In this document: piece by piece, positions 1 to 64,000 of the stretch
How positions within the stretch are numbered: position 1 is the first letter of the stretch
Layout: every line of letters begins with the position of its first letter
Assembly (NCBI GenBank): GCA_947629405.1
Contig: CANRDL010000002.1
Coordinates: 23,417-87,416 of the forward strand
Source of the DNA: an uncultured Bacilli bacterium
GTDB lineage: Bacteria > Bacillota_I > Bacilli_A > RF39 > UBA660
DNA: 64,000 nt
Direction: 5' to 3'
Made by a program: the position numbers and the translations under genes
The notes under the pieces: generated by a model
What the model was told of the DNA's origin: nothing
Database searches by the model: none
What the model saw: only the letters and a program-made list of their open reading frames with translations

Positions 1-2
1 AA

Positions 3-227
3 GATATCAACAATGCCTTAAAAAATAGTGTAAGTGAAACTTTAGAATATACGGAAGATCCTATTGTTTCTACTGATGTCCTTGGTAAAAGTTGTGGATC
101 TTTAGTGGATAGTTTATTAACTAAAGTAATTGATGGTGAGGAACAATTTATAAAAATTGTTGCTTGGTATGACAATGAATTTAGTTACACTTATCAACTT
201 ATAAGAACTTTAAAAAAATTGGGGTAA
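3..227 (+). CDS. gap: glyceraldehyde-3-phosphate dehydrogenase, C-terminal fragment (5' end outside window)
   Basis: Frame 3 reads ...EDPIVSTDVLG...KIVAWYDNEFSYTYQLIRTLKKLG stop at 225-227. WYDNE is the GAPDH C-terminal signature. Followed by pgk-tpiA. Confidence 0.85.
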   Translation, partial: DINNALKNSVSETLEYTEDPIVSTDVLGKSCGSLVDSLLTKVIDGEEQFIKIVAWYDNEFSYTYQLIRTLKKLG

Positions 228-229
228 CT

Positions 230-1393
230 ATGAATATTCAAGATTTAAATTTAAAAGATAAAACAGTTCTGGTGAGGGTTGATTATAATGTTCCCCTTCT
301 TAATAATAAGGTTATTGATGATACTAAAATAGTTGCTTCTCTAAAAACGATAAATTATTTAAAAAAAAATAATTGTAAAATAATTTTGATGTCTCATATG
401 GGAAAAATAAAAAGTAAAGATGATTTTTCCAAAAATTCTTTAAAAGTTGTGGTACCTATTTTAAGTAAACTTCTCAATCAAGAAATTTATTTTGAAGTTC
501 AAAAAGAAGAAATAACAAATAAAGCTAAATCATTAAAATCAAAAGAAATAATGTTACTAGAAAATACGAGATTTAATGATGTTTCTAATAATTTAGAAAG
601 TGGGTGTAGTGAAGAACTTTCCAAATTTTATGCATCTTTATGCGATGTATTTATAAATGATGCTTTTGCTTCATCGCATAGAAAACATGCTTCTACTTAT
701 GGAGTAACTAAATATGTTCAGTCAGGAATTGGTTTTTTAATTCAGGATGAAATAAAAGAATTAAATGTAATTTTGAAAAAGCCCAAAAAACCTTTTACCA
801 TCATAATGGGTGGTAAGAAAGTTGATGACAAAATACCTGTAATAAAAAATTTAATTGAAAAATGTGACTATTTATTATTATCTGGTGGCATCGCCAATTC
901 TTTTTTGGCCGCTTTAAATTATAAAGTAGGACTTTCTATAATTAATGAAAGTTATTTAGATGAAATTAAGGAAATTTATAAAAAATATGAAAGTAAAATA
1001 TTATTACCAGTTGATGTTGTTGTAGGTAATGATGGTGATAAAGAATATGCAAAACAAAAAGAAACATCAGAAGTTTTAAATGATGAAATAATTTTGGATA
1101 TAGGTTCTAAAACAATCATCAAATATCAAGATGTTATAATTAATTCCCAAACTATTTTTATAAATGGAACAATGGGAAAATACGAAGATTATAAATTTAG
1201 TAAAGGAACTAAAGAAATATTTGCTTTATTAAAAGAATCTCCCGCGCATGTTATTGTGGGTGGTGGAGATAGTGTTGGAGCAGTTAAAAAATTAGGCTTT
1301 GAAAATGATGTTGACTTTTTATCAACAGGTGGCGGAGCAACATTAGAATATCTTGCCAAAGGCTATTTAAAGGCTCTTAGAAAAGAGGATTAA
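230..1393 (+). CDS. pgk: phosphoglycerate kinase
   Basis: 387 aa. N-terminal VLVRVDYNVPL motif, GGGDS and STGGGA motifs near the C-terminus. Sits in gap-pgk-tpiA order. Confidence 0.95.
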   Translation: MNIQDLNLKDKTVLVRVDYNVPLLNNKVIDDTKIVASLKTINYLKKNNCKIILMSHMGKIKSKDDFSKNSLKVVVPILSKLLNQEIYFEVQKEEITNKAKSLKSKEIMLLENTRFNDVSNNLESGCSEELSKFYASLCDVFINDAFASSHRKHASTYGVTKYVQSGIGFLIQDEIKELNVILKKPKKPFTIIMGGKKVDDKIPVIKNLIEKCDYLLLSGGIANSFLAALNYKVGLSIINESYLDEIKEIYKKYESKILLPVDVVVGNDGDKEYAKQKETSEVLNDEIILDIGSKTIIKYQDVIINSQTIFINGTMGKYEDYKFSKGTKEIFALLKESPAHVIVGGGDSVGAVKKLGFENDVDFLSTGGGATLEYLAKGYLKALRKED

Positions 1394-1396
1394 AAT

Positions 1397-2116
1397 ATGA
1401 AAATAATTGTAGCAAATTTAAAAATGAATTTTAATTTAGAAGAAAACATTGTATACAAAAATACTATTGAAAAATTTATTCAGCCCAATGATAATGTAAT
1501 AGTTTGTCCATCTTTCCCCTTTTTAAGTTTTTATAATAATGGTAATTATAGTTTAGGAGCTCAAACAGTATCAGAATACGATAAAGGACCATTTACAGGT
1601 GAAGTAGGGGCTAGAGATTTAACTAGTTTGGATGTTGAATATTGTTTAGTTGGTCATTACGATCGTCGTAAAAATTTTTCGGAAGACGGAGCAACTATAG
1701 TAACTAAAATAAATAAACTTGTAGAAAATGGTATTACGGCTATACTTTGTATTGGAGAAACTAAAGAAGATAAATCATCTAAAAAGACATTAGCAGTTTT
1801 ACAAAAACAAATTATTGAAATTTTTAATAAAATTTCTCCGGAAAAATATAAAAAAATTATAATTGCCTATGAACCAATTTGGGCAATAGGGAGTGGTAAT
1901 ATTTGTGATACTAAAAAATTAAATGAAGTTGTAACTTTTATTAAAAATTTTATGGTGAAATCTTATCGAACTAACATAACTGTATTATATGGTGGAAGTA
2001 TTACCGAATTTAATGTTGGTGATTTAAATGATATACCAAATTTAGATGGTTATTTAATATCATCTTCTATCATTAATCCTAAATCATTTGAGTCAATTAT
2101 TTCTAATTGTCGATGA
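1397..2116 (+). CDS. tpiA: triosephosphate isomerase (variant GHYDRR around the catalytic His)
   Basis: IVANLKMN (catalytic Lys), AYEPIWAIGSG (catalytic Glu) and YGGS are present. Canonical GHSERR reads GHYDRR. Confidence 0.9.
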   Translation: MKIIVANLKMNFNLEENIVYKNTIEKFIQPNDNVIVCPSFPFLSFYNNGNYSLGAQTVSEYDKGPFTGEVGARDLTSLDVEYCLVGHYDRRKNFSEDGATIVTKINKLVENGITAILCIGETKEDKSSKKTLAVLQKQIIEIFNKISPEKYKKIIIAYEPIWAIGSGNICDTKKLNEVVTFIKNFMVKSYRTNITVLYGGSITEFNVGDLNDIPNLDGYLISSSIINPKSFESIISNCR

Positions 2117-2126
2117 AATTTTACAA

Positions 2127-2163
2127 TTCGACATTAAATAGTGTAAAGTATTCTATTTCGACA
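2127..2163. promoter_or_regulatory. two Spo0A-box matches upstream of spo0A
   Basis: TTCGACA (reverse complement of the 0A box TGTCGAA) at 2127-2133 and 2157-2163, 30 bp apart. One-mismatch TGTCGAT at 2108-2114. Confidence 0.5.
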
Positions 2164-2234
2164 AAATATTTTCTAGTATTTTGTCTTTTTTATGTTTATA
2201 ATTTAATTGCGTGCTGTAAAAAAAGGAGAGAAAA

Positions 2235-3005
2235 ATGAATAAAAACGCAAGAGTTCTTTTAGTGGATGATAATAATAATTTTTTAAACTCTGCTAAAGAA
2301 TATTTTAAAAACCACGCAGTAATTAATATTGTAAAAACAATTGATAATGGAAAGGAAGCTTTAGAAGAAATAGTTAATAATCATTTAAATTATGATGTTG
2401 TCATTATGGATTTAGTTATGCCAAATATTGATGGTATTTCTATAATTGAAGATATTAATAATTTAAATCTTAATTTAAAAATTATTGCATTATCTAGTTA
2501 TAATTCTAGTACTATTGATAATATTTTAGCTAAGAATAATGTTGATTATTGTTTACTTAAACCAATAGAATTTCAAACTCTTGAAAAAAGATTATTAGAT
2601 GTAATAAATAATAATGAAGAATCAATAACTATTTCTGATTTAAATATGTATGTTACAAATATTTTGCATTCTTTAGGTGTGCCATCTCATATTAAAGGAT
2701 ATCATTATATTAGAGAAAGTATTTTAAAAATGTATGAAGATCCTGATTTAATTGGTGCTATTACTAAAGAGTTATATCCAAGTATAGCTGCAAAATATGA
2801 CACAACTCCTTCTCGTGTTGAAAGAGCTATTAGACATGCAATTGAAATAAGTTGGAATAGAGGAGACTATGATTTAATGGATGAAATATTTGGTCATAGT
2901 GTCGATTTTGATAAATCTAAACCTACTAATTCTGAATTTATTGCGACAATTGCTGATAAACTTAGAATTGAAAAAAGAAAAAATAGAGTCTTAAGATTTT
3001 CCTAA
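2235..3005 (+). CDS. spo0A: sporulation master response regulator Spo0A
   Basis: Receiver domain (VLLVDDN...MDLVMPNIDG) plus the Spo0A-specific C-terminal DNA-binding signature TPSRVERAIRHAIEISW. RBS AAGGAGAG upstream. Confidence 0.95.
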   Translation: MNKNARVLLVDDNNNFLNSAKEYFKNHAVINIVKTIDNGKEALEEIVNNHLNYDVVIMDLVMPNIDGISIIEDINNLNLNLKIIALSSYNSSTIDNILAKNNVDYCLLKPIEFQTLEKRLLDVINNNEESITISDLNMYVTNILHSLGVPSHIKGYHYIRESILKMYEDPDLIGAITKELYPSIAAKYDTTPSRVERAIRHAIEISWNRGDYDLMDEIFGHSVDFDKSKPTNSEFIATIADKLRIEKRKNRVLRFS

Positions 3006-3082
3006 AATAAAAAAGGCTTTTTTTTTGGTGGAAATGATTTGCAATATATGTTATTATATTTATAATGAGAGGAGTATATGAA

Positions 3083-4177
3083 ATGAATATAAAAAGATTT
3101 CTAACTAAACAAATTCTTGTCATATCGCTTTCAATTTTTTGTTTACTAGCAGTTATAATCAGTACTTCATATGCTTCATTCACATCATCATCTGGTAATG
3201 CTGCAAGAACTGTTCAAGCAGGAGAGTTAACAGTAAATTTTACTGAAGGAGATACTATTAGTATTAATCCTGTTCCTCTTGCAAATAATTTGGGAGAAGA
3301 AACAGATGCTTATACATTTACAATTACTAATAATGGAACAATTCCATCTTATTTCCGAATAGATTTACATAGTACATTTGGATCAGATGCTTCTAATCTA
3401 CATTATTTAGAATATTCCCTTAAAAGTACTAATAATAAAGATATTAATGAAAATAAAATAATAGAACAATCTAACATAGATATTTATTCAGCTACTTTAA
3501 ACCCTAAAGATAGCATGACATTTGAGTTAAGAGTATGGATGAGAGCAAATACACCAAATGAACTTCAGGGAGAGAATGCTGACATTAAAATAAATATTAA
3601 TAGTCATGTTAAACAAGCTTATAGAGGACTAGATGAGGCTATAAAAGAAGATAGTTTAGTTAGAGAAACTTCTATTCCAGATAGCTCTACTCAAACATAT
3701 TTTGATGTTAATACAGAAGAATCTTATGGATACTACTATGATGTTGATAATTACTTATATGCAACATCTTACACTTTTGAAGAAACAAGTGGAACATTTA
3801 CTTTAAATGAGCCAGTACTTTACAAAGAGTCTCAAGATGATTTTGTTTTCTTTGGTACATATACATGTGGAAATGGTGATTATAATTGTTCTGATTTATA
3901 TTATATTGATTCTAATGGAGAGACTTCTTATTATCAGACTATTGAAATGACAGCATCTTATCAAGGATTATATAAAGATGGTGACACTTATAAGTTTATT
4001 GACTCTTCGAGAAATAATCTAACATATAATAGTATAAAATATCATATAGATTCAGTTGATGCCGATGGATATATAACTTTGAAAGAAAGTAATGCTCCTC
4101 AATCATTGAATTGGTTAGATTTAACAGTTTCAGGAATCGGAACTGAAGATGATCCATACGTTGTCTATAATGGTTAA
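3083..4177 (+). CDS. secreted protein with TasA/camelysin-type (SipW-class-like) signal region
   Basis: I moved the start to the ATG at 3083, behind RBS GAGGAG. N-terminal TM, then TSYASFTSSSGNAARTVQAGELTVNF resembling the AYFTD...F.AGTL pattern of TasA/CalY-type proteins. C-terminus is GIGTEDDPYVVYNG. Confidence 0.4.
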   Translation: MNIKRFLTKQILVISLSIFCLLAVIISTSYASFTSSSGNAARTVQAGELTVNFTEGDTISINPVPLANNLGEETDAYTFTITNNGTIPSYFRIDLHSTFGSDASNLHYLEYSLKSTNNKDINENKIIEQSNIDIYSATLNPKDSMTFELRVWMRANTPNELQGENADIKININSHVKQAYRGLDEAIKEDSLVRETSIPDSSTQTYFDVNTEESYGYYYDVDNYLYATSYTFEETSGTFTLNEPVLYKESQDDFVFFGTYTCGNGDYNCSDLYYIDSNGETSYYQTIEMTASYQGLYKDGDTYKFIDSSRNNLTYNSIKYHIDSVDADGYITLKESNAPQSLNWLDLTVSGIGTEDDPYVVYNG

Positions 4178-4203
4178 AAGAAGATTGTTATCTTCTTTTT
4201 ATT
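4177..4203 (+). terminator. rho-independent terminator
   Basis: aaagaagat-tgtt-atcttcttt perfect 9-bp stem followed by a T-run. Confidence 0.7.
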
Positions 4204-4230
4204 ATGCTAAAATTTAATTGAGGCAAAATT

Positions 4231-5418
4231 ATGAAAAAAATAACTATTTTATCTTTACATTTGGGTTATGGTGGAGTAGAAAAAGCTATTACTACGCTTG
4301 CTAATATGCTTTGTCAAACTTATGATGTAGAGATTATATCTGTGTATAAATTATATGAAAAACCAGCTTTTGAAGTTGATAAAAAAGTAAAACTTACTTA
4401 TTTAATAAATAGTGATTTACCTTTAAAAGTTGAAAAATATAAATTATTGTTACTAAGATTACACTTTTTAAAATTAATAAAAAGTATATTTAAAGATTAC
4501 TTTATTAAATTACATTTTATAGAATTTTTTAAAGATGCTTTTAATGGAATATTTATGTATAAAAAAAGAGCGAAAGTAATGAAGAAAAAAATTAAAACAA
4601 TTAATTCTGATTTTATTATTTCGACAAAAACATACTTTAATGATTGGGCCAGTAAATATGGTAACAATAATATGATAAAAATTGGTTGGGAACATAACCA
4701 TCACCATGGTAATATGAAATATGCTAGTAAAGTTATCGATAGTGCTAAAGATTTAGATTATTTAGTTCTAGTATCAAAAGATTTACAAAAATATTATAGT
4801 GATAAACTAAAAAAAGAAAAATGCAAATGTCTTTATATTCCAAATACTTTAGATAATTATCCTAAGAAGAAAAGTTTATTAAATAAAAAGAATTTAATTA
4901 ATGTTGGGCGTTTATCAGTTGAAAAAGGACAATTAGATTTACTTAAAATTTTTAATAATATAAAAGATAAATGTGATTGGAATTTAAACATAGTTGGCAA
5001 TGGTGATGAACGAAAAAAATTAGAACAATATATCAATGAAAATAACTTACAAAAAAGAGTTATTCTTCACGGCTTTAAAAAGAGTGATGAAATTGAAGAA
5101 TTATTACAAAATTCAAGTATCTTTGTAATGACAAGTTTTACTGAATCTTTTGGAATAGTACTACTAGAAGCGATGAGTAATGGTCTTCCTTGTGTGGCTT
5201 TTTCATCTGCCGAAGGAGCGAAAGAAATAATTTCTTCTAATGTTGATGGATATTTAATAAATAATAGAAATTTTTCCAAAATGGAAAAAACTATATTAGA
5301 TTTAATAAATGATTATGAAAAAAGAAAAGAAATGGGTAAAAAAGGACAAGAAAAAGCTAAGCTTTATTTAAAGGATGAAGTTATCAAAAAATGGCAAGCA
5401 ATATTTGCAAAAAAATGA
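4231..5418 (+). CDS. GT4-family glycosyltransferase
   Basis: GRLSVEKG and ESFGIVLLEAMSNGLPCVAF (EX7E-type motif), typical of the GT-B/GT4 family. Confidence 0.8.
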   Translation: MKKITILSLHLGYGGVEKAITTLANMLCQTYDVEIISVYKLYEKPAFEVDKKVKLTYLINSDLPLKVEKYKLLLLRLHFLKLIKSIFKDYFIKLHFIEFFKDAFNGIFMYKKRAKVMKKKIKTINSDFIISTKTYFNDWASKYGNNNMIKIGWEHNHHHGNMKYASKVIDSAKDLDYLVLVSKDLQKYYSDKLKKEKCKCLYIPNTLDNYPKKKSLLNKKNLINVGRLSVEKGQLDLLKIFNNIKDKCDWNLNIVGNGDERKKLEQYINENNLQKRVILHGFKKSDEIEELLQNSSIFVMTSFTESFGIVLLEAMSNGLPCVAFSSAEGAKEIISSNVDGYLINNRNFSKMEKTILDLINDYEKRKEMGKKGQEKAKLYLKDEVIKKWQAIFAKK

Positions 5419-5936
5419 AAATAGAAAAAGTAATAACCGGTTATTTAGAAGAAAATTGTTACATAATAAGTTATGGAAACAATGTTTTGGTTATTGATCC
5501 AGGTGATGATTATACTAAAATTATGGAAAAAATTAATAATCGAAAGGTTTTAGCCATTTTAATTACTCATTCGCATTTTGATCACATTGGGGCTTTATCG
5601 GACTTACAAAAAAAATATAATTGTTTAGTTGTTGACGGCACAACTAATAAAAATAAGCTTAAAATAGCCGATTTTGAATTTACAATTATTAAAAATCCTG
5701 GTCACTCTAAAGATTCAATTAGTTTTTATTTTGAAAAAGAAAATGTCATGTTTGTTGGTGACTTTATTTTTAAAAATAGTATTGGCAGATGTGATTTAGA
5801 AGGTGGAAACTTAATTGACATGAAAAAAAGTCTAAATAACTTAAAAAAATTTAATAAAAATATAATCTTATATCCTGGTCATGGGGATATGACGAGTTTA
5901 GATTATGAAAAAAAATATAATGTTTATTTACAGTAA
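5415..5936 (+). CDS. MBL-fold metallo-hydrolase
   Basis: ITHSHFDHIGAL (HxHxDH) and a later GH..D motif. Start placed at the ATG at 5415, overlapping the upstream stop (ATGA). Confidence 0.8.
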   Translation: MKIEKVITGYLEENCYIISYGNNVLVIDPGDDYTKIMEKINNRKVLAILITHSHFDHIGALSDLQKKYNCLVVDGTTNKNKLKIADFEFTIIKNPGHSKDSISFYFEKENVMFVGDFIFKNSIGRCDLEGGNLIDMKKSLNNLKKFNKNIILYPGHGDMTSLDYEKKYNVYLQ

Positions 5937-6003
5937 ACCTTTTTTCATAATTGCATATCAGATTAATTACGTGATATAATTAATAATAATTATAGAAAAA
6001 GAA

Positions 6004-8028
6004 GTGATATATTTGAAAGTTAAAATATTTGCATTTTTTAATAATTTAAAAGAAGTAATATTAGAATATATTGCCACAAACAAATTATTTATAATGTTTG
6101 TTCTTTTAGCATTGCTTAATAATATGTTTTTACGAAATTATACAATAAATAATATTTTTGCCGTTAAACCATTTATAACAGATTTAGCGTGTATTTTACT
6201 TATTGGCGCTTTTTCTTATTTACTAAAAGTTAAAAACCAGTACAAGTATTTTCGGGTTTGGCTTTGGATCTTAGCGATACTGGCTATTATTAATTCTTTG
6301 TATTATGCTTTTTATCAAAACTTTGTAACTGTTGGTTTAATTTCTACAATTGGGCAACTGGAAACAGTTGGTGATTCTGTTGTTGATAAATTAGAATTAG
6401 CGCAACTAATATATATTATTTTCCCAATAATGTTTCAAATTTTTAGTCGCAAAAAAATTAATAGCAATTATTTAAATTTTGTGGCTAAAACCGAAAAAAG
6501 TAAAAAAGTATTTGTTGCAACAATTCTTGCCTCTTCTATATTTTTTGCTATAACTTTAATTACCATGACATCGGCCGATTATTCAAGAATCACTAAACAA
6601 TGGAATAGACAGTATATTGTTGAAAGATTTGGTTTGATAGTATATCATGCTAATGATTTAGTTCAATCGCTTACTCCAAAATTTTCTTCTCTTTTTGGTT
6701 ATGAAGAAGCAGCTCAAGAATTTATAGATTTTTATGATAATGAAAAAACAAATAATGAGACGAATGAATATACTAATAAATTAGAAGGCTATAATGTAAT
6801 ATTTATTCATATGGAAAGTATGCAATCTTTCTTAATGGATTTATCATTTAATGGTCAAGAAGTAGTACCTAATATTAAAAATTTAACAAATGAAAGTATG
6901 TATTTTAATAATTTTTATTCGCAAGTATCAACTGGTACATCCAGTGATACAGAATTTACTTTAAATAACTCATTAATGCCTGTTCAATCAGGAACCGTAT
7001 TTGTAAGTTATTACAATCGAAAATATGTTGCGATTCCATCTATATTATCTGAAAAAGGATATTATACATTTAGTACTCATGCCAATGATAAAAGTATGTG
7101 GAATAGAGAGAAAATGCATCCATCATTAGGTTATCAAGATATGTTCTTTAAAGAGTCCTATAAAATAGATGAAGAAGTTGGTTTAGGTCTTTCTGATAAA
7201 TCTTTCTTTAGACAATTAATACCTAAACTAGAAAAAATTGAAGATAGTCACGATAATTATATGGGTACAGTTATTACCCTTTCTAATCATTCGCCATTTG
7301 GATATAATGACTTATTTGCAGGATTAGATTTAAGTGTTAAAAAGACAGAAACAAAAGAAGATGGCTCAACTGAAGAAGTAGTAGATGAATACTTAAATGA
7401 TAGAAAAATGGGCGATTATATTAAAAGTGCCCATTATGCCGATGAGGCTTTAGGGGAATTTATTCAAGCAATTAAAAATAGCGATCACTTTAATAAAACA
7501 TTATTTGTTTTCTATGGAGATCATGATGCCAAACTTTCAAAAAGTGAATTTGAATATTTATATAATTATGATCCTAATACTTCAACTATGAAAGAAGAAG
7601 GCGATGAAGGATATGTTGATTATGATTATTATAAAAATGAACTTAATCGTAAAGTACCTTTGATATTATGGACTAAAAATAATGTCATAAAAGGAACATA
7701 TGATTATCCAATGGGAATGATTGATATATTACCTACTGTAGGAAATATGATGAATTTTTCTTCACCTTATCAGCTAGGGAATGATATATTTAATATTAAA
7801 GATGAAAATACTGTCATCTTCCCAAATGCTAACTTTTTAACTAAAAAAGTTTATTATAATGATTCAAAAGAAGAATATATTTCTTTAAATGAAGAACCAA
7901 TAAGTAAAGATTATATTGATGAAAAAAAAGAATATACTTCTAAGAGATTAGATATTTCAAACAACATAATTGTATACGATTTAATAAAAAAAGATGGGAA
8001 TAATATTACTAAGAAAGAGAGCAATTAA
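6004..8028 (+). CDS. LtaS-family lipoteichoic acid synthase / sulfatase-domain membrane protein
   Basis: N-terminal polytopic region plus an extracellular sulfatase-like domain with NVIFIHMESMQSF and TGTSSDTEFTLNNSLMP. Confidence 0.8.
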   Translation: MIYLKVKIFAFFNNLKEVILEYIATNKLFIMFVLLALLNNMFLRNYTINNIFAVKPFITDLACILLIGAFSYLLKVKNQYKYFRVWLWILAILAIINSLYYAFYQNFVTVGLISTIGQLETVGDSVVDKLELAQLIYIIFPIMFQIFSRKKINSNYLNFVAKTEKSKKVFVATILASSIFFAITLITMTSADYSRITKQWNRQYIVERFGLIVYHANDLVQSLTPKFSSLFGYEEAAQEFIDFYDNEKTNNETNEYTNKLEGYNVIFIHMESMQSFLMDLSFNGQEVVPNIKNLTNESMYFNNFYSQVSTGTSSDTEFTLNNSLMPVQSGTVFVSYYNRKYVAIPSILSEKGYYTFSTHANDKSMWNREKMHPSLGYQDMFFKESYKIDEEVGLGLSDKSFFRQLIPKLEKIEDSHDNYMGTVITLSNHSPFGYNDLFAGLDLSVKKTETKEDGSTEEVVDEYLNDRKMGDYIKSAHYADEALGEFIQAIKNSDHFNKTLFVFYGDHDAKLSKSEFEYLYNYDPNTSTMKEEGDEGYVDYDYYKNELNRKVPLILWTKNNVIKGTYDYPMGMIDILPTVGNMMNFSSPYQLGNDIFNIKDENTVIFPNANFLTKKVYYNDSKEEYISLNEEPISKDYIDEKKEYTSKRLDISNNIIVYDLIKKDGNNITKKESN

Positions 8029-8029
8029 C

Positions 8030-8686
8030 ATGAAAAGATGGATAGCAATAATTATAGTGGGAATATTATTAATTGGCTGTGGAACATTAGTATATTTTAA
8101 ATTATTTAACACTACAACTAATTCGAAAATAAAAGAAGAAAAACCTTTAGAAACTATTAAAGGATTTGATTATAAATTACAAAAAAGAGATAAGTCTCTA
8201 TATAAAAATGAATTTTTAAACTTAAAAACAATATTAGAATCAAAAGAAATAGATTATGAAAAATATGCTGAATCTATTTCTAAATTATTTATTATTGATT
8301 TATATACAATAGATAATAAAGTTAATAAATATGATGTTGGCGGAACGGAATTTGTCTATCCTGATGTTTTAGATAATTATAAATTAAATGTTGAAGATAC
8401 AATTTATAAATATATTGAAGATAATGTAAATGATGATAGAACTCAAAAACTTCCGATAGTAAAAAGCATTAATGTTACTAACTTTAAAAATACGACATAT
8501 AAACTAAATAATGAAGAAATTGATGCTTACGAAATATCTCTTAAATGGACTTATAAAGAAGATTTAAAATATGATAATAAGGGAACTTTAATTTTAATAA
8601 AGAAAGATAAATATTTATATATTGTAGAAAAAAATGATAACTATGAAGAGAAAACTCAAGATGAAAATGTATATGAAAAGGAATAA
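8030..8686 (+). CDS. putative lipoprotein
   Basis: MKRWIAIIIVGILLIGCG has a lipobox-like LIGC. The start sits just after the ltaS-family stop. Confidence 0.55.
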   Translation: MKRWIAIIIVGILLIGCGTLVYFKLFNTTTNSKIKEEKPLETIKGFDYKLQKRDKSLYKNEFLNLKTILESKEIDYEKYAESISKLFIIDLYTIDNKVNKYDVGGTEFVYPDVLDNYKLNVEDTIYKYIEDNVNDDRTQKLPIVKSINVTNFKNTTYKLNNEEIDAYEISLKWTYKEDLKYDNKGTLILIKKDKYLYIVEKNDNYEEKTQDENVYEKE

Positions 8687-8710
8687 TTGGTTTTACCAAT
8701 TATTTTTTTT
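8684..8710 (+). terminator. rho-independent terminator
   Basis: taattggt-ttt-accaatta stem-loop followed by T8. Confidence 0.55.
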
Positions 8711-8791
8711 ATAATATAATCTCCTAAGACTCTAACACTCCAATTATTATAAATACATCATTAATAAATACATCTATACTGTGTCCAAGAT

Positions 8792-8885
8792 AATTGTTGG
8801 CTCAGTGAGCCAACAATTGGAAACATTTCATAAAATTGTTTCATTATGAGACCATGTTAATTGTGCAGACACTGTCTGCACAATT
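8792..8885. repeat. two related 27-bp palindromes, 67 bp apart, each followed by GGAAA-N-TTTCATAAAA
   Basis: aattgttggctca-g-tgagccaacaatt at 8792-8818 and aattgtgcagaca-c-tgtctgcacaatt at 8859-8885. They share CAATTG outer arms and a shared downstream ggaaa(c/g)(a/t)tttcataaaa. Confidence 0.75.
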
Positions 8886-9154
8886 GGAAAGTTTTCATAA
8901 AACTTCAACATATAATGTATATTTCTTTTTGTAAAACCTTTTCCAAAATCATTAGTTAATCTTTTAGATAATTCTTCAATAATATGTTTACCATATTCTG
9001 CTCTTTTTCCATTTAGCAAAAAATATACAGTTTTACCAACATGCCAGTATGAATCTAGTAGAGACTTATTAATAGTTTTTAACATTTTAATTTTATTGTT
9101 ATTTATAATATTTTTTAAATCATTATATTCTTTATTTAAATTAATTAAGAACAT
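8828..9154 (-). pseudogene. truncated YhcG/DUF1016-type (PDDEXK nuclease family) N-terminal remnant
   Basis: 108 aa only. LLDSYWHVGK...GKHIIEELSKRLTNDFGKGFTKRNIHYMLKFYENFPIVQTVSAQLTWSHN matches my recollection of the N-terminal domain of about 340-aa DUF1016 proteins. The nuclease domain is absent. A second degenerate FYEMFPIVGSLSQQLSW copy lies out of frame just downstream. Confidence 0.55.
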
Positions 9155-9220
9155 CTCCCTTCATTAATATGTACGACAATTTTCTATATTTTCCTTTTTA
9201 TTTTTAAAAAAATATTTTAT

Positions 9221-9249
9221 TTGTAATTATTTGAATATATTGATATAAT
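9221..9249 (+). promoter_or_regulatory. sigma-A-type promoter of the T4SS gene set
   Basis: TTGTAA (9221-9226), 17-nt spacer, TATAAT (9244-9249), with TG at 9241-9242 (extended -10). Confidence 0.5.
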
Positions 9250-9281
9250 TATCTTGGTATACTATAAGGAGTTGGTAATAC

Positions 9282-18620: not shown

Positions 18621-18765
18621 TAGTCGTTAGTGATGAAGGAATTTACAACTCTGGAGCTAAAACGTTAATCGCGTTATGATTAAAGTGTATGATTAATTTC
18701 ATGAATTTGGGTGGTACCGCGGAAAAATTCGTCCCATATTTATGGAATTTTTTGTTTTTTTAGGG
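18621..18765 (+). promoter_or_regulatory. T-box leader (tyrosine specifier)
   Basis: GA/K-turn-like agtgatgaagg. UAC at 18644-18646 in the expected specifier position. T-box sequence aatttgggtggtaccgcgg at 18704-18722. Terminator aaaaattc...gaattttt plus U-run ends near 18761. Confidence 0.8.
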
Positions 18766-18773
18766 GGATATTT

Positions 18774-19154
18774 ATGGAAATTGGCGATATTTTTATTAAG
18801 AAAAATATAACATTTAAAAATAGTAATCAAGTTGATGAATTATATAAAGCTGGAAGACCATGCTTATTAATTGCGGAAACTAATGAAAGCTATTATTTTT
18901 TAACAATCTCGCATAAAAAGCATTATTCTAGTAATTACAAATTAGAAAATCAGAGAAACAAAGGGGTTAATGGCTACATTAATCTAGAAAACATTTACAA
19001 AACAGATACATACTATTATAAAGTGGTTGATAGATTAGCTAGAAAAGAATATTTTAAAGTAATGAACAAATTATTTGCTTGTCAAAAATTATTAAATGAT
19101 GATTTATATGATGAGTTAGTTGAAAATGTGAAAAAAAAGAAAGGAAATTTCTAA
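18774..19154 (+). CDS. hypothetical protein co-transcribed with tyrS behind the T-box
   Basis: ATG at 18774 behind GGGGGA. The 126-aa protein starts MEIGDIFIKKN...AGRPCLLIAE, faintly reminiscent of a PemK/MazF-like N-terminus. The tyrS start follows 1 nt after its stop. Confidence 0.5.
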   Translation: MEIGDIFIKKNITFKNSNQVDELYKAGRPCLLIAETNESYYFLTISHKKHYSSNYKLENQRNKGVNGYINLENIYKTDTYYYKVVDRLARKEYFKVMNKLFACQKLLNDDLYDELVENVKKKKGNF

Positions 19155-19155
19155 A

Positions 19156-20385
19156 ATGAAATTATATGATGAATTAAAGTGGAGAGGATTAATTAAAGAT
19201 ATAACTTCACCGGAATTAGAAGAAAAATTAAATAAAGGTGGTCTAACATTTTATATAGGAACGGATCCTACCGCTGATTCTATGCATCTTGGACATCTTT
19301 CATCTTTTTTAATATCAAAAAGATTAAAAGATGCTGGTCATAAACCAATTCTTTTAATTGGGGGAGCGACTGGACTTATTGGTGATCCTCGTCCAACTAG
19401 TGAAAGAAATATAATTTCCAAAGAGGAAGTTTTAAAAAATGTTATTGGGCTAACTAATCAAGCTAAGAGGATATTTGGATTTGAAGTAGTAAATAATTAT
19501 GATTGGACTAAAGACATTTCCACAATAGATTTTTTAAGGGATTATGGTAAATATTTTAATATTAATTATATGTTAGATAAAGATATAATTAGAAGAAGAT
19601 TAGATACAGGAATAACATTTACAGAATTTTCTTATATGTTACTTCAATCTTTAGATTTTTTACATCTACATGAAACTAAAGGAGTTGATCTTCAAGTTGC
19701 TGGATCAGATCAGTGGGGAAATATTACGGCCGGAGTAGATTTAATCCGAAAAAAAACTGGAGATACTGTTTATGCATTTACTATGCCTCTTGTTACCGAT
19801 AAATATGGCAATAAATTTGGCAAAAGTGAAGGTAATGCCTTATGGCTAGATGAAGAAAAAACTAGCAGTTATGAATTATATCAATTTTTTATTAATTGCG
19901 ATGATGAAATGATAGAAAGTTATTTAAAAATTTTTACATTTTTAACAAAAGAAGAAATTGAAGATATAATGAAAAAACATAATGCTAAAAAAGAACTTCG
20001 AATAGCGCAAAAGGAATTGGCCAAAGCCGTAATAGTTTTCTTACATGGAGAAGAGTCTTATCAAAAAGCACTTCATTTATCTGAATGTTTATTTAGTGAT
20101 AAAATATATGAATTATCAAGTTCTGATATTTTATCAAGTTTTAAAGGTGTTCCCACAGTGGAAATTGCAAATGAGGGCGAAAATATTATAGATTTTTTAG
20201 TTAATAAAAAAATTAATACCAGTAAAAGAGAAGCAAGAGAATTTGTTTTAGCTGGGGCAATTTCCATAAATAATGAAAAGATTATCGACTTAGAATATAA
20301 AATTAGTAAAAATAAGGCAATAGATAATAAAGTGTTAGTAATAAATAAAGGAAAAAAGAAAAAATATTTAGCAATTTTTAAGTAA
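19156..20385 (+). CDS. tyrS: tyrosine--tRNA ligase
   Basis: HIGH-type motif (SMHLGHL), KMSKS-type motif (KFGKS) and a C-terminal S4-like domain. Tyr T-box upstream. Confidence 0.95.
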   Translation: MKLYDELKWRGLIKDITSPELEEKLNKGGLTFYIGTDPTADSMHLGHLSSFLISKRLKDAGHKPILLIGGATGLIGDPRPTSERNIISKEEVLKNVIGLTNQAKRIFGFEVVNNYDWTKDISTIDFLRDYGKYFNINYMLDKDIIRRRLDTGITFTEFSYMLLQSLDFLHLHETKGVDLQVAGSDQWGNITAGVDLIRKKTGDTVYAFTMPLVTDKYGNKFGKSEGNALWLDEEKTSSYELYQFFINCDDEMIESYLKIFTFLTKEEIEDIMKKHNAKKELRIAQKELAKAVIVFLHGEESYQKALHLSECLFSDKIYELSSSDILSSFKGVPTVEIANEGENIIDFLVNKKINTSKREAREFVLAGAISINNEKIIDLEYKISKNKAIDNKVLVINKGKKKKYLAIFK

Positions 20386-20390
20386 TTAAA

Positions 20391-20429
20391 AACCTGATTA
20401 ATTTTTATTTAATCAGGTTATTTTTTTTT
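20391..20429. terminator. bidirectional rho-independent terminator
   Basis: aacctgattaa-tttttat-ttaatcaggtt 11-bp stem flanked by A/T runs, between convergent genes. Confidence 0.75.
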
Positions 20430-20748
20430 ATAAAATTTCGTTAATATATTTTTTTAACTGCTTGGCATCTTTACCAAAAATAATTTTTAATTGATTGTCA
20501 ATTTCAACAATACCTTTAGCCCCTAATTTTTGAATACCATCTTTATCTACAATAGAAACATCTTTTAAAATTACTTTAAAACGAGACATGTTACATTCGG
20601 CATTTACGATATTGTCTTTTCCGCCCAAATAACTAATTAATTTATTAGCTTCAATATTGAAATCTTTTTTTGACAATTTTACAGCAATAAAAGCTATAAA
20701 AATTAAAACTGCAAAAATTATGATATATTGAATTACAATATTTGTCAT
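20428..20748 (-). CDS. membrane-anchored stand-alone PTS EIIB-like domain protein
   Basis: N-terminal TM, then LGGKDNIVNAECNMSRFKVILKD aligning with the glucose-family EIIB signature GGKENI...C.TRL...V.D. Start moved to the ATG at 20748 behind GGTGA. Confidence 0.5.
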   Translation of the reverse strand: MTNIVIQYIIIFAVLIFIAFIAVKLSKKDFNIEANKLISYLGGKDNIVNAECNMSRFKVILKDVSIVDKDGIQKLGAKGIVEIDNQLKIIFGKDAKQLKKYINEIL

Positions 20749-20853
20749 ATTATCACCATTTACATTATACACTAATTTAAAAAAAAATAAAACAATAATA
20801 TAGATTAATATTATTTATTGTGATATTATGATTATAATGAAAGGAGTATAAAA

Positions 20854-21327
20854 ATGGATAGTTATGATGCTTTAGGAACATTGTTTGCTGGTTTGTTTGC
20901 TGTAATGGTTGTGGTTTTAATTATTACTATTGTAATAGGTATTTTACAAATAATTGGAACTTGGAAAGTTTTATCTAAAGCTAATAGACCAGGATGGGCT
21001 GCTCTAATTCCTATTTACAACACTTATGAAATATGTAAAGCTGCTGGTGTTAGCCCATGGTGGATTTTAATAGTAATACTTTCACCAATTTTAAATTTTA
21101 TTCCCATAATTGGTCAAATTGCTGAAGCAGTTATTTTAATTTATTTCATGATTTTACTTAATGTTAGTTTAGCGCGCAGTTTTGGTAAAAGTGATGCCTT
21201 TGCTGTTGGACTTATTCTTTTAGCACCAATATTTTATTTAATTTTAGCTTTTGGTGATGCAAATTATGTTGGTGAAAAACCAATGAATGACATTATTTTC
21301 AATAGAAATAACAATGCACAAAACTAA
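20854..21327 (+). CDS. small polytopic membrane protein
   Basis: 157 aa with several TM helices and a PGWAALIPIYNTYE motif. RBS AAAGGAG upstream. Confidence 0.55.
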   Translation: MDSYDALGTLFAGLFAVMVVVLIITIVIGILQIIGTWKVLSKANRPGWAALIPIYNTYEICKAAGVSPWWILIVILSPILNFIPIIGQIAEAVILIYFMILLNVSLARSFGKSDAFAVGLILLAPIFYLILAFGDANYVGEKPMNDIIFNRNNNAQN

Positions 21328-21460
21328 ATAATTAAAATAAAAATTAAAAAATAGGAAGAATATTATTATTTTGATAATATTCTTTTTTTTATTAAAACAA
21401 TTCACAATTATACTTTAAATTCATAAATTATAAATGAGAATACATGAAAGGGGAAATATT

Positions 21461-21901
21461 ATGTGTAATAATGATAACAATAATGGCTCTCAAGGATGCA
21501 TTGCCGAAATTTTAAATGTAATTTTAATCTTACAACAAAATGCTTGCCCTGAAAATTGCTTAGACAGTTGTGATCGTCCTGCATTAGGAGGGGGACCAAA
21601 TTGTTTAGTATGTAATACAAGACCAGTAATGTTATATACTTGTTGTGGAAATGGAACACCTTGGAGTATGCCAATAACAAAAGAAGATGTAACATGTGGA
21701 ACAGAAGGAGTTACTTGTTCAAATGTATTTAGAGTTGAAAAAATAGACGGAAACTGTGCAACATTTAGAGTACTTGAAAATAATCCTGATACTACTTCTA
21801 CACTTCCATATATCTCTACTAATTCTTTTTTCACAATGGACTTAGACTGTTTATGTGTTATTAGATGTTTAAATGATACTTATGTAGATTGTGTTTGTTA
21901 A
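21461..21901 (+). CDS. CotY/CotZ (ExsY)-family Cys-rich spore coat/crust protein
   Basis: VFRVEKIDGNCATFRVLE and FTMDLDCLCVIRCLND parallel B. subtilis CotZ FFRVERVHGSCATLSLL and IEVDLDCFCAINCLNP (from memory). Many Cys. Start at the ATG at 21461 behind AAAGGGGA. Confidence 0.7.
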   Translation: MCNNDNNNGSQGCIAEILNVILILQQNACPENCLDSCDRPALGGGPNCLVCNTRPVMLYTCCGNGTPWSMPITKEDVTCGTEGVTCSNVFRVEKIDGNCATFRVLENNPDTTSTLPYISTNSFFTMDLDCLCVIRCLNDTYVDCVC

Positions 21902-21933
21902 TACTGAGTCAATATTAATTAATTATAAAAAAT

Positions 21934-21964
21934 AATCTTTCCAAAAAGGAAAGATTTTTTTTAT
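21934..21964. terminator. rho-independent terminator
   Basis: aatctttcc-aaaaa-ggaaagatt stem followed by T8. Confidence 0.75.
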
Positions 21965-21996
21965 TAAAATGCATAAAAAAAGTTAAAAAACTTTTT

Positions 21997-22293
21997 TTAA
22001 TAGATATCGATAATGTCTGATATATTTATTTTTTCATTATCCATCGTAAGTAAACATTCTGGGGTTCTTCCGACAAGAGTTTTAGAAAATTGATTATTAT
22101 TAGTTTTAATCGTTACTTCCTTCTTATAAATATAATCGGTAGAATTAAAAATTCTATTAATTTTAGATTCAATGCTTAAATTATCATTATTATCTTTGAT
22201 TTTTCGGTCTTCTTTTCCATAATAAACAGATTGAACATTATCTATTTTTTTATTGACCGGAACTGGAAATACATCAGGTAAATCTTTTTTCAT
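21997..22293 (-). CDS. hypothetical protein
   Basis: 98 aa with a strong RBS (AAGGAGG). No family recognised. Lies next to the spore-coat-like gene. Confidence 0.5.
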   Translation of the reverse strand: MKKDLPDVFPVPVNKKIDNVQSVYYGKEDRKIKDNNDNLSIESKINRIFNSTDYIYKKEVTIKTNNNQFSKTLVGRTPECLLTMDNEKINISDIIDIY

Positions 22294-22377
22294 ACATTAT
22301 CCTCCTTTATCACTATATTTTATGTCAAGGACCTAATTTTGTTGTATAAATTTTTTATTCTGCACAACACTATAAAT

Positions 22378-23487
22378 ATGAAAACACAAAGAATATTTAA
22401 AAATATATTTATTATTATTCCTATTTTTATAATAATGTTTTATAGCTTATTAAATATGAAAAATGCCGCTATTATAAAAGATATTTATAAACCTTTTTTT
22501 AATAGGCAGATATTATGGTTTATAATTGGTTTTAGTCTAATAATTATTTTACAGTTTATAAAACCAAAAATAATATTAAAGTATAGTTTATTTTATTATA
22601 TATTTGGCAATATTTTGCTTCTTTTATTAATGTTTTTTGGCGATGAAGTTAATGGCGCAAAAGCGTGGTTTAATTTGGGAATATTCAATTTTCAACCAAG
22701 TGAATTAATGAAATTATTTTTAATTTTATATTTAGCGAAAATTATTGGTGAATATAAAATTAAAAATAAAAAAGATGAATTTAAATTAATACTAAAAGTT
22801 TTATTTATTACAATTATTCCGTCTTTTTTAACTTTTTTAGAACCCGATACGGGCGCGGTAATTATTTATTTTGTTATTGCTTTTATGATGCTTTTTTTAT
22901 CTAAGATAAAGAAGCAATGGTTTTTATATTTATTTATAATTTTATTAATTTTAGGAGGAATTTTTTTCTATCTTTATTTTCGAGAAAAGGATATATTTAT
23001 CAAAATTTTTGGGACAAAGTTTTTTTATCGAATGGACAGATTAATTGATTTTAAAAAGCAGAGTAGTTTACAATTAGAAAATGCTTTAATATCTATTGGT
23101 TCATCCGGACTTTTTGGAAGTGGAATAAATAAAGTTACTTTATATTTTCCGGAAGCTCCCACAGATTTTATCTTTGCAATGAGTTTATCAAACTTTGGCC
23201 TTATTGGCGGTCTTACCCTTATTTTGTCTTATGCTATTGTTGATTTAAATATTTTGGTGGCTATAAAAAAAATTAAAAACTTTAGCTTCGGTCTTGTCAT
23301 TAGTGGTTTTATAGGAATGTTTATTTTTCAACAATTTCAAAACATTTTTATGAATATTGGTCTTTTGCCCATAATAGGTATTACTCTTCCCTTTTTGTCC
23401 TATGGTGGTAGCAGTACTATTATTTACTTTTTTTGTTTGGGGTTAGTTTTAAAAATAATAAATGATAATTATAAATTGTTTATGTAA
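22378..23487 (+). CDS. FtsW/RodA/SpoVE-family (SEDS) peptidoglycan polymerase
   Basis: PSELMKL, EPDTGA and LPIIGITLPFLSYGGSS motifs, with about 10 TM segments. Confidence 0.85.
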   Translation: MKTQRIFKNIFIIIPIFIIMFYSLLNMKNAAIIKDIYKPFFNRQILWFIIGFSLIIILQFIKPKIILKYSLFYYIFGNILLLLLMFFGDEVNGAKAWFNLGIFNFQPSELMKLFLILYLAKIIGEYKIKNKKDEFKLILKVLFITIIPSFLTFLEPDTGAVIIYFVIAFMMLFLSKIKKQWFLYLFIILLILGGIFFYLYFREKDIFIKIFGTKFFYRMDRLIDFKKQSSLQLENALISIGSSGLFGSGINKVTLYFPEAPTDFIFAMSLSNFGLIGGLTLILSYAIVDLNILVAIKKIKNFSFGLVISGFIGMFIFQQFQNIFMNIGLLPIIGITLPFLSYGGSSTIIYFFCLGLVLKIINDNYKLFM

Positions 23488-23543
23488 TCTTGACAATATT
23501 AAAAAAAATAAATATTATATAAAAAAATGATGTTGGAGAGTAT

Positions 23544-23975
23544 ATGAAAAATTTAGAAATTAAAGAATTAACTTTAGAATATGTAGAAAGCTATATAAAT
23601 CTTTTAAAAAATTGTTTTAATAATGTTGCCGACCATCCCATGATAGAAAAAATGCTTGCTGATAAAAATATAACAACTATTATTGCGGTAGACTCTAAAA
23701 AAGTTGTTGGAGCAATTACAATAGATAAAAGATTTAATTATTTAAAAAATATTAAATTTTATATTTTAGAAAATGTTTGTACTGATGATGCATATCGCGG
23801 TAAACATATTGCAACTAATATTTTAAAAGAAGTTGAAAAAAGAGCAATTGCCGATCAAATTTCCTATATTTCATTTACTTCTGGGAATAAGCGGACTATT
23901 GCTCATAAGTTCTATTTAAAAAATAATTATAAAATTAAAGACACATCAGTTTTTGTTAAATATTTTAATAAATAA
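23544..23975 (+). CDS. GNAT-family N-acetyltransferase
   Basis: ENVCTDDAYRGKHIATNILKEVEKRA is an acetyl-CoA binding motif A-like segment. Confidence 0.7.
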   Translation: MKNLEIKELTLEYVESYINLLKNCFNNVADHPMIEKMLADKNITTIIAVDSKKVVGAITIDKRFNYLKNIKFYILENVCTDDAYRGKHIATNILKEVEKRAIADQISYISFTSGNKRTIAHKFYLKNNYKIKDTSVFVKYFNK

Positions 23976-25756
23976 TATAAAGAAACAGTAGATAATAAGA
24001 ATGATAAAAATATTTTATTATTCTTTTTTTCTTGATCAACATTCGTATTTGGTGCTTTAACGATTTTATCATTATAGTAATTAAGTTCAAAAATATAATC
24101 ATTGTTGTTATTATCGATATCTTCTTCACTTACACTAAAATTAATACCAGTATCATTTAGATTATAGCCAAGAGGTGACTTAACCTCATAAATAGTATAA
24201 TTTCCTATTGATAGATTATCTATATTTAAAACCCCTGAATTATTTGTTTTAAAATAAATGGTATTATCAGTATTTAAAACATAGCTATTAGTATCATTAT
24301 TTTTAATAGTAAAAATTGCTGGATTATTTTTTATTAATTTTTGGGTATAACGATTTAATTTATACAATCTTAACTTAAATATTTTTTCATTATTAAATAA
24401 ATTATAAGTGATAACTTTTTTAGTTTTTTTATTAATATTAATATGAATATCTTTACTTTTTTGATAATTTTTTAGACCTTCTATTTGTTTAATTGTATAT
24501 TTTCCATAAGGTAAAATAATCTTTCCTAAACCATTGTTATCGGTTTTAATTTCGCCAACTTTTTTATTGTCGCTATTTAATACTTCAAATAAAGCGTTAC
24601 TTTCATTTTTATAATCTTTTCTAATTTTATTGCCATATTTTTTATGAATAACAATTTTTGCTTTTATGACTTTATCATATAAAGTTAAAGTTTTTGAGGG
24701 ATTATTTGAATCTAAAGTTACTTTATAAGTAGTTTTATCTTGTTCATATCCAGTTCCGGCTTTTTTTTCTTTGATATAATATGTTCCCGCTTCCAAATTA
24801 TCAAATTTTGCTTCACAATTACTGTCAATAACTACATCTTTTAGAAAGTGATACTCACTATCATAAATACTATATATACTTCCCTCTAAATGAGCTTCTC
24901 CTTGATTTTGACAAGTTTTATTATCATTATCAAATTTAAATAATTTAATATCGCCAGTAAATGATTTAAGATTAATGTTTGCTTCAACATTTATCATTGA
25001 GCCTTTGGCAATAACATCTTGGGAATTGGGACTTTTATAAATTATAGGATTATCTAAAGAATTATTATCTTGTTTGGTAAAATTTATTTTTTCTTCGCCA
25101 ACATCTAGGGCTTTAATACTTATCTGATTTTTATCAATTTTGGCCAGTTGAAAATTATTGCTTTTGTCAATATTATATTTTTCTAAAACATTATTTGCAT
25201 CAGTTAAAGTAATTGTATCTCCTTTTAAAATATTGAAAGATTGATTATTAAAAGAAGGCTTTATAAAGTGATTATTTACTAAATTTTCTAATTCAGCAAT
25301 TTCATCACTATATTTAGTAATTCTATTACCATTTAATTTATCGGTAAAATAAATATCACTTTCTTTATCTGCTTGCCTTTGTATTAATACTTGAGCAATT
25401 GTATACCATTTAGAACTACTATGATTAATATTATTATCAACATACTCATAACCATAATAAGCAAATAAAGCCATTTTTTGTTTATCAAAATCTGATAAAT
25501 TATTAATTCTTTCAAATTCATTGTAATCAACATTAGTGTCAAGTGTTTCCCAAGGTTCAATACAGTAGGCTACATTGGCACTATTGGAAACTCTTATAAA
25601 TCTCGATTGTTTATATTTTTTAATGCCATTTTTTTCTTTTTTAATATAATCACCGGGAATATAATCTCCTTCATAAAATGTAGTAGCGCTTACATTTTCA
25701 ATAAATGATATTAAAATTACTACAATAAAACTAAATAATAAAATAATTTTTTTCAT
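23927..25756 (-). CDS. surface adhesin with Cna-B/SpaA-type repeats and possible N-terminal thioester domain
   Basis: Signal peptide. VAYCIEPWE is a thioester-domain-like Cys motif. Three G.Y.I.E...G(Y/N) repeats (GTYYIKEKKAGTGYEQD, GKYTIKQIEGLKNYQ, GNYTIYEVKSPLGYNL). C-terminal APNTN plus hydrophobic segment plus basic tail is a non-canonical sorting signal. Confidence 0.6.
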   Translation of the reverse strand: MKKIILLFSFIVVILISFIENVSATTFYEGDYIPGDYIKKEKNGIKKYKQSRFIRVSNSANVAYCIEPWETLDTNVDYNEFERINNLSDFDKQKMALFAYYGYEYVDNNINHSSSKWYTIAQVLIQRQADKESDIYFTDKLNGNRITKYSDEIAELENLVNNHFIKPSFNNQSFNILKGDTITLTDANNVLEKYNIDKSNNFQLAKIDKNQISIKALDVGEEKINFTKQDNNSLDNPIIYKSPNSQDVIAKGSMINVEANINLKSFTGDIKLFKFDNDNKTCQNQGEAHLEGSIYSIYDSEYHFLKDVVIDSNCEAKFDNLEAGTYYIKEKKAGTGYEQDKTTYKVTLDSNNPSKTLTLYDKVIKAKIVIHKKYGNKIRKDYKNESNALFEVLNSDNKKVGEIKTDNNGLGKIILPYGKYTIKQIEGLKNYQKSKDIHININKKTKKVITYNLFNNEKIFKLRLYKLNRYTQKLIKNNPAIFTIKNNDTNSYVLNTDNTIYFKTNNSGVLNIDNLSIGNYTIYEVKSPLGYNLNDTGINFSVSEEDIDNNNNDYIFELNYYNDKIVKAPNTNVDQEKKNNKIFLSFLLSTVSLYYLLKYLTKTDVSLIL

Positions 25757-25948
25757 ATACTTTTTCCTTTCTTGACATTTAATATAATTTTTTTAAAAAA
25801 TTAAATCAAAATGTAATAATTGAAAAAAGTATTAAAAAAATGTTTAATAATTATATTTTTAATATTAATTTTAATTATTATAGAGAATAAAAAAAGAAAA
25901 AAATTAAAAAATATAAAATATTTCGTTTTATTTTTTCGAGAAATAATA

Positions 25949-25977
25949 TTGTATTTTTATCCTTATTTTAGTATAAT
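25949..25977 (+). promoter_or_regulatory. sigma-A-type promoter of the coupling-protein gene
   Basis: TTGTAT (25949-25954), 17 nt, TATAAT (25972-25977). Confidence 0.5.
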
Positions 25978-26005
25978 TTATTAAAGGAAGTGCTGGAGGG
26001 ATACT

Positions 26006-28294
26006 ATGAAATTTAGAGTATCTAAAAAAGATTTAACAATGTTTATTGTTTTTTGTGTTTTTTTACTTTATATTTGTGCAATCGTTGTTGTTAATATATC
26101 AGAGTTTTCCGCTACTGGTTCTTTTGCTGGTTTAAATCCATTTCCAGCTTTTACCAAAGATTACTTTGCTGCTACGTTAACTCTTTTTACTATGGCATTA
26201 ATCCTTATTTTTACAAGTGTTTCAACTTATATATTTGATAAAGAAAAAGGAAAAGGAGTAGGACTTAGAATAGGTGAAAAAGAAGAAAAAACTTATTCTA
26301 GATGGTCAACAGAAAGTGAAATAAAAAAATGTAAAGATATCGAAAAAGTTGACCCAAAAGCTAGTCATATAGATTATGCCGGAGTTCCCCTTATTAATAA
26401 TTCTAAAGGTATGTGGGTTGATAATGGCGAATATCATAACTTAGTAATTGGAGCCACTGGTTCAGGTAAATCTGTACTTATTGTTAAACCGATGGTTAAC
26501 TTACTTTCTAAAAAGGGTGAGTCAATGATAATTACTGACCCTAAAGGAGAGCTTTATAAAGAAAGTGCCGAATATTTAAAAAATTGCGGTTATAATATTA
26601 TAACTTTAAATTTCCGTGAACCAGAAAGAGGAAACGCTTGGAACCCGCTTACTTTACCTTATACTTTATATAAAGCCGGAAATAGAGATAAAGCAGTTGA
26701 ACTTTTAGATGATGTTGCCTTAAATATTTTATATGATCCAAATAATAAAGATGATCCATTCTGGGAAAGAAGTGCAGCCGATTATTTTGCTGGACTTGCT
26801 CTTGGATTATTTGAAGATGCTTCTGAAAGCCAAATTAATATAAATTCAATAAACTATATGTCTAGTGCTGGAGAAGAAAAAATTGCTGGTAATTCAACAT
26901 ATTCCAGAGAATATTTTTCTTTAAAAGGGGAAAACTCAACTCCTTATACGTTTGCTTCTAATACCATAACTGCCCCAACTGAAACAAGAGGAAGTATTTT
27001 ATCAGTATTCAGACAAAAAATAAGAAAATTTTCTACTCAAGAAAATTTAAGTGAAATGTTATCTTATAGTGACTTTGATATGCGAAAAATAGGGGAAGAA
27101 AAAACGGCTGTATTTATAATTATTCACGATGAAAAAACAACATATCATTCCCTTGCAACTATTTTTATAAAGCAATGTTATGAAACTTTAGTAGATTGTG
27201 CTCAATCTAATGGGGGAAAACTTAAAATTAGAACTAATTTTATTCTTGACGAGTTTGCTAATATGCCGCCTTTAAATGATGTTGATGCCATGGTTACTGC
27301 GGCTAGATCTAGATTAATTAGATTTACATTTATAATTCAAAACTTTGCTCAACTTAAAGATGTTTATAATAATAAAGCAGAAACTATTAAAGGTAACTGT
27401 GGTAACTTAATATATCTTATTTCTACCGAACTTCAAGCCCTTGAAGAAATTTCGAAAATGTGTGGAGAAGTAAAATCAAAAGAAAAAGATAAAACTGTTT
27501 CTACACCTTTAGTATCTATTACTGATTTACAAAAACTAAAATTATTTGAGGCTATAATCATTAGATGGCGTATGGCTCCATTTAAAACTAAATTTACACC
27601 TAGTTTTGAAATGGATTGGGGAATTAATTTTGAAGAATCAAAATATCCAACCAGACTAGTTAAAGGTGTTGATTTATTTGATTTAAAATCGTTTGTTAAA
27701 GAAGAAAGGCAAAAGAAATTCTTTGAAAATATGAATAATATGCAAAATGGAATGCCAAACAGTGGACCAAATTCCCTTGGGCCATCTGGTATGCCAAGTA
27801 GTGGACCAAATCCATTTGGACCATCTGGTATGCCAAGCGGCGCCAGTCCATTTGGACCATCTGGTATGCCAAGTGGCGCCAATCCATTTGGGCCTAATAT
27901 GAATTCTAATATGGGAATGCCTGATATGATGGGAAATGGTCCTCAAAGTAATCCAGGTATTGACGAACTAATGAAAAAAATTGATGAACAAATTGCAAAA
28001 TTAGAAGAAGAAGAACGACTTGAAAAAGAAAATGCAATGAAACAAGCAAATGAAAAACCAGAACCAAAAGAAGAAACTAAAGAAGTTGAAGAAGCACCAA
28101 AAGAAGAACCTAAGAAGGATTTACCAGTTCAAGATGCTTCATTTAAAGAAAAAGAAGAAACAACTAAAAATAATGTTTCCAATAAAGATTTACCAAAACC
28201 TAAGGTAAATATTGATAACGATAGTGTAGTTGTAGATGAAAATGTTGTTACTGATGATCAATTCTTTGATGATTTCTTTGGAGATGACCTATAA
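26006..28294 (+). CDS. type IV coupling protein (VirD4/TraG family) with repeat-containing acidic tail
   Basis: Two N-terminal TM helices. Walker A LVIGATGSGKS and Walker B NFILDEFANMP. The C-terminus has PFGPSGMPSG repeats and a K/E-rich then D/F-rich tail. Confidence 0.85.
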   Translation: MKFRVSKKDLTMFIVFCVFLLYICAIVVVNISEFSATGSFAGLNPFPAFTKDYFAATLTLFTMALILIFTSVSTYIFDKEKGKGVGLRIGEKEEKTYSRWSTESEIKKCKDIEKVDPKASHIDYAGVPLINNSKGMWVDNGEYHNLVIGATGSGKSVLIVKPMVNLLSKKGESMIITDPKGELYKESAEYLKNCGYNIITLNFREPERGNAWNPLTLPYTLYKAGNRDKAVELLDDVALNILYDPNNKDDPFWERSAADYFAGLALGLFEDASESQININSINYMSSAGEEKIAGNSTYSREYFSLKGENSTPYTFASNTITAPTETRGSILSVFRQKIRKFSTQENLSEMLSYSDFDMRKIGEEKTAVFIIIHDEKTTYHSLATIFIKQCYETLVDCAQSNGGKLKIRTNFILDEFANMPPLNDVDAMVTAARSRLIRFTFIIQNFAQLKDVYNNKAETIKGNCGNLIYLISTELQALEEISKMCGEVKSKEKDKTVSTPLVSITDLQKLKLFEAIIIRWRMAPFKTKFTPSFEMDWGINFEESKYPTRLVKGVDLFDLKSFVKEERQKKFFENMNNMQNGMPNSGPNSLGPSGMPSSGPNPFGPSGMPSGASPFGPSGMPSGANPFGPNMNSNMGMPDMMGNGPQSNPGIDELMKKIDEQIAKLEEEERLEKENAMKQANEKPEPKEETKEVEEAPKEEPKKDLPVQDASFKEKEETTKNNVSNKDLPKPKVNIDNDSVVVDENVVTDDQFFDDFFGDDL
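27764..27896 (+). repeat. in-frame tandem repeat (about 36-42 nt units) inside the coupling-protein gene
   Basis: Encodes GPNSLGPSGMPSS / GPNPFGPSGMPSGAS / PFGPSGMPSGAN / PFGPN. The nucleotide units ccatttggaccatctggtatgccaag... are near-identical. Confidence 0.8.
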
Positions 28295-28356
28295 TAGGTT
28301 ATCTTTTTTTGACAAAATTTTTTAACTTTAACTTTTATAATAATTTTGGTGATAAT

Positions 28357-28533
28357 ATGAAAGTAAAAATATTTGATGAATCTCATGAAAAAGCTTTAGA
28401 AAATTCTATAAATAGTTTTCTTGAAGTTACAACTTGTGATATAATAGATATCAAGTATCAGGTTGCAATTTCGCTTTTTGGAGAAGAACAAATATATTGT
28501 TTTTCAGCGATGATTGTTTATGATGAAAAATGA
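28357..28533 (+). CDS. Cse60 (YteV)-family small sporulation protein
   Basis: MKVKIFDESHEKALENSINSFL...DIIDIKYQVA...EQIYCFSAMIVY matches my recollection of the Cse60 pattern (VK.FD..HEKDLE...N.FL...DIKY.V...F.FSA.I.Y). Confidence 0.6.
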   Translation: MKVKIFDESHEKALENSINSFLEVTTCDIIDIKYQVAISLFGEEQIYCFSAMIVYDEK

Positions 28534-28541
28534 GGTGCGAA

Positions 28542-30170
28542 ATGAAAAAAAATTCCTTTGTGGAAGGAACTGTAATAGCTACAGCGTTAATAGTTTTAAT
28601 AAAGATAATTGGAATGCTTTATGTAATTCCTTTTTATGCAATTGTCGGTCAAAAAGGTAGTGCCTTATATGGTTATGGATATAACATATATTTAATTTTT
28701 TTAGGTATATCTTCAGCTGGTATACCAACAGCCATGAGTAAAATTACTAATGAATATCAAACGCTTGGTTATTTTGAAGCTAAAAAGAGAGCTTTTCAAA
28801 TTGGCTTAAAAATAATATCTTTAGTATCTGTTATTATTTTCTTCTTATTATTTATATTTGCTAAACCAATTGCTTCTTTAATACTGGGAAATTTACAAGG
28901 AGGAAATACTATTGATGATGTTGCTTTCATCGTAAGATGTGTTTCGCCGGCTATTTTAGTTATTCCTTTTTTAAGTGTATCGAAGGGTTTTTTACAAGGA
29001 CATAAATTTATTTCAACTTCATCAACTTCCCAACTTATTGAACAAGTAGTAAGAGTTTTTATTATTTTAGTTGGAAGTTATCTTTGTATAAAAATAATTA
29101 AAACATCAACTACCTTTGCTGTAGGTGTTGCAATTTTGGGCGCTTTTTTTGCGGGTATTGTTGCATATTTATACATACTAGGAAAAATTAAAAGAAATAA
29201 AAAACAATTAAATTTAGAAAAAATAAATAAAAAAGATAAAATAACAAATAAAGAAATATTAAAAAAGATAGCCGCTTATGCAATACCATTTATAATTATA
29301 AGTGTAGCTGCTAATATTTATAATTTCATTGATATGATTTTAATTTTAAGAACTCTTACGCATTTAGGTTATAATGCTTCCTCTGTCGAATTTATTACTT
29401 CTTCAATTACAACTTGGAGCTGTAAGTTAAGTATGATTGTTGTGGCTGTTGCCAATGGATTAGTTGTAAGTTTAATACCTAATATTGTATCGGCTTTTAC
29501 TTTAAAAAAATGGAATGATGTTAATAGTAAATTAAATCAAGCATTGCAAATTATATTAATGGTTTCTATTCCTTTGGTATTAGGTCTTTCCTTTTTAGCT
29601 AAACCAGTTTGGCAAGTATTTTATGGAAATAACCCTTATGGTCCAATTATTTTAAATGTAAGTATTATTAATGCTTTATTTACAAATTTATATATGGTTA
29701 CTTCCTCAACTTTACAAGGTTTAAATAAATTTAAATTAGTTTACAAAACAACTTTATCAGGTTTTATATTAAACGCCTTATTAGATGTTCCATTGATGGT
29801 ATTATTCCATAAAATTGGTTTATATGCCTTCCATGGTGCTTTAGTTGCTACTGCTATTGGTTATATTACATCAACTTATATTGGACTTCATACATTGAAA
29901 AAAGAAAATAATTTGAATTATAAATCTACTTTTAAAACATTATTAAAAATATTAGTACCCACAATATCTATGTTAGTTATACTTTATATACTAAAAATAT
30001 TTTTGCCATTTGAAAATTTAAATAAAGTTAAATCAATTCTATATATTACTATTTATACTTTAGTTGGTGGTATTGTATATATTGCTATATCATTTAAGTT
30101 AAAATTATTTAATACCGTGTTTGGTAGTTCATTTATAAATAAATTAAAGAAAAAACTTATCCATACTTAG
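28542..30170 (+). CDS. MOP-superfamily flippase (MurJ/SpoVB-type)
   Basis: About 14 TM segments. N-terminal GSALYGYGYNIYLIFLGISSAGIPTAMSK is typical of the SpoVB/polysaccharide biosynthesis family. Confidence 0.7.
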   Translation: MKKNSFVEGTVIATALIVLIKIIGMLYVIPFYAIVGQKGSALYGYGYNIYLIFLGISSAGIPTAMSKITNEYQTLGYFEAKKRAFQIGLKIISLVSVIIFFLLFIFAKPIASLILGNLQGGNTIDDVAFIVRCVSPAILVIPFLSVSKGFLQGHKFISTSSTSQLIEQVVRVFIILVGSYLCIKIIKTSTTFAVGVAILGAFFAGIVAYLYILGKIKRNKKQLNLEKINKKDKITNKEILKKIAAYAIPFIIISVAANIYNFIDMILILRTLTHLGYNASSVEFITSSITTWSCKLSMIVVAVANGLVVSLIPNIVSAFTLKKWNDVNSKLNQALQIILMVSIPLVLGLSFLAKPVWQVFYGNNPYGPIILNVSIINALFTNLYMVTSSTLQGLNKFKLVYKTTLSGFILNALLDVPLMVLFHKIGLYAFHGALVATAIGYITSTYIGLHTLKKENNLNYKSTFKTLLKILVPTISMLVILYILKIFLPFENLNKVKSILYITIYTLVGGIVYIAISFKLKLFNTVFGSSFINKLKKKLIHT

Positions 30171-30176
30171 GATAAG

Positions 30177-30515
30177 TTAAATCATATACATATTAGAATT
30201 AGGATTTATTTCCGTTTCATCAATATTGTAAGTTACATTACTGGTATTTTCGAGTTTATTAACTCTTGTTTCCAATCTATTAATTTGTCTTTCAAGTCTA
30301 GATAATCTTGAGTCATAATCAGTATTTGAACTAATTTGATTATTATTATATCCTTGATTCATATTAAAATTAGCTGGTCCAGAGTAAAAAGATGAACTTT
30401 GACTGGCAGCACTATAAGGTGCCATATTTGGTCCCATATTCATGTTTGGTTGAGGTATAAATCCACTTGTTTGCATATTTGCTTCACTAAAAAAGGCATT
30501 TCGATTTTTTTTCAT
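30177..30515 (-). CDS. hypothetical N/Q/S-rich protein with C-terminal heptad segment
   Basis: 112 aa. Low-complexity N/Q/M/P region, then LSRLERQINRLETRVNKLEN. Confidence 0.45.
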   Translation of the reverse strand: MKKNRNAFFSEANMQTSGFIPQPNMNMGPNMAPYSAASQSSSFYSGPANFNMNQGYNNNQISSNTDYDSRLSRLERQINRLETRVNKLENTSNVTYNIDETEINPNSNMYMI

Positions 30516-30585
30516 AAAAAAGTTTCACCCCCTATAAAATTATATGATTATTTTGACTATTGTTTCATGGAAAGGAAGTTATAAA

Positions 30586-31209
30586 ATGAGACTTAGAAAT
30601 CCCAAAAATAAAGAAGAAATTTTAAAAAATAGTAAAATTTTATTAAAATTAGATAAACCGATAAAATTAAAAAATATTTTTAAAAATAATAATCCAATTT
30701 GTTTAGAAATTGGGATGGGGAAAGGCGATTTTATATACCAAATGGCTACTAATTATCCTAATATAAATTTTGTTGGGGTGGAAAAATATGATGGGGTTAT
30801 ATGCAAAGCAATAAAAAAACTAGAAGAATATGAGCTTGATAATTTAAGATTAATTAGATGTGATGCTGCTGATTTAGAAAAATATATAAAAAAAGAAATA
30901 GATACTATTTATTTAAACTTTTCTGATCCTTGGCCTAAAAAAAGATACCATAAAAGAAGATTAACACATGAAAATTTACTTAAAACTTATGATGCTTTAT
31001 TTAAAGGGAAAAAACATATTTTCTTTAAAACTGATAATATTGATCTTTTTAATGATAGTGTTATCTATTTAAAAAACTATGGCTATGATATTGTTAATAT
31101 TTCTTATGATTTACATAAAGAGAATATAGAAAATTTTCAAACTGAATATGAAAAAAAATTTAGTGATTTAGGTTATAAAATAAATTATTTAGAAGCAATC
31201 AAAAAATAA
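30586..31209 (+). CDS. trmB: tRNA (guanine-N7)-methyltransferase
   Basis: LEIGMGKGDF (SAM-binding site) and FSDPWPKKRYHKRRL signature. Confidence 0.9.
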   Translation: MRLRNPKNKEEILKNSKILLKLDKPIKLKNIFKNNNPICLEIGMGKGDFIYQMATNYPNINFVGVEKYDGVICKAIKKLEEYELDNLRLIRCDAADLEKYIKKEIDTIYLNFSDPWPKKRYHKRRLTHENLLKTYDALFKGKKHIFFKTDNIDLFNDSVIYLKNYGYDIVNISYDLHKENIENFQTEYEKKFSDLGYKINYLEAIKK

Positions 31210-31260
31210 TTATTTAAAAAATAACTATTTTTTGATATAATTATAGAAGGGTAGATGTAT

Positions 31261-31902
31261 ATGCGAAAAATATTATTGATAATTTTCCCGTTATTGTTTT
31301 TAACTGGTTGTGCTAATATTAATAATACTAATTTAGAAGATATAGAAAAAGATGTTCTAAATTCTAATATTAATATTAATAACCAATTTAGAAGCGGTTA
31401 TAAATATTATTTACCACGAGATTTAAATGTTATTGATAGTTTAGATTATAATGAAAGACTTAATAGTAATAAATATATTTATTATTTATATGTTGATATA
31501 ATTAGTTATAATAACAAAGCCAAAAATGACTATAAAATTAATTATGATGCTTATTTTTCAAATAAAATAATATATAACAATAAATACGGTTATTTAGAAA
31601 TTAATAAACAAAAAGATAAATATTTAGTTGAAATGATGTATAATTATGCTAAAATAGAAGTAATGGTAGAAGAGAAAGATATAAATGAGACTGTAACTAA
31701 TTCAATGATCATTTTATCTTCTATCGAATATAATAATAAGGTTATTAACCATTTAATAGGAAACGGTAGTTTTAATGGGACAGAGACGGATTTTAATATC
31801 TTTAAAACTAAGAAAAACGAAAGTAATTTTATAAATTATATAAAAGAATATGATAAATATGAAGAAACCGAAGATGTACCAGATTTGGACTTGATTAAAT
31901 AG
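31261..31902 (+). CDS. putative lipoprotein
   Basis: MRKILLIIFPLLFLTGCAN carries a lipobox (LTGC). Confidence 0.6.
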   Translation: MRKILLIIFPLLFLTGCANINNTNLEDIEKDVLNSNININNQFRSGYKYYLPRDLNVIDSLDYNERLNSNKYIYYLYVDIISYNNKAKNDYKINYDAYFSNKIIYNNKYGYLEINKQKDKYLVEMMYNYAKIEVMVEEKDINETVTNSMIILSSIEYNNKVINHLIGNGSFNGTETDFNIFKTKKNESNFINYIKEYDKYEETEDVPDLDLIK

Positions 31903-31915
31903 GAAGGTGTAAAAA

Positions 31916-32800
31916 ATGGGATTATTTAGTAAAATAAAAGATATTTTATTTGAAGAAGAAACAGTAGAAATACCAATAGTTGATCAAAAAGAAGAAATAA
32001 GAAAAATTCAAAAGGAATTAAAAGAAAGCAAACAACCAGAAGAAAAAAAATTTGAGTTACCAAAAGAGAAAAAAGAAGAAATAAAAGAAGAAAAAATTAT
32101 TCCTCCTAAAAAGGAAGAAACAAAAGAAAGAGATTTATATAAATCTGAACCAACATTTCCTTTTCCTTTAGCTTTTGATGAAGAACCGGAAATTCCATCA
32201 AGAACTAAAGTTCAAATGGATAAAATTAAAGAAGTTCCTAAAAGAGAAAAAAAGGAAATAAAGAAGGCAGTACCTAAAAAAGAAGAAGTAAAAGAAATTA
32301 CATTTGAAAGAAATACCAAACCATTTAAACCATCTCCAGTAATTTCTCCTGTATATGGTATTTTAGATAAAAATTATAAAAAAGAAGATTTGGTTCAAAA
32401 AAATAAAAATGATGATTTAAATATTGATAAAGTTCGTCAAAAAGCTTTTGGTCAAGATAAAAGTTTAGATGCTGATGAAATATTTGTTAAAACAGAAAAT
32501 GGCAAAACAGTGGATGAGTTACTTATTGATACATTAAGTATTAATATTGATGATATTGAAAGTAAAATAGAAGATAAAAATAATGATAATATAATTGAAG
32601 ATATTAAAAATCTAAAAAAAGAAGAAGAAAAAACAAGTAAAAAAGTGAAAAAAGAAGAGACTTCAAAAGAAGAAGAAAACAAAAAAGTAGTAAAAGAAGA
32701 AGTAAAAAAAGAAAAAGAAGACAAGGATATAAACGACACATTAGAAACCGACCTATTTAATTTAATTGATTCAATGTATGATGAAAAGGATGGTGAATAA
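31916..32800 (+). CDS. Lys/Glu-rich protein with amphipathic N-terminus
   Basis: MGLFSKIKDILFEEE followed by long K/E/P-rich low-complexity sequence. No family assigned. Confidence 0.45.
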   Translation: MGLFSKIKDILFEEETVEIPIVDQKEEIRKIQKELKESKQPEEKKFELPKEKKEEIKEEKIIPPKKEETKERDLYKSEPTFPFPLAFDEEPEIPSRTKVQMDKIKEVPKREKKEIKKAVPKKEEVKEITFERNTKPFKPSPVISPVYGILDKNYKKEDLVQKNKNDDLNIDKVRQKAFGQDKSLDADEIFVKTENGKTVDELLIDTLSINIDDIESKIEDKNNDNIIEDIKNLKKEEEKTSKKVKKEETSKEEENKKVVKEEVKKEKEDKDINDTLETDLFNLIDSMYDEKDGE

Positions 32801-32802
32801 GA

Positions 32803-33126
32803 TTGGCTTTTTTAACTACATTTTTACCAATTATAATTTATATCTTACTTATAATTTTACTAATTGTTGGCATAATAATTGGTATAAAGTTAATTGCTAC
32901 TTTAGCTAAAGTTAACAAAGTAGTAGATGATGTAAATAATAAAGTTAAAACTTTAGATGGTTTTTTTAGCGTAATTGATTTTACTACAGATAAAATAGCA
33001 GCAATATCTGATTGGATAGTAGATGGTATTCATTCATTAATTATTAAAGTATTTAAAAAAAGAAAAAGAAAAAAAGTAGAAGAAGAATTAGAAAATATTG
33101 AAGAAGAAATAGAAAGCGAGGAATAA
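32803..33126 (+). CDS. DUF948-like membrane-anchored protein
   Basis: TTG start. Single N-terminal TM plus a coiled segment. Lies next to a YtxH-like gene, as commonly seen in Bacilli. Confidence 0.5.
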   Translation: MAFLTTFLPIIIYILLIILLIVGIIIGIKLIATLAKVNKVVDDVNNKVKTLDGFFSVIDFTTDKIAAISDWIVDGIHSLIIKVFKKRKRKKVEEELENIEEEIESEE

Positions 33127-33129
33127 ATT

Positions 33130-33549
33130 ATGGCCAAAAAACATTTTGGAAAATTTTTAGCAGGAGCAGCACTTGGTGCTGGATTAGGAGTTTTATTTGC
33201 GCCTAAGTCAGGAAAAGAATCAAGAAAGGATCTTGCTAATAAAATCAATGAATTAATCGATTACTTAAAAACAATCGATGCAGACGATGTAAAAGAGTAT
33301 GTAGAAGAAAAAATATCTCAAATAAAAAGTGAATTAAAAGATTTAGATAAAGAAAAAGCTTTAAAAGTTGCAAAAGAAAAAGGGAAAGAACTTTTAGATA
33401 AATGTGATGATTTAGTAGATTATGCCAAAGAAAAAGGAACACCTTATTTAAAAAAAGCAGCTAATGATGTAAGAGAAAAAACAATTTCTGTTTTAGAAGA
33501 TACAATTAAAAAATTAGAAAGTAATAATAAAAAAACAACTAAAAAATAA
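33130..33549 (+). CDS. YtxH-family general-stress-type protein
   Basis: KFLAGAALGAGLGVLFAPKSGKESRKDL is the characteristic YtxH N-terminus. Confidence 0.7.
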   Translation: MAKKHFGKFLAGAALGAGLGVLFAPKSGKESRKDLANKINELIDYLKTIDADDVKEYVEEKISQIKSELKDLDKEKALKVAKEKGKELLDKCDDLVDYAKEKGTPYLKKAANDVREKTISVLEDTIKKLESNNKKTTKK

Positions 33550-33577
33550 ACCATAAATTTTAAATTTATGGTTTTTT
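33549..33577. terminator. bidirectional terminator
   Basis: ccataaattt-t-aaatttatgg palindrome followed by a T-run, between convergent genes. Confidence 0.6.
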
Positions 33578-33584
33578 AAATTTT

Positions 33585-33791
33585 TTAATAATAAGTTGGA
33601 TAGTAATAATTATAACCGTAATTATATCCATAACCAGGGCCATAATAAGGACCTGGTCGATAATTACTATAAATAGGACGAGGTCTAGTTAATCCTACTG
33701 CTGCTCCTCCAGTTACAGCACCAACTAAAAATGGAAAAAAGAATCCACCTCTTAAATTATTATTTGGATAATTATATGGGTAATAACGCAT
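33585..33791 (-). CDS. small Tyr/Gly/Pro/Asn-rich protein (spore-coat-like composition)
   Basis: MRYYPYNYPNN...GPYYGPGYGYNYGYNYYYPTYY with a central GG-rich hydrophobic stretch. RBS AAAGGGG. Confidence 0.45.
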   Translation of the reverse strand: MRYYPYNYPNNNLRGGFFFPFLVGAVTGGAAVGLTRPRPIYSNYRPGPYYGPGYGYNYGYNYYYPTYY

Positions 33792-33837
33792 AATAAAAAC
33801 CCCTTTCATAATAATGTATGTAGGGATTTAAAAATTG

Positions 33838-34674
33838 TTAATTATTATATAATCGATATAAATTAATTGATGGTTTAGATAAAAATCTATAAGGATATTT
33901 GGAAGTGCCTATACCACTGGAAATATACATTTGGGTATTATTTAATTTAGTATATTCATTATTGTATATTTTAGCGCCCTCAAAATTACATATTGGACCA
34001 ACGAAAGGAATTCTTATTTGGCCCCCATGAGAATGTCCTGCTAAAATTAAATCAGTATTACTTAAATTAAAATTCTTAACATTGTCTGGCATGTGCAATA
34101 GTAATATTTTATATAGATTTTCTTTATCGGTATTTAATGCCTTTTCATAATCTGGATTATCAACATCAACTCCTCCAATTAAAATTGGTTTATTACTATT
34201 ATAATAAATAAGATCATTAGTATTATTTAATAATTTAAAACCAGATGTGGAAATAATAGTTTCAAAATGATTATCAGCATCATCTTCACCATTTATAGCA
34301 TATTTAGCTATGTTAGCATCTAGGGATGACATGAAATTGTTTAAATCTTCAATATCTTTGTCATTATAAGATACTTCATCAGAAAATAAATCGCCGGTAA
34401 ATACAATGATATCGGGTTTATATTTATTAACTTCTTTTAATATTTTAACTAGATCACTTTCAAAAACAGTTGTTTTATAATGAATGTCTGAAATATGAAT
34501 TATTTTAAAACCATCAAAAGATGAGTCAATTTTGTTATTTTTTATTCCATATTCTTTAACTATTAGTCCCTTAGGATAGTAATATTTGGCAAGAACAAAT
34601 ATTAATGCTACAAAAAGGATTAAAACAATTAATAATGAAAAACTAGTTTTCTTTTTCTTCTTCTTTTTTGTCAT
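33838..34674 (-). CDS. membrane-anchored metallophosphoesterase
   Basis: IIHISDIHY, FTGDLF and AGHSHGGQI motifs. N-terminal TM. Confidence 0.8.
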   Translation of the reverse strand: MTKKKKKKKTSFSLLIVLILFVALIFVLAKYYYPKGLIVKEYGIKNNKIDSSFDGFKIIHISDIHYKTTVFESDLVKILKEVNKYKPDIIVFTGDLFSDEVSYNDKDIEDLNNFMSSLDANIAKYAINGEDDADNHFETIISTSGFKLLNNTNDLIYYNSNKPILIGGVDVDNPDYEKALNTDKENLYKILLLHMPDNVKNFNLSNTDLILAGHSHGGQIRIPFVGPICNFEGAKIYNNEYTKLNNTQMYISSGIGTSKYPYRFLSKPSINLYRLYNN

Positions 34675-34682
34675 AGTTCCTC

Positions 34683-35396
34683 CTAAGCTATTAGAACAAT
34701 AATTAAAACAAATAAATTATGAATTATATGAGTTAATATATCGGCATTAATATTATCAGTTTTAAAATAAGCATATGCAAAACAAAATCCTAAAGTACCA
34801 TAAGGTAAAATATATAATAATTGATTAATAAACACTTTTAAACTACTGGCAGTAAAAACACTTTCTAAAACATGTATTCCTCCAAATAATAAAGCTGATA
34901 TTAAAGAAAATAAAATAATATTTTTAAATCCTTTTTTTAAAGTAGCTCTAAAAATTAATTCTTCACAAAAAGGAGCATAAAAAATTAATGAAAAAATGGA
35001 ATATATTGGATAAGTTGATAAAAATTTACGATTTAAATCTTCATTTGTAGCAGTTGATCCTTTAAATAATATCATATTGATAACAATGTTAAATAAAATC
35101 ATTAAAACTAAACCAATTAACCAAAATTTCAAATGATACTTTAAATCTTTTTTTAAATTTTTTTTGGTTGATGATTTTATTTCCTTATTAAAAATTAAAG
35201 AAAATAAAATCATTTCGATTAGACAAATTACTATCATAACTAAACTGTAGATAAGTTTGTTATTTAAATAAAAAATATTTAAATTTTTAACTATCCCATA
35301 TAAAAAAGAAGGAATAAAAATATGTAATAAAAACAACATAAATGTTAAAAATAAATATAAAGAAAAATTTTTAAATTTGTCTTCTATTTGCTTCAT
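34683..35396 (-). CDS. CPBP-family (CAAX-type) intramembrane metalloprotease
   Basis: APFCEELIFRATL (EExxxR), FGGIH and THIIHNL motifs. Polytopic. Confidence 0.8.
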   Translation of the reverse strand: MKQIEDKFKNFSLYLFLTFMLFLLHIFIPSFLYGIVKNLNIFYLNNKLIYSLVMIVICLIEMILFSLIFNKEIKSSTKKNLKKDLKYHLKFWLIGLVLMILFNIVINMILFKGSTATNEDLNRKFLSTYPIYSIFSLIFYAPFCEELIFRATLKKGFKNIILFSLISALLFGGIHVLESVFTASSLKVFINQLLYILPYGTLGFCFAYAYFKTDNINADILTHIIHNLFVLIIVLIA

Positions 35397-35460
35397 ATTA
35401 CCATCCTCATTAAAATAAATATAGCATATCTAAAAAATTATAGCAATAATCAACTAAATT

Positions 35461-35469
35461 TGATATAAT
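35461..35469 (+). promoter_or_regulatory. extended -10 element ahead of the A1 gene
   Basis: TGATATAAT (TGnTATAAT), 25 nt upstream of the A1 start. The -35 is weak. Confidence 0.35.
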
Positions 35470-35493
35470 TATTTAAAATAAGGAGGGACTAAA

Positions 35494-36222
35494 ATGAAAA
35501 TAATAAAATATTTAACTTTATTTATAATTAGTTTTCTATTTTTAAGTTTATCTCCTAAAGCTATAACTGACAACTGTTCTGATAAAGAAGATATAGAACT
35601 TTCAAGAGCGGCTAGTCAAATTAAAACGGGTTATACTTATAAAGAAATTCAGGACGAAAGAATGATCAACGGGGTGTCAGTTGAATTTACAATTAATGTT
35701 TACAATATGAGCGATTTGCTTTATTTAGAAGTTTATGGAATCCCTGGAACACCTAAAACTACCTATACAACAAATAATGCTGTAAATGGCATAATTAATA
35801 TTCCTAATCTTTCATCATATACTCAAAATACTTATACTTTAATGTTTAAATCAAAAAATAGTAATTGTTTAGATAAAGTAATTTTAAATAAACAAATAGT
35901 TACACCAAAATACAATGAATATTCTCAAAGCTCAGAATGTGCTGATTATCCTAAATTTTCATTATGTCAAAAATTTTATAATACCAATGTCACTTATGAA
36001 GAATTCTCTGATAAATTAGATTCATATATTGAAAGTTTAGAAGAAATAAAAACTTCAAGTTCTAAAGAAAATAAAAAGGATGAAAAAAATATAAAAGAAC
36101 AATTAGTTCAAATTTATAAAAGCAACAAAAAAAATCTTCTATATACAGGATTATCCATTATCGTAATAGCATTAATTACTGGTATAGTAATTATGATTAG
36201 AAAGAGAATGAAAATAAAATAA
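35494..36222 (+). CDS. family-A protein 1: secreted 4-Cys domain with C-terminal TM anchor (no known family)
   Basis: Signal peptide. Conserved Cys pattern and the block VTPKYNEY...ECADYPKFSLCQKFYNTNVTYEEF shared with ORFs 40386 and 41178. K/E linker, C-terminal TM and an RKRMKIK tail. Confidence 0.6.
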   Translation: MKIIKYLTLFIISFLFLSLSPKAITDNCSDKEDIELSRAASQIKTGYTYKEIQDERMINGVSVEFTINVYNMSDLLYLEVYGIPGTPKTTYTTNNAVNGIINIPNLSSYTQNTYTLMFKSKNSNCLDKVILNKQIVTPKYNEYSQSSECADYPKFSLCQKFYNTNVTYEEFSDKLDSYIESLEEIKTSSSKENKKDEKNIKEQLVQIYKSNKKNLLYTGLSIIVIALITGIVIMIRKRMKIK

Positions 36223-36281
36223 TATATCAATTAACAATTAATTTTGTTAATTTTTTTTTAAATTAAAATTTTTAAAATAAA

Positions 36282-36310
36282 TTGTTTTTTTAAATTGGCA
36301 ATGATACAAT
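36282..36310 (+). promoter_or_regulatory. sigma-A-type promoter of the B1 gene
   Basis: TTGTTT (36282-36287), 17 nt, TACAAT (36305-36310), with TG at 36302-36303 (extended -10). Confidence 0.45.
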
Positions 36311-36331
36311 AATATTAAGGTAAGTGATAAT

Positions 36332-39300
36332 ATGAAAAAAATAAATAAATTAATTATTTTTAATTTAATGTTTATTTCTTTTTTCATTGGTATAAATTTT
36401 GTTAATGCCGTCTCTGGTAATGGTGCATCAATTAATGGTTCTGCAGGTGGTGGTTATTCTTCTGGAAGTGGTGGAAGTGGAACTGGCGATTATATTATTT
36501 TGAAAGCATCACCAGTTACAGGTTTTAGAATGACTTTAGTAGATGCAGAAGGAACAGTTATTGGAGAAAGTAAAGATTTTGTTGCAAATAGAGAAAATAA
36601 AATAGTTGTTCAAGGCGTTTTATATTATTCTAACAAAAAATATAACAGAGCATTAATTGTTAGTGGTAAAAAACCACAATTTCATCGATATCTTGGTTGT
36701 GGATATACATCCAGTAATTGTGATGAATCTTTAAATCCAAACTATGGCTATTATGGTACATTTTCTAAAAATAGAAATACCTATTATGAAGATTTTTTTA
36801 AAAATAAAAAGGGAATATTTGATACAATAAGTTCATTTAATAATAACAGTCCTATAAATAAAACAATTAAAATTAAAAATCAAGAAGTTTTAGAGGGTAA
36901 TTATAAATCTGTGGTAGATTATTTTAATAAGTTAAATAGTAAAGGATATAATAAAATAAATGATTTTGTAAAACAATGGTGGGGAAATAAAAATGATTTA
37001 AGTGAATTAGCTTGCGAAACTGATGGAGAACTTTTTGTTTTGGTTGAACCAATGATTACTGTAACTAAAGGAGCAGAATATTGGTTTGGCACTGTAACTG
37101 AAATAGCTAAGCTTATGCAGCAAATAAATCCTAAAAACGATATAGGATATTATGAAATGAGTAGATATTTATATGCTAGTAAGGTTGAGTTTAAATCTAA
37201 TGGTTTATCTACAAAGTTTAAAGGGCTAAAAAAAGTTACTAGTAGTAACAAACCAAAATCTGCAGATACTTTTTTAAAAAATAAAGCTTATGGTACTGGT
37301 ATAGTATGGATAAAAGCGGCCAATAAAGAAGCGTGTAATAATACTAAGCCCCCAACTTCAAAGAAAACAACTTGTAGCGATTATAAGGAAGATATTGGCA
37401 CGCTTGGACCTGGGGAAGGGAAAGTTTATCCAAGATATAAATATAAATCTAAAGCAGCTAATACATCAGTTATTAAAAAAGTTAATAATAAAAAAGTGAA
37501 TGAAGCAAAAAAATGTCTAAAGAATCCATCCAAAGATAATGAATATTGTACATCTTTAAGAACAGATTGTATGAAAGCTGCAACTTGTGCAGATTATACA
37601 TCTTTAGGAAATTTTTCTTATAATGGAAAAAATTATATGTATAATAAACAAAATGCAAATATAAAAGTCACAAAAGTAGGGGACGAAAATTTAAAAGGAA
37701 GTTTAATAAGATTAGGATGTTATAAAGAGGGAACCGAATACGATTGTAATTCAAGTTTTTCTGGAGTAAGTTCATCAAGTACATATAGGATAAAAGCAGG
37801 TACATTTAATTACGATGCTTATAGTAGTATTAATCAAAATGATGAAGATCTTCAAGACGATTATTTAGAAGCTTGTAAATGTAATTGTAATAGCGGTGGA
37901 AAAGCAATTGAAACAGGATGTACTATAAATACTGGAAAATGGGATGAAGAAACATTCAAAGTTTTAAAAACTGATAATTCAGATACTATGGATTATTATA
38001 ATATGCAATGTCCACCTTGTGAGTCATTTGACAACCCTCCTACTGATGGTGAAACACCAGGAACAAATACATGTACAGCTACAGCAGATAGTACAACTCC
38101 AAAAACTTGTGAGGACTATGCTAGATTTGATAATAAAGTTGACTTAAGTGGTAATATGTTACAAATTAAAGCATGTTTATCTACTTTATCTAATGGAACT
38201 GGGAAAAGTTTAAAAAATTTTTCAGAGATATATGGAGTTCCAACAATATGTAAAGAAGATTATTCAATAAATTATAATGCTGCTACATTTTCGACGGGTA
38301 TTAATACTTCATTCGGTATTGCTACATATTTGAATTTTAATAACGATAATAATAGGGTCAGTGCTGAAGCAACAAGGACATGTTGGTTAGACGAAGGAGA
38401 TACAGCAGATTTTGTAGAAAATGAAACAGTTCCTACTAGTATATATTGGGATACAGATTATTTTCATACTACCACAGCAGTTAATGAGCTACATGATGGA
38501 GCTAGCTTGGGATTTAGCCAAAGTGGTGGAGATAAAACAAGAACAGGTACTATAACAGTTAATTATAGCAATGGGTCTTCTCAACAATTTAAGGTTTCAC
38601 CTACTTATATTTCTTCTACAAATACTATTATTTATGGAGATGTAGACTTTGATAGTACATCATTATTTGACCCAAATCAAAACGAGCCAAATATGTCACC
38701 TTATAGCGCTCCAACTAATGCAACTAATGAAGATAATAGCGACATAAAAATTAGTTATAAAATGGCAAATGATAAATCTGTGATATATTATAAAATAGAA
38801 AAAAATAATAATAATATAACTTCATGGTATTGGTCGACTAACAATAAAAATAATGGTGTTAATTATACTTTTTATCCTTTAGGTAGCCCCGATGGTAATG
38901 CTTATCCTACTTTAAATATGTCTACTGATGAAAATGCTCTTAAAAGAGTAGGCAGAATTTATTTAAAATATAATGATGGATCTTTAAAAGAATATGTTGT
39001 AAAACCTGATCCTATAAGTGGAGAAAATCATTTTTATAAGGAAATTGAAATTAAACCTAATTCTGCAGCAAATACTATATCTAAAAGCACAAATGCTGAT
39101 GGAAGTACTAATTTAGGTATTACTGCTTTTTATTCATATGCTGTTTATCAAGATAATGAAGTTAATAATTTTTTATCTGAAAAAGATAATAAATCTGATT
39201 ATTACCCTAAGGCACCAGATCTTGGTTTTGATTATTATGAAAAAGTTCGTAATCAATCTTTTAGAGTAGATAGTACTAATTATTTAAATCCAACGGTTAA

Positions 39301-40303
39301 TCTAAATGAAAATTCTATTACTACTACGGTTAGGTATAATTATATTCCAACTACTTCATTTGCAATAGATTTGGTTAAAGCGGAATTCCAATATGATCCT
39401 AATCAATCTAGCGATACTTTTAAAGACCCAACGAGAAAAGTAGAAAAATCAGAATATAGTTATATAACTCCTGTTAAATCTACTGAATTTTCTAAGACAT
39501 CTACTAACACTACTGGTAGCGCATTTGAAAGTAAAAGTAATGCTAGTGATAAGGGTAATGTAAGAAAAATTGGACCTTCTGATACTGATGGTCATGTCTT
39601 TCCAATAAGATTTAGTACTGGTTATAATAAAAATGGATATGAATATTTAATGTGGGTTGAAAGTTATAATATGAATGAAAAAGCTTTGAATTACAAAGCA
39701 TCATATAATCAAGCTAATAATAATGAATGCTCTAATCAATATGCTTGCAATTATCTTGTAAGTGATAATGATTGTAAAAAGAATACAAGTGTATGTAGTT
39801 TAGTTTGTAATAATGAAAATGATTGTGAAGAAGTTTGTTATTGTCCTGATGATCCAACTGATCCTAATTCACCAGGAGAAGATCCTAAAGGTGGTGTAAA
39901 TTTTGTCTATACATCGATATCAACAGATACAGTTCTTGATAAAAAAACTACAACTGCTATAGGTGAAAATTGGTTAACGGAAAAAGGAGAAAAAACTATA
40001 AAAGAAATAGAAGAAACCTCTCACAAAGGTGAAACTTTTGATGATGATAATGCTATTTATACTATTAAATTAGATACTGAATTAGTAAATTATATTAAGA
40101 ATCAAACAGGCAAACAATATGTTACTTCACCAAACTGTACTGGAACATATAAAGTTGACGGAAAAGACATTCCTGACTTATATTATTGTGAAAGCTCATT
40201 TTTAGATGATTTAAAACTAAAATATAGTACAAAAATAGCAAATAATATTAAATATTATGCATATTATGATAGTAGTACTGGTACTTATTCAGCGTGGAAA
40301 TAA
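36332..40303 (+). CDS. family-B giant Cys-rich secreted protein 1 (1323 aa, no known family)
   Basis: Sec signal ...FVNA/VSG and a Gly-rich start. No TM and no LPXTG. Collinear conserved blocks with ORF 41942-44863 (MQCPPC, TGINTSFG, DYYPKAPDLGF, DGHVFPIRFST, Cys knot, AIGENW...FDDDNAIYTIKLD, terminal YSAWK). Confidence 0.6.
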   Translation: MKKINKLIIFNLMFISFFIGINFVNAVSGNGASINGSAGGGYSSGSGGSGTGDYIILKASPVTGFRMTLVDAEGTVIGESKDFVANRENKIVVQGVLYYSNKKYNRALIVSGKKPQFHRYLGCGYTSSNCDESLNPNYGYYGTFSKNRNTYYEDFFKNKKGIFDTISSFNNNSPINKTIKIKNQEVLEGNYKSVVDYFNKLNSKGYNKINDFVKQWWGNKNDLSELACETDGELFVLVEPMITVTKGAEYWFGTVTEIAKLMQQINPKNDIGYYEMSRYLYASKVEFKSNGLSTKFKGLKKVTSSNKPKSADTFLKNKAYGTGIVWIKAANKEACNNTKPPTSKKTTCSDYKEDIGTLGPGEGKVYPRYKYKSKAANTSVIKKVNNKKVNEAKKCLKNPSKDNEYCTSLRTDCMKAATCADYTSLGNFSYNGKNYMYNKQNANIKVTKVGDENLKGSLIRLGCYKEGTEYDCNSSFSGVSSSSTYRIKAGTFNYDAYSSINQNDEDLQDDYLEACKCNCNSGGKAIETGCTINTGKWDEETFKVLKTDNSDTMDYYNMQCPPCESFDNPPTDGETPGTNTCTATADSTTPKTCEDYARFDNKVDLSGNMLQIKACLSTLSNGTGKSLKNFSEIYGVPTICKEDYSINYNAATFSTGINTSFGIATYLNFNNDNNRVSAEATRTCWLDEGDTADFVENETVPTSIYWDTDYFHTTTAVNELHDGASLGFSQSGGDKTRTGTITVNYSNGSSQQFKVSPTYISSTNTIIYGDVDFDSTSLFDPNQNEPNMSPYSAPTNATNEDNSDIKISYKMANDKSVIYYKIEKNNNNITSWYWSTNNKNNGVNYTFYPLGSPDGNAYPTLNMSTDENALKRVGRIYLKYNDGSLKEYVVKPDPISGENHFYKEIEIKPNSAANTISKSTNADGSTNLGITAFYSYAVYQDNEVNNFLSEKDNKSDYYPKAPDLGFDYYEKVRNQSFRVDSTNYLNPTVNLNENSITTTVRYNYIPTTSFAIDLVKAEFQYDPNQSSDTFKDPTRKVEKSEYSYITPVKSTEFSKTSTNTTGSAFESKSNASDKGNVRKIGPSDTDGHVFPIRFSTGYNKNGYEYLMWVESYNMNEKALNYKASYNQANNNECSNQYACNYLVSDNDCKKNTSVCSLVCNNENDCEEVCYCPDDPTDPNSPGEDPKGGVNFVYTSISTDTVLDKKTTTAIGENWLTEKGEKTIKEIEETSHKGETFDDDNAIYTIKLDTELVNYIKNQTGKQYVTSPNCTGTYKVDGKDIPDLYYCESSFLDDLKLKYSTKIANNIKYYAYYDSSTGTYSAWK

Positions 40304-40345
40304 ATTAAAAGAATTTTTTAAAAATTCTTTTAATTTTGGGTTTTA
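40304..40345 (+). terminator. rho-independent terminator after B1
   Basis: aattaaaagaattttt / aaaaattcttttaatt long AT-rich palindrome followed by a T-rich tract. Confidence 0.5.
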
Positions 40346-40385
40346 TTTTTAAAAGCTTTATGCTATACTAAAAAGCAACTATGGG

Positions 40386-41078
40386 GTGATTATTTTGAAA
40401 AAGTTTTTATTAATATTAATTTTTGGAATTTTTAGTTTTTTAAATATTAATACAATTAATGCGGAAGATTTTTGTAATGCCAATGATGTTAGAGTAGATT
40501 ATACTTACAGAGAAGATTTTAGTGTATTAAAAGATAATAAAAAACTAAAAGATAATGAAGTTTTTTTCCATTACTTTATTAATGTTAGTAATCTTAATGA
40601 TAAAAATTATATCATAGTAAAAAATGATTTTAATAAAAAAGAAAAAAAGATTACTTCCAGTTCATTTAAAAGTGGTACTGCTACTTATGAATGGACTAAA
40701 TTTAATAAGGAAGTAGAATTTACTATTGATGTATATTCAGAAGATGAAAATTGTTCCAAAACTAAATTAAAAACTTTAACATTAAAAACTCCTAAATTAA
40801 ATAAATATTATCTGGATGATCAGTGTCGAGAAATTCCTGATTTTGAAATGTGTCAGCCCTTTTATGAGACCGATATCGATTATTCTGATTTTTATGAAAA
40901 TGTAAATATTTATCGTAAGCAACATAAAATGAAGCCCGTTTCAGAATTCGATATGACTATAAGAGGAAAAATATTAGATTTTTTAAAAAATAATATTTGT
41001 AGTACAACTATAACTATAGTATTATTTATAGGTGTTATTGCTATTATAATTAATAAAAATAAAAGAAATAATAAATAA
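40386..41078 (+). CDS. family-A protein 2
   Basis: Same architecture as A1. Block KTPKLNKYY...QCREIPDFEMCQPFYETDIDYSDF. C-terminal TM plus NKNKRNNK tail. The start may instead be the TTG at 40395. Confidence 0.6.
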   Translation: MIILKKFLLILIFGIFSFLNINTINAEDFCNANDVRVDYTYREDFSVLKDNKKLKDNEVFFHYFINVSNLNDKNYIIVKNDFNKKEKKITSSSFKSGTATYEWTKFNKEVEFTIDVYSEDENCSKTKLKTLTLKTPKLNKYYLDDQCREIPDFEMCQPFYETDIDYSDFYENVNIYRKQHKMKPVSEFDMTIRGKILDFLKNNICSTTITIVLFIGVIAIIINKNKRNNK

Positions 41079-41177
41079 GACTTTTTTAAGTCTTTTTTTA
41101 TTTACCCATTTACATTAACTTATTAATTATGTTATACTAATAATAGATTATTGTAGGAGAATATTGGAGGGAAATTA

Positions 41178-41945
41178 ATGAAAAAAGTCAAGATGTTTTC
41201 GTTGTTTTGCATATGTTTTATGCTCGGCGTATTAAGTATTAATGCTGCTGAATGCTCTGATAAAACTGTTGCTAAAAATGTAAAAGCAAAGTATGAATTA
41301 AAAAATGAGACAGACGAAAATTATGATCCATGTCCAGGGAAAGAATGTAGTCAGTCGGATTGGACAGTAGCACCACCTAAAGGTTATTATTATAATTTGA
41401 TTGTTAATAATTTAACTGATGATATGTATGTAGAAATTAGTAATGATTATAATGATAATTTTGATGCTGAAGAAGGTCAAACTACATATCCTGAAAAGGA
41501 TGTTATAAATGCCGACAAGTTTCAAAATGGTACTTTAACATATGAATCATTAAGAGTGTTTTACAGCGTAAATTATACAATTAATATTTATTCAAAAAGT
41601 AATTCTTGTTTATTAAAAACTATAAAACTTAAAACACCACTTGTTAACGAATATGTAAGTACAAAAAGTGATATATGTGCTAAAATACCAGATTTTGAGT
41701 ATTGCCAGGAATGGGTAGATGAAAGCATATCTGAAGATGACTTTTATAAAAAAGCCAAAGATTATGCCAATAAAAATAATGTTAACATCAAAAATGAAAT
41801 TCCTGATGAATATAAGGAAAAAGAACAAAAACAAGATAATAAAAGCAAAATAAATAATATTAAATTAATTTTAATATCAATTGTAATTTTATTAGCGATT
41901 ATAACTATAGTTACAGGAGTTATTGTTAGGGGGAAAAGAAAATGA
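41178..41945 (+). CDS. family-A protein 3
   Basis: Block KTPLVNEYV...ICAKIPDFEYCQEWVDESISEDDF. C-terminal TM plus RGKRK tail. Its stop overlaps the B2 start (ATGA). Confidence 0.6.
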   Translation: MKKVKMFSLFCICFMLGVLSINAAECSDKTVAKNVKAKYELKNETDENYDPCPGKECSQSDWTVAPPKGYYYNLIVNNLTDDMYVEISNDYNDNFDAEEGQTTYPEKDVINADKFQNGTLTYESLRVFYSVNYTINIYSKSNSCLLKTIKLKTPLVNEYVSTKSDICAKIPDFEYCQEWVDESISEDDFYKKAKDYANKNNVNIKNEIPDEYKEKEQKQDNKSKINNIKLILISIVILLAIITIVTGVIVRGKRK

Positions 41946-44863
41946 AAAAAAATAAAACATTAAAATTGTTATTACTAGTAATATTTAGTTTATTTATAAC
42001 AGTAAATGTTAAAGCTAGTATAAATATTTCTTATACTTCCGATTCAAGTATGTGGCATTGGGCAACATCCAATAATGGAACTGGAATTTTTGTTTCATCT
42101 CCAGAATATGCAACATTCGAAGGTAAAAATATTCAAATGTATTGTATATCTCCAATGAGAAATGATGATAGCGCCGTAAATGTAAAAAGTATAAAAAAAT
42201 CTAATGATTGTAGCAACAAAAATAGTTTTGAATGTTCAATGATTTGGGTACTAAAAAGTGAAAGTACATGGCAGACTAAATTGTTAGCAGCTCGTCTAGT
42301 TGCTAAAAAATATGGTAAGCTAGATACCGATGGTATTTGGAATCATGGCAATTATAATATTTATGAGTGCTCATTAAAAAGAATTGAAGGAAAATCTTCT
42401 TGTACTCCATATTGGACTGGTGGATACTATAATGCTGCTGTAGATTTATATAAAAATGCAACTAATAAATCTAATTTAGGCAAACTTTCCGATATGAAAA
42501 ATTTATATACATTATATTATGCTTACCCAGTTAATGGTTCAAGTTATCAGAAATATTATTTCATAACAACAAAAGAAAGAAAACAATGTAAAGATTATAA
42601 AAATAATGATTATGATGGTTATACTTATAATAAAAACAAAGCGGATACATTTATTGGAACTGATCCTAAAAAAGCTGATATTATAAATAAATGTTTTAAA
42701 AAGGCTGAAAAAAATAGTTGTAAATCTTATAAAAAACAATATAAAAATGAGTGGCCAAATTATAAATATAATTCAAATAGTGATGATAAAAAAGTTTCTA
42801 AGGGCAAAAATGAAACTATTAAACAAGCTGTAAAAAGAACATGCTTTATTCACAAAGTTTGTGCTGATTATAAAAATACAAAATATGCAGGATATGAATA
42901 TGATCCTTCTAAAGCAAATACAGAAGTAAATCAAGCAAATGTTAAAAAAACATGTTTTAAAAAGACAAATGATTGTGATTACTTAAAAGAACAATGTGAT
43001 AAAGGTGATGGAACTGCTTGTAATGAATATACTAAAAAAGCATGTAAAACTACCGATAAATGTAATATATCAGAAGCTGATATAAAAGCTGGTGTAGTTG
43101 TTAAGAATGCTAAAACTGGTGAAAAATTTGATGCAACTACTTGGGGATTATTAGAAAAATATGGTACTGAAGCCCAAAAAGAAGCATATACAACATATTG
43201 TCCTTGTGATTGTTCAAGCCCAGCTAGTGCAATTAACAGTGGAGCTTGTAATTTAAAATCAGGTGGAACATGGAATGAAACAACTTATAAAGATGTAAAT
43301 GATAAGGATGCCTATAATGCTGCTTGCCCACCATGTAATTTTAGTACAAACAAACCAACTTGCGCTAATGAAACAGATTGTTATAAATCTAATGAAGGTT
43401 TTTATAATGTTGATTTAAGTCAACTACAATTATCTGCTTGTGCATCTTATGATCAAAAAGACAAACTTCAAGATAAAGCCTATAAAGATGCAGGACTTGA
43501 AGCAGTATGTTATGAAACATATCAAATAACATATAAAGAAGGTGTAGTTGATACAGGTATTAATACTACTTTAGGAGTAACTAAATATTTAAAATTTGAA
43601 AATAGTACAGATGGAAAAATTGATAATAGAATTAAAATTAAAACTAATAAAATTTGTACAGTAAATGGAACTGAAGAGGCTGTAAAAACTGCTATTAGTA
43701 GTGGTAAAGATAATGACGATTATTATGCTGCTGCTCCATCATTAGGATTTACTTATGATGAAAAAATTAATAATCAAGGATTCTGGAATACAATGAATAC
43801 GGATTCAAGTATTTCTGAACCTGTCGCAGTTAGTGGCGTAACTGATTCTTATCAAACTACAGCTACTAAAACATATATTTATACTCCTGCTACAACATAT
43901 TATGTAGGAATAACAAATGCTCAATTCTATGCTCTTGCAAATGATAGTAAAGATAATGGAACATTATTTAGCGATTTAGTAGTAAAATCATATAATGATG
44001 CTTCTGATGCTGATAAAAAGAATATTAAAATGATTGGTAAAGATGGTCATATATTCCCAATTAAATTTTCAACTAAAGCTCAAAAAGTATATTATAATGA
44101 GGCAGATAATAAATATTATTTAGAAGATGAATATAAAAATCTAGCTGGGTATAATTACTCCATAACAGTAGATGATTATAATTTTGATGAATCATCTATA
44201 AATAAATCATTTACTAATCCAGAATGTAATAACTCTTATAGTTGTCGATATGTGATTAGTAAAAAAGATTGTAAAAACTCAACAAGTACTTGTTCATATG
44301 TATGTACAAAAGAAGTTGAAGAAAGTCAAAAAGCATCTAGTGCTTACTGTAGTGAAGTTTGTACTTGTATAGAAAATGGAACTACTGTTGAAAAAAGTAC
44401 AACACCTATATCAAGTTCTGGTTTAAACTTTGTATACACAAATATTACAACTGATACAATATTAGATACAGAAACAACTACTGCTATTGGTGAAAACTGG
44501 GATAATCAAAAAGGCTTAGATACTAAAAAAGCTATTGAAGAAGTATCACAAGCTGGTAAAACTTTTGATGATGATAATGCTATTTATACAATTACTCTTG
44601 ACTCAGATACAATTAAAGAAATAAAAGATAGTATAGAAAAAAATAAATCTTATGTAAATTTAGAAGGTATTAATTGTGATCAATTAGTTACTAAAGGTTA
44701 TGATACAGCTAGTAATAGTCCTACTGTTGTGTCTGAAGATGCTAATCTATATTATTGTACAAGTGAATTTATCAGAAATAATATTACTGATGAACAAAAG
44801 AAAAAATTAGAAGATTCATATGTAGCATATGCTAATGAAAAAAGTTATTCAATATGGAAATAA
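41942..44863 (+). CDS. family-B giant Cys-rich secreted protein 2 (973 aa)
   Basis: Sec signal ...VNVKA/S. Three tandem modules of about 40-47 aa of type C(K/A)(D/S)YK...CF(K/I)(K/H). C-terminal two-thirds collinear with B1 (ACPPC, TGINTTLG, DYYAAAPSLGF, DGHIFPIKFST, Cys knot, AIGENW...FDDDNAIYTITLD, terminal YSIWK). Confidence 0.6.
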   Translation: MKKNKTLKLLLLVIFSLFITVNVKASINISYTSDSSMWHWATSNNGTGIFVSSPEYATFEGKNIQMYCISPMRNDDSAVNVKSIKKSNDCSNKNSFECSMIWVLKSESTWQTKLLAARLVAKKYGKLDTDGIWNHGNYNIYECSLKRIEGKSSCTPYWTGGYYNAAVDLYKNATNKSNLGKLSDMKNLYTLYYAYPVNGSSYQKYYFITTKERKQCKDYKNNDYDGYTYNKNKADTFIGTDPKKADIINKCFKKAEKNSCKSYKKQYKNEWPNYKYNSNSDDKKVSKGKNETIKQAVKRTCFIHKVCADYKNTKYAGYEYDPSKANTEVNQANVKKTCFKKTNDCDYLKEQCDKGDGTACNEYTKKACKTTDKCNISEADIKAGVVVKNAKTGEKFDATTWGLLEKYGTEAQKEAYTTYCPCDCSSPASAINSGACNLKSGGTWNETTYKDVNDKDAYNAACPPCNFSTNKPTCANETDCYKSNEGFYNVDLSQLQLSACASYDQKDKLQDKAYKDAGLEAVCYETYQITYKEGVVDTGINTTLGVTKYLKFENSTDGKIDNRIKIKTNKICTVNGTEEAVKTAISSGKDNDDYYAAAPSLGFTYDEKINNQGFWNTMNTDSSISEPVAVSGVTDSYQTTATKTYIYTPATTYYVGITNAQFYALANDSKDNGTLFSDLVVKSYNDASDADKKNIKMIGKDGHIFPIKFSTKAQKVYYNEADNKYYLEDEYKNLAGYNYSITVDDYNFDESSINKSFTNPECNNSYSCRYVISKKDCKNSTSTCSYVCTKEVEESQKASSAYCSEVCTCIENGTTVEKSTTPISSSGLNFVYTNITTDTILDTETTTAIGENWDNQKGLDTKKAIEEVSQAGKTFDDDNAIYTITLDSDTIKEIKDSIEKNKSYVNLEGINCDQLVTKGYDTASNSPTVVSEDANLYYCTSEFIRNNITDEQKKKLEDSYVAYANEKSYSIWK

Positions 44864-44879
44864 AAGGGGTGAATAAAGA

Positions 44880-45296
44880 ATGAAAGAAAGTTATTGGGGC
44901 TATTGGTTAATATTATTAGGAATTTTAGTTGTAGTTATATTAATGCTTGTTCAAAGTTATACAACTACTAATACTCAAGATTATTACTTAATTAAAGAAA
45001 CTACTGAAGCAGCTATGGCTGATGCAGTTGATTATAGTTATTATAAAAACTATGATGAACTAAGAATTAATAAAGAAGTATTCATGGAAAGCTTTATTAA
45101 AAGATTTGCTGAAAATGCATCATTATCAAAAGATTATACAATATCTTTCTATGATATTTATGAAGCTCCACCTAAGGTTAGTGTAAAGGTTACTAGTAAA
45201 TCTAAATCATTTACTATTAACGGTGATGAAAATTCTTTAGATTCAGTTAATAAGTTATCATCAGTTTTACAAATTAATATGAAAAATAGATCATAA
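44880..45296 (+). CDS. pseudopilin-like protein (TadE/F-like N-terminus)
   Basis: MKESYWG followed by a hydrophobic helix (YWLILLGILVVVILMLV). Leader type shared with ORFs 52442 and 52960. Begins 16 nt after B2. Confidence 0.45.
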   Translation: MKESYWGYWLILLGILVVVILMLVQSYTTTNTQDYYLIKETTEAAMADAVDYSYYKNYDELRINKEVFMESFIKRFAENASLSKDYTISFYDIYEAPPKVSVKVTSKSKSFTINGDENSLDSVNKLSSVLQINMKNRS

Positions 45297-45315
45297 TAAA
45301 AAAAGGAGGATAAAG

Positions 45316-46209
45316 ATGGGTGTTGCAATTAAGAGATTTTTAAGCAATAAAAACACCGTTACAATTATAGGTGTAATATTAGGAATAGTTGTATTATATA
45401 TTGGTTACACTTGGCGTGTAAATAATGCTTTAGAATTAGTTTCTGTTCCTGTTGCAAAAGAAGAAATTGCTTCTCGTACGAAAATAACCGAAGATATGTT
45501 GACTTATATCAAATTACCTAGAAATTCTATCGAATCATTAGATAATTTGGAAACTTCAGCTAGTAATATTGTTGGTAAATATGTATCTTTTGGTACGAGT
45601 ATTGCAAAAAATAGTATGTTTTACACATCATATTTAATTAGTAAAAGTGAAATGCCAGATTCAGCTTTTGCCAATATCCCTGATGGATATACAATATTTA
45701 GTCTAGACGTTACTCAACATTCTACATACGGAAATTCAATTTATCCAGATAATTATATTGATTTGTATTTAAAAGCTACTGATGATTCAGGAAAAGTTAT
45801 TTTTGGAAAATTAATTTCTAGTATTAAAGTTTTAGCAGTAAAAGATAGTAATGGTAATCATGTATTTGAAACAACTGTTGAAACTAGAACCCCAGCTGAA
45901 TTACTATTTGCTGTAACTGATGATATGTTCTTGCTATTAAAGAAAGCAGAATATATTGGTTGTGAAATTTCTCCAGTACCAAGAAATGCTTCCTATAGTG
46001 CCGATCCAGGCGAAACTAGTGTAGCTAATGATTACCTAAGAGATTTCATCTTATCAAAAGCAGCAACTATACCTGATTCAGAAATTACAACGACAGAAGA
46101 TTCTGTAAATGAAGCAGAAGATGAAGATACAACCGAAATTACTAGTTCTAAAAAGACAAGTAGTACTAAAAAAACAAGTAGTACAAAAAAGGCAAGTAGC
46201 AGCGAATAA
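45316..46209 (+). CDS. cpaB: CpaB/RcpC-like Flp pilus assembly protein (SAF-type domain) with Ser/Thr/Lys repeat tail
   Basis: N-terminal TM then LVSVPVAKEEIASRTKITEDMLTYIKLP, typical of the CpaB N-terminal domain. The tail is SSKKTSSTKKTSSTKKASSSE. Confidence 0.5.
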   Translation: MGVAIKRFLSNKNTVTIIGVILGIVVLYIGYTWRVNNALELVSVPVAKEEIASRTKITEDMLTYIKLPRNSIESLDNLETSASNIVGKYVSFGTSIAKNSMFYTSYLISKSEMPDSAFANIPDGYTIFSLDVTQHSTYGNSIYPDNYIDLYLKATDDSGKVIFGKLISSIKVLAVKDSNGNHVFETTVETRTPAELLFAVTDDMFLLLKKAEYIGCEISPVPRNASYSADPGETSVANDYLRDFILSKAATIPDSEITTTEDSVNEAEDEDTTEITSSKKTSSTKKTSSTKKASSSE

Positions 46210-46236
46210 TAAAAAAGGATAAAAAGGGATGATATA

Positions 46237-47448
46237 ATGAACGAAGCAATATTTTCACAAATAGATTTTGGCCCTTTAAAGGAGTACCTAGAAGAAGACA
46301 ATATTACCGATATTTCTTATGATAATGGTGGACAACTTTGGCTTAAAACTTTGGATAAAGGAATTTATCGAATTGAAAATCCAGCTATTAATAATGCTTT
46401 AATAGAAAAAATAGCATTCCAATGTTCAAATGTTATGGGAAAAACATTTAATATGGCTGAACCATTTTTGGATGCTGAAAGTACAGAGCTTCGTTTAAAT
46501 TTTATTCATGAATCAATTGCTACTAATGGAATTGCGATGGTTATTCGTAAAACTCCTGCCAAGATTAGATTAAATAGAGAAAAATTACTTGATGAGCAAT
46601 ATGTTACAAAAGATTTATTAGATTTTTTAATAAAATGTGTCCATGCGCGATGCAATATTATAGTTAGTGGTGAAACTGGTTCAGGTAAAACAGAACTTGT
46701 TAAATATTTGGCCTCAAATACTATGGAAAATGAAAAAATCATTACTATTGAGGATACTTTGGAATTACACTTAGATCGTATATTTCCTCATAGAGACATA
46801 GTTGCTATGAAAACTAATAATATTGCTTCATATACTGATGTTTTAGTTACCTGCATGAGACAGAATCCCATATGGATATTATTGTCTGAGGTTCGTTCAG
46901 CTGAAGCTGTATTAGCAGTTCGTAACTCAATATCATCTGGACATCATATTTTATCAACAATCCATGCTGATAAAGCATCATCAATTCCCATGCGTATGTA
47001 CTCACTTCTTGAAAGTAGTCAAGATGTTGATCAATTTTTAGCATCAATTCATAGATATGTTCAAATTGGTATATATGTAAAAGGTTATTTTTCTAAAGAA
47101 CTAAATAGATTTCAAAGAGAGATTATTGAAGTTTGTGAATTTTATGTTGATGATGATAATAAACCTAAAAGTAATATAATTTATAAAAAGACTTTAGATG
47201 GAAAAATTAGTTTAAATAATCCAACTAAGCATTTATTAGATTACTTTAGTATTTCTAATGTAGAAATAGACGAAGATACTTTCCATCTTGGAACAAATGA
47301 AGCTAATAATGAAAGTACAGAAGAAAATGTAAATCAAGAAAATAGTGTTTCAGAAACTGTTACTGAACCTTTAAAAAATAATACTACAGTTCAAGATTCA
47401 GCAGATTTACTAAATTCTTTAAGATTAAATAATATTGAAACATTGTAA
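46237..47448 (+). CDS. tadA: TadA/CpaF-family secretion ATPase
   Basis: Walker A IIVSGETGSGKTE, ITIEDTLEL, RQNPIWILLSEVR, His-box LSTIHA. Followed by two T2SS-F-type membrane proteins. Confidence 0.85.
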   Translation: MNEAIFSQIDFGPLKEYLEEDNITDISYDNGGQLWLKTLDKGIYRIENPAINNALIEKIAFQCSNVMGKTFNMAEPFLDAESTELRLNFIHESIATNGIAMVIRKTPAKIRLNREKLLDEQYVTKDLLDFLIKCVHARCNIIVSGETGSGKTELVKYLASNTMENEKIITIEDTLELHLDRIFPHRDIVAMKTNNIASYTDVLVTCMRQNPIWILLSEVRSAEAVLAVRNSISSGHHILSTIHADKASSIPMRMYSLLESSQDVDQFLASIHRYVQIGIYVKGYFSKELNRFQREIIEVCEFYVDDDNKPKSNIIYKKTLDGKISLNNPTKHLLDYFSISNVEIDEDTFHLGTNEANNESTEENVNQENSVSETVTEPLKNNTTVQDSADLLNSLRLNNIETL

Positions 47449-47475
47449 TAAAAATTAGAAAGTGGGTGAATATTT

Positions 47476-48369
47476 GTGGTATTAATTATTTTATTAATAA
47501 TTGCAGCTTTTGTAATTACCTATAGAACTAATACAGGTGAAAAAACATCTAAGTTTTTTATAGAAAAAATTACACAAGCTTATAACAAATATGCCCCAGG
47601 AAGATTTAAAGAAGTAAGAGAAAAAGCAAAAGAACTTGGTCAAGAATATACCCCACGTCAATATTTAACTCAAGTAGTTATTTTGGGTGTATTTTTTGGT
47701 GGAGTTGCTTTTTTATATTTTTGGAATTTAATTATTGCCATTATTTATGCTGTAGCAGCTATTTCTTTTGTACCATATCTAGCTTTACTTCGATGCAAAA
47801 GAGTTTACAGTGAATATATTTTTGAACAAATTCAAGTATATACAACAAACACTATAATGGAATTTAATACTACTCAGTCTTTTGTAAAATCATTAGAAGG
47901 AGTAAGAGATTCTGGAATTATAGAAGAACCTGTATTAAGTGATTTAAAAAAGATGATAGACTTATCTTATGAAAATGGTACAATTGAAGAATCTATAGAA
48001 TACTTTAATCAAAGATATCCATTTTATATGGTAAAAAATATGCATCAATTATTTTTACAAATTACTAATGAAGGTGCTAAAGATTCTGGAGAATCTTTAG
48101 AAAATATGTCTATGGACATTGACACACTTGTTGAAGGTGTTTATCGTGATAGAATGGACAGAAAAAATTTCCATAAAAGATTTTTAACTTTTGGTTTTGT
48201 ATTATTTTTCCTAGTTGTTGCTATGCAACTATTATTAGGTCATGATTCATATATAGAAATTGCTAAATTGTGGTATGTTAATTTATTACTTCATGCCATA
48301 ATTATCGCTAATTGTTACTTCCTTTTAAAAGGTGAGAAGTATTATAATGAAGATGTGGGGGCTGAATAA
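47476..48369 (+). CDS. tadB: TadB-like platform protein (T2SS-F domain)
   Basis: GTG start. N-terminal TM, central cytoplasmic helical domain and C-terminal TMs. Position after tadA. Confidence 0.6.
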   Translation: MVLIILLIIAAFVITYRTNTGEKTSKFFIEKITQAYNKYAPGRFKEVREKAKELGQEYTPRQYLTQVVILGVFFGGVAFLYFWNLIIAIIYAVAAISFVPYLALLRCKRVYSEYIFEQIQVYTTNTIMEFNTTQSFVKSLEGVRDSGIIEEPVLSDLKKMIDLSYENGTIEESIEYFNQRYPFYMVKNMHQLFLQITNEGAKDSGESLENMSMDIDTLVEGVYRDRMDRKNFHKRFLTFGFVLFFLVVAMQLLLGHDSYIEIAKLWYVNLLLHAIIIANCYFLLKGEKYYNEDVGAE

Positions 48370-48371
48370 TT

Positions 48372-49160
48372 ATGTATATAGAAATAATATTTTTAGGCAT
48401 TGCCATATTCTTTATAATGAATTATACAGGACGAATTAGTACTAATAAATTTATTGAAGAAAATAATGACATTTTTGAAAAATTAAAAGAAGATGACTTT
48501 GACTTTTATGTTCATGCTAAATATGGTCCAGAAAGAGATCCAGATGTTTTATTTAAAAAAAGAATGAAAAATGCTATATTAACTTTCTTTGTGGTTTTAA
48601 TTTTCTTTATCGCTAGCTTAGATTATATTAAATTTTTGTTAGCAATAGGTATAGCATTTGGTGTATTTAAAATGGATTATATTCAACTTAAATCCTATTA
48701 TAAAGGAAGATTACATGAAATAGATTTATTACTACCTTATTATTTAAAGAACTTAGAAATCTTAATTCAACACTATACCGTTCCCGTTGCTATAGGAAAA
48801 TCAATTGAAACAGCTCCAGCTATATTTAAAGAAGGTTTACAAAAAATGATTAGTGAAATTAATGCTGGGGATCAAAGTATTGAGCCTTATATGCAATTTG
48901 CTAGAGATTATCCGGTAAGAGATTCCATGCGTATGATGAGACTTTTATATCGTTTATCTTTAGGTCGTCAAGAAAGAAAACAAGAACAATTATTAGCATT
49001 TTCTAAAACTATTTCTAACTTACAACAAAAAGCTAGAGAAACTAAATATAAAGAAAGACTAGAAAGAATGGAAAAAAAGACAATGCAAATGTTAGTAATT
49101 ACCGGTGTTGGCTTAATGATCTTGCTAGTTGTATCTTTATTGATGATGTTTAGTAAATAA
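48372..49160 (+). CDS. tadC: TadC-like platform protein (T2SS-F domain)
   Basis: Same topology as the preceding ORF. LLPYYLKNLEILIQHYTVPVAIGKSIETAP...EINAGDQSIEPYMQFARDYP resembles the T2SS-F repeat. Confidence 0.6.
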   Translation: MYIEIIFLGIAIFFIMNYTGRISTNKFIEENNDIFEKLKEDDFDFYVHAKYGPERDPDVLFKKRMKNAILTFFVVLIFFIASLDYIKFLLAIGIAFGVFKMDYIQLKSYYKGRLHEIDLLLPYYLKNLEILIQHYTVPVAIGKSIETAPAIFKEGLQKMISEINAGDQSIEPYMQFARDYPVRDSMRMMRLLYRLSLGRQERKQEQLLAFSKTISNLQQKARETKYKERLERMEKKTMQMLVITGVGLMILLVVSLLMMFSK

Positions 49161-49187
49161 TCTTATAAATAAATATTTAAAAATATT

Positions 49188-49213
49188 AGCTAGTAACGAA
49201 ATACTAGCTTTTT
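49188..49213 (+). terminator. rho-independent terminator after tadC
   Basis: agctagta-acgaaa-tactagct 8-bp stem plus TTTTT. Confidence 0.65.
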
Positions 49214-49275
49214 ATATAGCAAGTTAACCTTTGTTTTGTTATAATATTTATATAAGTAAAATAGAGGTGAAATAA

Positions 49276-51816
49276 ATGATAAAAAATAAAAAAAATATTA
49301 TATATTATATTTTATCTTTTATTATACCTTTAATAATCTTTTCTTATATTTGCTATGTCGCTAAAATTTATCCTTTTGGAGATATATTAATAAATAAATA
49401 CGACTCATTTGGGCAGTATACATCTTTTTTAATAGAATTAATTTCTAAATTAAAAATGGGTGGTAACTTTTTTTATACTTTACATGCTGGATGTGGTTCT
49501 AATTTTTTAGGAATTTTTAACTTGTATGCGTCAAGTCCTTTAAATTTGTTGTTTATCTTTTTTAAGAGTAATCAAGTTTACAGTTTTTATGTTTTACTGA
49601 TATATCTTAAAATGGGATTAAGTGGTTTGAGTTTATTTTTATATTTAAAAAATGTAAATAAAAAGAACTTAAATGTTTCTTTAATCTTTTCAACTATATA
49701 TGCTTTATCATCTTTTTCGATTGTTTATTGTTATCACATTATGTGGAGTGATGCATTTTATATGGTCCCATTAATCCTTTTAGGGATTGATAAGTTAGTT
49801 GATAATGATAAAATTCTATTGTATACAATTTGTTTATCAATTATGATATTAATAAACTTTTATATGGCATATATGATATGTATATTTTGTGTCATCTATT
49901 TTATATATAAGATTGTCAATAAAAAAGAAAATAAATTATCAACCATTTTAAAATTTTTATTAGCATCTTTAATCAGTGGTTTAGTTGGGGCGGTTGTTTT
50001 AATACCATCCGGTTTTGCAATTTTGAGTGGTAGAAGTTTTGGTGATGAAAATTATTTAGCCCTTAACTTAAAAAATTTAGAAGCCTTTTTCTATAATCTT
50101 ACACCAGCCAGTTTTTTAAAAACAGATAATTATAATGATGGTACATGTGTTATTGGCTGTACAATGTTTATAATTGCTTTAGTAGCAATGTATTTCTTTA
50201 ATAAAAAATTTTCTTTAAAGCAAAAAATAACAGTTGGAGCCATAATTTTATTTTTCTTTATCTCATTTTCCTTTAATGCTGTTGATTTTGCTTGGAATAT
50301 GTTTGCAAGGCCAGTATGGTGGAATTCAAGGTATGCTTATTTATTTAGTTTATTTTTAATAATTATTGCTTATAATTCATTTATTAATATTAAAGATTTA
50401 AAAATGAAAAACTTTTTTAAACTATTATTAATTTTAGTATTTTTTGTCCTTATATTAACTAGCATGTCCCTAAAACTAAAAGGTAGTGGTCCAAGTAATT
50501 TAAAATTCATTATTACAATGCTATCGATAATTTATTTGGGAGTTTATCTTTATTTAATTTCAACATTAGGTAACAAGAATAAGCAATTATTAAAAATATT
50601 AATTATTTTATTTATGATTTTAACGGAAATTACTTATAATGGCTATTACCTTTTAACTGAAGATAAAGATAATAATAATTACTATAAAGATACAGTTGAA
50701 ACATTAAATCGGAAAGTAAATTATGTTAATAAAATAAAAAAATTAGATAGTAGCTTTTATCGAATTTATGATTTTAATGATGGACAAGAAAACAATGGCA
50801 TGATTATGAATTTTAACTCGCCGCAAGTTTTTTCTTCCGTTTATAATAAAAATATAAATGAATTTTATTCAAAATATTTAGAAGTAAATGATAATTTAGA
50901 TGAAACTGTAAATCACACTAAAATATCTTATCCATCATTAGAATTATTGTCTTTAATAAATGTAAAATATATTATTGATACTAATAGCAATTATTATTAT
51001 CAAATAGAAGATGAAATTTTAAAAAATAATTATGCTCTTCCCTTTGGCTTTTTAATAGAAAATAATAAATCAATAAATTTAACTGATTATTCTAAGTTTG
51101 AAAATACAGAAAAAATATATTCTTATCTTGCTAATAAAAAAACATATATTTATCATGATGTTGATGAAAGTATAACCTATAATAATGTTTCTACTAATAA
51201 AGATGGTACTCTAAAATTACAAGATCAAGATAAAAAAGGAGAAATTATCTATGACTTTATAGTTGATACAGAGGGAATATTATCACCAAGAATATCAGAG
51301 AATTTGCATAGAATTTCTACAATTTATGTAAATGATGCAATTGTTAATAAAGATGATTTAATATATCTTAAAAAAGGTGATAAAGTTAGTATTAATTATT
51401 CATTTGATAAAGCATCACAAATAAATGGTAAAACTTTTAATGATTTGCAAGTAAATATACTTGATATTTCTAAATTTAAAGATGTTATAAATAAAATTTC
51501 CCGAAATGAAGTAAAGTTTAGTGAAAATAAAGAAGATATATTGAGTGCTAATGTTATAGTTAAAGAAGATAATAAAAAATTATTTATGTCATTACCTTAT
51601 GATGATGGTCTGATTATAAAAGTTGATAATAAAAAAAACAAAGTAAATAAAGAATTTAATACTTTTATTTCTATAAATTTAACTAAGGGAAAACATAAAA
51701 TTAAAATTAATTATCTACCAAAAGGTTTTAAATTAGGTTTAATTATATCTTTAACTACTATTTTTAGTTCCATAATATTATTTATAATTAAAAAGTTTAC
51801 AAACTTTTGTAAATAA
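49276..51816 (+). CDS. YfhO-family polytopic membrane protein (putative glycosyltransferase/glycopolymer-modifying)
   Basis: 846 aa, many TM helices, N-terminal YPFGDILINKYDSFGQYTSF and a large C-terminal extracytoplasmic domain ending in a TM. Size and layout match YfhO. Confidence 0.65.
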   Translation: MIKNKKNIIYYILSFIIPLIIFSYICYVAKIYPFGDILINKYDSFGQYTSFLIELISKLKMGGNFFYTLHAGCGSNFLGIFNLYASSPLNLLFIFFKSNQVYSFYVLLIYLKMGLSGLSLFLYLKNVNKKNLNVSLIFSTIYALSSFSIVYCYHIMWSDAFYMVPLILLGIDKLVDNDKILLYTICLSIMILINFYMAYMICIFCVIYFIYKIVNKKENKLSTILKFLLASLISGLVGAVVLIPSGFAILSGRSFGDENYLALNLKNLEAFFYNLTPASFLKTDNYNDGTCVIGCTMFIIALVAMYFFNKKFSLKQKITVGAIILFFFISFSFNAVDFAWNMFARPVWWNSRYAYLFSLFLIIIAYNSFINIKDLKMKNFFKLLLILVFFVLILTSMSLKLKGSGPSNLKFIITMLSIIYLGVYLYLISTLGNKNKQLLKILIILFMILTEITYNGYYLLTEDKDNNNYYKDTVETLNRKVNYVNKIKKLDSSFYRIYDFNDGQENNGMIMNFNSPQVFSSVYNKNINEFYSKYLEVNDNLDETVNHTKISYPSLELLSLINVKYIIDTNSNYYYQIEDEILKNNYALPFGFLIENNKSINLTDYSKFENTEKIYSYLANKKTYIYHDVDESITYNNVSTNKDGTLKLQDQDKKGEIIYDFIVDTEGILSPRISENLHRISTIYVNDAIVNKDDLIYLKKGDKVSINYSFDKASQINGKTFNDLQVNILDISKFKDVINKISRNEVKFSENKEDILSANVIVKEDNKKLFMSLPYDDGLIIKVDNKKNKVNKEFNTFISINLTKGKHKIKINYLPKGFKLGLIISLTTIFSSIILFIIKKFTNFCK

Positions 51817-51838
51817 CTTTATAAAAAAACCAAAATTA

Positions 51839-51867
51839 TTGATAAAACAAAAAAATCTAGGTATAAT
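51839..51867 (+). promoter_or_regulatory. near-consensus sigma-A promoter of the pilin genes
   Basis: TTGATA (51839-51844), 17 nt, TATAAT (51862-51867). Confidence 0.6.
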
Positions 51868-51899
51868 AAATATGTATATAATAAGGAGGAATGTATTAA

Positions 51900-52121
51900 A
51901 TGAAAGAGGCGACTGGAGAATTAAATATGACAGTAATTACTGTTGTTGCAATAGCTGCAATAGCGGCAATATTCTATGCTTTTGTTTGGCCAGCAATCAA
52001 AACAAGTTTAGCTGAAAATACTTGTTCTACAAAATGTCCTAATGAAAGTAGTGGAATGTCTTGTTTTGATGCTTGTATGAGTTCTGCAAATAATTCTCAA
52101 GCAAATAATAAAATAGGATAG
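51900..52121 (+). CDS. Flp-like small pilin 1 (non-canonical leader)
   Basis: 73 aa. MKEATG/ELNMTVITVVAIAAIAAIFYAFVW hydrophobic helix. C-terminal region has four Cys. Strong RBS AAGGAGG. Confidence 0.55.
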   Translation: MKEATGELNMTVITVVAIAAIAAIFYAFVWPAIKTSLAENTCSTKCPNESSGMSCFDACMSSANNSQANNKIG

Positions 52122-52163
52122 TAGATTAAGCAAAAATCTTTAAAAAATAGGAGGCCATAATAT

Positions 52164-52433
52164 ATGAAAGAAGCAACTGGTGAATTAAATATGACAGTAA
52201 TTGTCGTTATTGCCATAGCTGCTATGGCTTCTTTTTTCTTTGGCTTTTTTTGGCCTAGTATAAAAAATAGTTTTGATAGTGATACTGCTTGTAATAAAGC
52301 AAATTGTGAGTATGGTGAAAATGGTAATAATGTTAAAGATGGTTATTATATTTCTTGTTCATATACTTCATCAAAATCTGGTGAAGAACCAAAAACTTAT
52401 GACTTAGATGGCAAATGCCCTTACAAAGGATAG
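52164..52433 (+). CDS. Flp-like small pilin 2 (paralogue)
   Basis: 89 aa. The first 13 residues are identical to pilin 1 (MKEATGELNMTVI), followed by a related hydrophobic helix. Divergent C-terminal region, also with four Cys. Confidence 0.55.
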   Translation: MKEATGELNMTVIVVIAIAAMASFFFGFFWPSIKNSFDSDTACNKANCEYGENGNNVKDGYYISCSYTSSKSGEEPKTYDLDGKCPYKG

Positions 52434-52441
52434 TGAAGTAA

Positions 52442-52942
52442 ATGAGAGAATCTTATGGAGCTGGATGGCTTACACAAATTGTAATTGTATTTATACTGCT
52501 TTTTGCAGCTATTATTTGTTATGCCATAAATTTCGGAAAAGCATTTAAAATAAAGAATCAAATTGTTGAAGATTTAGAATATTATGAAACACCGCGTGCT
52601 GCTAAATGTGCAATTAGTGATTATTTACAAGATGTCGGCTATCGAAAAATGTCCAATATAGACGAATTGCCAGCCGATGAAGATAAAGATAATTGTAAAG
52701 GGTATAATATTGATGGAAATGCATCTACAGATATGAAAGATAATGCTTACTATTTTATTTGCCAACATCATAGTAATGTAAATAATGCTGATATTCATAA
52801 AGTTTATTATAAAGTTTATGTATTCTGGGGCTTTGATTTACCTATTTTTGGGGATCTTTTAAATTTTGAAATGGCAGGGACAACTAAAAATTTACCATAT
52901 AGTGAAGATTGGAATACAGATACTACAACACCTTGTAGATAA
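52442..52942 (+). CDS. TadE/TadF-like pseudopilin 1
   Basis: MRESYGAGWLTQIVIVFILLFAAII N-terminus. About 166 aa. Paralogous to the next ORF (VYVFWGFDLPIFGDLLNFEMAG vs VVLFYDFNIPLISEVFNFKFKISG). Confidence 0.5.
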   Translation: MRESYGAGWLTQIVIVFILLFAAIICYAINFGKAFKIKNQIVEDLEYYETPRAAKCAISDYLQDVGYRKMSNIDELPADEDKDNCKGYNIDGNASTDMKDNAYYFICQHHSNVNNADIHKVYYKVYVFWGFDLPIFGDLLNFEMAGTTKNLPYSEDWNTDTTTPCR

Positions 52943-52959
52943 AAAGGAGAGTAGATTAA

Positions 52960-53463
52960 ATGAGAGAATCAATTGGTGGAGCATGGATTTATGCATTAGT
53001 ATTAGGTTTTGTATTATTATTTACTTCTTTTATATCTCTAGCAATTAGCTATAATAAAGTTTTTAAAGTTAAAAATGAAGTGTTATCTATTATTGAAAAA
53101 TATAATGGAGTTAATGAGAAAAACAAAGATATTATTTCTAACTATTTAAATACATCTGGATATAGCGCAGAAGGAATAAATGCTGACAAATGCAAAGATA
53201 TTGATGAAGACGAAGCTACAGAAATTAATCGAACAGGGTATAAATCTTATGGAGAAGTTGTTGGGGATGTTAAATTATCAGATGACAAAACAATGTGTAT
53301 AAAAAGAATTCAAAGAGAAAAAAATGTTTATATTTACGATGTAGTTTTATTCTATGATTTTAATATTCCTTTAATAAGTGAAGTTTTTAATTTTAAATTT
53401 AAAATTTCAGGACAATCTCAAGATATTTATTATCCTAATGATTTACCTAATTTAACTAAATAA
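52960..53463 (+). CDS. TadE/TadF-like pseudopilin 2
   Basis: MRESIGGAWIYALVLGFVLLFTSFI N-terminus. Paralogue of 52442-52942. Confidence 0.5.
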   Translation: MRESIGGAWIYALVLGFVLLFTSFISLAISYNKVFKVKNEVLSIIEKYNGVNEKNKDIISNYLNTSGYSAEGINADKCKDIDEDEATEINRTGYKSYGEVVGDVKLSDDKTMCIKRIQREKNVYIYDVVLFYDFNIPLISEVFNFKFKISGQSQDIYYPNDLPNLTK

Positions 53464-53487
53464 TCTTGATTTTTAAGGAGGATTAAT

Positions 53488-54471
53488 ATGAATGTTATAA
53501 TTGCTAATAAATATCAAAGTCAACTTGGTACTTTAGATATTGACGTAATAAAAAGTTTAAGTGGAGAATTCGAAGTAGAAGAAATAATATCTAATTTTAA
53601 GAATTTTTATTTTAATAAAATGATATTAGATATTACCGCTATTAAAAATTATAAAGATATAAATAATATTCAAAAATTATCTGTTGGTCTTGATATGTCT
53701 AAAATTATATTATTTTTAGACGAAGAAAATTCTTCGCCAGTATTTTTATCTCAATTAGTTTCAATGGGAATATATAATTTTACTAGAGATTTACCAAATA
53801 TTAAATATTTAATAAATAATCCTAATTCGTATAAAGATGTAGCCCAATTTCAAAAATTAGCTGAAAATGCTAATAACGATAATAATGATAATAATAGTCA
53901 GGCCAATCAAGGACCTATTAAAACTAGGATTATTGGTCTTAAAAATGTTACTGAAAATGCTGGATCTACAACTTTAACATATATTTTGAAAAAATATTTA
54001 GAAAAAGCTTATAAAGTAATGGCTATTGAAATGGATAAAAAAGATTTTTTACTTTTTAATGATCAAGAATTAGTATCAACTGATGAAGAAGATTTCCCTA
54101 CTACTATTATAAAAGGGAAAGATAGAGATGTTATTCTTATTGATTTAAATAATTCAGCAGAAATTAAAGATTGCGATGAAGTATTATATTTAGTTGAGCC
54201 TTCAATTATTAAATTAAATAAAATAATGAGAAAAAATAAAAATACTTTTACAGAGTTAAAGGGTAAAACAATAGTTTTAAATAAATCACTAATTAGTGAT
54301 AAAGATGTGAAAGAATTTGAATATGAAGCAAAATCTAAAGTATTTTTCAATATGCCGCCTTTGAATGATAAATCATTTGATAATCATGTTGTTGAGGACT
54401 TTTTAATTAAATTAGGATTTGATAGATTACAAACAGATGTAAAGCCTAAAAGATTTAAATGGTTTAAATAA
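53488..54471 (+). CDS. tadZ: TadZ/CpaE-like protein (receiver-like N-domain plus ParA/MinD-like domain with degenerate P-loop)
   Basis: RIIGLKNVTENAGSTTLTYILKKYLEKAYKVMAIEMD aligns with the MinD/CpaE layout, but the KGGxGKT lysines are missing. N-terminal 120 aa are receiver-like. Sits in the tad locus. Confidence 0.45.
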   Translation: MNVIIANKYQSQLGTLDIDVIKSLSGEFEVEEIISNFKNFYFNKMILDITAIKNYKDINNIQKLSVGLDMSKIILFLDEENSSPVFLSQLVSMGIYNFTRDLPNIKYLINNPNSYKDVAQFQKLAENANNDNNDNNSQANQGPIKTRIIGLKNVTENAGSTTLTYILKKYLEKAYKVMAIEMDKKDFLLFNDQELVSTDEEDFPTTIIKGKDRDVILIDLNNSAEIKDCDEVLYLVEPSIIKLNKIMRKNKNTFTELKGKTIVLNKSLISDKDVKEFEYEAKSKVFFNMPPLNDKSFDNHVVEDFLIKLGFDRLQTDVKPKRFKWFK

Positions 54472-54500
54472 TTGACAAAATATAATATTTCGATTACAAT
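54472..54500 (+). promoter_or_regulatory. near-consensus sigma-A promoter
   Basis: TTGACA (54472-54477), 17 nt, TACAAT (54495-54500). Confidence 0.6.
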
Positions 54501-54530
54501 ATACTTAGGTTTATAGAAGGAGAGGTTTAT

Positions 54531-64000: not shown

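Follow-up and report, generated by a model that had tools for sequence, protein, structure and literature searches.

The window, a 64,000-nucleotide stretch of DNA from an uncultured Bacilli bacterium, carries five open reading frames of two families, A and B, with the coordinates and plus-strand orientation given in the first-pass annotation. A1 (35494..36222; 242 aa) is followed by B1 (36332..40303; 1323 aa; orthologue P0018), A2 (40386..41078; 230 aa), A3 (41178..41945; 255 aa) and B2 (41942..44863; 973 aa). The stop codon of A3 overlaps the start codon of B2 in an ATGA, which couples the two genes translationally, and a 16-nt gap separates B2 from the gene for a DUF5411 protein (44880..45296; Pfam PF17424, E 7e-56); both features were reproduced as claimed. 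A1 is an extra A copy, located 109 nt upstream of B1 and overlapping no B gene, and A2, downstream of B1, is uncoupled from any B start. B1 has no overlapping A gene and is not adjacent to the DUF5411 gene. Further downstream on the same strand are genes for a CpaB/RcpC-like protein (45316..46209; PF16976, E 1e-5, and TIGR03177, E 3e-11, both under curated cut-offs), a TadA/CpaF/VirB11-like secretion ATPase (46237..47448; T2SSE, E 3e-27) and two polytopic membrane proteins of 297 and 262 aa at the TadB/TadC position (47476..49160). These are followed by two small pilin-like genes (51900..52433; 73 and 89 aa; weak Pilin_N), the products of which start with MKEATGEL and a hydrophobic helix, two pseudopilin-like genes (52442..53463; 166 and 167 aa), the products of which start with MRES.G..W and a hydrophobic helix, and genes for a 327-aa conserved protein with a degenerate P-loop at the putative TadZ position and a 134-aa membrane protein (53488..54935).

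A1, A2 and A3 are paralogues, as proposed, with 25-30% identity in the alignment. A1 consists of a signal peptide, an Ig-like ectodomain with four conserved Cys, a K/E-rich linker, a C-terminal TM helix and a basic tail. The motif described for the family was recovered as P154, N157, C167, P171, C176, Q177 and F189. Comparison of 86 non-redundant homologues bore out the four conserved Cys: C26, C144 and C176 occur in all of them and C167 in at least 90%; P154 and N157 are also invariant. As for topology, all 97 complete homologues have a basic tail and, beyond the signal peptide, at least four Cys, and 95 of them have a C-terminal hydrophobic segment. The AF2 model of A3 (pLDDT 77.9) predicts a beta-sandwich and a small helical subdomain, together with the TM helix at the C-terminus. 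The A1 orthologue in locus L001 is 60% identical, and the order B then A2 is found also in L001 and L091.

B1 and B2 are Cys-rich secreted giants, and their paralogy was confirmed by BLASTP (E 2e-50, 33% over 474 aa; a second collinear segment, E 2e-15). Both have Sec-type signal peptides and neither a later TM segment nor an LPXTG motif, in agreement with the annotation. Their N-terminal regions are unrelated, and a B-family core (B1 aa 496-842; B2 aa 401-735, 43142..44146) and a C-terminal domain are common to both. The core of B2 contains CxCxC...CPPC, GINT, AP.LGF.Y.E and DGHVFPIKFST. The collinear blocks reported for B1 and B2 are indeed present in both, but at the HMM level those from CxCxC to DGHVFPIKFST are confined to a narrow family of ~9 non-redundant members; in the wider superfamily, the last ~240 aa are the sole common part. 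This domain occupies aa 1108-1323 of B1 (39653..40300), ending in YSAWK, and aa 729-973 of B2 (44126..44860), ending in YSIWK-COOH. In B2 it contains a Cys cluster and the motifs VS...L.PN..R..G.NW, EIE..GE.Y and C.S.F. Of the 83 giants at this position in other genomes, 82 were recovered by iterative HMM search, through the C-terminal ~240 aa only; the suggested design, a variable N-terminus with a conserved C-terminal domain, thus holds and is general. An HMM built from 71 distant members alone matched B2 aa 754-964 (E 4.9e-11, Z=1e6) and none of the shuffled decoys. The residues [WFY]K-COOH are the exact end of 66 of the 83 giants, with the consensus (V/I)GP(A/S)WK.

The 83 giants form 40 clusters; their length varies 2.5-fold, and B is duplicated or swapped between close relatives. 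In the variable parts, Pfam assigned only Peptidase_M23 (2 of 40 clusters) and collagen (1 of 40). B2 begins with a 'YCxxP...R' domain (42029..42577; aa ~30-212), which is present in 22 of 77 giants with invariant Cys and Pro and a near-invariant Arg. It is followed by Cys-bounded ~40-aa repeats (42578..42976; aa ~213-345), the copy number of which differs between strains and which were modelled by AF2 with pLDDT 70-84. The B2 model as a whole is poor, with a mean pLDDT of 57.7 and less than 50 in the C-terminal domain. Neither A nor B matched Pfam, NCBIfam or PHROGs at curated thresholds, and sequence and profile searches against the PDB gave no match. Profile matches to known adhesin, toxin or S-layer families were likewise not obtained, and the initial annotation had recognised no characterised domain family in A or B either.

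The first-pass annotation had named, as a refutation, A/B homologues that routinely lie away from tad genes; they are instead almost always directly upstream of DUF5411-CpaB-TadA, and the proposed link to the Tad-like operon withstands this test. We surveyed 79 species-level genomes of gut Bacilli that are uncultured, taken from GTDB species representatives, and counted synteny at the 62 DUF5411 genes that had 8 kb or more of upstream DNA. The gene directly upstream encodes a secreted giant of 900-2450 aa with the C-terminal domain in 60 of the 62, and an A homologue lies immediately 5' of the giant gene in 57. The gap between the giant and DUF5411 genes is 13-21 nt across loci, and in most loci the A stop and the B start overlap by 4 or 1 nt. 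When A or B was used as the query, A/B was found directly upstream of DUF5411-CpaB-TadA in seven of eight loci. The sole exception, L091, has a B-family gene and an A2-type gene followed by unrelated genes, with no tad genes downstream. The cassette, a small membrane-anchored protein and a giant fast-evolving secreted protein, occurs in almost all sampled species of a clade of uncultured gut Bacilli and is not private to one genome. It is previously undescribed and includes DUF5411 as part of the module; the array in the window is its duplicated form, with two copies.

An MKESYWGYW signature stands at the N-terminus of the DUF5411 protein, which also has a hydrophobic helix and a domain of ~100 aa. 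An N-terminal M[KR]E[AS]xxG sequence with a hydrophobic helix is common to this protein and all four of the pilin-like proteins in the locus, and in 26 loci DUF5411 carries grafted C-terminal domains, as do modular pilins. For these reasons we read DUF5411 as a putative minor-pilin-like protein. The grafts in other species include Peptidase_C39_2 (7), M15 (2) and a weak CHAP (1). Together with M23 on some giants, the C39_2 and M15 grafts could indicate cell-wall work and not display at a filament tip. Against a pilin role of DUF5411, no prepilin peptidase is encoded in the locus and the Flp G/XXXXEY motif is missing from its pilin-like proteins. The pilins and platform proteins matched no curated model. 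Since the two proteins at the TadB/TadC position did not match the T2SSF profile, even the label Tad is a partial assignment, made mainly from the ATPase and the CpaB-like gene.

The proteins of the locus evolve at very different rates. Median identity to the window is 75% for TadA, 67% for TadB, 62% for TadC, 57% for DUF5411 and 51% for CpaB, whereas it is 26-27% for A, and B is below BLAST detection. When the window was compared with one near-identical strain, the machine genes of which are 97-100% identical, B2 was 81% identical and its repeat number was changed. The dN of B2 was 0.082 against 0.003-0.014 for the machine genes (6-25 times), and its dN/dS was 0.33 against 0.04-0.15. The 73-aa pilin-like gene is a second hot spot, with a dN/dS of 1.19 in the same comparison. 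Such a gradient across the machine, A and B is typical of exposed parts. Partial correlations controlling for TadA and TadB were 0.38 for A-B, 0.40 for B-DUF5411 and 0.27 for A-DUF5411 (permutation p 0.001 each), a modest signal obtained with A and B distances near saturation. A, B and DUF5411 thus appear to co-evolve, modestly, beyond the species tree.

The closest known counterparts of B are PilC/PilY1 and MshQ, the tip adhesins of type IVa and MSHA pili, which are large non-pilins encoded beside minor pilins and dock via a C-terminal beta-strand (PMC12918778). Like B, they are Sec-exported and large (~1000-1200 aa); they also resemble B in their variable N-terminal and conserved C-terminal parts, their adjacent minor-pilin genes and the dependence of their function on the extreme C-terminal peptide (PMC12918778; PMC10191384). 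However, there is no sequence or profile similarity and the PilY1 beta-propeller was not matched. Unlike PilC/PilY1, B belongs to a monoderm with a Tad-like and not a T4a machine, has a dedicated membrane-anchored partner in A, and ends in a Cys-rich module of unassigned fold. Tad pili can bear interchangeable disulfide-rich tips from paralogous clusters (PMC12075869). These TadE/TadF/TadG Tips (KilL/M/N, CpaL) share with A/B a Tad-type machine, variable disulfide-rich distal domains and several paralogous clusters per genome that provide alternative tips (PMC12075869). Their variable domain lies within a pilin, the N-terminus of which carries a class III signal and the alpha1 helix, and an A-like partner is absent; the signal peptide of B, by contrast, is of the ordinary kind, and it is the C-terminal part of B that is conserved. 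TcpF/CofJ, effectors that type IVb pili secrete or display via a minor pilin, are also Sec-exported non-pilins and rely on this minor pilin and on a simple type IV filament machine (PMC10191384), but they are ~35 kDa, sequence-unrelated to B, not hypervariable giants and without a membrane co-factor. The 'secretion-related' operons predicted by computation in Roseburia, Ruminococcus and Eubacterium likewise combine DUF5411 with a CpaF-type ATPase, a platform protein and one large protein that is uncharacterised; their description names a protein remotely similar to Internalin-B, and covers neither the A family nor the C-terminal domain (PMC9523054). In B2 and 21 other giants, the N-terminal domain contains an invariant Cys within [YF]C.[DSN]P, a feature shared with the thioester-domain (TED) adhesins of Gram-positive bacteria. 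PF08341 matched two of 21 members weakly (E 0.0077), far below the Pfam threshold; unlike in TED adhesins, there is no conservation of the partner Gln (TQxA[IV]W), and LPXTG is absent.

Anatomy, synteny and the evolutionary-rate pattern were observed; every interaction and function considered below we infer. We tentatively favour, at a confidence just short of probable, the explanation that the A/B array is a duplicated, exchangeable adhesin or effector module forming the working end of a clade-specific Tad-like type IV filament in reduced-genome gut Bacilli. A and B would be exported by Sec, as their signal peptides suggest. The N-terminal two thirds of B, which has no anchor of its own, would be a hypervariable modular surface part with a ligand on the host or on microbes, and the ~240-aa Cys-rich domain ending in [WFY]K would be constant and serve to dock B to the machine. 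DUF5411, the gene for which lies 13-21 nt downstream, is the likeliest docking partner and may act as a minor-pilin-like primer; by analogy with the C-terminus of PilC/PilY1 and PilK, the extreme C-terminus of B may add a strand to it. The overlap of stop and start codons would allow A, a putative type-I membrane protein with an Ig-like ectodomain, to be produced in step with B, and A may keep B at the membrane, or chaperone it there, until B is taken through the wall by the filament, which the TadA-like ATPase would power. The extra cassettes (A1-B1 and A2) would offer the cell alternative working ends. Two earlier proposals are weakly favoured: A as a docking, anchoring or chaperone partner of B, suggested by translational coupling and the modest A-B co-variation (partial r 0.38), and B as a tip component or cargo, suggested by synteny, evolutionary rates and analogy. 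The position of B1 away from DUF5411 and from any overlapping A gene, and the L091 pair without tad genes, run against the working-end reading. Cys-rich exported proteins in a gut anaerobe require an oxidising pathway, which also counts against it.

The L091 pair would be expected if A and B formed a two-component surface adhesin independent of the filament, in which A is a membrane anchor or stalk holding B non-covalently in place of LPXTG/sortase anchoring and the tad-like neighbourhood reflects co-regulation of adhesion only. The TM helix, basic tail and long, stalk-like K/E-rich linker of A, the lack of any anchor in B, and the coupling and co-variation of the two also agree with this reading, which we nevertheless consider unlikely: it leaves unexplained the 13-21 nt spacing to DUF5411 in 60 of 62 loci, the strict conservation of the free C-terminus, and the co-variation of the B C-terminal domain with DUF5411, which is as strong as that with A. 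Somewhat less likely again is a type-II-secretion-like pseudopilus, in which the Tad-like machine would work as a piston, driving the folded giant across the wall for release, with A as a membrane receptor presenting the substrate. B combines a Sec signal with the lack of an anchor, relatives of type IV filaments secrete non-pilin effectors such as PulA and TcpF (PMC10191384), and the Clostridia DUF5411 operons were labelled 'secretion-related' by computation (PMC9523054). However, two small pilin-like proteins of the locus evolve fast, and the dN/dS of 1.19 in one of them is easier to reconcile with an exposed fibre than with a buried pseudopilus. The strain-level diversification of B suits a displayed antigen, though it is compatible with a released one.

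A contact-dependent device for interbacterial attack or attachment, with the tip and giant aimed at bacteria and not at the animal host and with a payload of peptidoglycan hydrolases, after the manner of the Myxococcus Kil Tad system, seems improbable. It would accommodate M23 in the two giant clusters, the C39_2, M15 and weak CHAP grafts on DUF5411, several alternative cassettes per genome, as with the Kil 'Tips' (PMC12075869), and the reduced-genome, auxotrophic state reported for related lineages (RF39; PMC6784871). Pfam and NCBIfam recognised no hydrolase in the A, B and DUF5411 proteins of the window itself. Wall hydrolases on envelope-spanning machines, moreover, often act on the producer's own wall (VirB1- and FlgJ-type). 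It is very improbable that A and B are structural parts of the machine, that is, a wall-spanning conduit or alignment complex in place of the secretin and alignment proteins of the diderm Tad system, even though the cassette occurs in nearly every locus, in the same orientation and tightly packed against the machine genes. Conservation is the rule for the core parts of the machine (51-75% identity), whereas hypervariable B spans a 2.5-fold range of length and is duplicated or swapped, a pattern unexpected for a conduit.

The five ORFs of the array were found on the + strand where the first-pass annotation had placed them: the small membrane-anchored proteins A1 (35494-36222, 242 aa), A2 (40386-41078, 230 aa), and A3 (41178-41945, 255 aa), and the giant Cys-rich secreted proteins B1 (36332-40303, 1323 aa) and B2 (41942-44863, 973 aa). 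The ATGA overlap of the A3 stop with the B2 start and the 16-nt spacing between the B2 stop and the next gene, both described earlier, were present. BLASTP bore out the collinear paralogy of B1 and B2 (E 2e-50 over 474 aa, with a second segment at E 2e-15), and the proposed A motif was recovered from the three A proteins, which are 25-30% identical to one another. As judged by these alignments, the paralogy within both families is well beyond chance. Each A protein has a signal peptide, a Cys 3-5 residues into the mature protein, and three more conserved Cys; a K/E-rich linker, one C-terminal hydrophobic helix, and a basic tail are also present. No lipobox precedes the first Cys, and A was therefore rejected as a lipoprotein. 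B1 and B2 carry a Sec-type signal peptide with MKK.., a hydrophobic core, and an AxA-like site. Among the 77 complete giant proteins, as we call the ORFs in the B position of any locus, none had an LPXTG motif or a TM segment past residue 40, and their median Cys content was 3.4%.

Pfam, NCBIfam, and PHROGs scans of the A and B proteins all stayed below curated thresholds, in agreement with the earlier statement that they belong to no recognised domain family, and a PDB sequence search found a relative for none of the five. PDB was likewise without a match when queried by sequence and profile with B2, the C-terminal and N-terminal domains, the A family, DUF5411, and the TadB-like protein. The AF2 model of A3, made from a 14-sequence alignment, had a mean pLDDT of 77.9 and predicted a beta-sandwich ectodomain, a small helical subdomain with the CQ motif, a long helix, and a TM segment. 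Foldseek searches of PDB and BFVD with this model returned generic Ig-like sandwiches only, none at E<=1e-3. The full-length AF2 model of B2 (10 sequences) was poor, with a mean pLDDT of 57.7 and values below 50 in the C-terminal domain, so that its Foldseek matches are meaningless; the N-terminal domain and the Cys-bounded repeats reached a pLDDT of 70-84.

A phage or mobile-element origin of the cassette of A and B genes was rejected because PHROGs gave no match, DUF5411 relatives were absent from viral contigs, and the flanks in the window are chromosomal housekeeping genes, e.g. RNase R and SmpB-like ORFs. G+C across the window was 22-31%. A promoter scan of this 25% GC DNA yielded 85 promoter-like sites versus 82 expected and was hence uninformative; a terminator scan, likewise uninformative at 25% GC, found no terminator on the + strand.

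The operon downstream of B2 starts at 44880 (+) with the gene of a DUF5411 protein, which matched PF17424 over its full length (E 7e-56, 188 bits against a gathering cut-off of 30). The next gene encodes a CpaB/RcpC-like protein (PF16976, E 1e-5; TIGR03177, E 3e-11; both below curated cut-offs), followed by a TadA/CpaF/VirB11-like ATPase that matched Pfam T2SSE above the gathering score (E 3e-27) and the NCBIfam models TIGR03819 of the TadA family (E 1e-28) and VirB11 (E 1e-32) below their cut-offs. Two polytopic membrane proteins of matching size occupy the TadB/TadC position, without a T2SSF match in Pfam or NCBIfam and without a PDB match. Between these platform-position genes and the pilin genes lies the gene of a full-length YfhO glycosyltransferase-like protein (49276-51816; PF09586, E 6e-149). 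It was matched in only 4 of 78 related loci and may glycosylate pilins or B in this lineage. Two small pilin-like proteins of 73 and 89 aa with an MKEATGELNxTV start (51900 and 52164), two pseudopilin-like proteins of 166 and 167 aa (starting at 52442 and 52960), a 327-aa protein in the TadZ position, and a 134-aa membrane protein complete the series. The Flp G/XXXXEY motif is absent from the small pilin-like proteins, which have no EY, and no prepilin peptidase (A24/TadV) was found among the locus genes scanned. The label Tad-like is a reasonable one but rests mostly on the ATPase and gene order, and also on the CpaB-like gene. The N-terminus of a separate 360-aa ORF at 60032-61114 is that of a classical type IV pilin (...KQEGFTLIEMISVIALIG...). 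This ORF suggests that a second system exists, namely a conventional type IV pilus or competence apparatus; a prepilin peptidase would then be encoded elsewhere in the genome.

Five proteins of the locus, with starts at 44880, 51900, 52164, 52442, and 52960, have a common N-terminus in which M[KR]E[AS]xxG is followed by a hydrophobic helix. This signature is strictly conserved, over 38-63 loci, differs from Flp G/XXXXEY, and takes the form MKESYWGYW in DUF5411, MKEATGEL in the small pilin-like proteins, and MRE.IGG.W in the pseudopilin-like proteins. In 26 other loci the DUF5411 protein was 215-626 aa long with grafted C-terminal domains, which were Peptidase_C39_2 in 7, Peptidase_M15 in 2, a weak CHAP in 1, and extensions of ~130 aa with no known domain in the remaining 16; the grafted genes include those of the comparison loci L016-L019, L024, L026, L028, L034, L036, and L049 (gene starts ~10001). 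A DUF5411-CpaB fusion was rejected as the origin of the long ORFs, because the extensions are other domains. By analogy, such grafting is the behaviour of modular minor pilins, although a wall hydrolase anchored in the membrane would be an equally good reading. In the literature searched, DUF5411 is named by one paper only, which predicts 'secretion-related' operons of Clostridia by computation and lists DUF5411 in them (PMC9523054).

Of 5.8 billion clustered proteins, only 4 were relatives of B2. When 1.84 billion cluster representatives were searched exhaustively with HMMER, the B profile gave only 8, and a protein-database search with the A profile gave 13. Nearly all relatives with retrievable context showed the same arrangement of A, B, DUF5411, and machine genes. 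The MAG GCA_947627975.1 has the order A, A, B (1566 aa), A, A, B (965 aa), DUF5411, followed by a CpaB-position gene, a T2SSE ATPase, two platform-position genes, and YfhO, while a near-identical strain has A, B (934 aa), DUF5411, and then the rest of the operon. Two distant B members (P0019 and P0021) were in A-B-DUF5411 order, and two distant A members (P0017 and P0015) lay upstream of a giant ORF and DUF5411. On a metagenome contig found via the A motif, a 253-aa A gene overlaps a 967-aa ORF, which is followed by a 143-aa ORF and machine genes; a metagenome scan with the 14-sequence A alignment recovered two loci. The lone exception was L091 (3-3797), where LemA, DUF2207, and a tRNA synthetase, and not tad genes, come after a B-family ORF and an A2-type gene.

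DUF5411 was 71-86% identical in loci where B was 25-37% identical; its conservation, which far exceeds that of A and B, made it the anchor for fetching loci. A DUF5411 search of one genome per GTDB species gave 79 loci, whose record names ('uncultured Bacilli', 'Mycoplasma sp. CAG:472', 'CAG:956', 'Coprobacillus sp. CAG:605', 'Tenericutes', and 'Candidatus Coprovivens', the last of which is placed in Bacilli incertae sedis) we take to belong to RF39-type reduced-genome gut Bacilli. The layout was constant: A (216-290 aa), the giant ORF (900-2450 aa), 13-21 nt, and DUF5411. Among loci with sufficient DNA upstream, essentially all contained the A family by an HMM search of all ORFs (100 matches, E 5e-87 to 4e-12). 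The linkage of the array to the pilus operon, proposed from the window, held across these species, as a giant protein was encoded immediately upstream of 60 of the 62 DUF5411 genes that had 8 kb or more of upstream DNA, and A directly before the giant gene in 57 of these 60. Two of the three cases without A appear to be artefacts of the adjacency rule, since the ORF was called too long in L011 and the order is A-A-B-B in L027; the third, L037, has A and a 303-aa ORF upstream of the giant gene. In most loci the A stop and the giant start overlap by 4 or 1 nt. A single cassette is the usual state, and other loci have A-B-A-B or A-A-B-B orders or tandem A-B-DUF5411 triads, of which L038 and L047 contain two each.

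The first-pass annotation had also ascribed to B a variable N-terminus joined to a conserved C-terminal domain, and this design was upheld on the larger set. The B profile alone recognises ~9 non-redundant proteins, and an iterated search with the last ~170-240 aa gathered 82 of 83 giant proteins at convergence, every match lying at the very C-terminal end. A control HMM made from 71 distant members only (Z=1e6, shuffled decoys included) matched aa 754-964 of B2 (E 4.9e-11) and other members of the narrow B family, the set that the B profile recognises (E 1e-26 to 6e-12). None of the shuffled decoys matched, the sole 'decoy' matches being giant proteins left out of the building set. B1 was not matched directly by this HMM and is tied in via its 46% identity to the B2 domain. 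The consensus of the domain comprises a cluster of ~9 Cys, VS...L.PN..R..G.NW, EIE..GE.Y, EYS..L, IR.YN, C.S.FL, and a terminal G..WK. An exact [WFY]K-COOH end was found in 66 of the 83 giant proteins, with the consensus (V/I)GP(A/S)WK; B1 ends in YSAWK and B2 in YSIWK.

The mid-region blocks that had been described as conserved proved to be so at the HMM level within the narrow B family and not beyond it. The N-terminal and middle parts of the giant proteins fell into 40 clusters, in which Pfam detected Peptidase_M23 (2 clusters), collagen repeats (1 cluster), and nothing else. The M23-bearing giant proteins of L083 (2635-9981) and one related cluster are 2200-2450 aa long, with matches at E 2e-19 to 4e-16. 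The N-terminal domain of B2, in which Cys-x-x-Pro is invariant and an Arg near-invariant, recurs in 22 of 77 giant proteins. PF08341 (thioester domain) matched 2 of 21 members of this domain weakly (E 0.0077). TED adhesins have both a conserved Cys and a conserved Gln, whereas the B2 domain keeps the invariant Cys and has Q, E, K, or others at the position of the thioester Gln (TQxA[IV]W); TED membership was therefore rejected, and the domain was not filed as such. A papain-like peptidase reading was rejected because no His is conserved. Three Cys-bounded repeats of ~40 aa, C.DYK...GY.Y...KA......CFKK, occupy aa ~213-345 of B2 (42578-42976); there is one copy fewer in a close strain (P0001/L003) and more in P0003 and P0004. 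Relative to B2, B1 has an insertion of ~235 aa (aa ~690-925) that contains two segments similar to each other (TGTITVNYSNGSSQQFKVSP / VGRIYLKYNDGSLKEYVVKP) and matches BACON weakly (E 0.016); the Gly/Ser-rich initial stretch of B1 has no counterpart in other B proteins.

Across 78 other species loci, the median identity to the window was 75% for TadA, 67% for the TadB-like protein, 62% for the TadC-like protein, 57% for DUF5411, 51% for the CpaB-like protein, and 26-27% for A, and BLASTP found no match for B in all but one or two loci. In comparison with strain L003, the machine genes showed 97-100% amino acid identity (dN 0.003-0.014, dN/dS 0.04-0.15) and A3 97% (dN 0.014, dN/dS 0.08). B2 was 81% identical (dN 0.082, dN/dS 0.33), with 49 gap columns that include the loss of one Cys-bounded repeat. 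The 73-aa pilin-like gene (51900-52121) was 69% identical (dN 0.230, dN/dS 1.19), and its neighbouring 89-aa paralogue 98%. This comparison marks B and the small 73-aa pilin as the two diversifying parts, which is the pattern expected if both are exposed on a surface fibre. A mirror-tree analysis of 48 loci, controlled for TadA and TadB distances, gave partial correlations of 0.38 between A and the B C-terminal domain, 0.40 between this domain and DUF5411, and 0.27 between A and DUF5411 (permutation p 0.001 each). Given that the A and B distances are close to saturation, these values lend modest support to co-evolution of the three.

Since this anatomy follows the same logic as that of non-pilin tip proteins on type IV filaments, we tentatively propose, at slightly below an even chance, that B is an exchangeable working end of this Tad-like filament. 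The constant C-terminal domain and the free [WFY]K terminus would dock B to DUF5411 and the pseudopilin-like proteins, and A, made in step with B, would keep B at the membrane until the filament takes it up. The anatomy, synteny, and rates that enter this model are observed, and we infer every interaction as well as the location and the ligand of B. The closest precedents are PilC/PilY1 and MshQ, Sec-exported proteins of ~1000-1200 aa that are encoded beside minor-pilin genes and have variable N-terminal and conserved C-terminal parts; in recent work their last ~10 residues are reported to supply a beta-strand to a PilK-type minor pilin, by which assembly is licensed and the adhesin kept at the tip (PMC12918778). 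The B proteins have a conserved motif that is strictly terminal. The PilY1/PilC beta-propeller was unmatched in B1, B2, and the 82 C-terminal domains (Pfam; domain profile against PDB). Myxococcus Tad pili have interchangeable disulfide-rich tips from paralogous clusters (PMC12075869). The present locus has the TadA-type ATPase and, with sub-threshold matches, a CpaB-like gene; it is without a recognisable T2SSF platform, a Flp motif, or a locus-encoded prepilin peptidase. Type IV and modular pilins have a class III signal and an N-terminal alpha1 helix, whereas B has an ordinary Sec-type signal peptide. Sortase-anchored adhesins carry a C-terminal LPXTG, a hydrophobic segment, and a basic tail; B is without LPXTG and TM. 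Profile and PDB searches found no characterised relatives of A, the B C-terminal domain, or DUF5411.

Other readings of B were considered less probable. B may be an adhesin that is anchored by A and acts independently of the filament, which we regard as unlikely. That B is released as a type-II-like secretion substrate is somewhat less likely still. Also improbable is an extended form of the working-end proposal, in which the locus would represent a new class of type IV filament accessory. There, the membrane-anchored, Ig-like A would hand B via its free C-terminus to DUF5411 as a minor-pilin-like primer, and reduced-genome, auxotrophic gut Bacilli would latch onto other bacteria and in some species open them enzymatically, in a pilus-based epibiotic or predatory lifestyle of a prevalent, uncultured gut lineage; we offer this as speculation. 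An interbacterial attachment or attack device as such, which the M23, M15, and C39 grafts in relatives suggest, is less probable than a secretion substrate. Lastly, B as a structural conduit of the machine is very improbable given its hypervariability.

Variable tip or effector modules are a known concept for type IV filaments; the literature searched contains no description of these parts, of the dedicated membrane co-factor, or of the monoderm Tad-like setting. The host Bacilli are uncultured and occur commonly in the guts of animals and humans; among their surface structures, this locus probably encodes the main one that is exposed and evolves fast. Related lineages have been reported to be without many biosynthetic pathways (PMC6784871). 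[quoted passage not shown] If docking occurs as in the working-end model, C-terminal-strand docking of large non-pilin proteins would extend from diderm type IVa systems to a monoderm Tad-like machine, and the dedicated membrane co-factor would be a new element. For telling strains apart, the hypervariable B proteins could be used as markers, and they could also be candidate determinants of host or partner specificity.

Two small low-complexity ORFs were also observed on the - strand of the window, namely a 74-aa ORF at 33585-33809 that is rich in Tyr, Gly, Pro, and Asn (...GPYYGPGYGYNYGYNYYYPTYY) and a 112-aa ORF at 30177-30515 that is rich in Asn, Gln, and Ser and ends with a short coiled-coil-like segment.

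Follow-up and report, generated by a model that had tools for sequence, protein, structure and literature searches.

A diverged Tad-like gene module linked to type IV secretion genes in uncultured low-GC gut Bacilli

Re-reading of positions 44880-54471 within a 64-kb stretch of DNA from an uncultured Bacilli bacterium (hereafter the window) revealed the same gene order and coordinates that had been reported in an initial annotation (Table 1). The parts of the proposed module are a CpaB homologue, an ATPase of the TadA/CpaF-VirB11 family, TadB-like and TadC-like platform proteins, a putative degenerate ParA/TadZ-like protein, and five pilin-like subunits, comprising two small candidates for the major pilin, two DUF4320-related proteins and one DUF5411 protein. 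The Pfam YfhO gene is a lineage-specific insertion in the operon and lies outside the machine; among the 80 related genome loci compared, just one shares it with the window at this position. In relatives other than this one that keep pilin genes nearby, these genes usually lie directly 3′ of the TadC-like gene, and the module is therefore regarded as one operon.

Table 1. Features of the module, its flanks and the T4SS genes (window coordinates)
Feature	Position	Strand	Basis or remark
T4SS block	9282-18576	+	NCBIfam Mbov_0396, pLS20_p028, Mbov_0397 (335 bits)
d134-domain protein (T4SS block)	9282-10145	+	
VirB6-like protein	10177-12279	+	
VirB4	12298-14939	+	split over three ORFs
SpoIID-domain hydrolase (wall hydrolase)	14958-16868	+	
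Two membrane proteins (T4SS block)	block ends 18576	+	
VirD4-type coupling protein, CD1115 family	26006-28294	+	NF045973 293.5 bits, cut-off 250; Pfam T4SS-DNA_transf
Secreted ~240-aa protein	35494-36222	+	Sec-type N-terminus; paralogues 40386-41078, 41178-41945
Two large secreted Cys-rich proteins, 1323 and 973 aa	36332-40303, 41942-44863	+	signal peptides
DUF5411 pilin-like protein, 138 aa	44880-45296	+	Pfam DUF5411 E 7e-56; pLS20 gene 36 homologue
CpaB/RcpC homologue	45316-46209	+	TIGR03177; hhalign vs canonical CpaB
CpaF/VirB11-family secretion ATPase (T2SSE)	46237-47448	+	PF00437, 95.8 bits
TadB-like polytopic platform protein	47476-48369	+	canonical TadB HMM; pLS20 gene 38 homologue
TadC-like polytopic platform protein	48372-49160	+	canonical TadC HMM; pLS20 gene 39 homologue
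Terminator-like hairpin 3′ of TadC-like gene	49188-49209	+	
YfhO membrane protein, not a machine component	49276-51816	+	PF09586, E 6e-149
Promoter-like site before pilin-like protein 1	51839-51867		
Pilin-like protein 1, 73 aa	51900-52121	+	MKEATGELN start
Pilin-like protein 2, 89 aa	52164-52433	+	N-terminus as pilin-like protein 1; Pilin_N E 0.0084
Two minor-pilin-like paralogues, 166 and 167 aa	52442-52942, 52960-53463	+	DUF4320-related
327-aa cytoplasmic protein	53488-54471	+	sub-threshold CbiA/MinD/ParA matches
134-aa two-TM Cys-containing protein and 392-aa membrane-anchored protein	54531-56177	+	
Canonical type IV prepilin, 360 aa	60032-61114	+	MNKQEG/FTLIEM; PF07963 E 6e-6; TIGR02532 above cut-off

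The CpaB-like protein, whose Ser/Lys/Thr-rich tail ends in SSKKTSSTKKTSSTKKASSSE, matches TIGR03177 beneath its cut-off (E 3e-11; 42.9 bits against 71) and aligns with canonical CpaB over 157 columns (hhalign 97%, E 1e-10). The top 40 matches of a canonical CpaB HMM all belong to its family, and by these profiles it is a true CpaB homologue. The ATPase carries a Walker A motif (SGETGSGKTE), and Walker B-like (LSEVR) and His-box-like (SGHHILSTIHA) segments can be picked out by eye from the translation. Its best solved relative is CpaF (70.8 bits), followed by archaeal GspE, VirB11 and FlaI, and its best NCBIfam match is VirB11, at 112.9 bits far under the cut-off of 250. When canonical platform HMMs were compared with 7,569 ORFs, 39 of the top 40 TadB matches fell within the TadB-like family (best 17 bits, E 9e-4, nearly full length) and all 40 of the top TadC matches within the TadC-like family (best 23.8 bits, E 9e-6), making the matches specific, B to B and C to C. 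The TadB-like protein has no Pfam match, Pfam T2SSF is negative on the window proteins, and hhalign of the locus proteins against canonical TadB, TadC, TadZ, TadE and Flp stays at or under 2.4%. AF2 models of the TadB-like (pLDDT 60) and TadC-like (pLDDT 67) proteins are poor, and Foldseek returned nothing for the platform proteins. The order CpaB-ATPase-TadB-TadC is the same as in Tad loci. The proposal of a divergent Tad subtype is thus supported by the CpaB homology, the specificity of the TadB and TadC HMMs and the gene order, and the Tad ancestry of the locus, as read from its sequence, is real but remote.

All five pilin candidates had been described as sharing a very short leader, which a six-frame motif search bears out. 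The window holds exactly five matches to M[KR]E[AS]x{1,2}G, and because every match coincides with residue 1 of one of the five pilin-like ORFs, its restriction to these N-termini is far beyond chance. In pilin-like protein 1, MKEATGELN is followed by a hydrophobic helix of ~22 residues, WP and a small Cys-containing head; pilin-like protein 2 has a conserved Cys pair. In the 80 genome and 79 metagenome loci, the pilin ORFs start at the Met of MKEA[TS]GELNMTV, an N-terminus that hardly varies among them. The 166- and 167-aa paralogues begin with MRES[YI]G[AG] and the DUF5411 protein with MKESYWG, each followed by a TM helix; nearly all of 607 DUF5411 cluster representatives align from residue 1, with MKESxWG conserved. 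The canonical Flp signature had been noted as missing, and comparison of the leaders with Flp and TadE profiles agrees: across 43 family members, none of the five proteins has a Pfam match to Flp_Fap, TadE or N_methyl, even at E<=1. The most recurrent sub-threshold Pfam match among members of the small pilin-like families is archaeal Pilin_N.

Two further labels draw on position and weak signals only. For the 166- and 167-aa paralogues, termed TadE/F-like, neither Pfam nor hhalign gives a TadE signal, and they are related to DUF4320. The 327-aa protein, termed TadZ-like, has AGSTT in its P-loop where GKTT is expected; this region is alignable to TadZ, although at an hhalign value of only 1.7%, and there is no PDB profile match. 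Sub-threshold Pfam matches to CbiA/MinD/ParA occur in 4 of 24 family members, joint most recurrent with DUF5480, and give the best E-value of any Pfam family (0.0018). The weak ParA/MinD signal suggests that this is probably a degenerate P-loop protein of the MinD/ParA/TadZ type.

By profile comparison, the module is closest not to Tad loci but to genes 36-40 of the pLS20/pXO2/pHTbeta conjugation operons, with which it is colinear and of which it appears to be the chromosomal counterpart. The ATPase shares 34% identity with pLS20 gene 37, and its best plasmid matches are to pLS20-family 'VirB11' proteins (143-159 bits), with CpaF at 90-94 and VirB11 at 85-89 bits. Corresponding hhalign matches link the DUF5411 protein to the gene-36 family (95.3%, E 2.4e-8), the TadB-like protein to gene 38 (43.6%, E 2.4e-4, 210 colinear columns), the TadC-like protein to gene 39 (96.2%, E 2.4e-9) and the 166/167-aa paralogues to the plasmid DUF4320 family that includes pLS20 gene 40 (82%, E 1e-5); cross-controls remained below 3%. 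In pLS20 gene 38 and its counterpart on pXO2, T2SSF gives full-length matches that stay under the threshold. The 48-58-aa plasmid proteins (MLDQNTDR...) show no significant homology to the small pilins and lack the Gly that the window pilins have at the putative cleavage site. An NJ tree, a phylogeny of the kind suggested as a check on the Tad assignment, places the ATPase in one clade with Firmicutes plasmid ATPases; CpaF as best solved relative speaks for Tad ancestry. The Tad reading holds as regards divergent ancestry, but had overlooked that the nearest relatives form a conjugation-operon module. In the pLS20 literature, gene 37 is a 'putative VirB11' (PMC8557374); the labels found for plasmid genes 36-40 are 'unknown' or 'VirB11'.

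In the genome of the window, 18-26 kb of DNA with housekeeping genes separate the T4SS genes from the module, whereas in a number of relatives the two are contiguous. The T4SS block adjoins the module directly downstream in seven related loci and a VirD4 gene lies downstream in five others, placing the module directly beside VirB6 and VirB4, or VirD4, in about a dozen relatives; in many distant relatives it is followed by LtaS and not by T4SS genes. In the window's lineage, which consists of uncultured low-GC Bacilli of the gut, the module is genetically coupled to a VirB4/VirB6/VirD4 T4SS. The window shows neither a relaxase nor an integrase, and this T4SS may therefore not be conjugative.

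The module is conserved across uncultured low-GC gut bacteria. Its ATPase has more than 7,500 homologues, with 70-85% identity to thousands of MAG proteins and 73-100% among the 120 matches listed; for the ATPases encoded in the 80 related genome loci, identity is 69-82%. Relatives share a syntenic chromosomal setting with genes for CotZ, FtsW, a metallophosphoesterase and a CAAX protease; their MAGs carry the labels Bacilli, Tenericutes or Mycoplasma sp. CAG:956. The description of the host as a sporeformer is favoured by Spo0A, a SpoIID domain, CotZ and a SpoVE-family protein in the window, yet is still indirect.

Homologues of the ~240-aa secreted protein, which matches no Pfam or NCBIfam family, occur upstream of the module in 53-54 of the 80 related loci, and two of its paralogues sit between the 1323-aa and 973-aa proteins. 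The latter have no Pfam match and are variable, being conserved in just 1-3 of the 80 loci. At the equivalent position, pLS20, pXO2, pHTbeta and Listeria plasmids encode a thioester- or SpaA-type adhesin; by this positional analogy, which is not homology, the large Cys-rich proteins are candidate adhesins.

The reported absence of an A24-type prepilin peptidase from the 64 kb was upheld by three tests. No ORF of 100 aa or more in the window has a Pfam match to this family, a six-frame search with the regular expression GxGDxK found none, and a TadV HMM run against the six-frame window and 94 loci (including 80 relatives, 5 Firmicutes plasmid regions and 4 canonical Tad loci) scored only its 3 training sequences, the next best match having an E-value of 0.08. 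The 79 metagenome loci yielded nothing at E<=1e-3, so the 159 related loci are likewise negative. Loner and shared prepilin peptidases are common among type IV filament systems, and all MSH loci are without one (PMC6668835). The canonical prepilin at 60032, which lies outside the Tad-like machine, has a G/FTLIE site and therefore implies that the genome encodes a PilD/ComC-type enzyme at another site. Because peptidases are often unlinked and this prepilin is nearby, the missing gene is not in itself surprising. On a rough estimate, it is quite possible that an unlinked PilD/ComC-type peptidase cuts the tag after the conserved Gly. Retention of the tag on the subunits is also possible, and is made plausible by its near invariance, which is unlike that of ordinary leaders; processing by another protease is unlikely.

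We consider that the locus probably encodes a type IV filament module that derives from Tad, has diverged strongly and is coupled to a T4SS. The ATPase would dock on the TadB/TadC-like platform, pull the pilin-like proteins from the membrane via their N-terminal helices, with the M[KR]E[AS]x(x)G tag as the recognition signal, and build from them a short pilus or pseudopilus across the cell wall. No filament has been seen for the module. Such a pilus may display or support the large secreted proteins that are encoded upstream and vary between relatives and, by analogy with the IncI type IV thin pilus, the cell contact that it drives could serve the T4SS. According to the literature, Gram-positive T4SSs have neither pili nor VirB11 (PMC8092201; PMC12857230); the match to pLS20-type plasmid genes suggests that the DNA-transfer systems of such plasmids may make a pilus after all.

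The locus might instead encode an adhesive Tad/Flp-type pilus that stands alone and serves to colonize host or mucus, as in Bifidobacterium, served by an unlinked TadV or PilD and having no T4SS function, which we judge unlikely. The Tad order of the CpaB, ATPase, TadB-like and TadC-like genes, the variable secreted proteins upstream, the housekeeping genes that divide the locus from the T4SS genes, LtaS in distant relatives and the A24 enzyme implied by the canonical prepilin would all suit such a pilus. However, by every component the nearest relatives lie inside conjugation operons, T4SS genes directly adjoin the module in about a dozen relatives, Flp and TadE signatures are absent, and TadV is found in 0 of 159 loci. 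This alternative is essentially the reading of the initial annotation.

Rather improbable is an arrangement in which there is no filament, the ATPase energizes the T4SS in the manner of VirB11, and the membrane and small proteins are unprocessed parts of a channel or wall-spanning structure. The VirB11 match falls far short of its cut-off, and neither CpaB nor specific TadB/TadC homology is expected in a VirB-type channel. Moreover, one N-terminal signal and a ~20-residue helix in five paralogous proteins are a hallmark of pilin sets. VirB11 is nevertheless the best NCBIfam match and the name given to pLS20 gene 37, and the plasmid proteins without Gly, the invariance of the tag, unlike cleaved leaders, and the failure to find a peptidase nearby are consistent with such an arrangement. 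A DNA-uptake (competence-type) pseudopilus with a domesticated T4SS, comparable to H. pylori ComB, is very improbable: it would accommodate the lack of relaxase and integrase in the window, the chromosomal, syntenic and lineage-wide conservation of the locus, and the use of Tad pili for transformation in some Actinobacteria (PMC8467076), but VirD4, typical of export and missing from ComB-type uptake systems (PMC12857230), is present, and ComEA and ComEC were not seen in the window.

For the conserved genes downstream of the filament module proposed here, a similarity to VirB2 is left unsupported by hhalign (1.8%). The gene for the 134-aa protein is conserved in 40 of the 80 loci and that for the 392-aa protein in 10, and the 134-aa family has several paralogues, including the protein at the start of the window's T4SS block.

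The Tad-like locus (44880-54471) lies in a region of the window, from 35.5 to 57 kb, in which every gene is encoded on the + strand and the gaps are short; the G+C content of the window is approximately 25%. All of the ORFs that the initial annotation had assigned to the locus were found where it had placed them; the CpaB-like protein, for which it had described a C-terminal repeat, terminates in SSKKTSSTKKTSSTKKASSSE. The YfhO gene within the series constitutes an insertion, with a terminator-like hairpin upstream and a promoter-like site downstream, and among the related loci only L022 (13292-15805) shares it with the window.

Related metagenome-assembled genomes carry the labels Bacilli, Tenericutes, Erysipelotrichaceae, 'Mycoplasma sp. 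CAG:956', and 'Firmicutes bacterium CAG:582'. The organism had been described as a monoderm sporeformer. Because the sporulation-type genes in the window include those for Spo0A, CotZ, a SpoIID domain, and a SpoVE/FtsW-family protein, 'monoderm, probably spore-forming' is a reasonable description, yet one that is drawn from these genes. In a lineage whose genomes often bear the names Tenericutes or Mycoplasma, genes for Spo0A, a CotZ-like protein, and a SpoIID domain suggest a relative of the Mollicutes that forms endospores or did so in the past.

Features of the Tad-like locus and of other regions of the window
Feature	Coordinates	Strand	Remarks
Spo0A	2235-3005		E 3e-42
LtaS-type sulfatase and 230-aa membrane protein	6004-8686		ahead of the T4SS block
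Two-TM protein (d134 family)	9282-10145
VirB6-like	10177-12279
VirB4, three ORFs	12298-14939		Mbov_0397 positions 2-96, 101-281, 295-891
SpoIID-domain hydrolase	14958-16868
CotZ-like	21434-21901
SpaA-fold protein, 609 aa	23927-25756	-	three SpaA/prealbumin-fold domains
CD1115-type VirD4	26006-28294		above curated cut-off
CPBP/CAAX intramembrane protease	34683-35396	-
DUF5411 protein, 138 aa	44880-45296	+	Pfam DUF5411, E 7e-56
CpaB-like, 297 aa	45316-46209	+	RcpC 25.7 bits; TIGR03177 CpaB 42.9 bits; both below curated cut-offs
ATPase, 403 aa	46237-47448	+	T2SSE 95.8 bits; Walker A SGETGSGKTE
TadB-like polytopic membrane protein	47476-48369	+	no Pfam match
TadC-like polytopic membrane protein	48372-49160	+	no Pfam match
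Terminator-like hairpin	49188-49209		3' of second membrane-protein gene
YfhO	49276-51816	+	between TadC-like and pilin genes
Good promoter-like site	51839-51867		5' of first small pilin gene
Small pilin-like protein, 73 aa	51900-52121	+
Small pilin-like protein, 89 aa	52164-52433	+
Paralogue, 166 aa	52442-52942	+
Paralogue, 167 aa	52960-53463	+
Z327, 327 aa	53488-54471	+	no Pfam match
Two-TM protein (d134 family)	54531-54935
Prepilin, 360 aa	60032-61114		PF07963, TIGR02532

Alignment of 101 homologues of the CpaB-like protein with four canonical CpaB sequences using hhalign gave 97% (E 1e-10) over 157 columns, and members of this family accounted for all of the top 40 matches to a canonical CpaB HMM. 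The match of the window protein to TIGR03177 has an E-value of 3e-11, although its score is under the curated cut-off. By sequence comparison, this protein is a homologue of Tad CpaB.

The two polytopic membrane proteins required more indirect comparisons. Neither matches any Pfam family, T2SSF included, and profiles of both families and of the Z327 family found nothing among all PDB sequences. Comparison by hhalign with canonical TadB, TadC, TadZ, TadE, and Flp alignments of four sequences each yielded at most 2.4%; the positive control, canonical TadB against TadC, yielded 97.7%. AF2 models of the TadB-like and TadC-like proteins, made from alignments of close homologues, reached pLDDT values of 60 and 67, respectively, with values below 50 for the putative T2SSF region, and Foldseek searches of the PDB with these models returned nothing below E=1. 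Given the poor pLDDT and the narrow alignments, this model-based fold test is uninformative rather than negative. Taken alone, the hhalign values would have spoken against any relation to Tad proteins; HMM ranking overturned this result in the case of TadB and TadC and left it standing for TadZ, TadE, and Flp. Among 7,569 ORFs from the 159 related loci, TadB-like proteins represent 39 of the top 40 matches to a canonical TadB HMM (best 17 bits, E 9e-4, with a nearly full-length alignment), and TadC-like proteins represent all of the top 40 matches to a canonical TadC HMM (best 23.8 bits, E 9e-6). Median scores with the TadB HMM are 6.8 bits for the TadB-like and 0.2 bits for the TadC-like family, and those with the TadC HMM are 11.2 bits for the TadC-like and -0.2 bits for the TadB-like family. 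On the basis of this reciprocal ranking, we take as real the remote, orthology-specific homology that these sequences point to. The two families display no detectable similarity to each other that would identify them as paralogues.

The designation of Z327 as TadZ-like fared less well. Some signs of a ParA/MinD/TadZ relationship are present: the protein can be aligned to TadZ over a beta-strand/P-loop/helix/'IEMD' pattern in which AGSTT replaces the expected GKTT, and CbiA/MinD/ParA is, jointly with DUF5480, the commonest sub-threshold Pfam match (4 of 24 family members) and has the lowest E-value overall (0.0018). These signs are weak, and hhalign to TadZ gave 1.7%.

Conjugative plasmids carry a colinear set of genes. 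Our comparison took in pLS20, pXO2, pHTbeta, and plasmids of Listeria and Virgibacillus; pAW63 is presumably another pLS20-family plasmid with this conjugation operon. The plasmid neighbourhoods resemble one another and comprise a large thioester or SpaA adhesin, small proteins, the counterparts of pLS20 gene 36 (~125 aa, N-terminally anchored), the ATPase gene 37, genes 38 and 39 for membrane proteins of ~270 and ~250 aa, and gene 40 (DUF4320, 120 aa), ~48-aa single-TM proteins beginning MLDQNTDR, a TrbC/VirB2-family protein, and a CD1115-type VirD4. Gene 37 has been annotated as 'putative VirB11', and genes 36 and 38-41 as 'unknown' (PMC8557374). Profile-profile comparison by hhalign paired the DUF5411 protein with gene 36 (95.3%, E 2.4e-8), the TadB-like protein with gene 38 (43.6%, E 2.4e-4, 210 colinear columns), and the TadC-like protein with gene 39 (96.2%, E 2.4e-9), and all off-diagonal control pairs fell below 3%. 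The ATPase is 34% identical to the product of gene 37 and falls with it in one neighbour-joining (NJ) clade. The 166- and 167-aa paralogues, which had been called TadE/F-like, lack a match to TadE (PF07811) at E<=1 (hhalign 2.1%) and are related instead to the DUF4320 protein of gene 40 (82%, E 1e-5). Sub-threshold T2SSF matches were also seen in pLS20 gene 38 (L081, 9998-10798; E 0.19) and its pXO2 homologue (L084, 8074-8904; E 0.14); these cover the whole 125-position domain and lie between TM segments, which fits the 'unknown' plasmid genes being TadB-like.

The window locus and the pLS20-family region, genes 34-41 in pLS20, thus have in common a colinear surface protein, DUF5411-type protein, ATPase, TadB-like, TadC-like, and DUF4320-type proteins, small single-TM proteins, and a tie to CD1115-type VirD4, VirB6, and VirB4. 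These comparisons show that pLS20 genes 36-40 and the chromosomal locus represent one Tad-derived module with CpaB, TadB-like, and TadC-like components, and a function class is thereby given to DUF5411, DUF4320, and several families of 'hypothetical protein'. We found no published paper in which the module of genes 36-40 is called Tad-like. The proposal of a divergent Tad subtype is borne out by CpaB and by the remote TadB and TadC relationships, but it has been overtaken by the link to pLS20 and to type IV secretion. Several features set the window lineage apart from the plasmids: it has, in addition, a CpaB gene or a pair of them as well as a gene of ParA/TadZ type, and its pilins are larger and contain Cys. 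Its locus resides on the chromosome in a syntenic setting, the proteins encoded upstream differ from the thioester and SpaA adhesins of the plasmids, and no relaxase is seen in the 64 kb. Its pilin-like proteins begin with an M[KR]E[AS]xG tag, whereas the plasmid proteins begin with MLDQNTDR and have no Gly. A direct equation of the small pilins with the 48-58-aa MLDQNTDR proteins was rejected, as the comparison was not significant and only a WP/FP motif lies in the same register.

Genes for T4SS components accompany the module in relatives of the window. In locus L043, the order is Z327, a d134 protein, a d134-domain protein, VirB6-like, VirB4a, VirB4b, and VirB4c, and the module is likewise followed by VirB6 and VirB4 in L003, L006, L007, L046, L064, and L065. 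VirD4 lies just downstream of the module in L021, L025, L029, L034, and L048. In the window itself, the module and the T4SS genes are distributed over three separate blocks. In distant relatives (L113, L117, L123, L132, L133, L136, L140, and L157), the module is followed by an LtaS-type sulfatase and a 230-aa membrane protein, a pair that in the window precedes the T4SS block. This placement is compatible with a single ancestral supercluster whose parts were rearranged in the window genome. The upstream genes for CotZ, FtsW, a metallophosphoesterase, and a CAAX protease remain syntenic in 11-33 loci, and no relaxase or integrase Pfam family was detected within the 64 kb; the cluster accordingly has the look of a vertically inherited chromosomal region. 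An ICE origin was considered, but the same two observations argue against a currently mobile element. The three VirB4 ORFs are consecutive and overlapping (109, 187, and 594 aa), and the three-way split recurs in L003, L006, L007, L043, L046, and L064. It is therefore not a pseudogene; a conserved arrangement of the gene or programmed frameshifting seems more plausible than decay.

The reading with the best support, which we consider fairly probable, is that the locus encodes a type IV filament module of Tad descent that acts together with a Gram-positive T4SS. The filament would comprise five pilin-like subunits and operate alongside the secretion system. Its formation is suggested by the component set of ATPase, TadB/TadC-like platform, and CpaB, by the single N-terminal signal and ~20-residue helix that the five subunits share, and by the fact that two of these are small, duplicated, and carry a Cys pair. 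A role in cell contact may be proposed in view of the setting of the operon, the large and variable secreted proteins encoded upstream, and the parallel to the thin pilus of IncI plasmids. We regard a stand-alone adhesive Tad pilus as an unlikely alternative.

Like Tad/Flp (type IVc) systems such as Caulobacter Cpa, Aggregatibacter Tad, and C. botulinum pCLJ, the locus has the order CpaB-ATPase-TadB-TadC, clear CpaB homology, remote but specific TadB and TadC homology, and a set of small subunits with hydrophobic N-termini. However, it lacks the Flp G/XXXXEY motif, the TadE motif, and TadV, all three of which are present in the tad locus of the Firmicutes plasmid pCLJ; its ATPase falls outside the CpaF cluster (in an unrooted NJ tree); its TadZ-like gene, without the Walker lysine, is at the end of the operon; and, unlike Tad/Flp loci, it is coupled to a T4SS. 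In the Clostridia genera Roseburia, Ruminococcus, and Eubacterium, 'secretion-related' operons combining DUF5411, CpaF, and PilC have been predicted by a language model (Miller et al., 2022; PMC9523054). These operons of gut Firmicutes likewise bring together DUF5411, an ATPase of CpaF type, and a platform protein, but they are reported to contain a recognisable PilC/GspF and an internalin-like protein, and no link to a T4SS or pLS20 was made.

The ATPase bears on a second alternative, in which the locus would encode a T4SS sub-assembly that builds no filament and is driven by a VirB11-like motor. The protein matches PF00437, and VirB11 is its best NCBIfam match, followed by actinobacterial TadA and TrbB, all of which score far under their cut-offs (for VirB11 TIGR02788, 112.9 bits against an equivalog cut-off of 249.95 that is not reached). 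Among solved relatives, the best match is CpaF (70.8 bits), ahead of archaeal GspE (61), VirB11 (56), and FlaI (55). In a tblastn search of 72,556 plasmids, Firmicutes conjugative plasmids ranked at the top (28-34% identity, 143-169 bits), among them pLS20, pHTbeta, pXO2, and plasmids of Virgibacillus, Peribacillus, and Listeria; the scores were 86-94 bits for proteobacterial CpaF, 66-89 for VirB11, and 67-77 for TrbB. A phylogeny of the ATPase, proposed in the initial annotation as a check on the Tad assignment, gave a mixed answer: in an NJ tree of 296 columns, unrooted and without support values, the protein joins the Firmicutes plasmid ATPases in a clade outside CpaF/TadA, VirB11, and TrbB, roughly equidistant from CpaF, VirB11, and TrbB. 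A VirB11-like motor of a filament-free assembly, which would also have to accommodate the TadB/TadC-like platform, CpaB, and five pilin-like subunits, appears quite improbable. A DNA-uptake device is highly improbable.

The ATPase family is large, with more than 7,500 homologues (73-100% identity among the 120 matches listed); for the members encoded in the 80 related genome loci, identity is 69-82%. Searches of gut metagenomes returned more than 7,000 homologues for each family searched, and a Clostridia-directed metagenome scan with DUF5411 yielded only more low-GC relatives (24-34% GC).

For the filament proposed to work with the T4SS, the N-termini of the subunits are of particular interest. 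A short leader shared by all five pilin-like ORFs had been noted, and M[KR]E[AS]x{1,2}G indeed occurs exactly five times in the six-frame translation of the 64 kb, each time at the start of one of these ORFs, where a leader ending in Gly precedes a hydrophobic helix. Across 80 related genome loci and 79 metagenome loci, the latter reached via distant DUF5411 proteins, the small pilins begin with a near-invariant MKEA[TS]GELNMTV[VI]T[VI][VI]AIAA...F[VI]WP. The 166/167-aa family begins with M[RK]E[AS]IGG[TA]W and the DUF5411 proteins with MKE[ST]xWGYW, and the leader Met is the first residue of the ORF in related loci. The DUF5411 family has 607 representatives at E<=1e-3; in the 150 considered, MKESxWG is the rule and the alignment nearly always begins at residue 1. 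Gly6 or Gly7 is present in almost all of the homologues shown, with rare exceptions (L022:16767 and a few 166/167-aa paralogues). Comparison of the leaders with Flp and TadE profiles, which had been suggested as a check, revealed a fit to neither: among 43 family members scanned at E<=1, Flp_Fap (PF04964) gave 0 matches (hhalign to Flp 0.2%). N_methyl (PF07963/TIGR02532) likewise matched neither the five proteins nor the 43 members at E<=1, although it did match the positive control, the prepilin at 60032. No sequence in the pilin-like families compared contains G/XXXXEY, and Glu at +5 is lacking in all five proteins. The commonest weak Pfam match is archaeal Pilin_N, in 6 of the 43 members. 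The uniqueness of the tag, its conservation across 159 loci, and the lack of Flp, TadE, or N_methyl matches together confirm the leader observation, and the pilin N-terminal signal described here fits none of these three rules.

In ordinary prepilins, the conserved part is the mature N-terminus, whereas here the tag is conserved as strongly as the helix behind it. The near-invariant Gly would favour cleavage of the putative leader, as would a PilD-type enzyme, which the genome probably encodes; the invariant character of the tag, the missing Glu at +5, and the plasmid counterparts without Gly would speak against it. Two pilin paralogue variants could be informative as to which tag residues matter: one in L022 (16767-16994) has no Gly (MKFYKINNELNMTV...), and one in L013 (13157-13423) has a 9-residue extension and Gln in place of Glu after the Gly (MNEATKNSGMTVATGQLNTTVV...).

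The reported absence of an A24-type prepilin peptidase (TadV/CpaA) holds for the 64 kb and extends to the 159 related loci. Pfam searches of all window ORFs of at least 100 aa, a GxGDxK pattern search of six-frame translations of the window and 80 loci, and an HMM built from three TadV/CpaA proteins and applied to ORFs in all six frames of the window, of the 80 loci, and of five plasmid regions, as well as to the 79 metagenome loci, all gave no A24 match. A prepilin peptidase is often unlinked or serves more than one system, and in MSH loci it is always missing (PMC6668835), so that absence near the locus, taken alone, carries little weight. Moreover, the window encodes a textbook prepilin (MNKQEG/FTLIEM), from which we infer that a PilD/ComC-type enzyme is probably encoded elsewhere in the genome. 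This prepilin is an orphan, flanked by a MacB-type ABC transporter and RNase R, with no assembly genes nearby and no homologue within +/-10 kb of any related locus. In the window, the cluster is immediately preceded by a gene for a CPBP/CAAX intramembrane protease; it is kept upstream in 33 of 80 loci, and the pHTbeta module likewise has an upstream CPBP gene (L083, 592-1035). This protease is a speculative alternative candidate for processing MKEATG-type N-termini.

A fuller proposal, which we advance tentatively as possible rather than probable, is that this lineage of uncultured gut Bacilli as a whole and, by homology, the pLS20, pXO2, and pHTbeta plasmid family assemble a Tad-derived T4SS pilus whose subunits obey a new rule: an invariant 6-7-residue tag (MKEATG...) that is either kept or removed by an agent other than a locus-encoded A24 enzyme. 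If true, this would contradict the view of Gram-positive T4SSs as devoid of pili or of a VirB11/TadA-type ATPase, and demonstration of the filament would revise the accepted picture of Gram-positive conjugation. A mating pilus of Gram-positive bacteria thus has a concrete candidate in this module, one that can be tested genetically, since pLS20 is tractable in B. subtilis. Efficient mating in liquid is a known property of pLS20, pHTbeta, and pAW63, and the pLS20-type process has so far been explained only in part, by adhesins. A study of such adhesins, in which efficient liquid mating of pLS20 is described, states that Gram-positive T4SSs 'do not develop pili' (PMC8092201), and 2025-era reviews describe Gram-positive conjugation systems as being without pili and "universally lack[ing] VirB11 homologs" (PMC12857230). 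In concept, the arrangement is like that of the IncI thin pilus (R64) and the PAPI-1 conjugative type IV pilus, in which a type IV filament machine stands beside a T4SS and promotes mating, especially in liquid (PMC12857230). Those pili, however, are T4b pili of diderm hosts, built from canonical prepilins and served by a peptidase of their own (PilU in R64), and they have no sequence relationship to the window locus beyond the superfamily.

Two further groups of proteins were noted near the module and the T4SS genes. The d134 proteins form an expanded two-TM family, of which single loci in relatives hold several paralogues. Their cytoplasmic loop is conserved (GMIDLGKAVxASKDDEIKKA), their cysteines are extracellular, and some are fused to domains of ~300-400 aa. 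They have no match to a known family; identification as a VirB2/TrbC pilin is unsupported (hhalign 1.8%), and a mini-peptidase, considered because of the GMIDLGK motif, was rejected in view of only two TM helices and no A24 HMM signal. The 609-aa protein with SpaA/prealbumin-fold domains adjoins the VirD4 gene on the opposite strand and may be a T4SS-associated, sortase-type surface protein.
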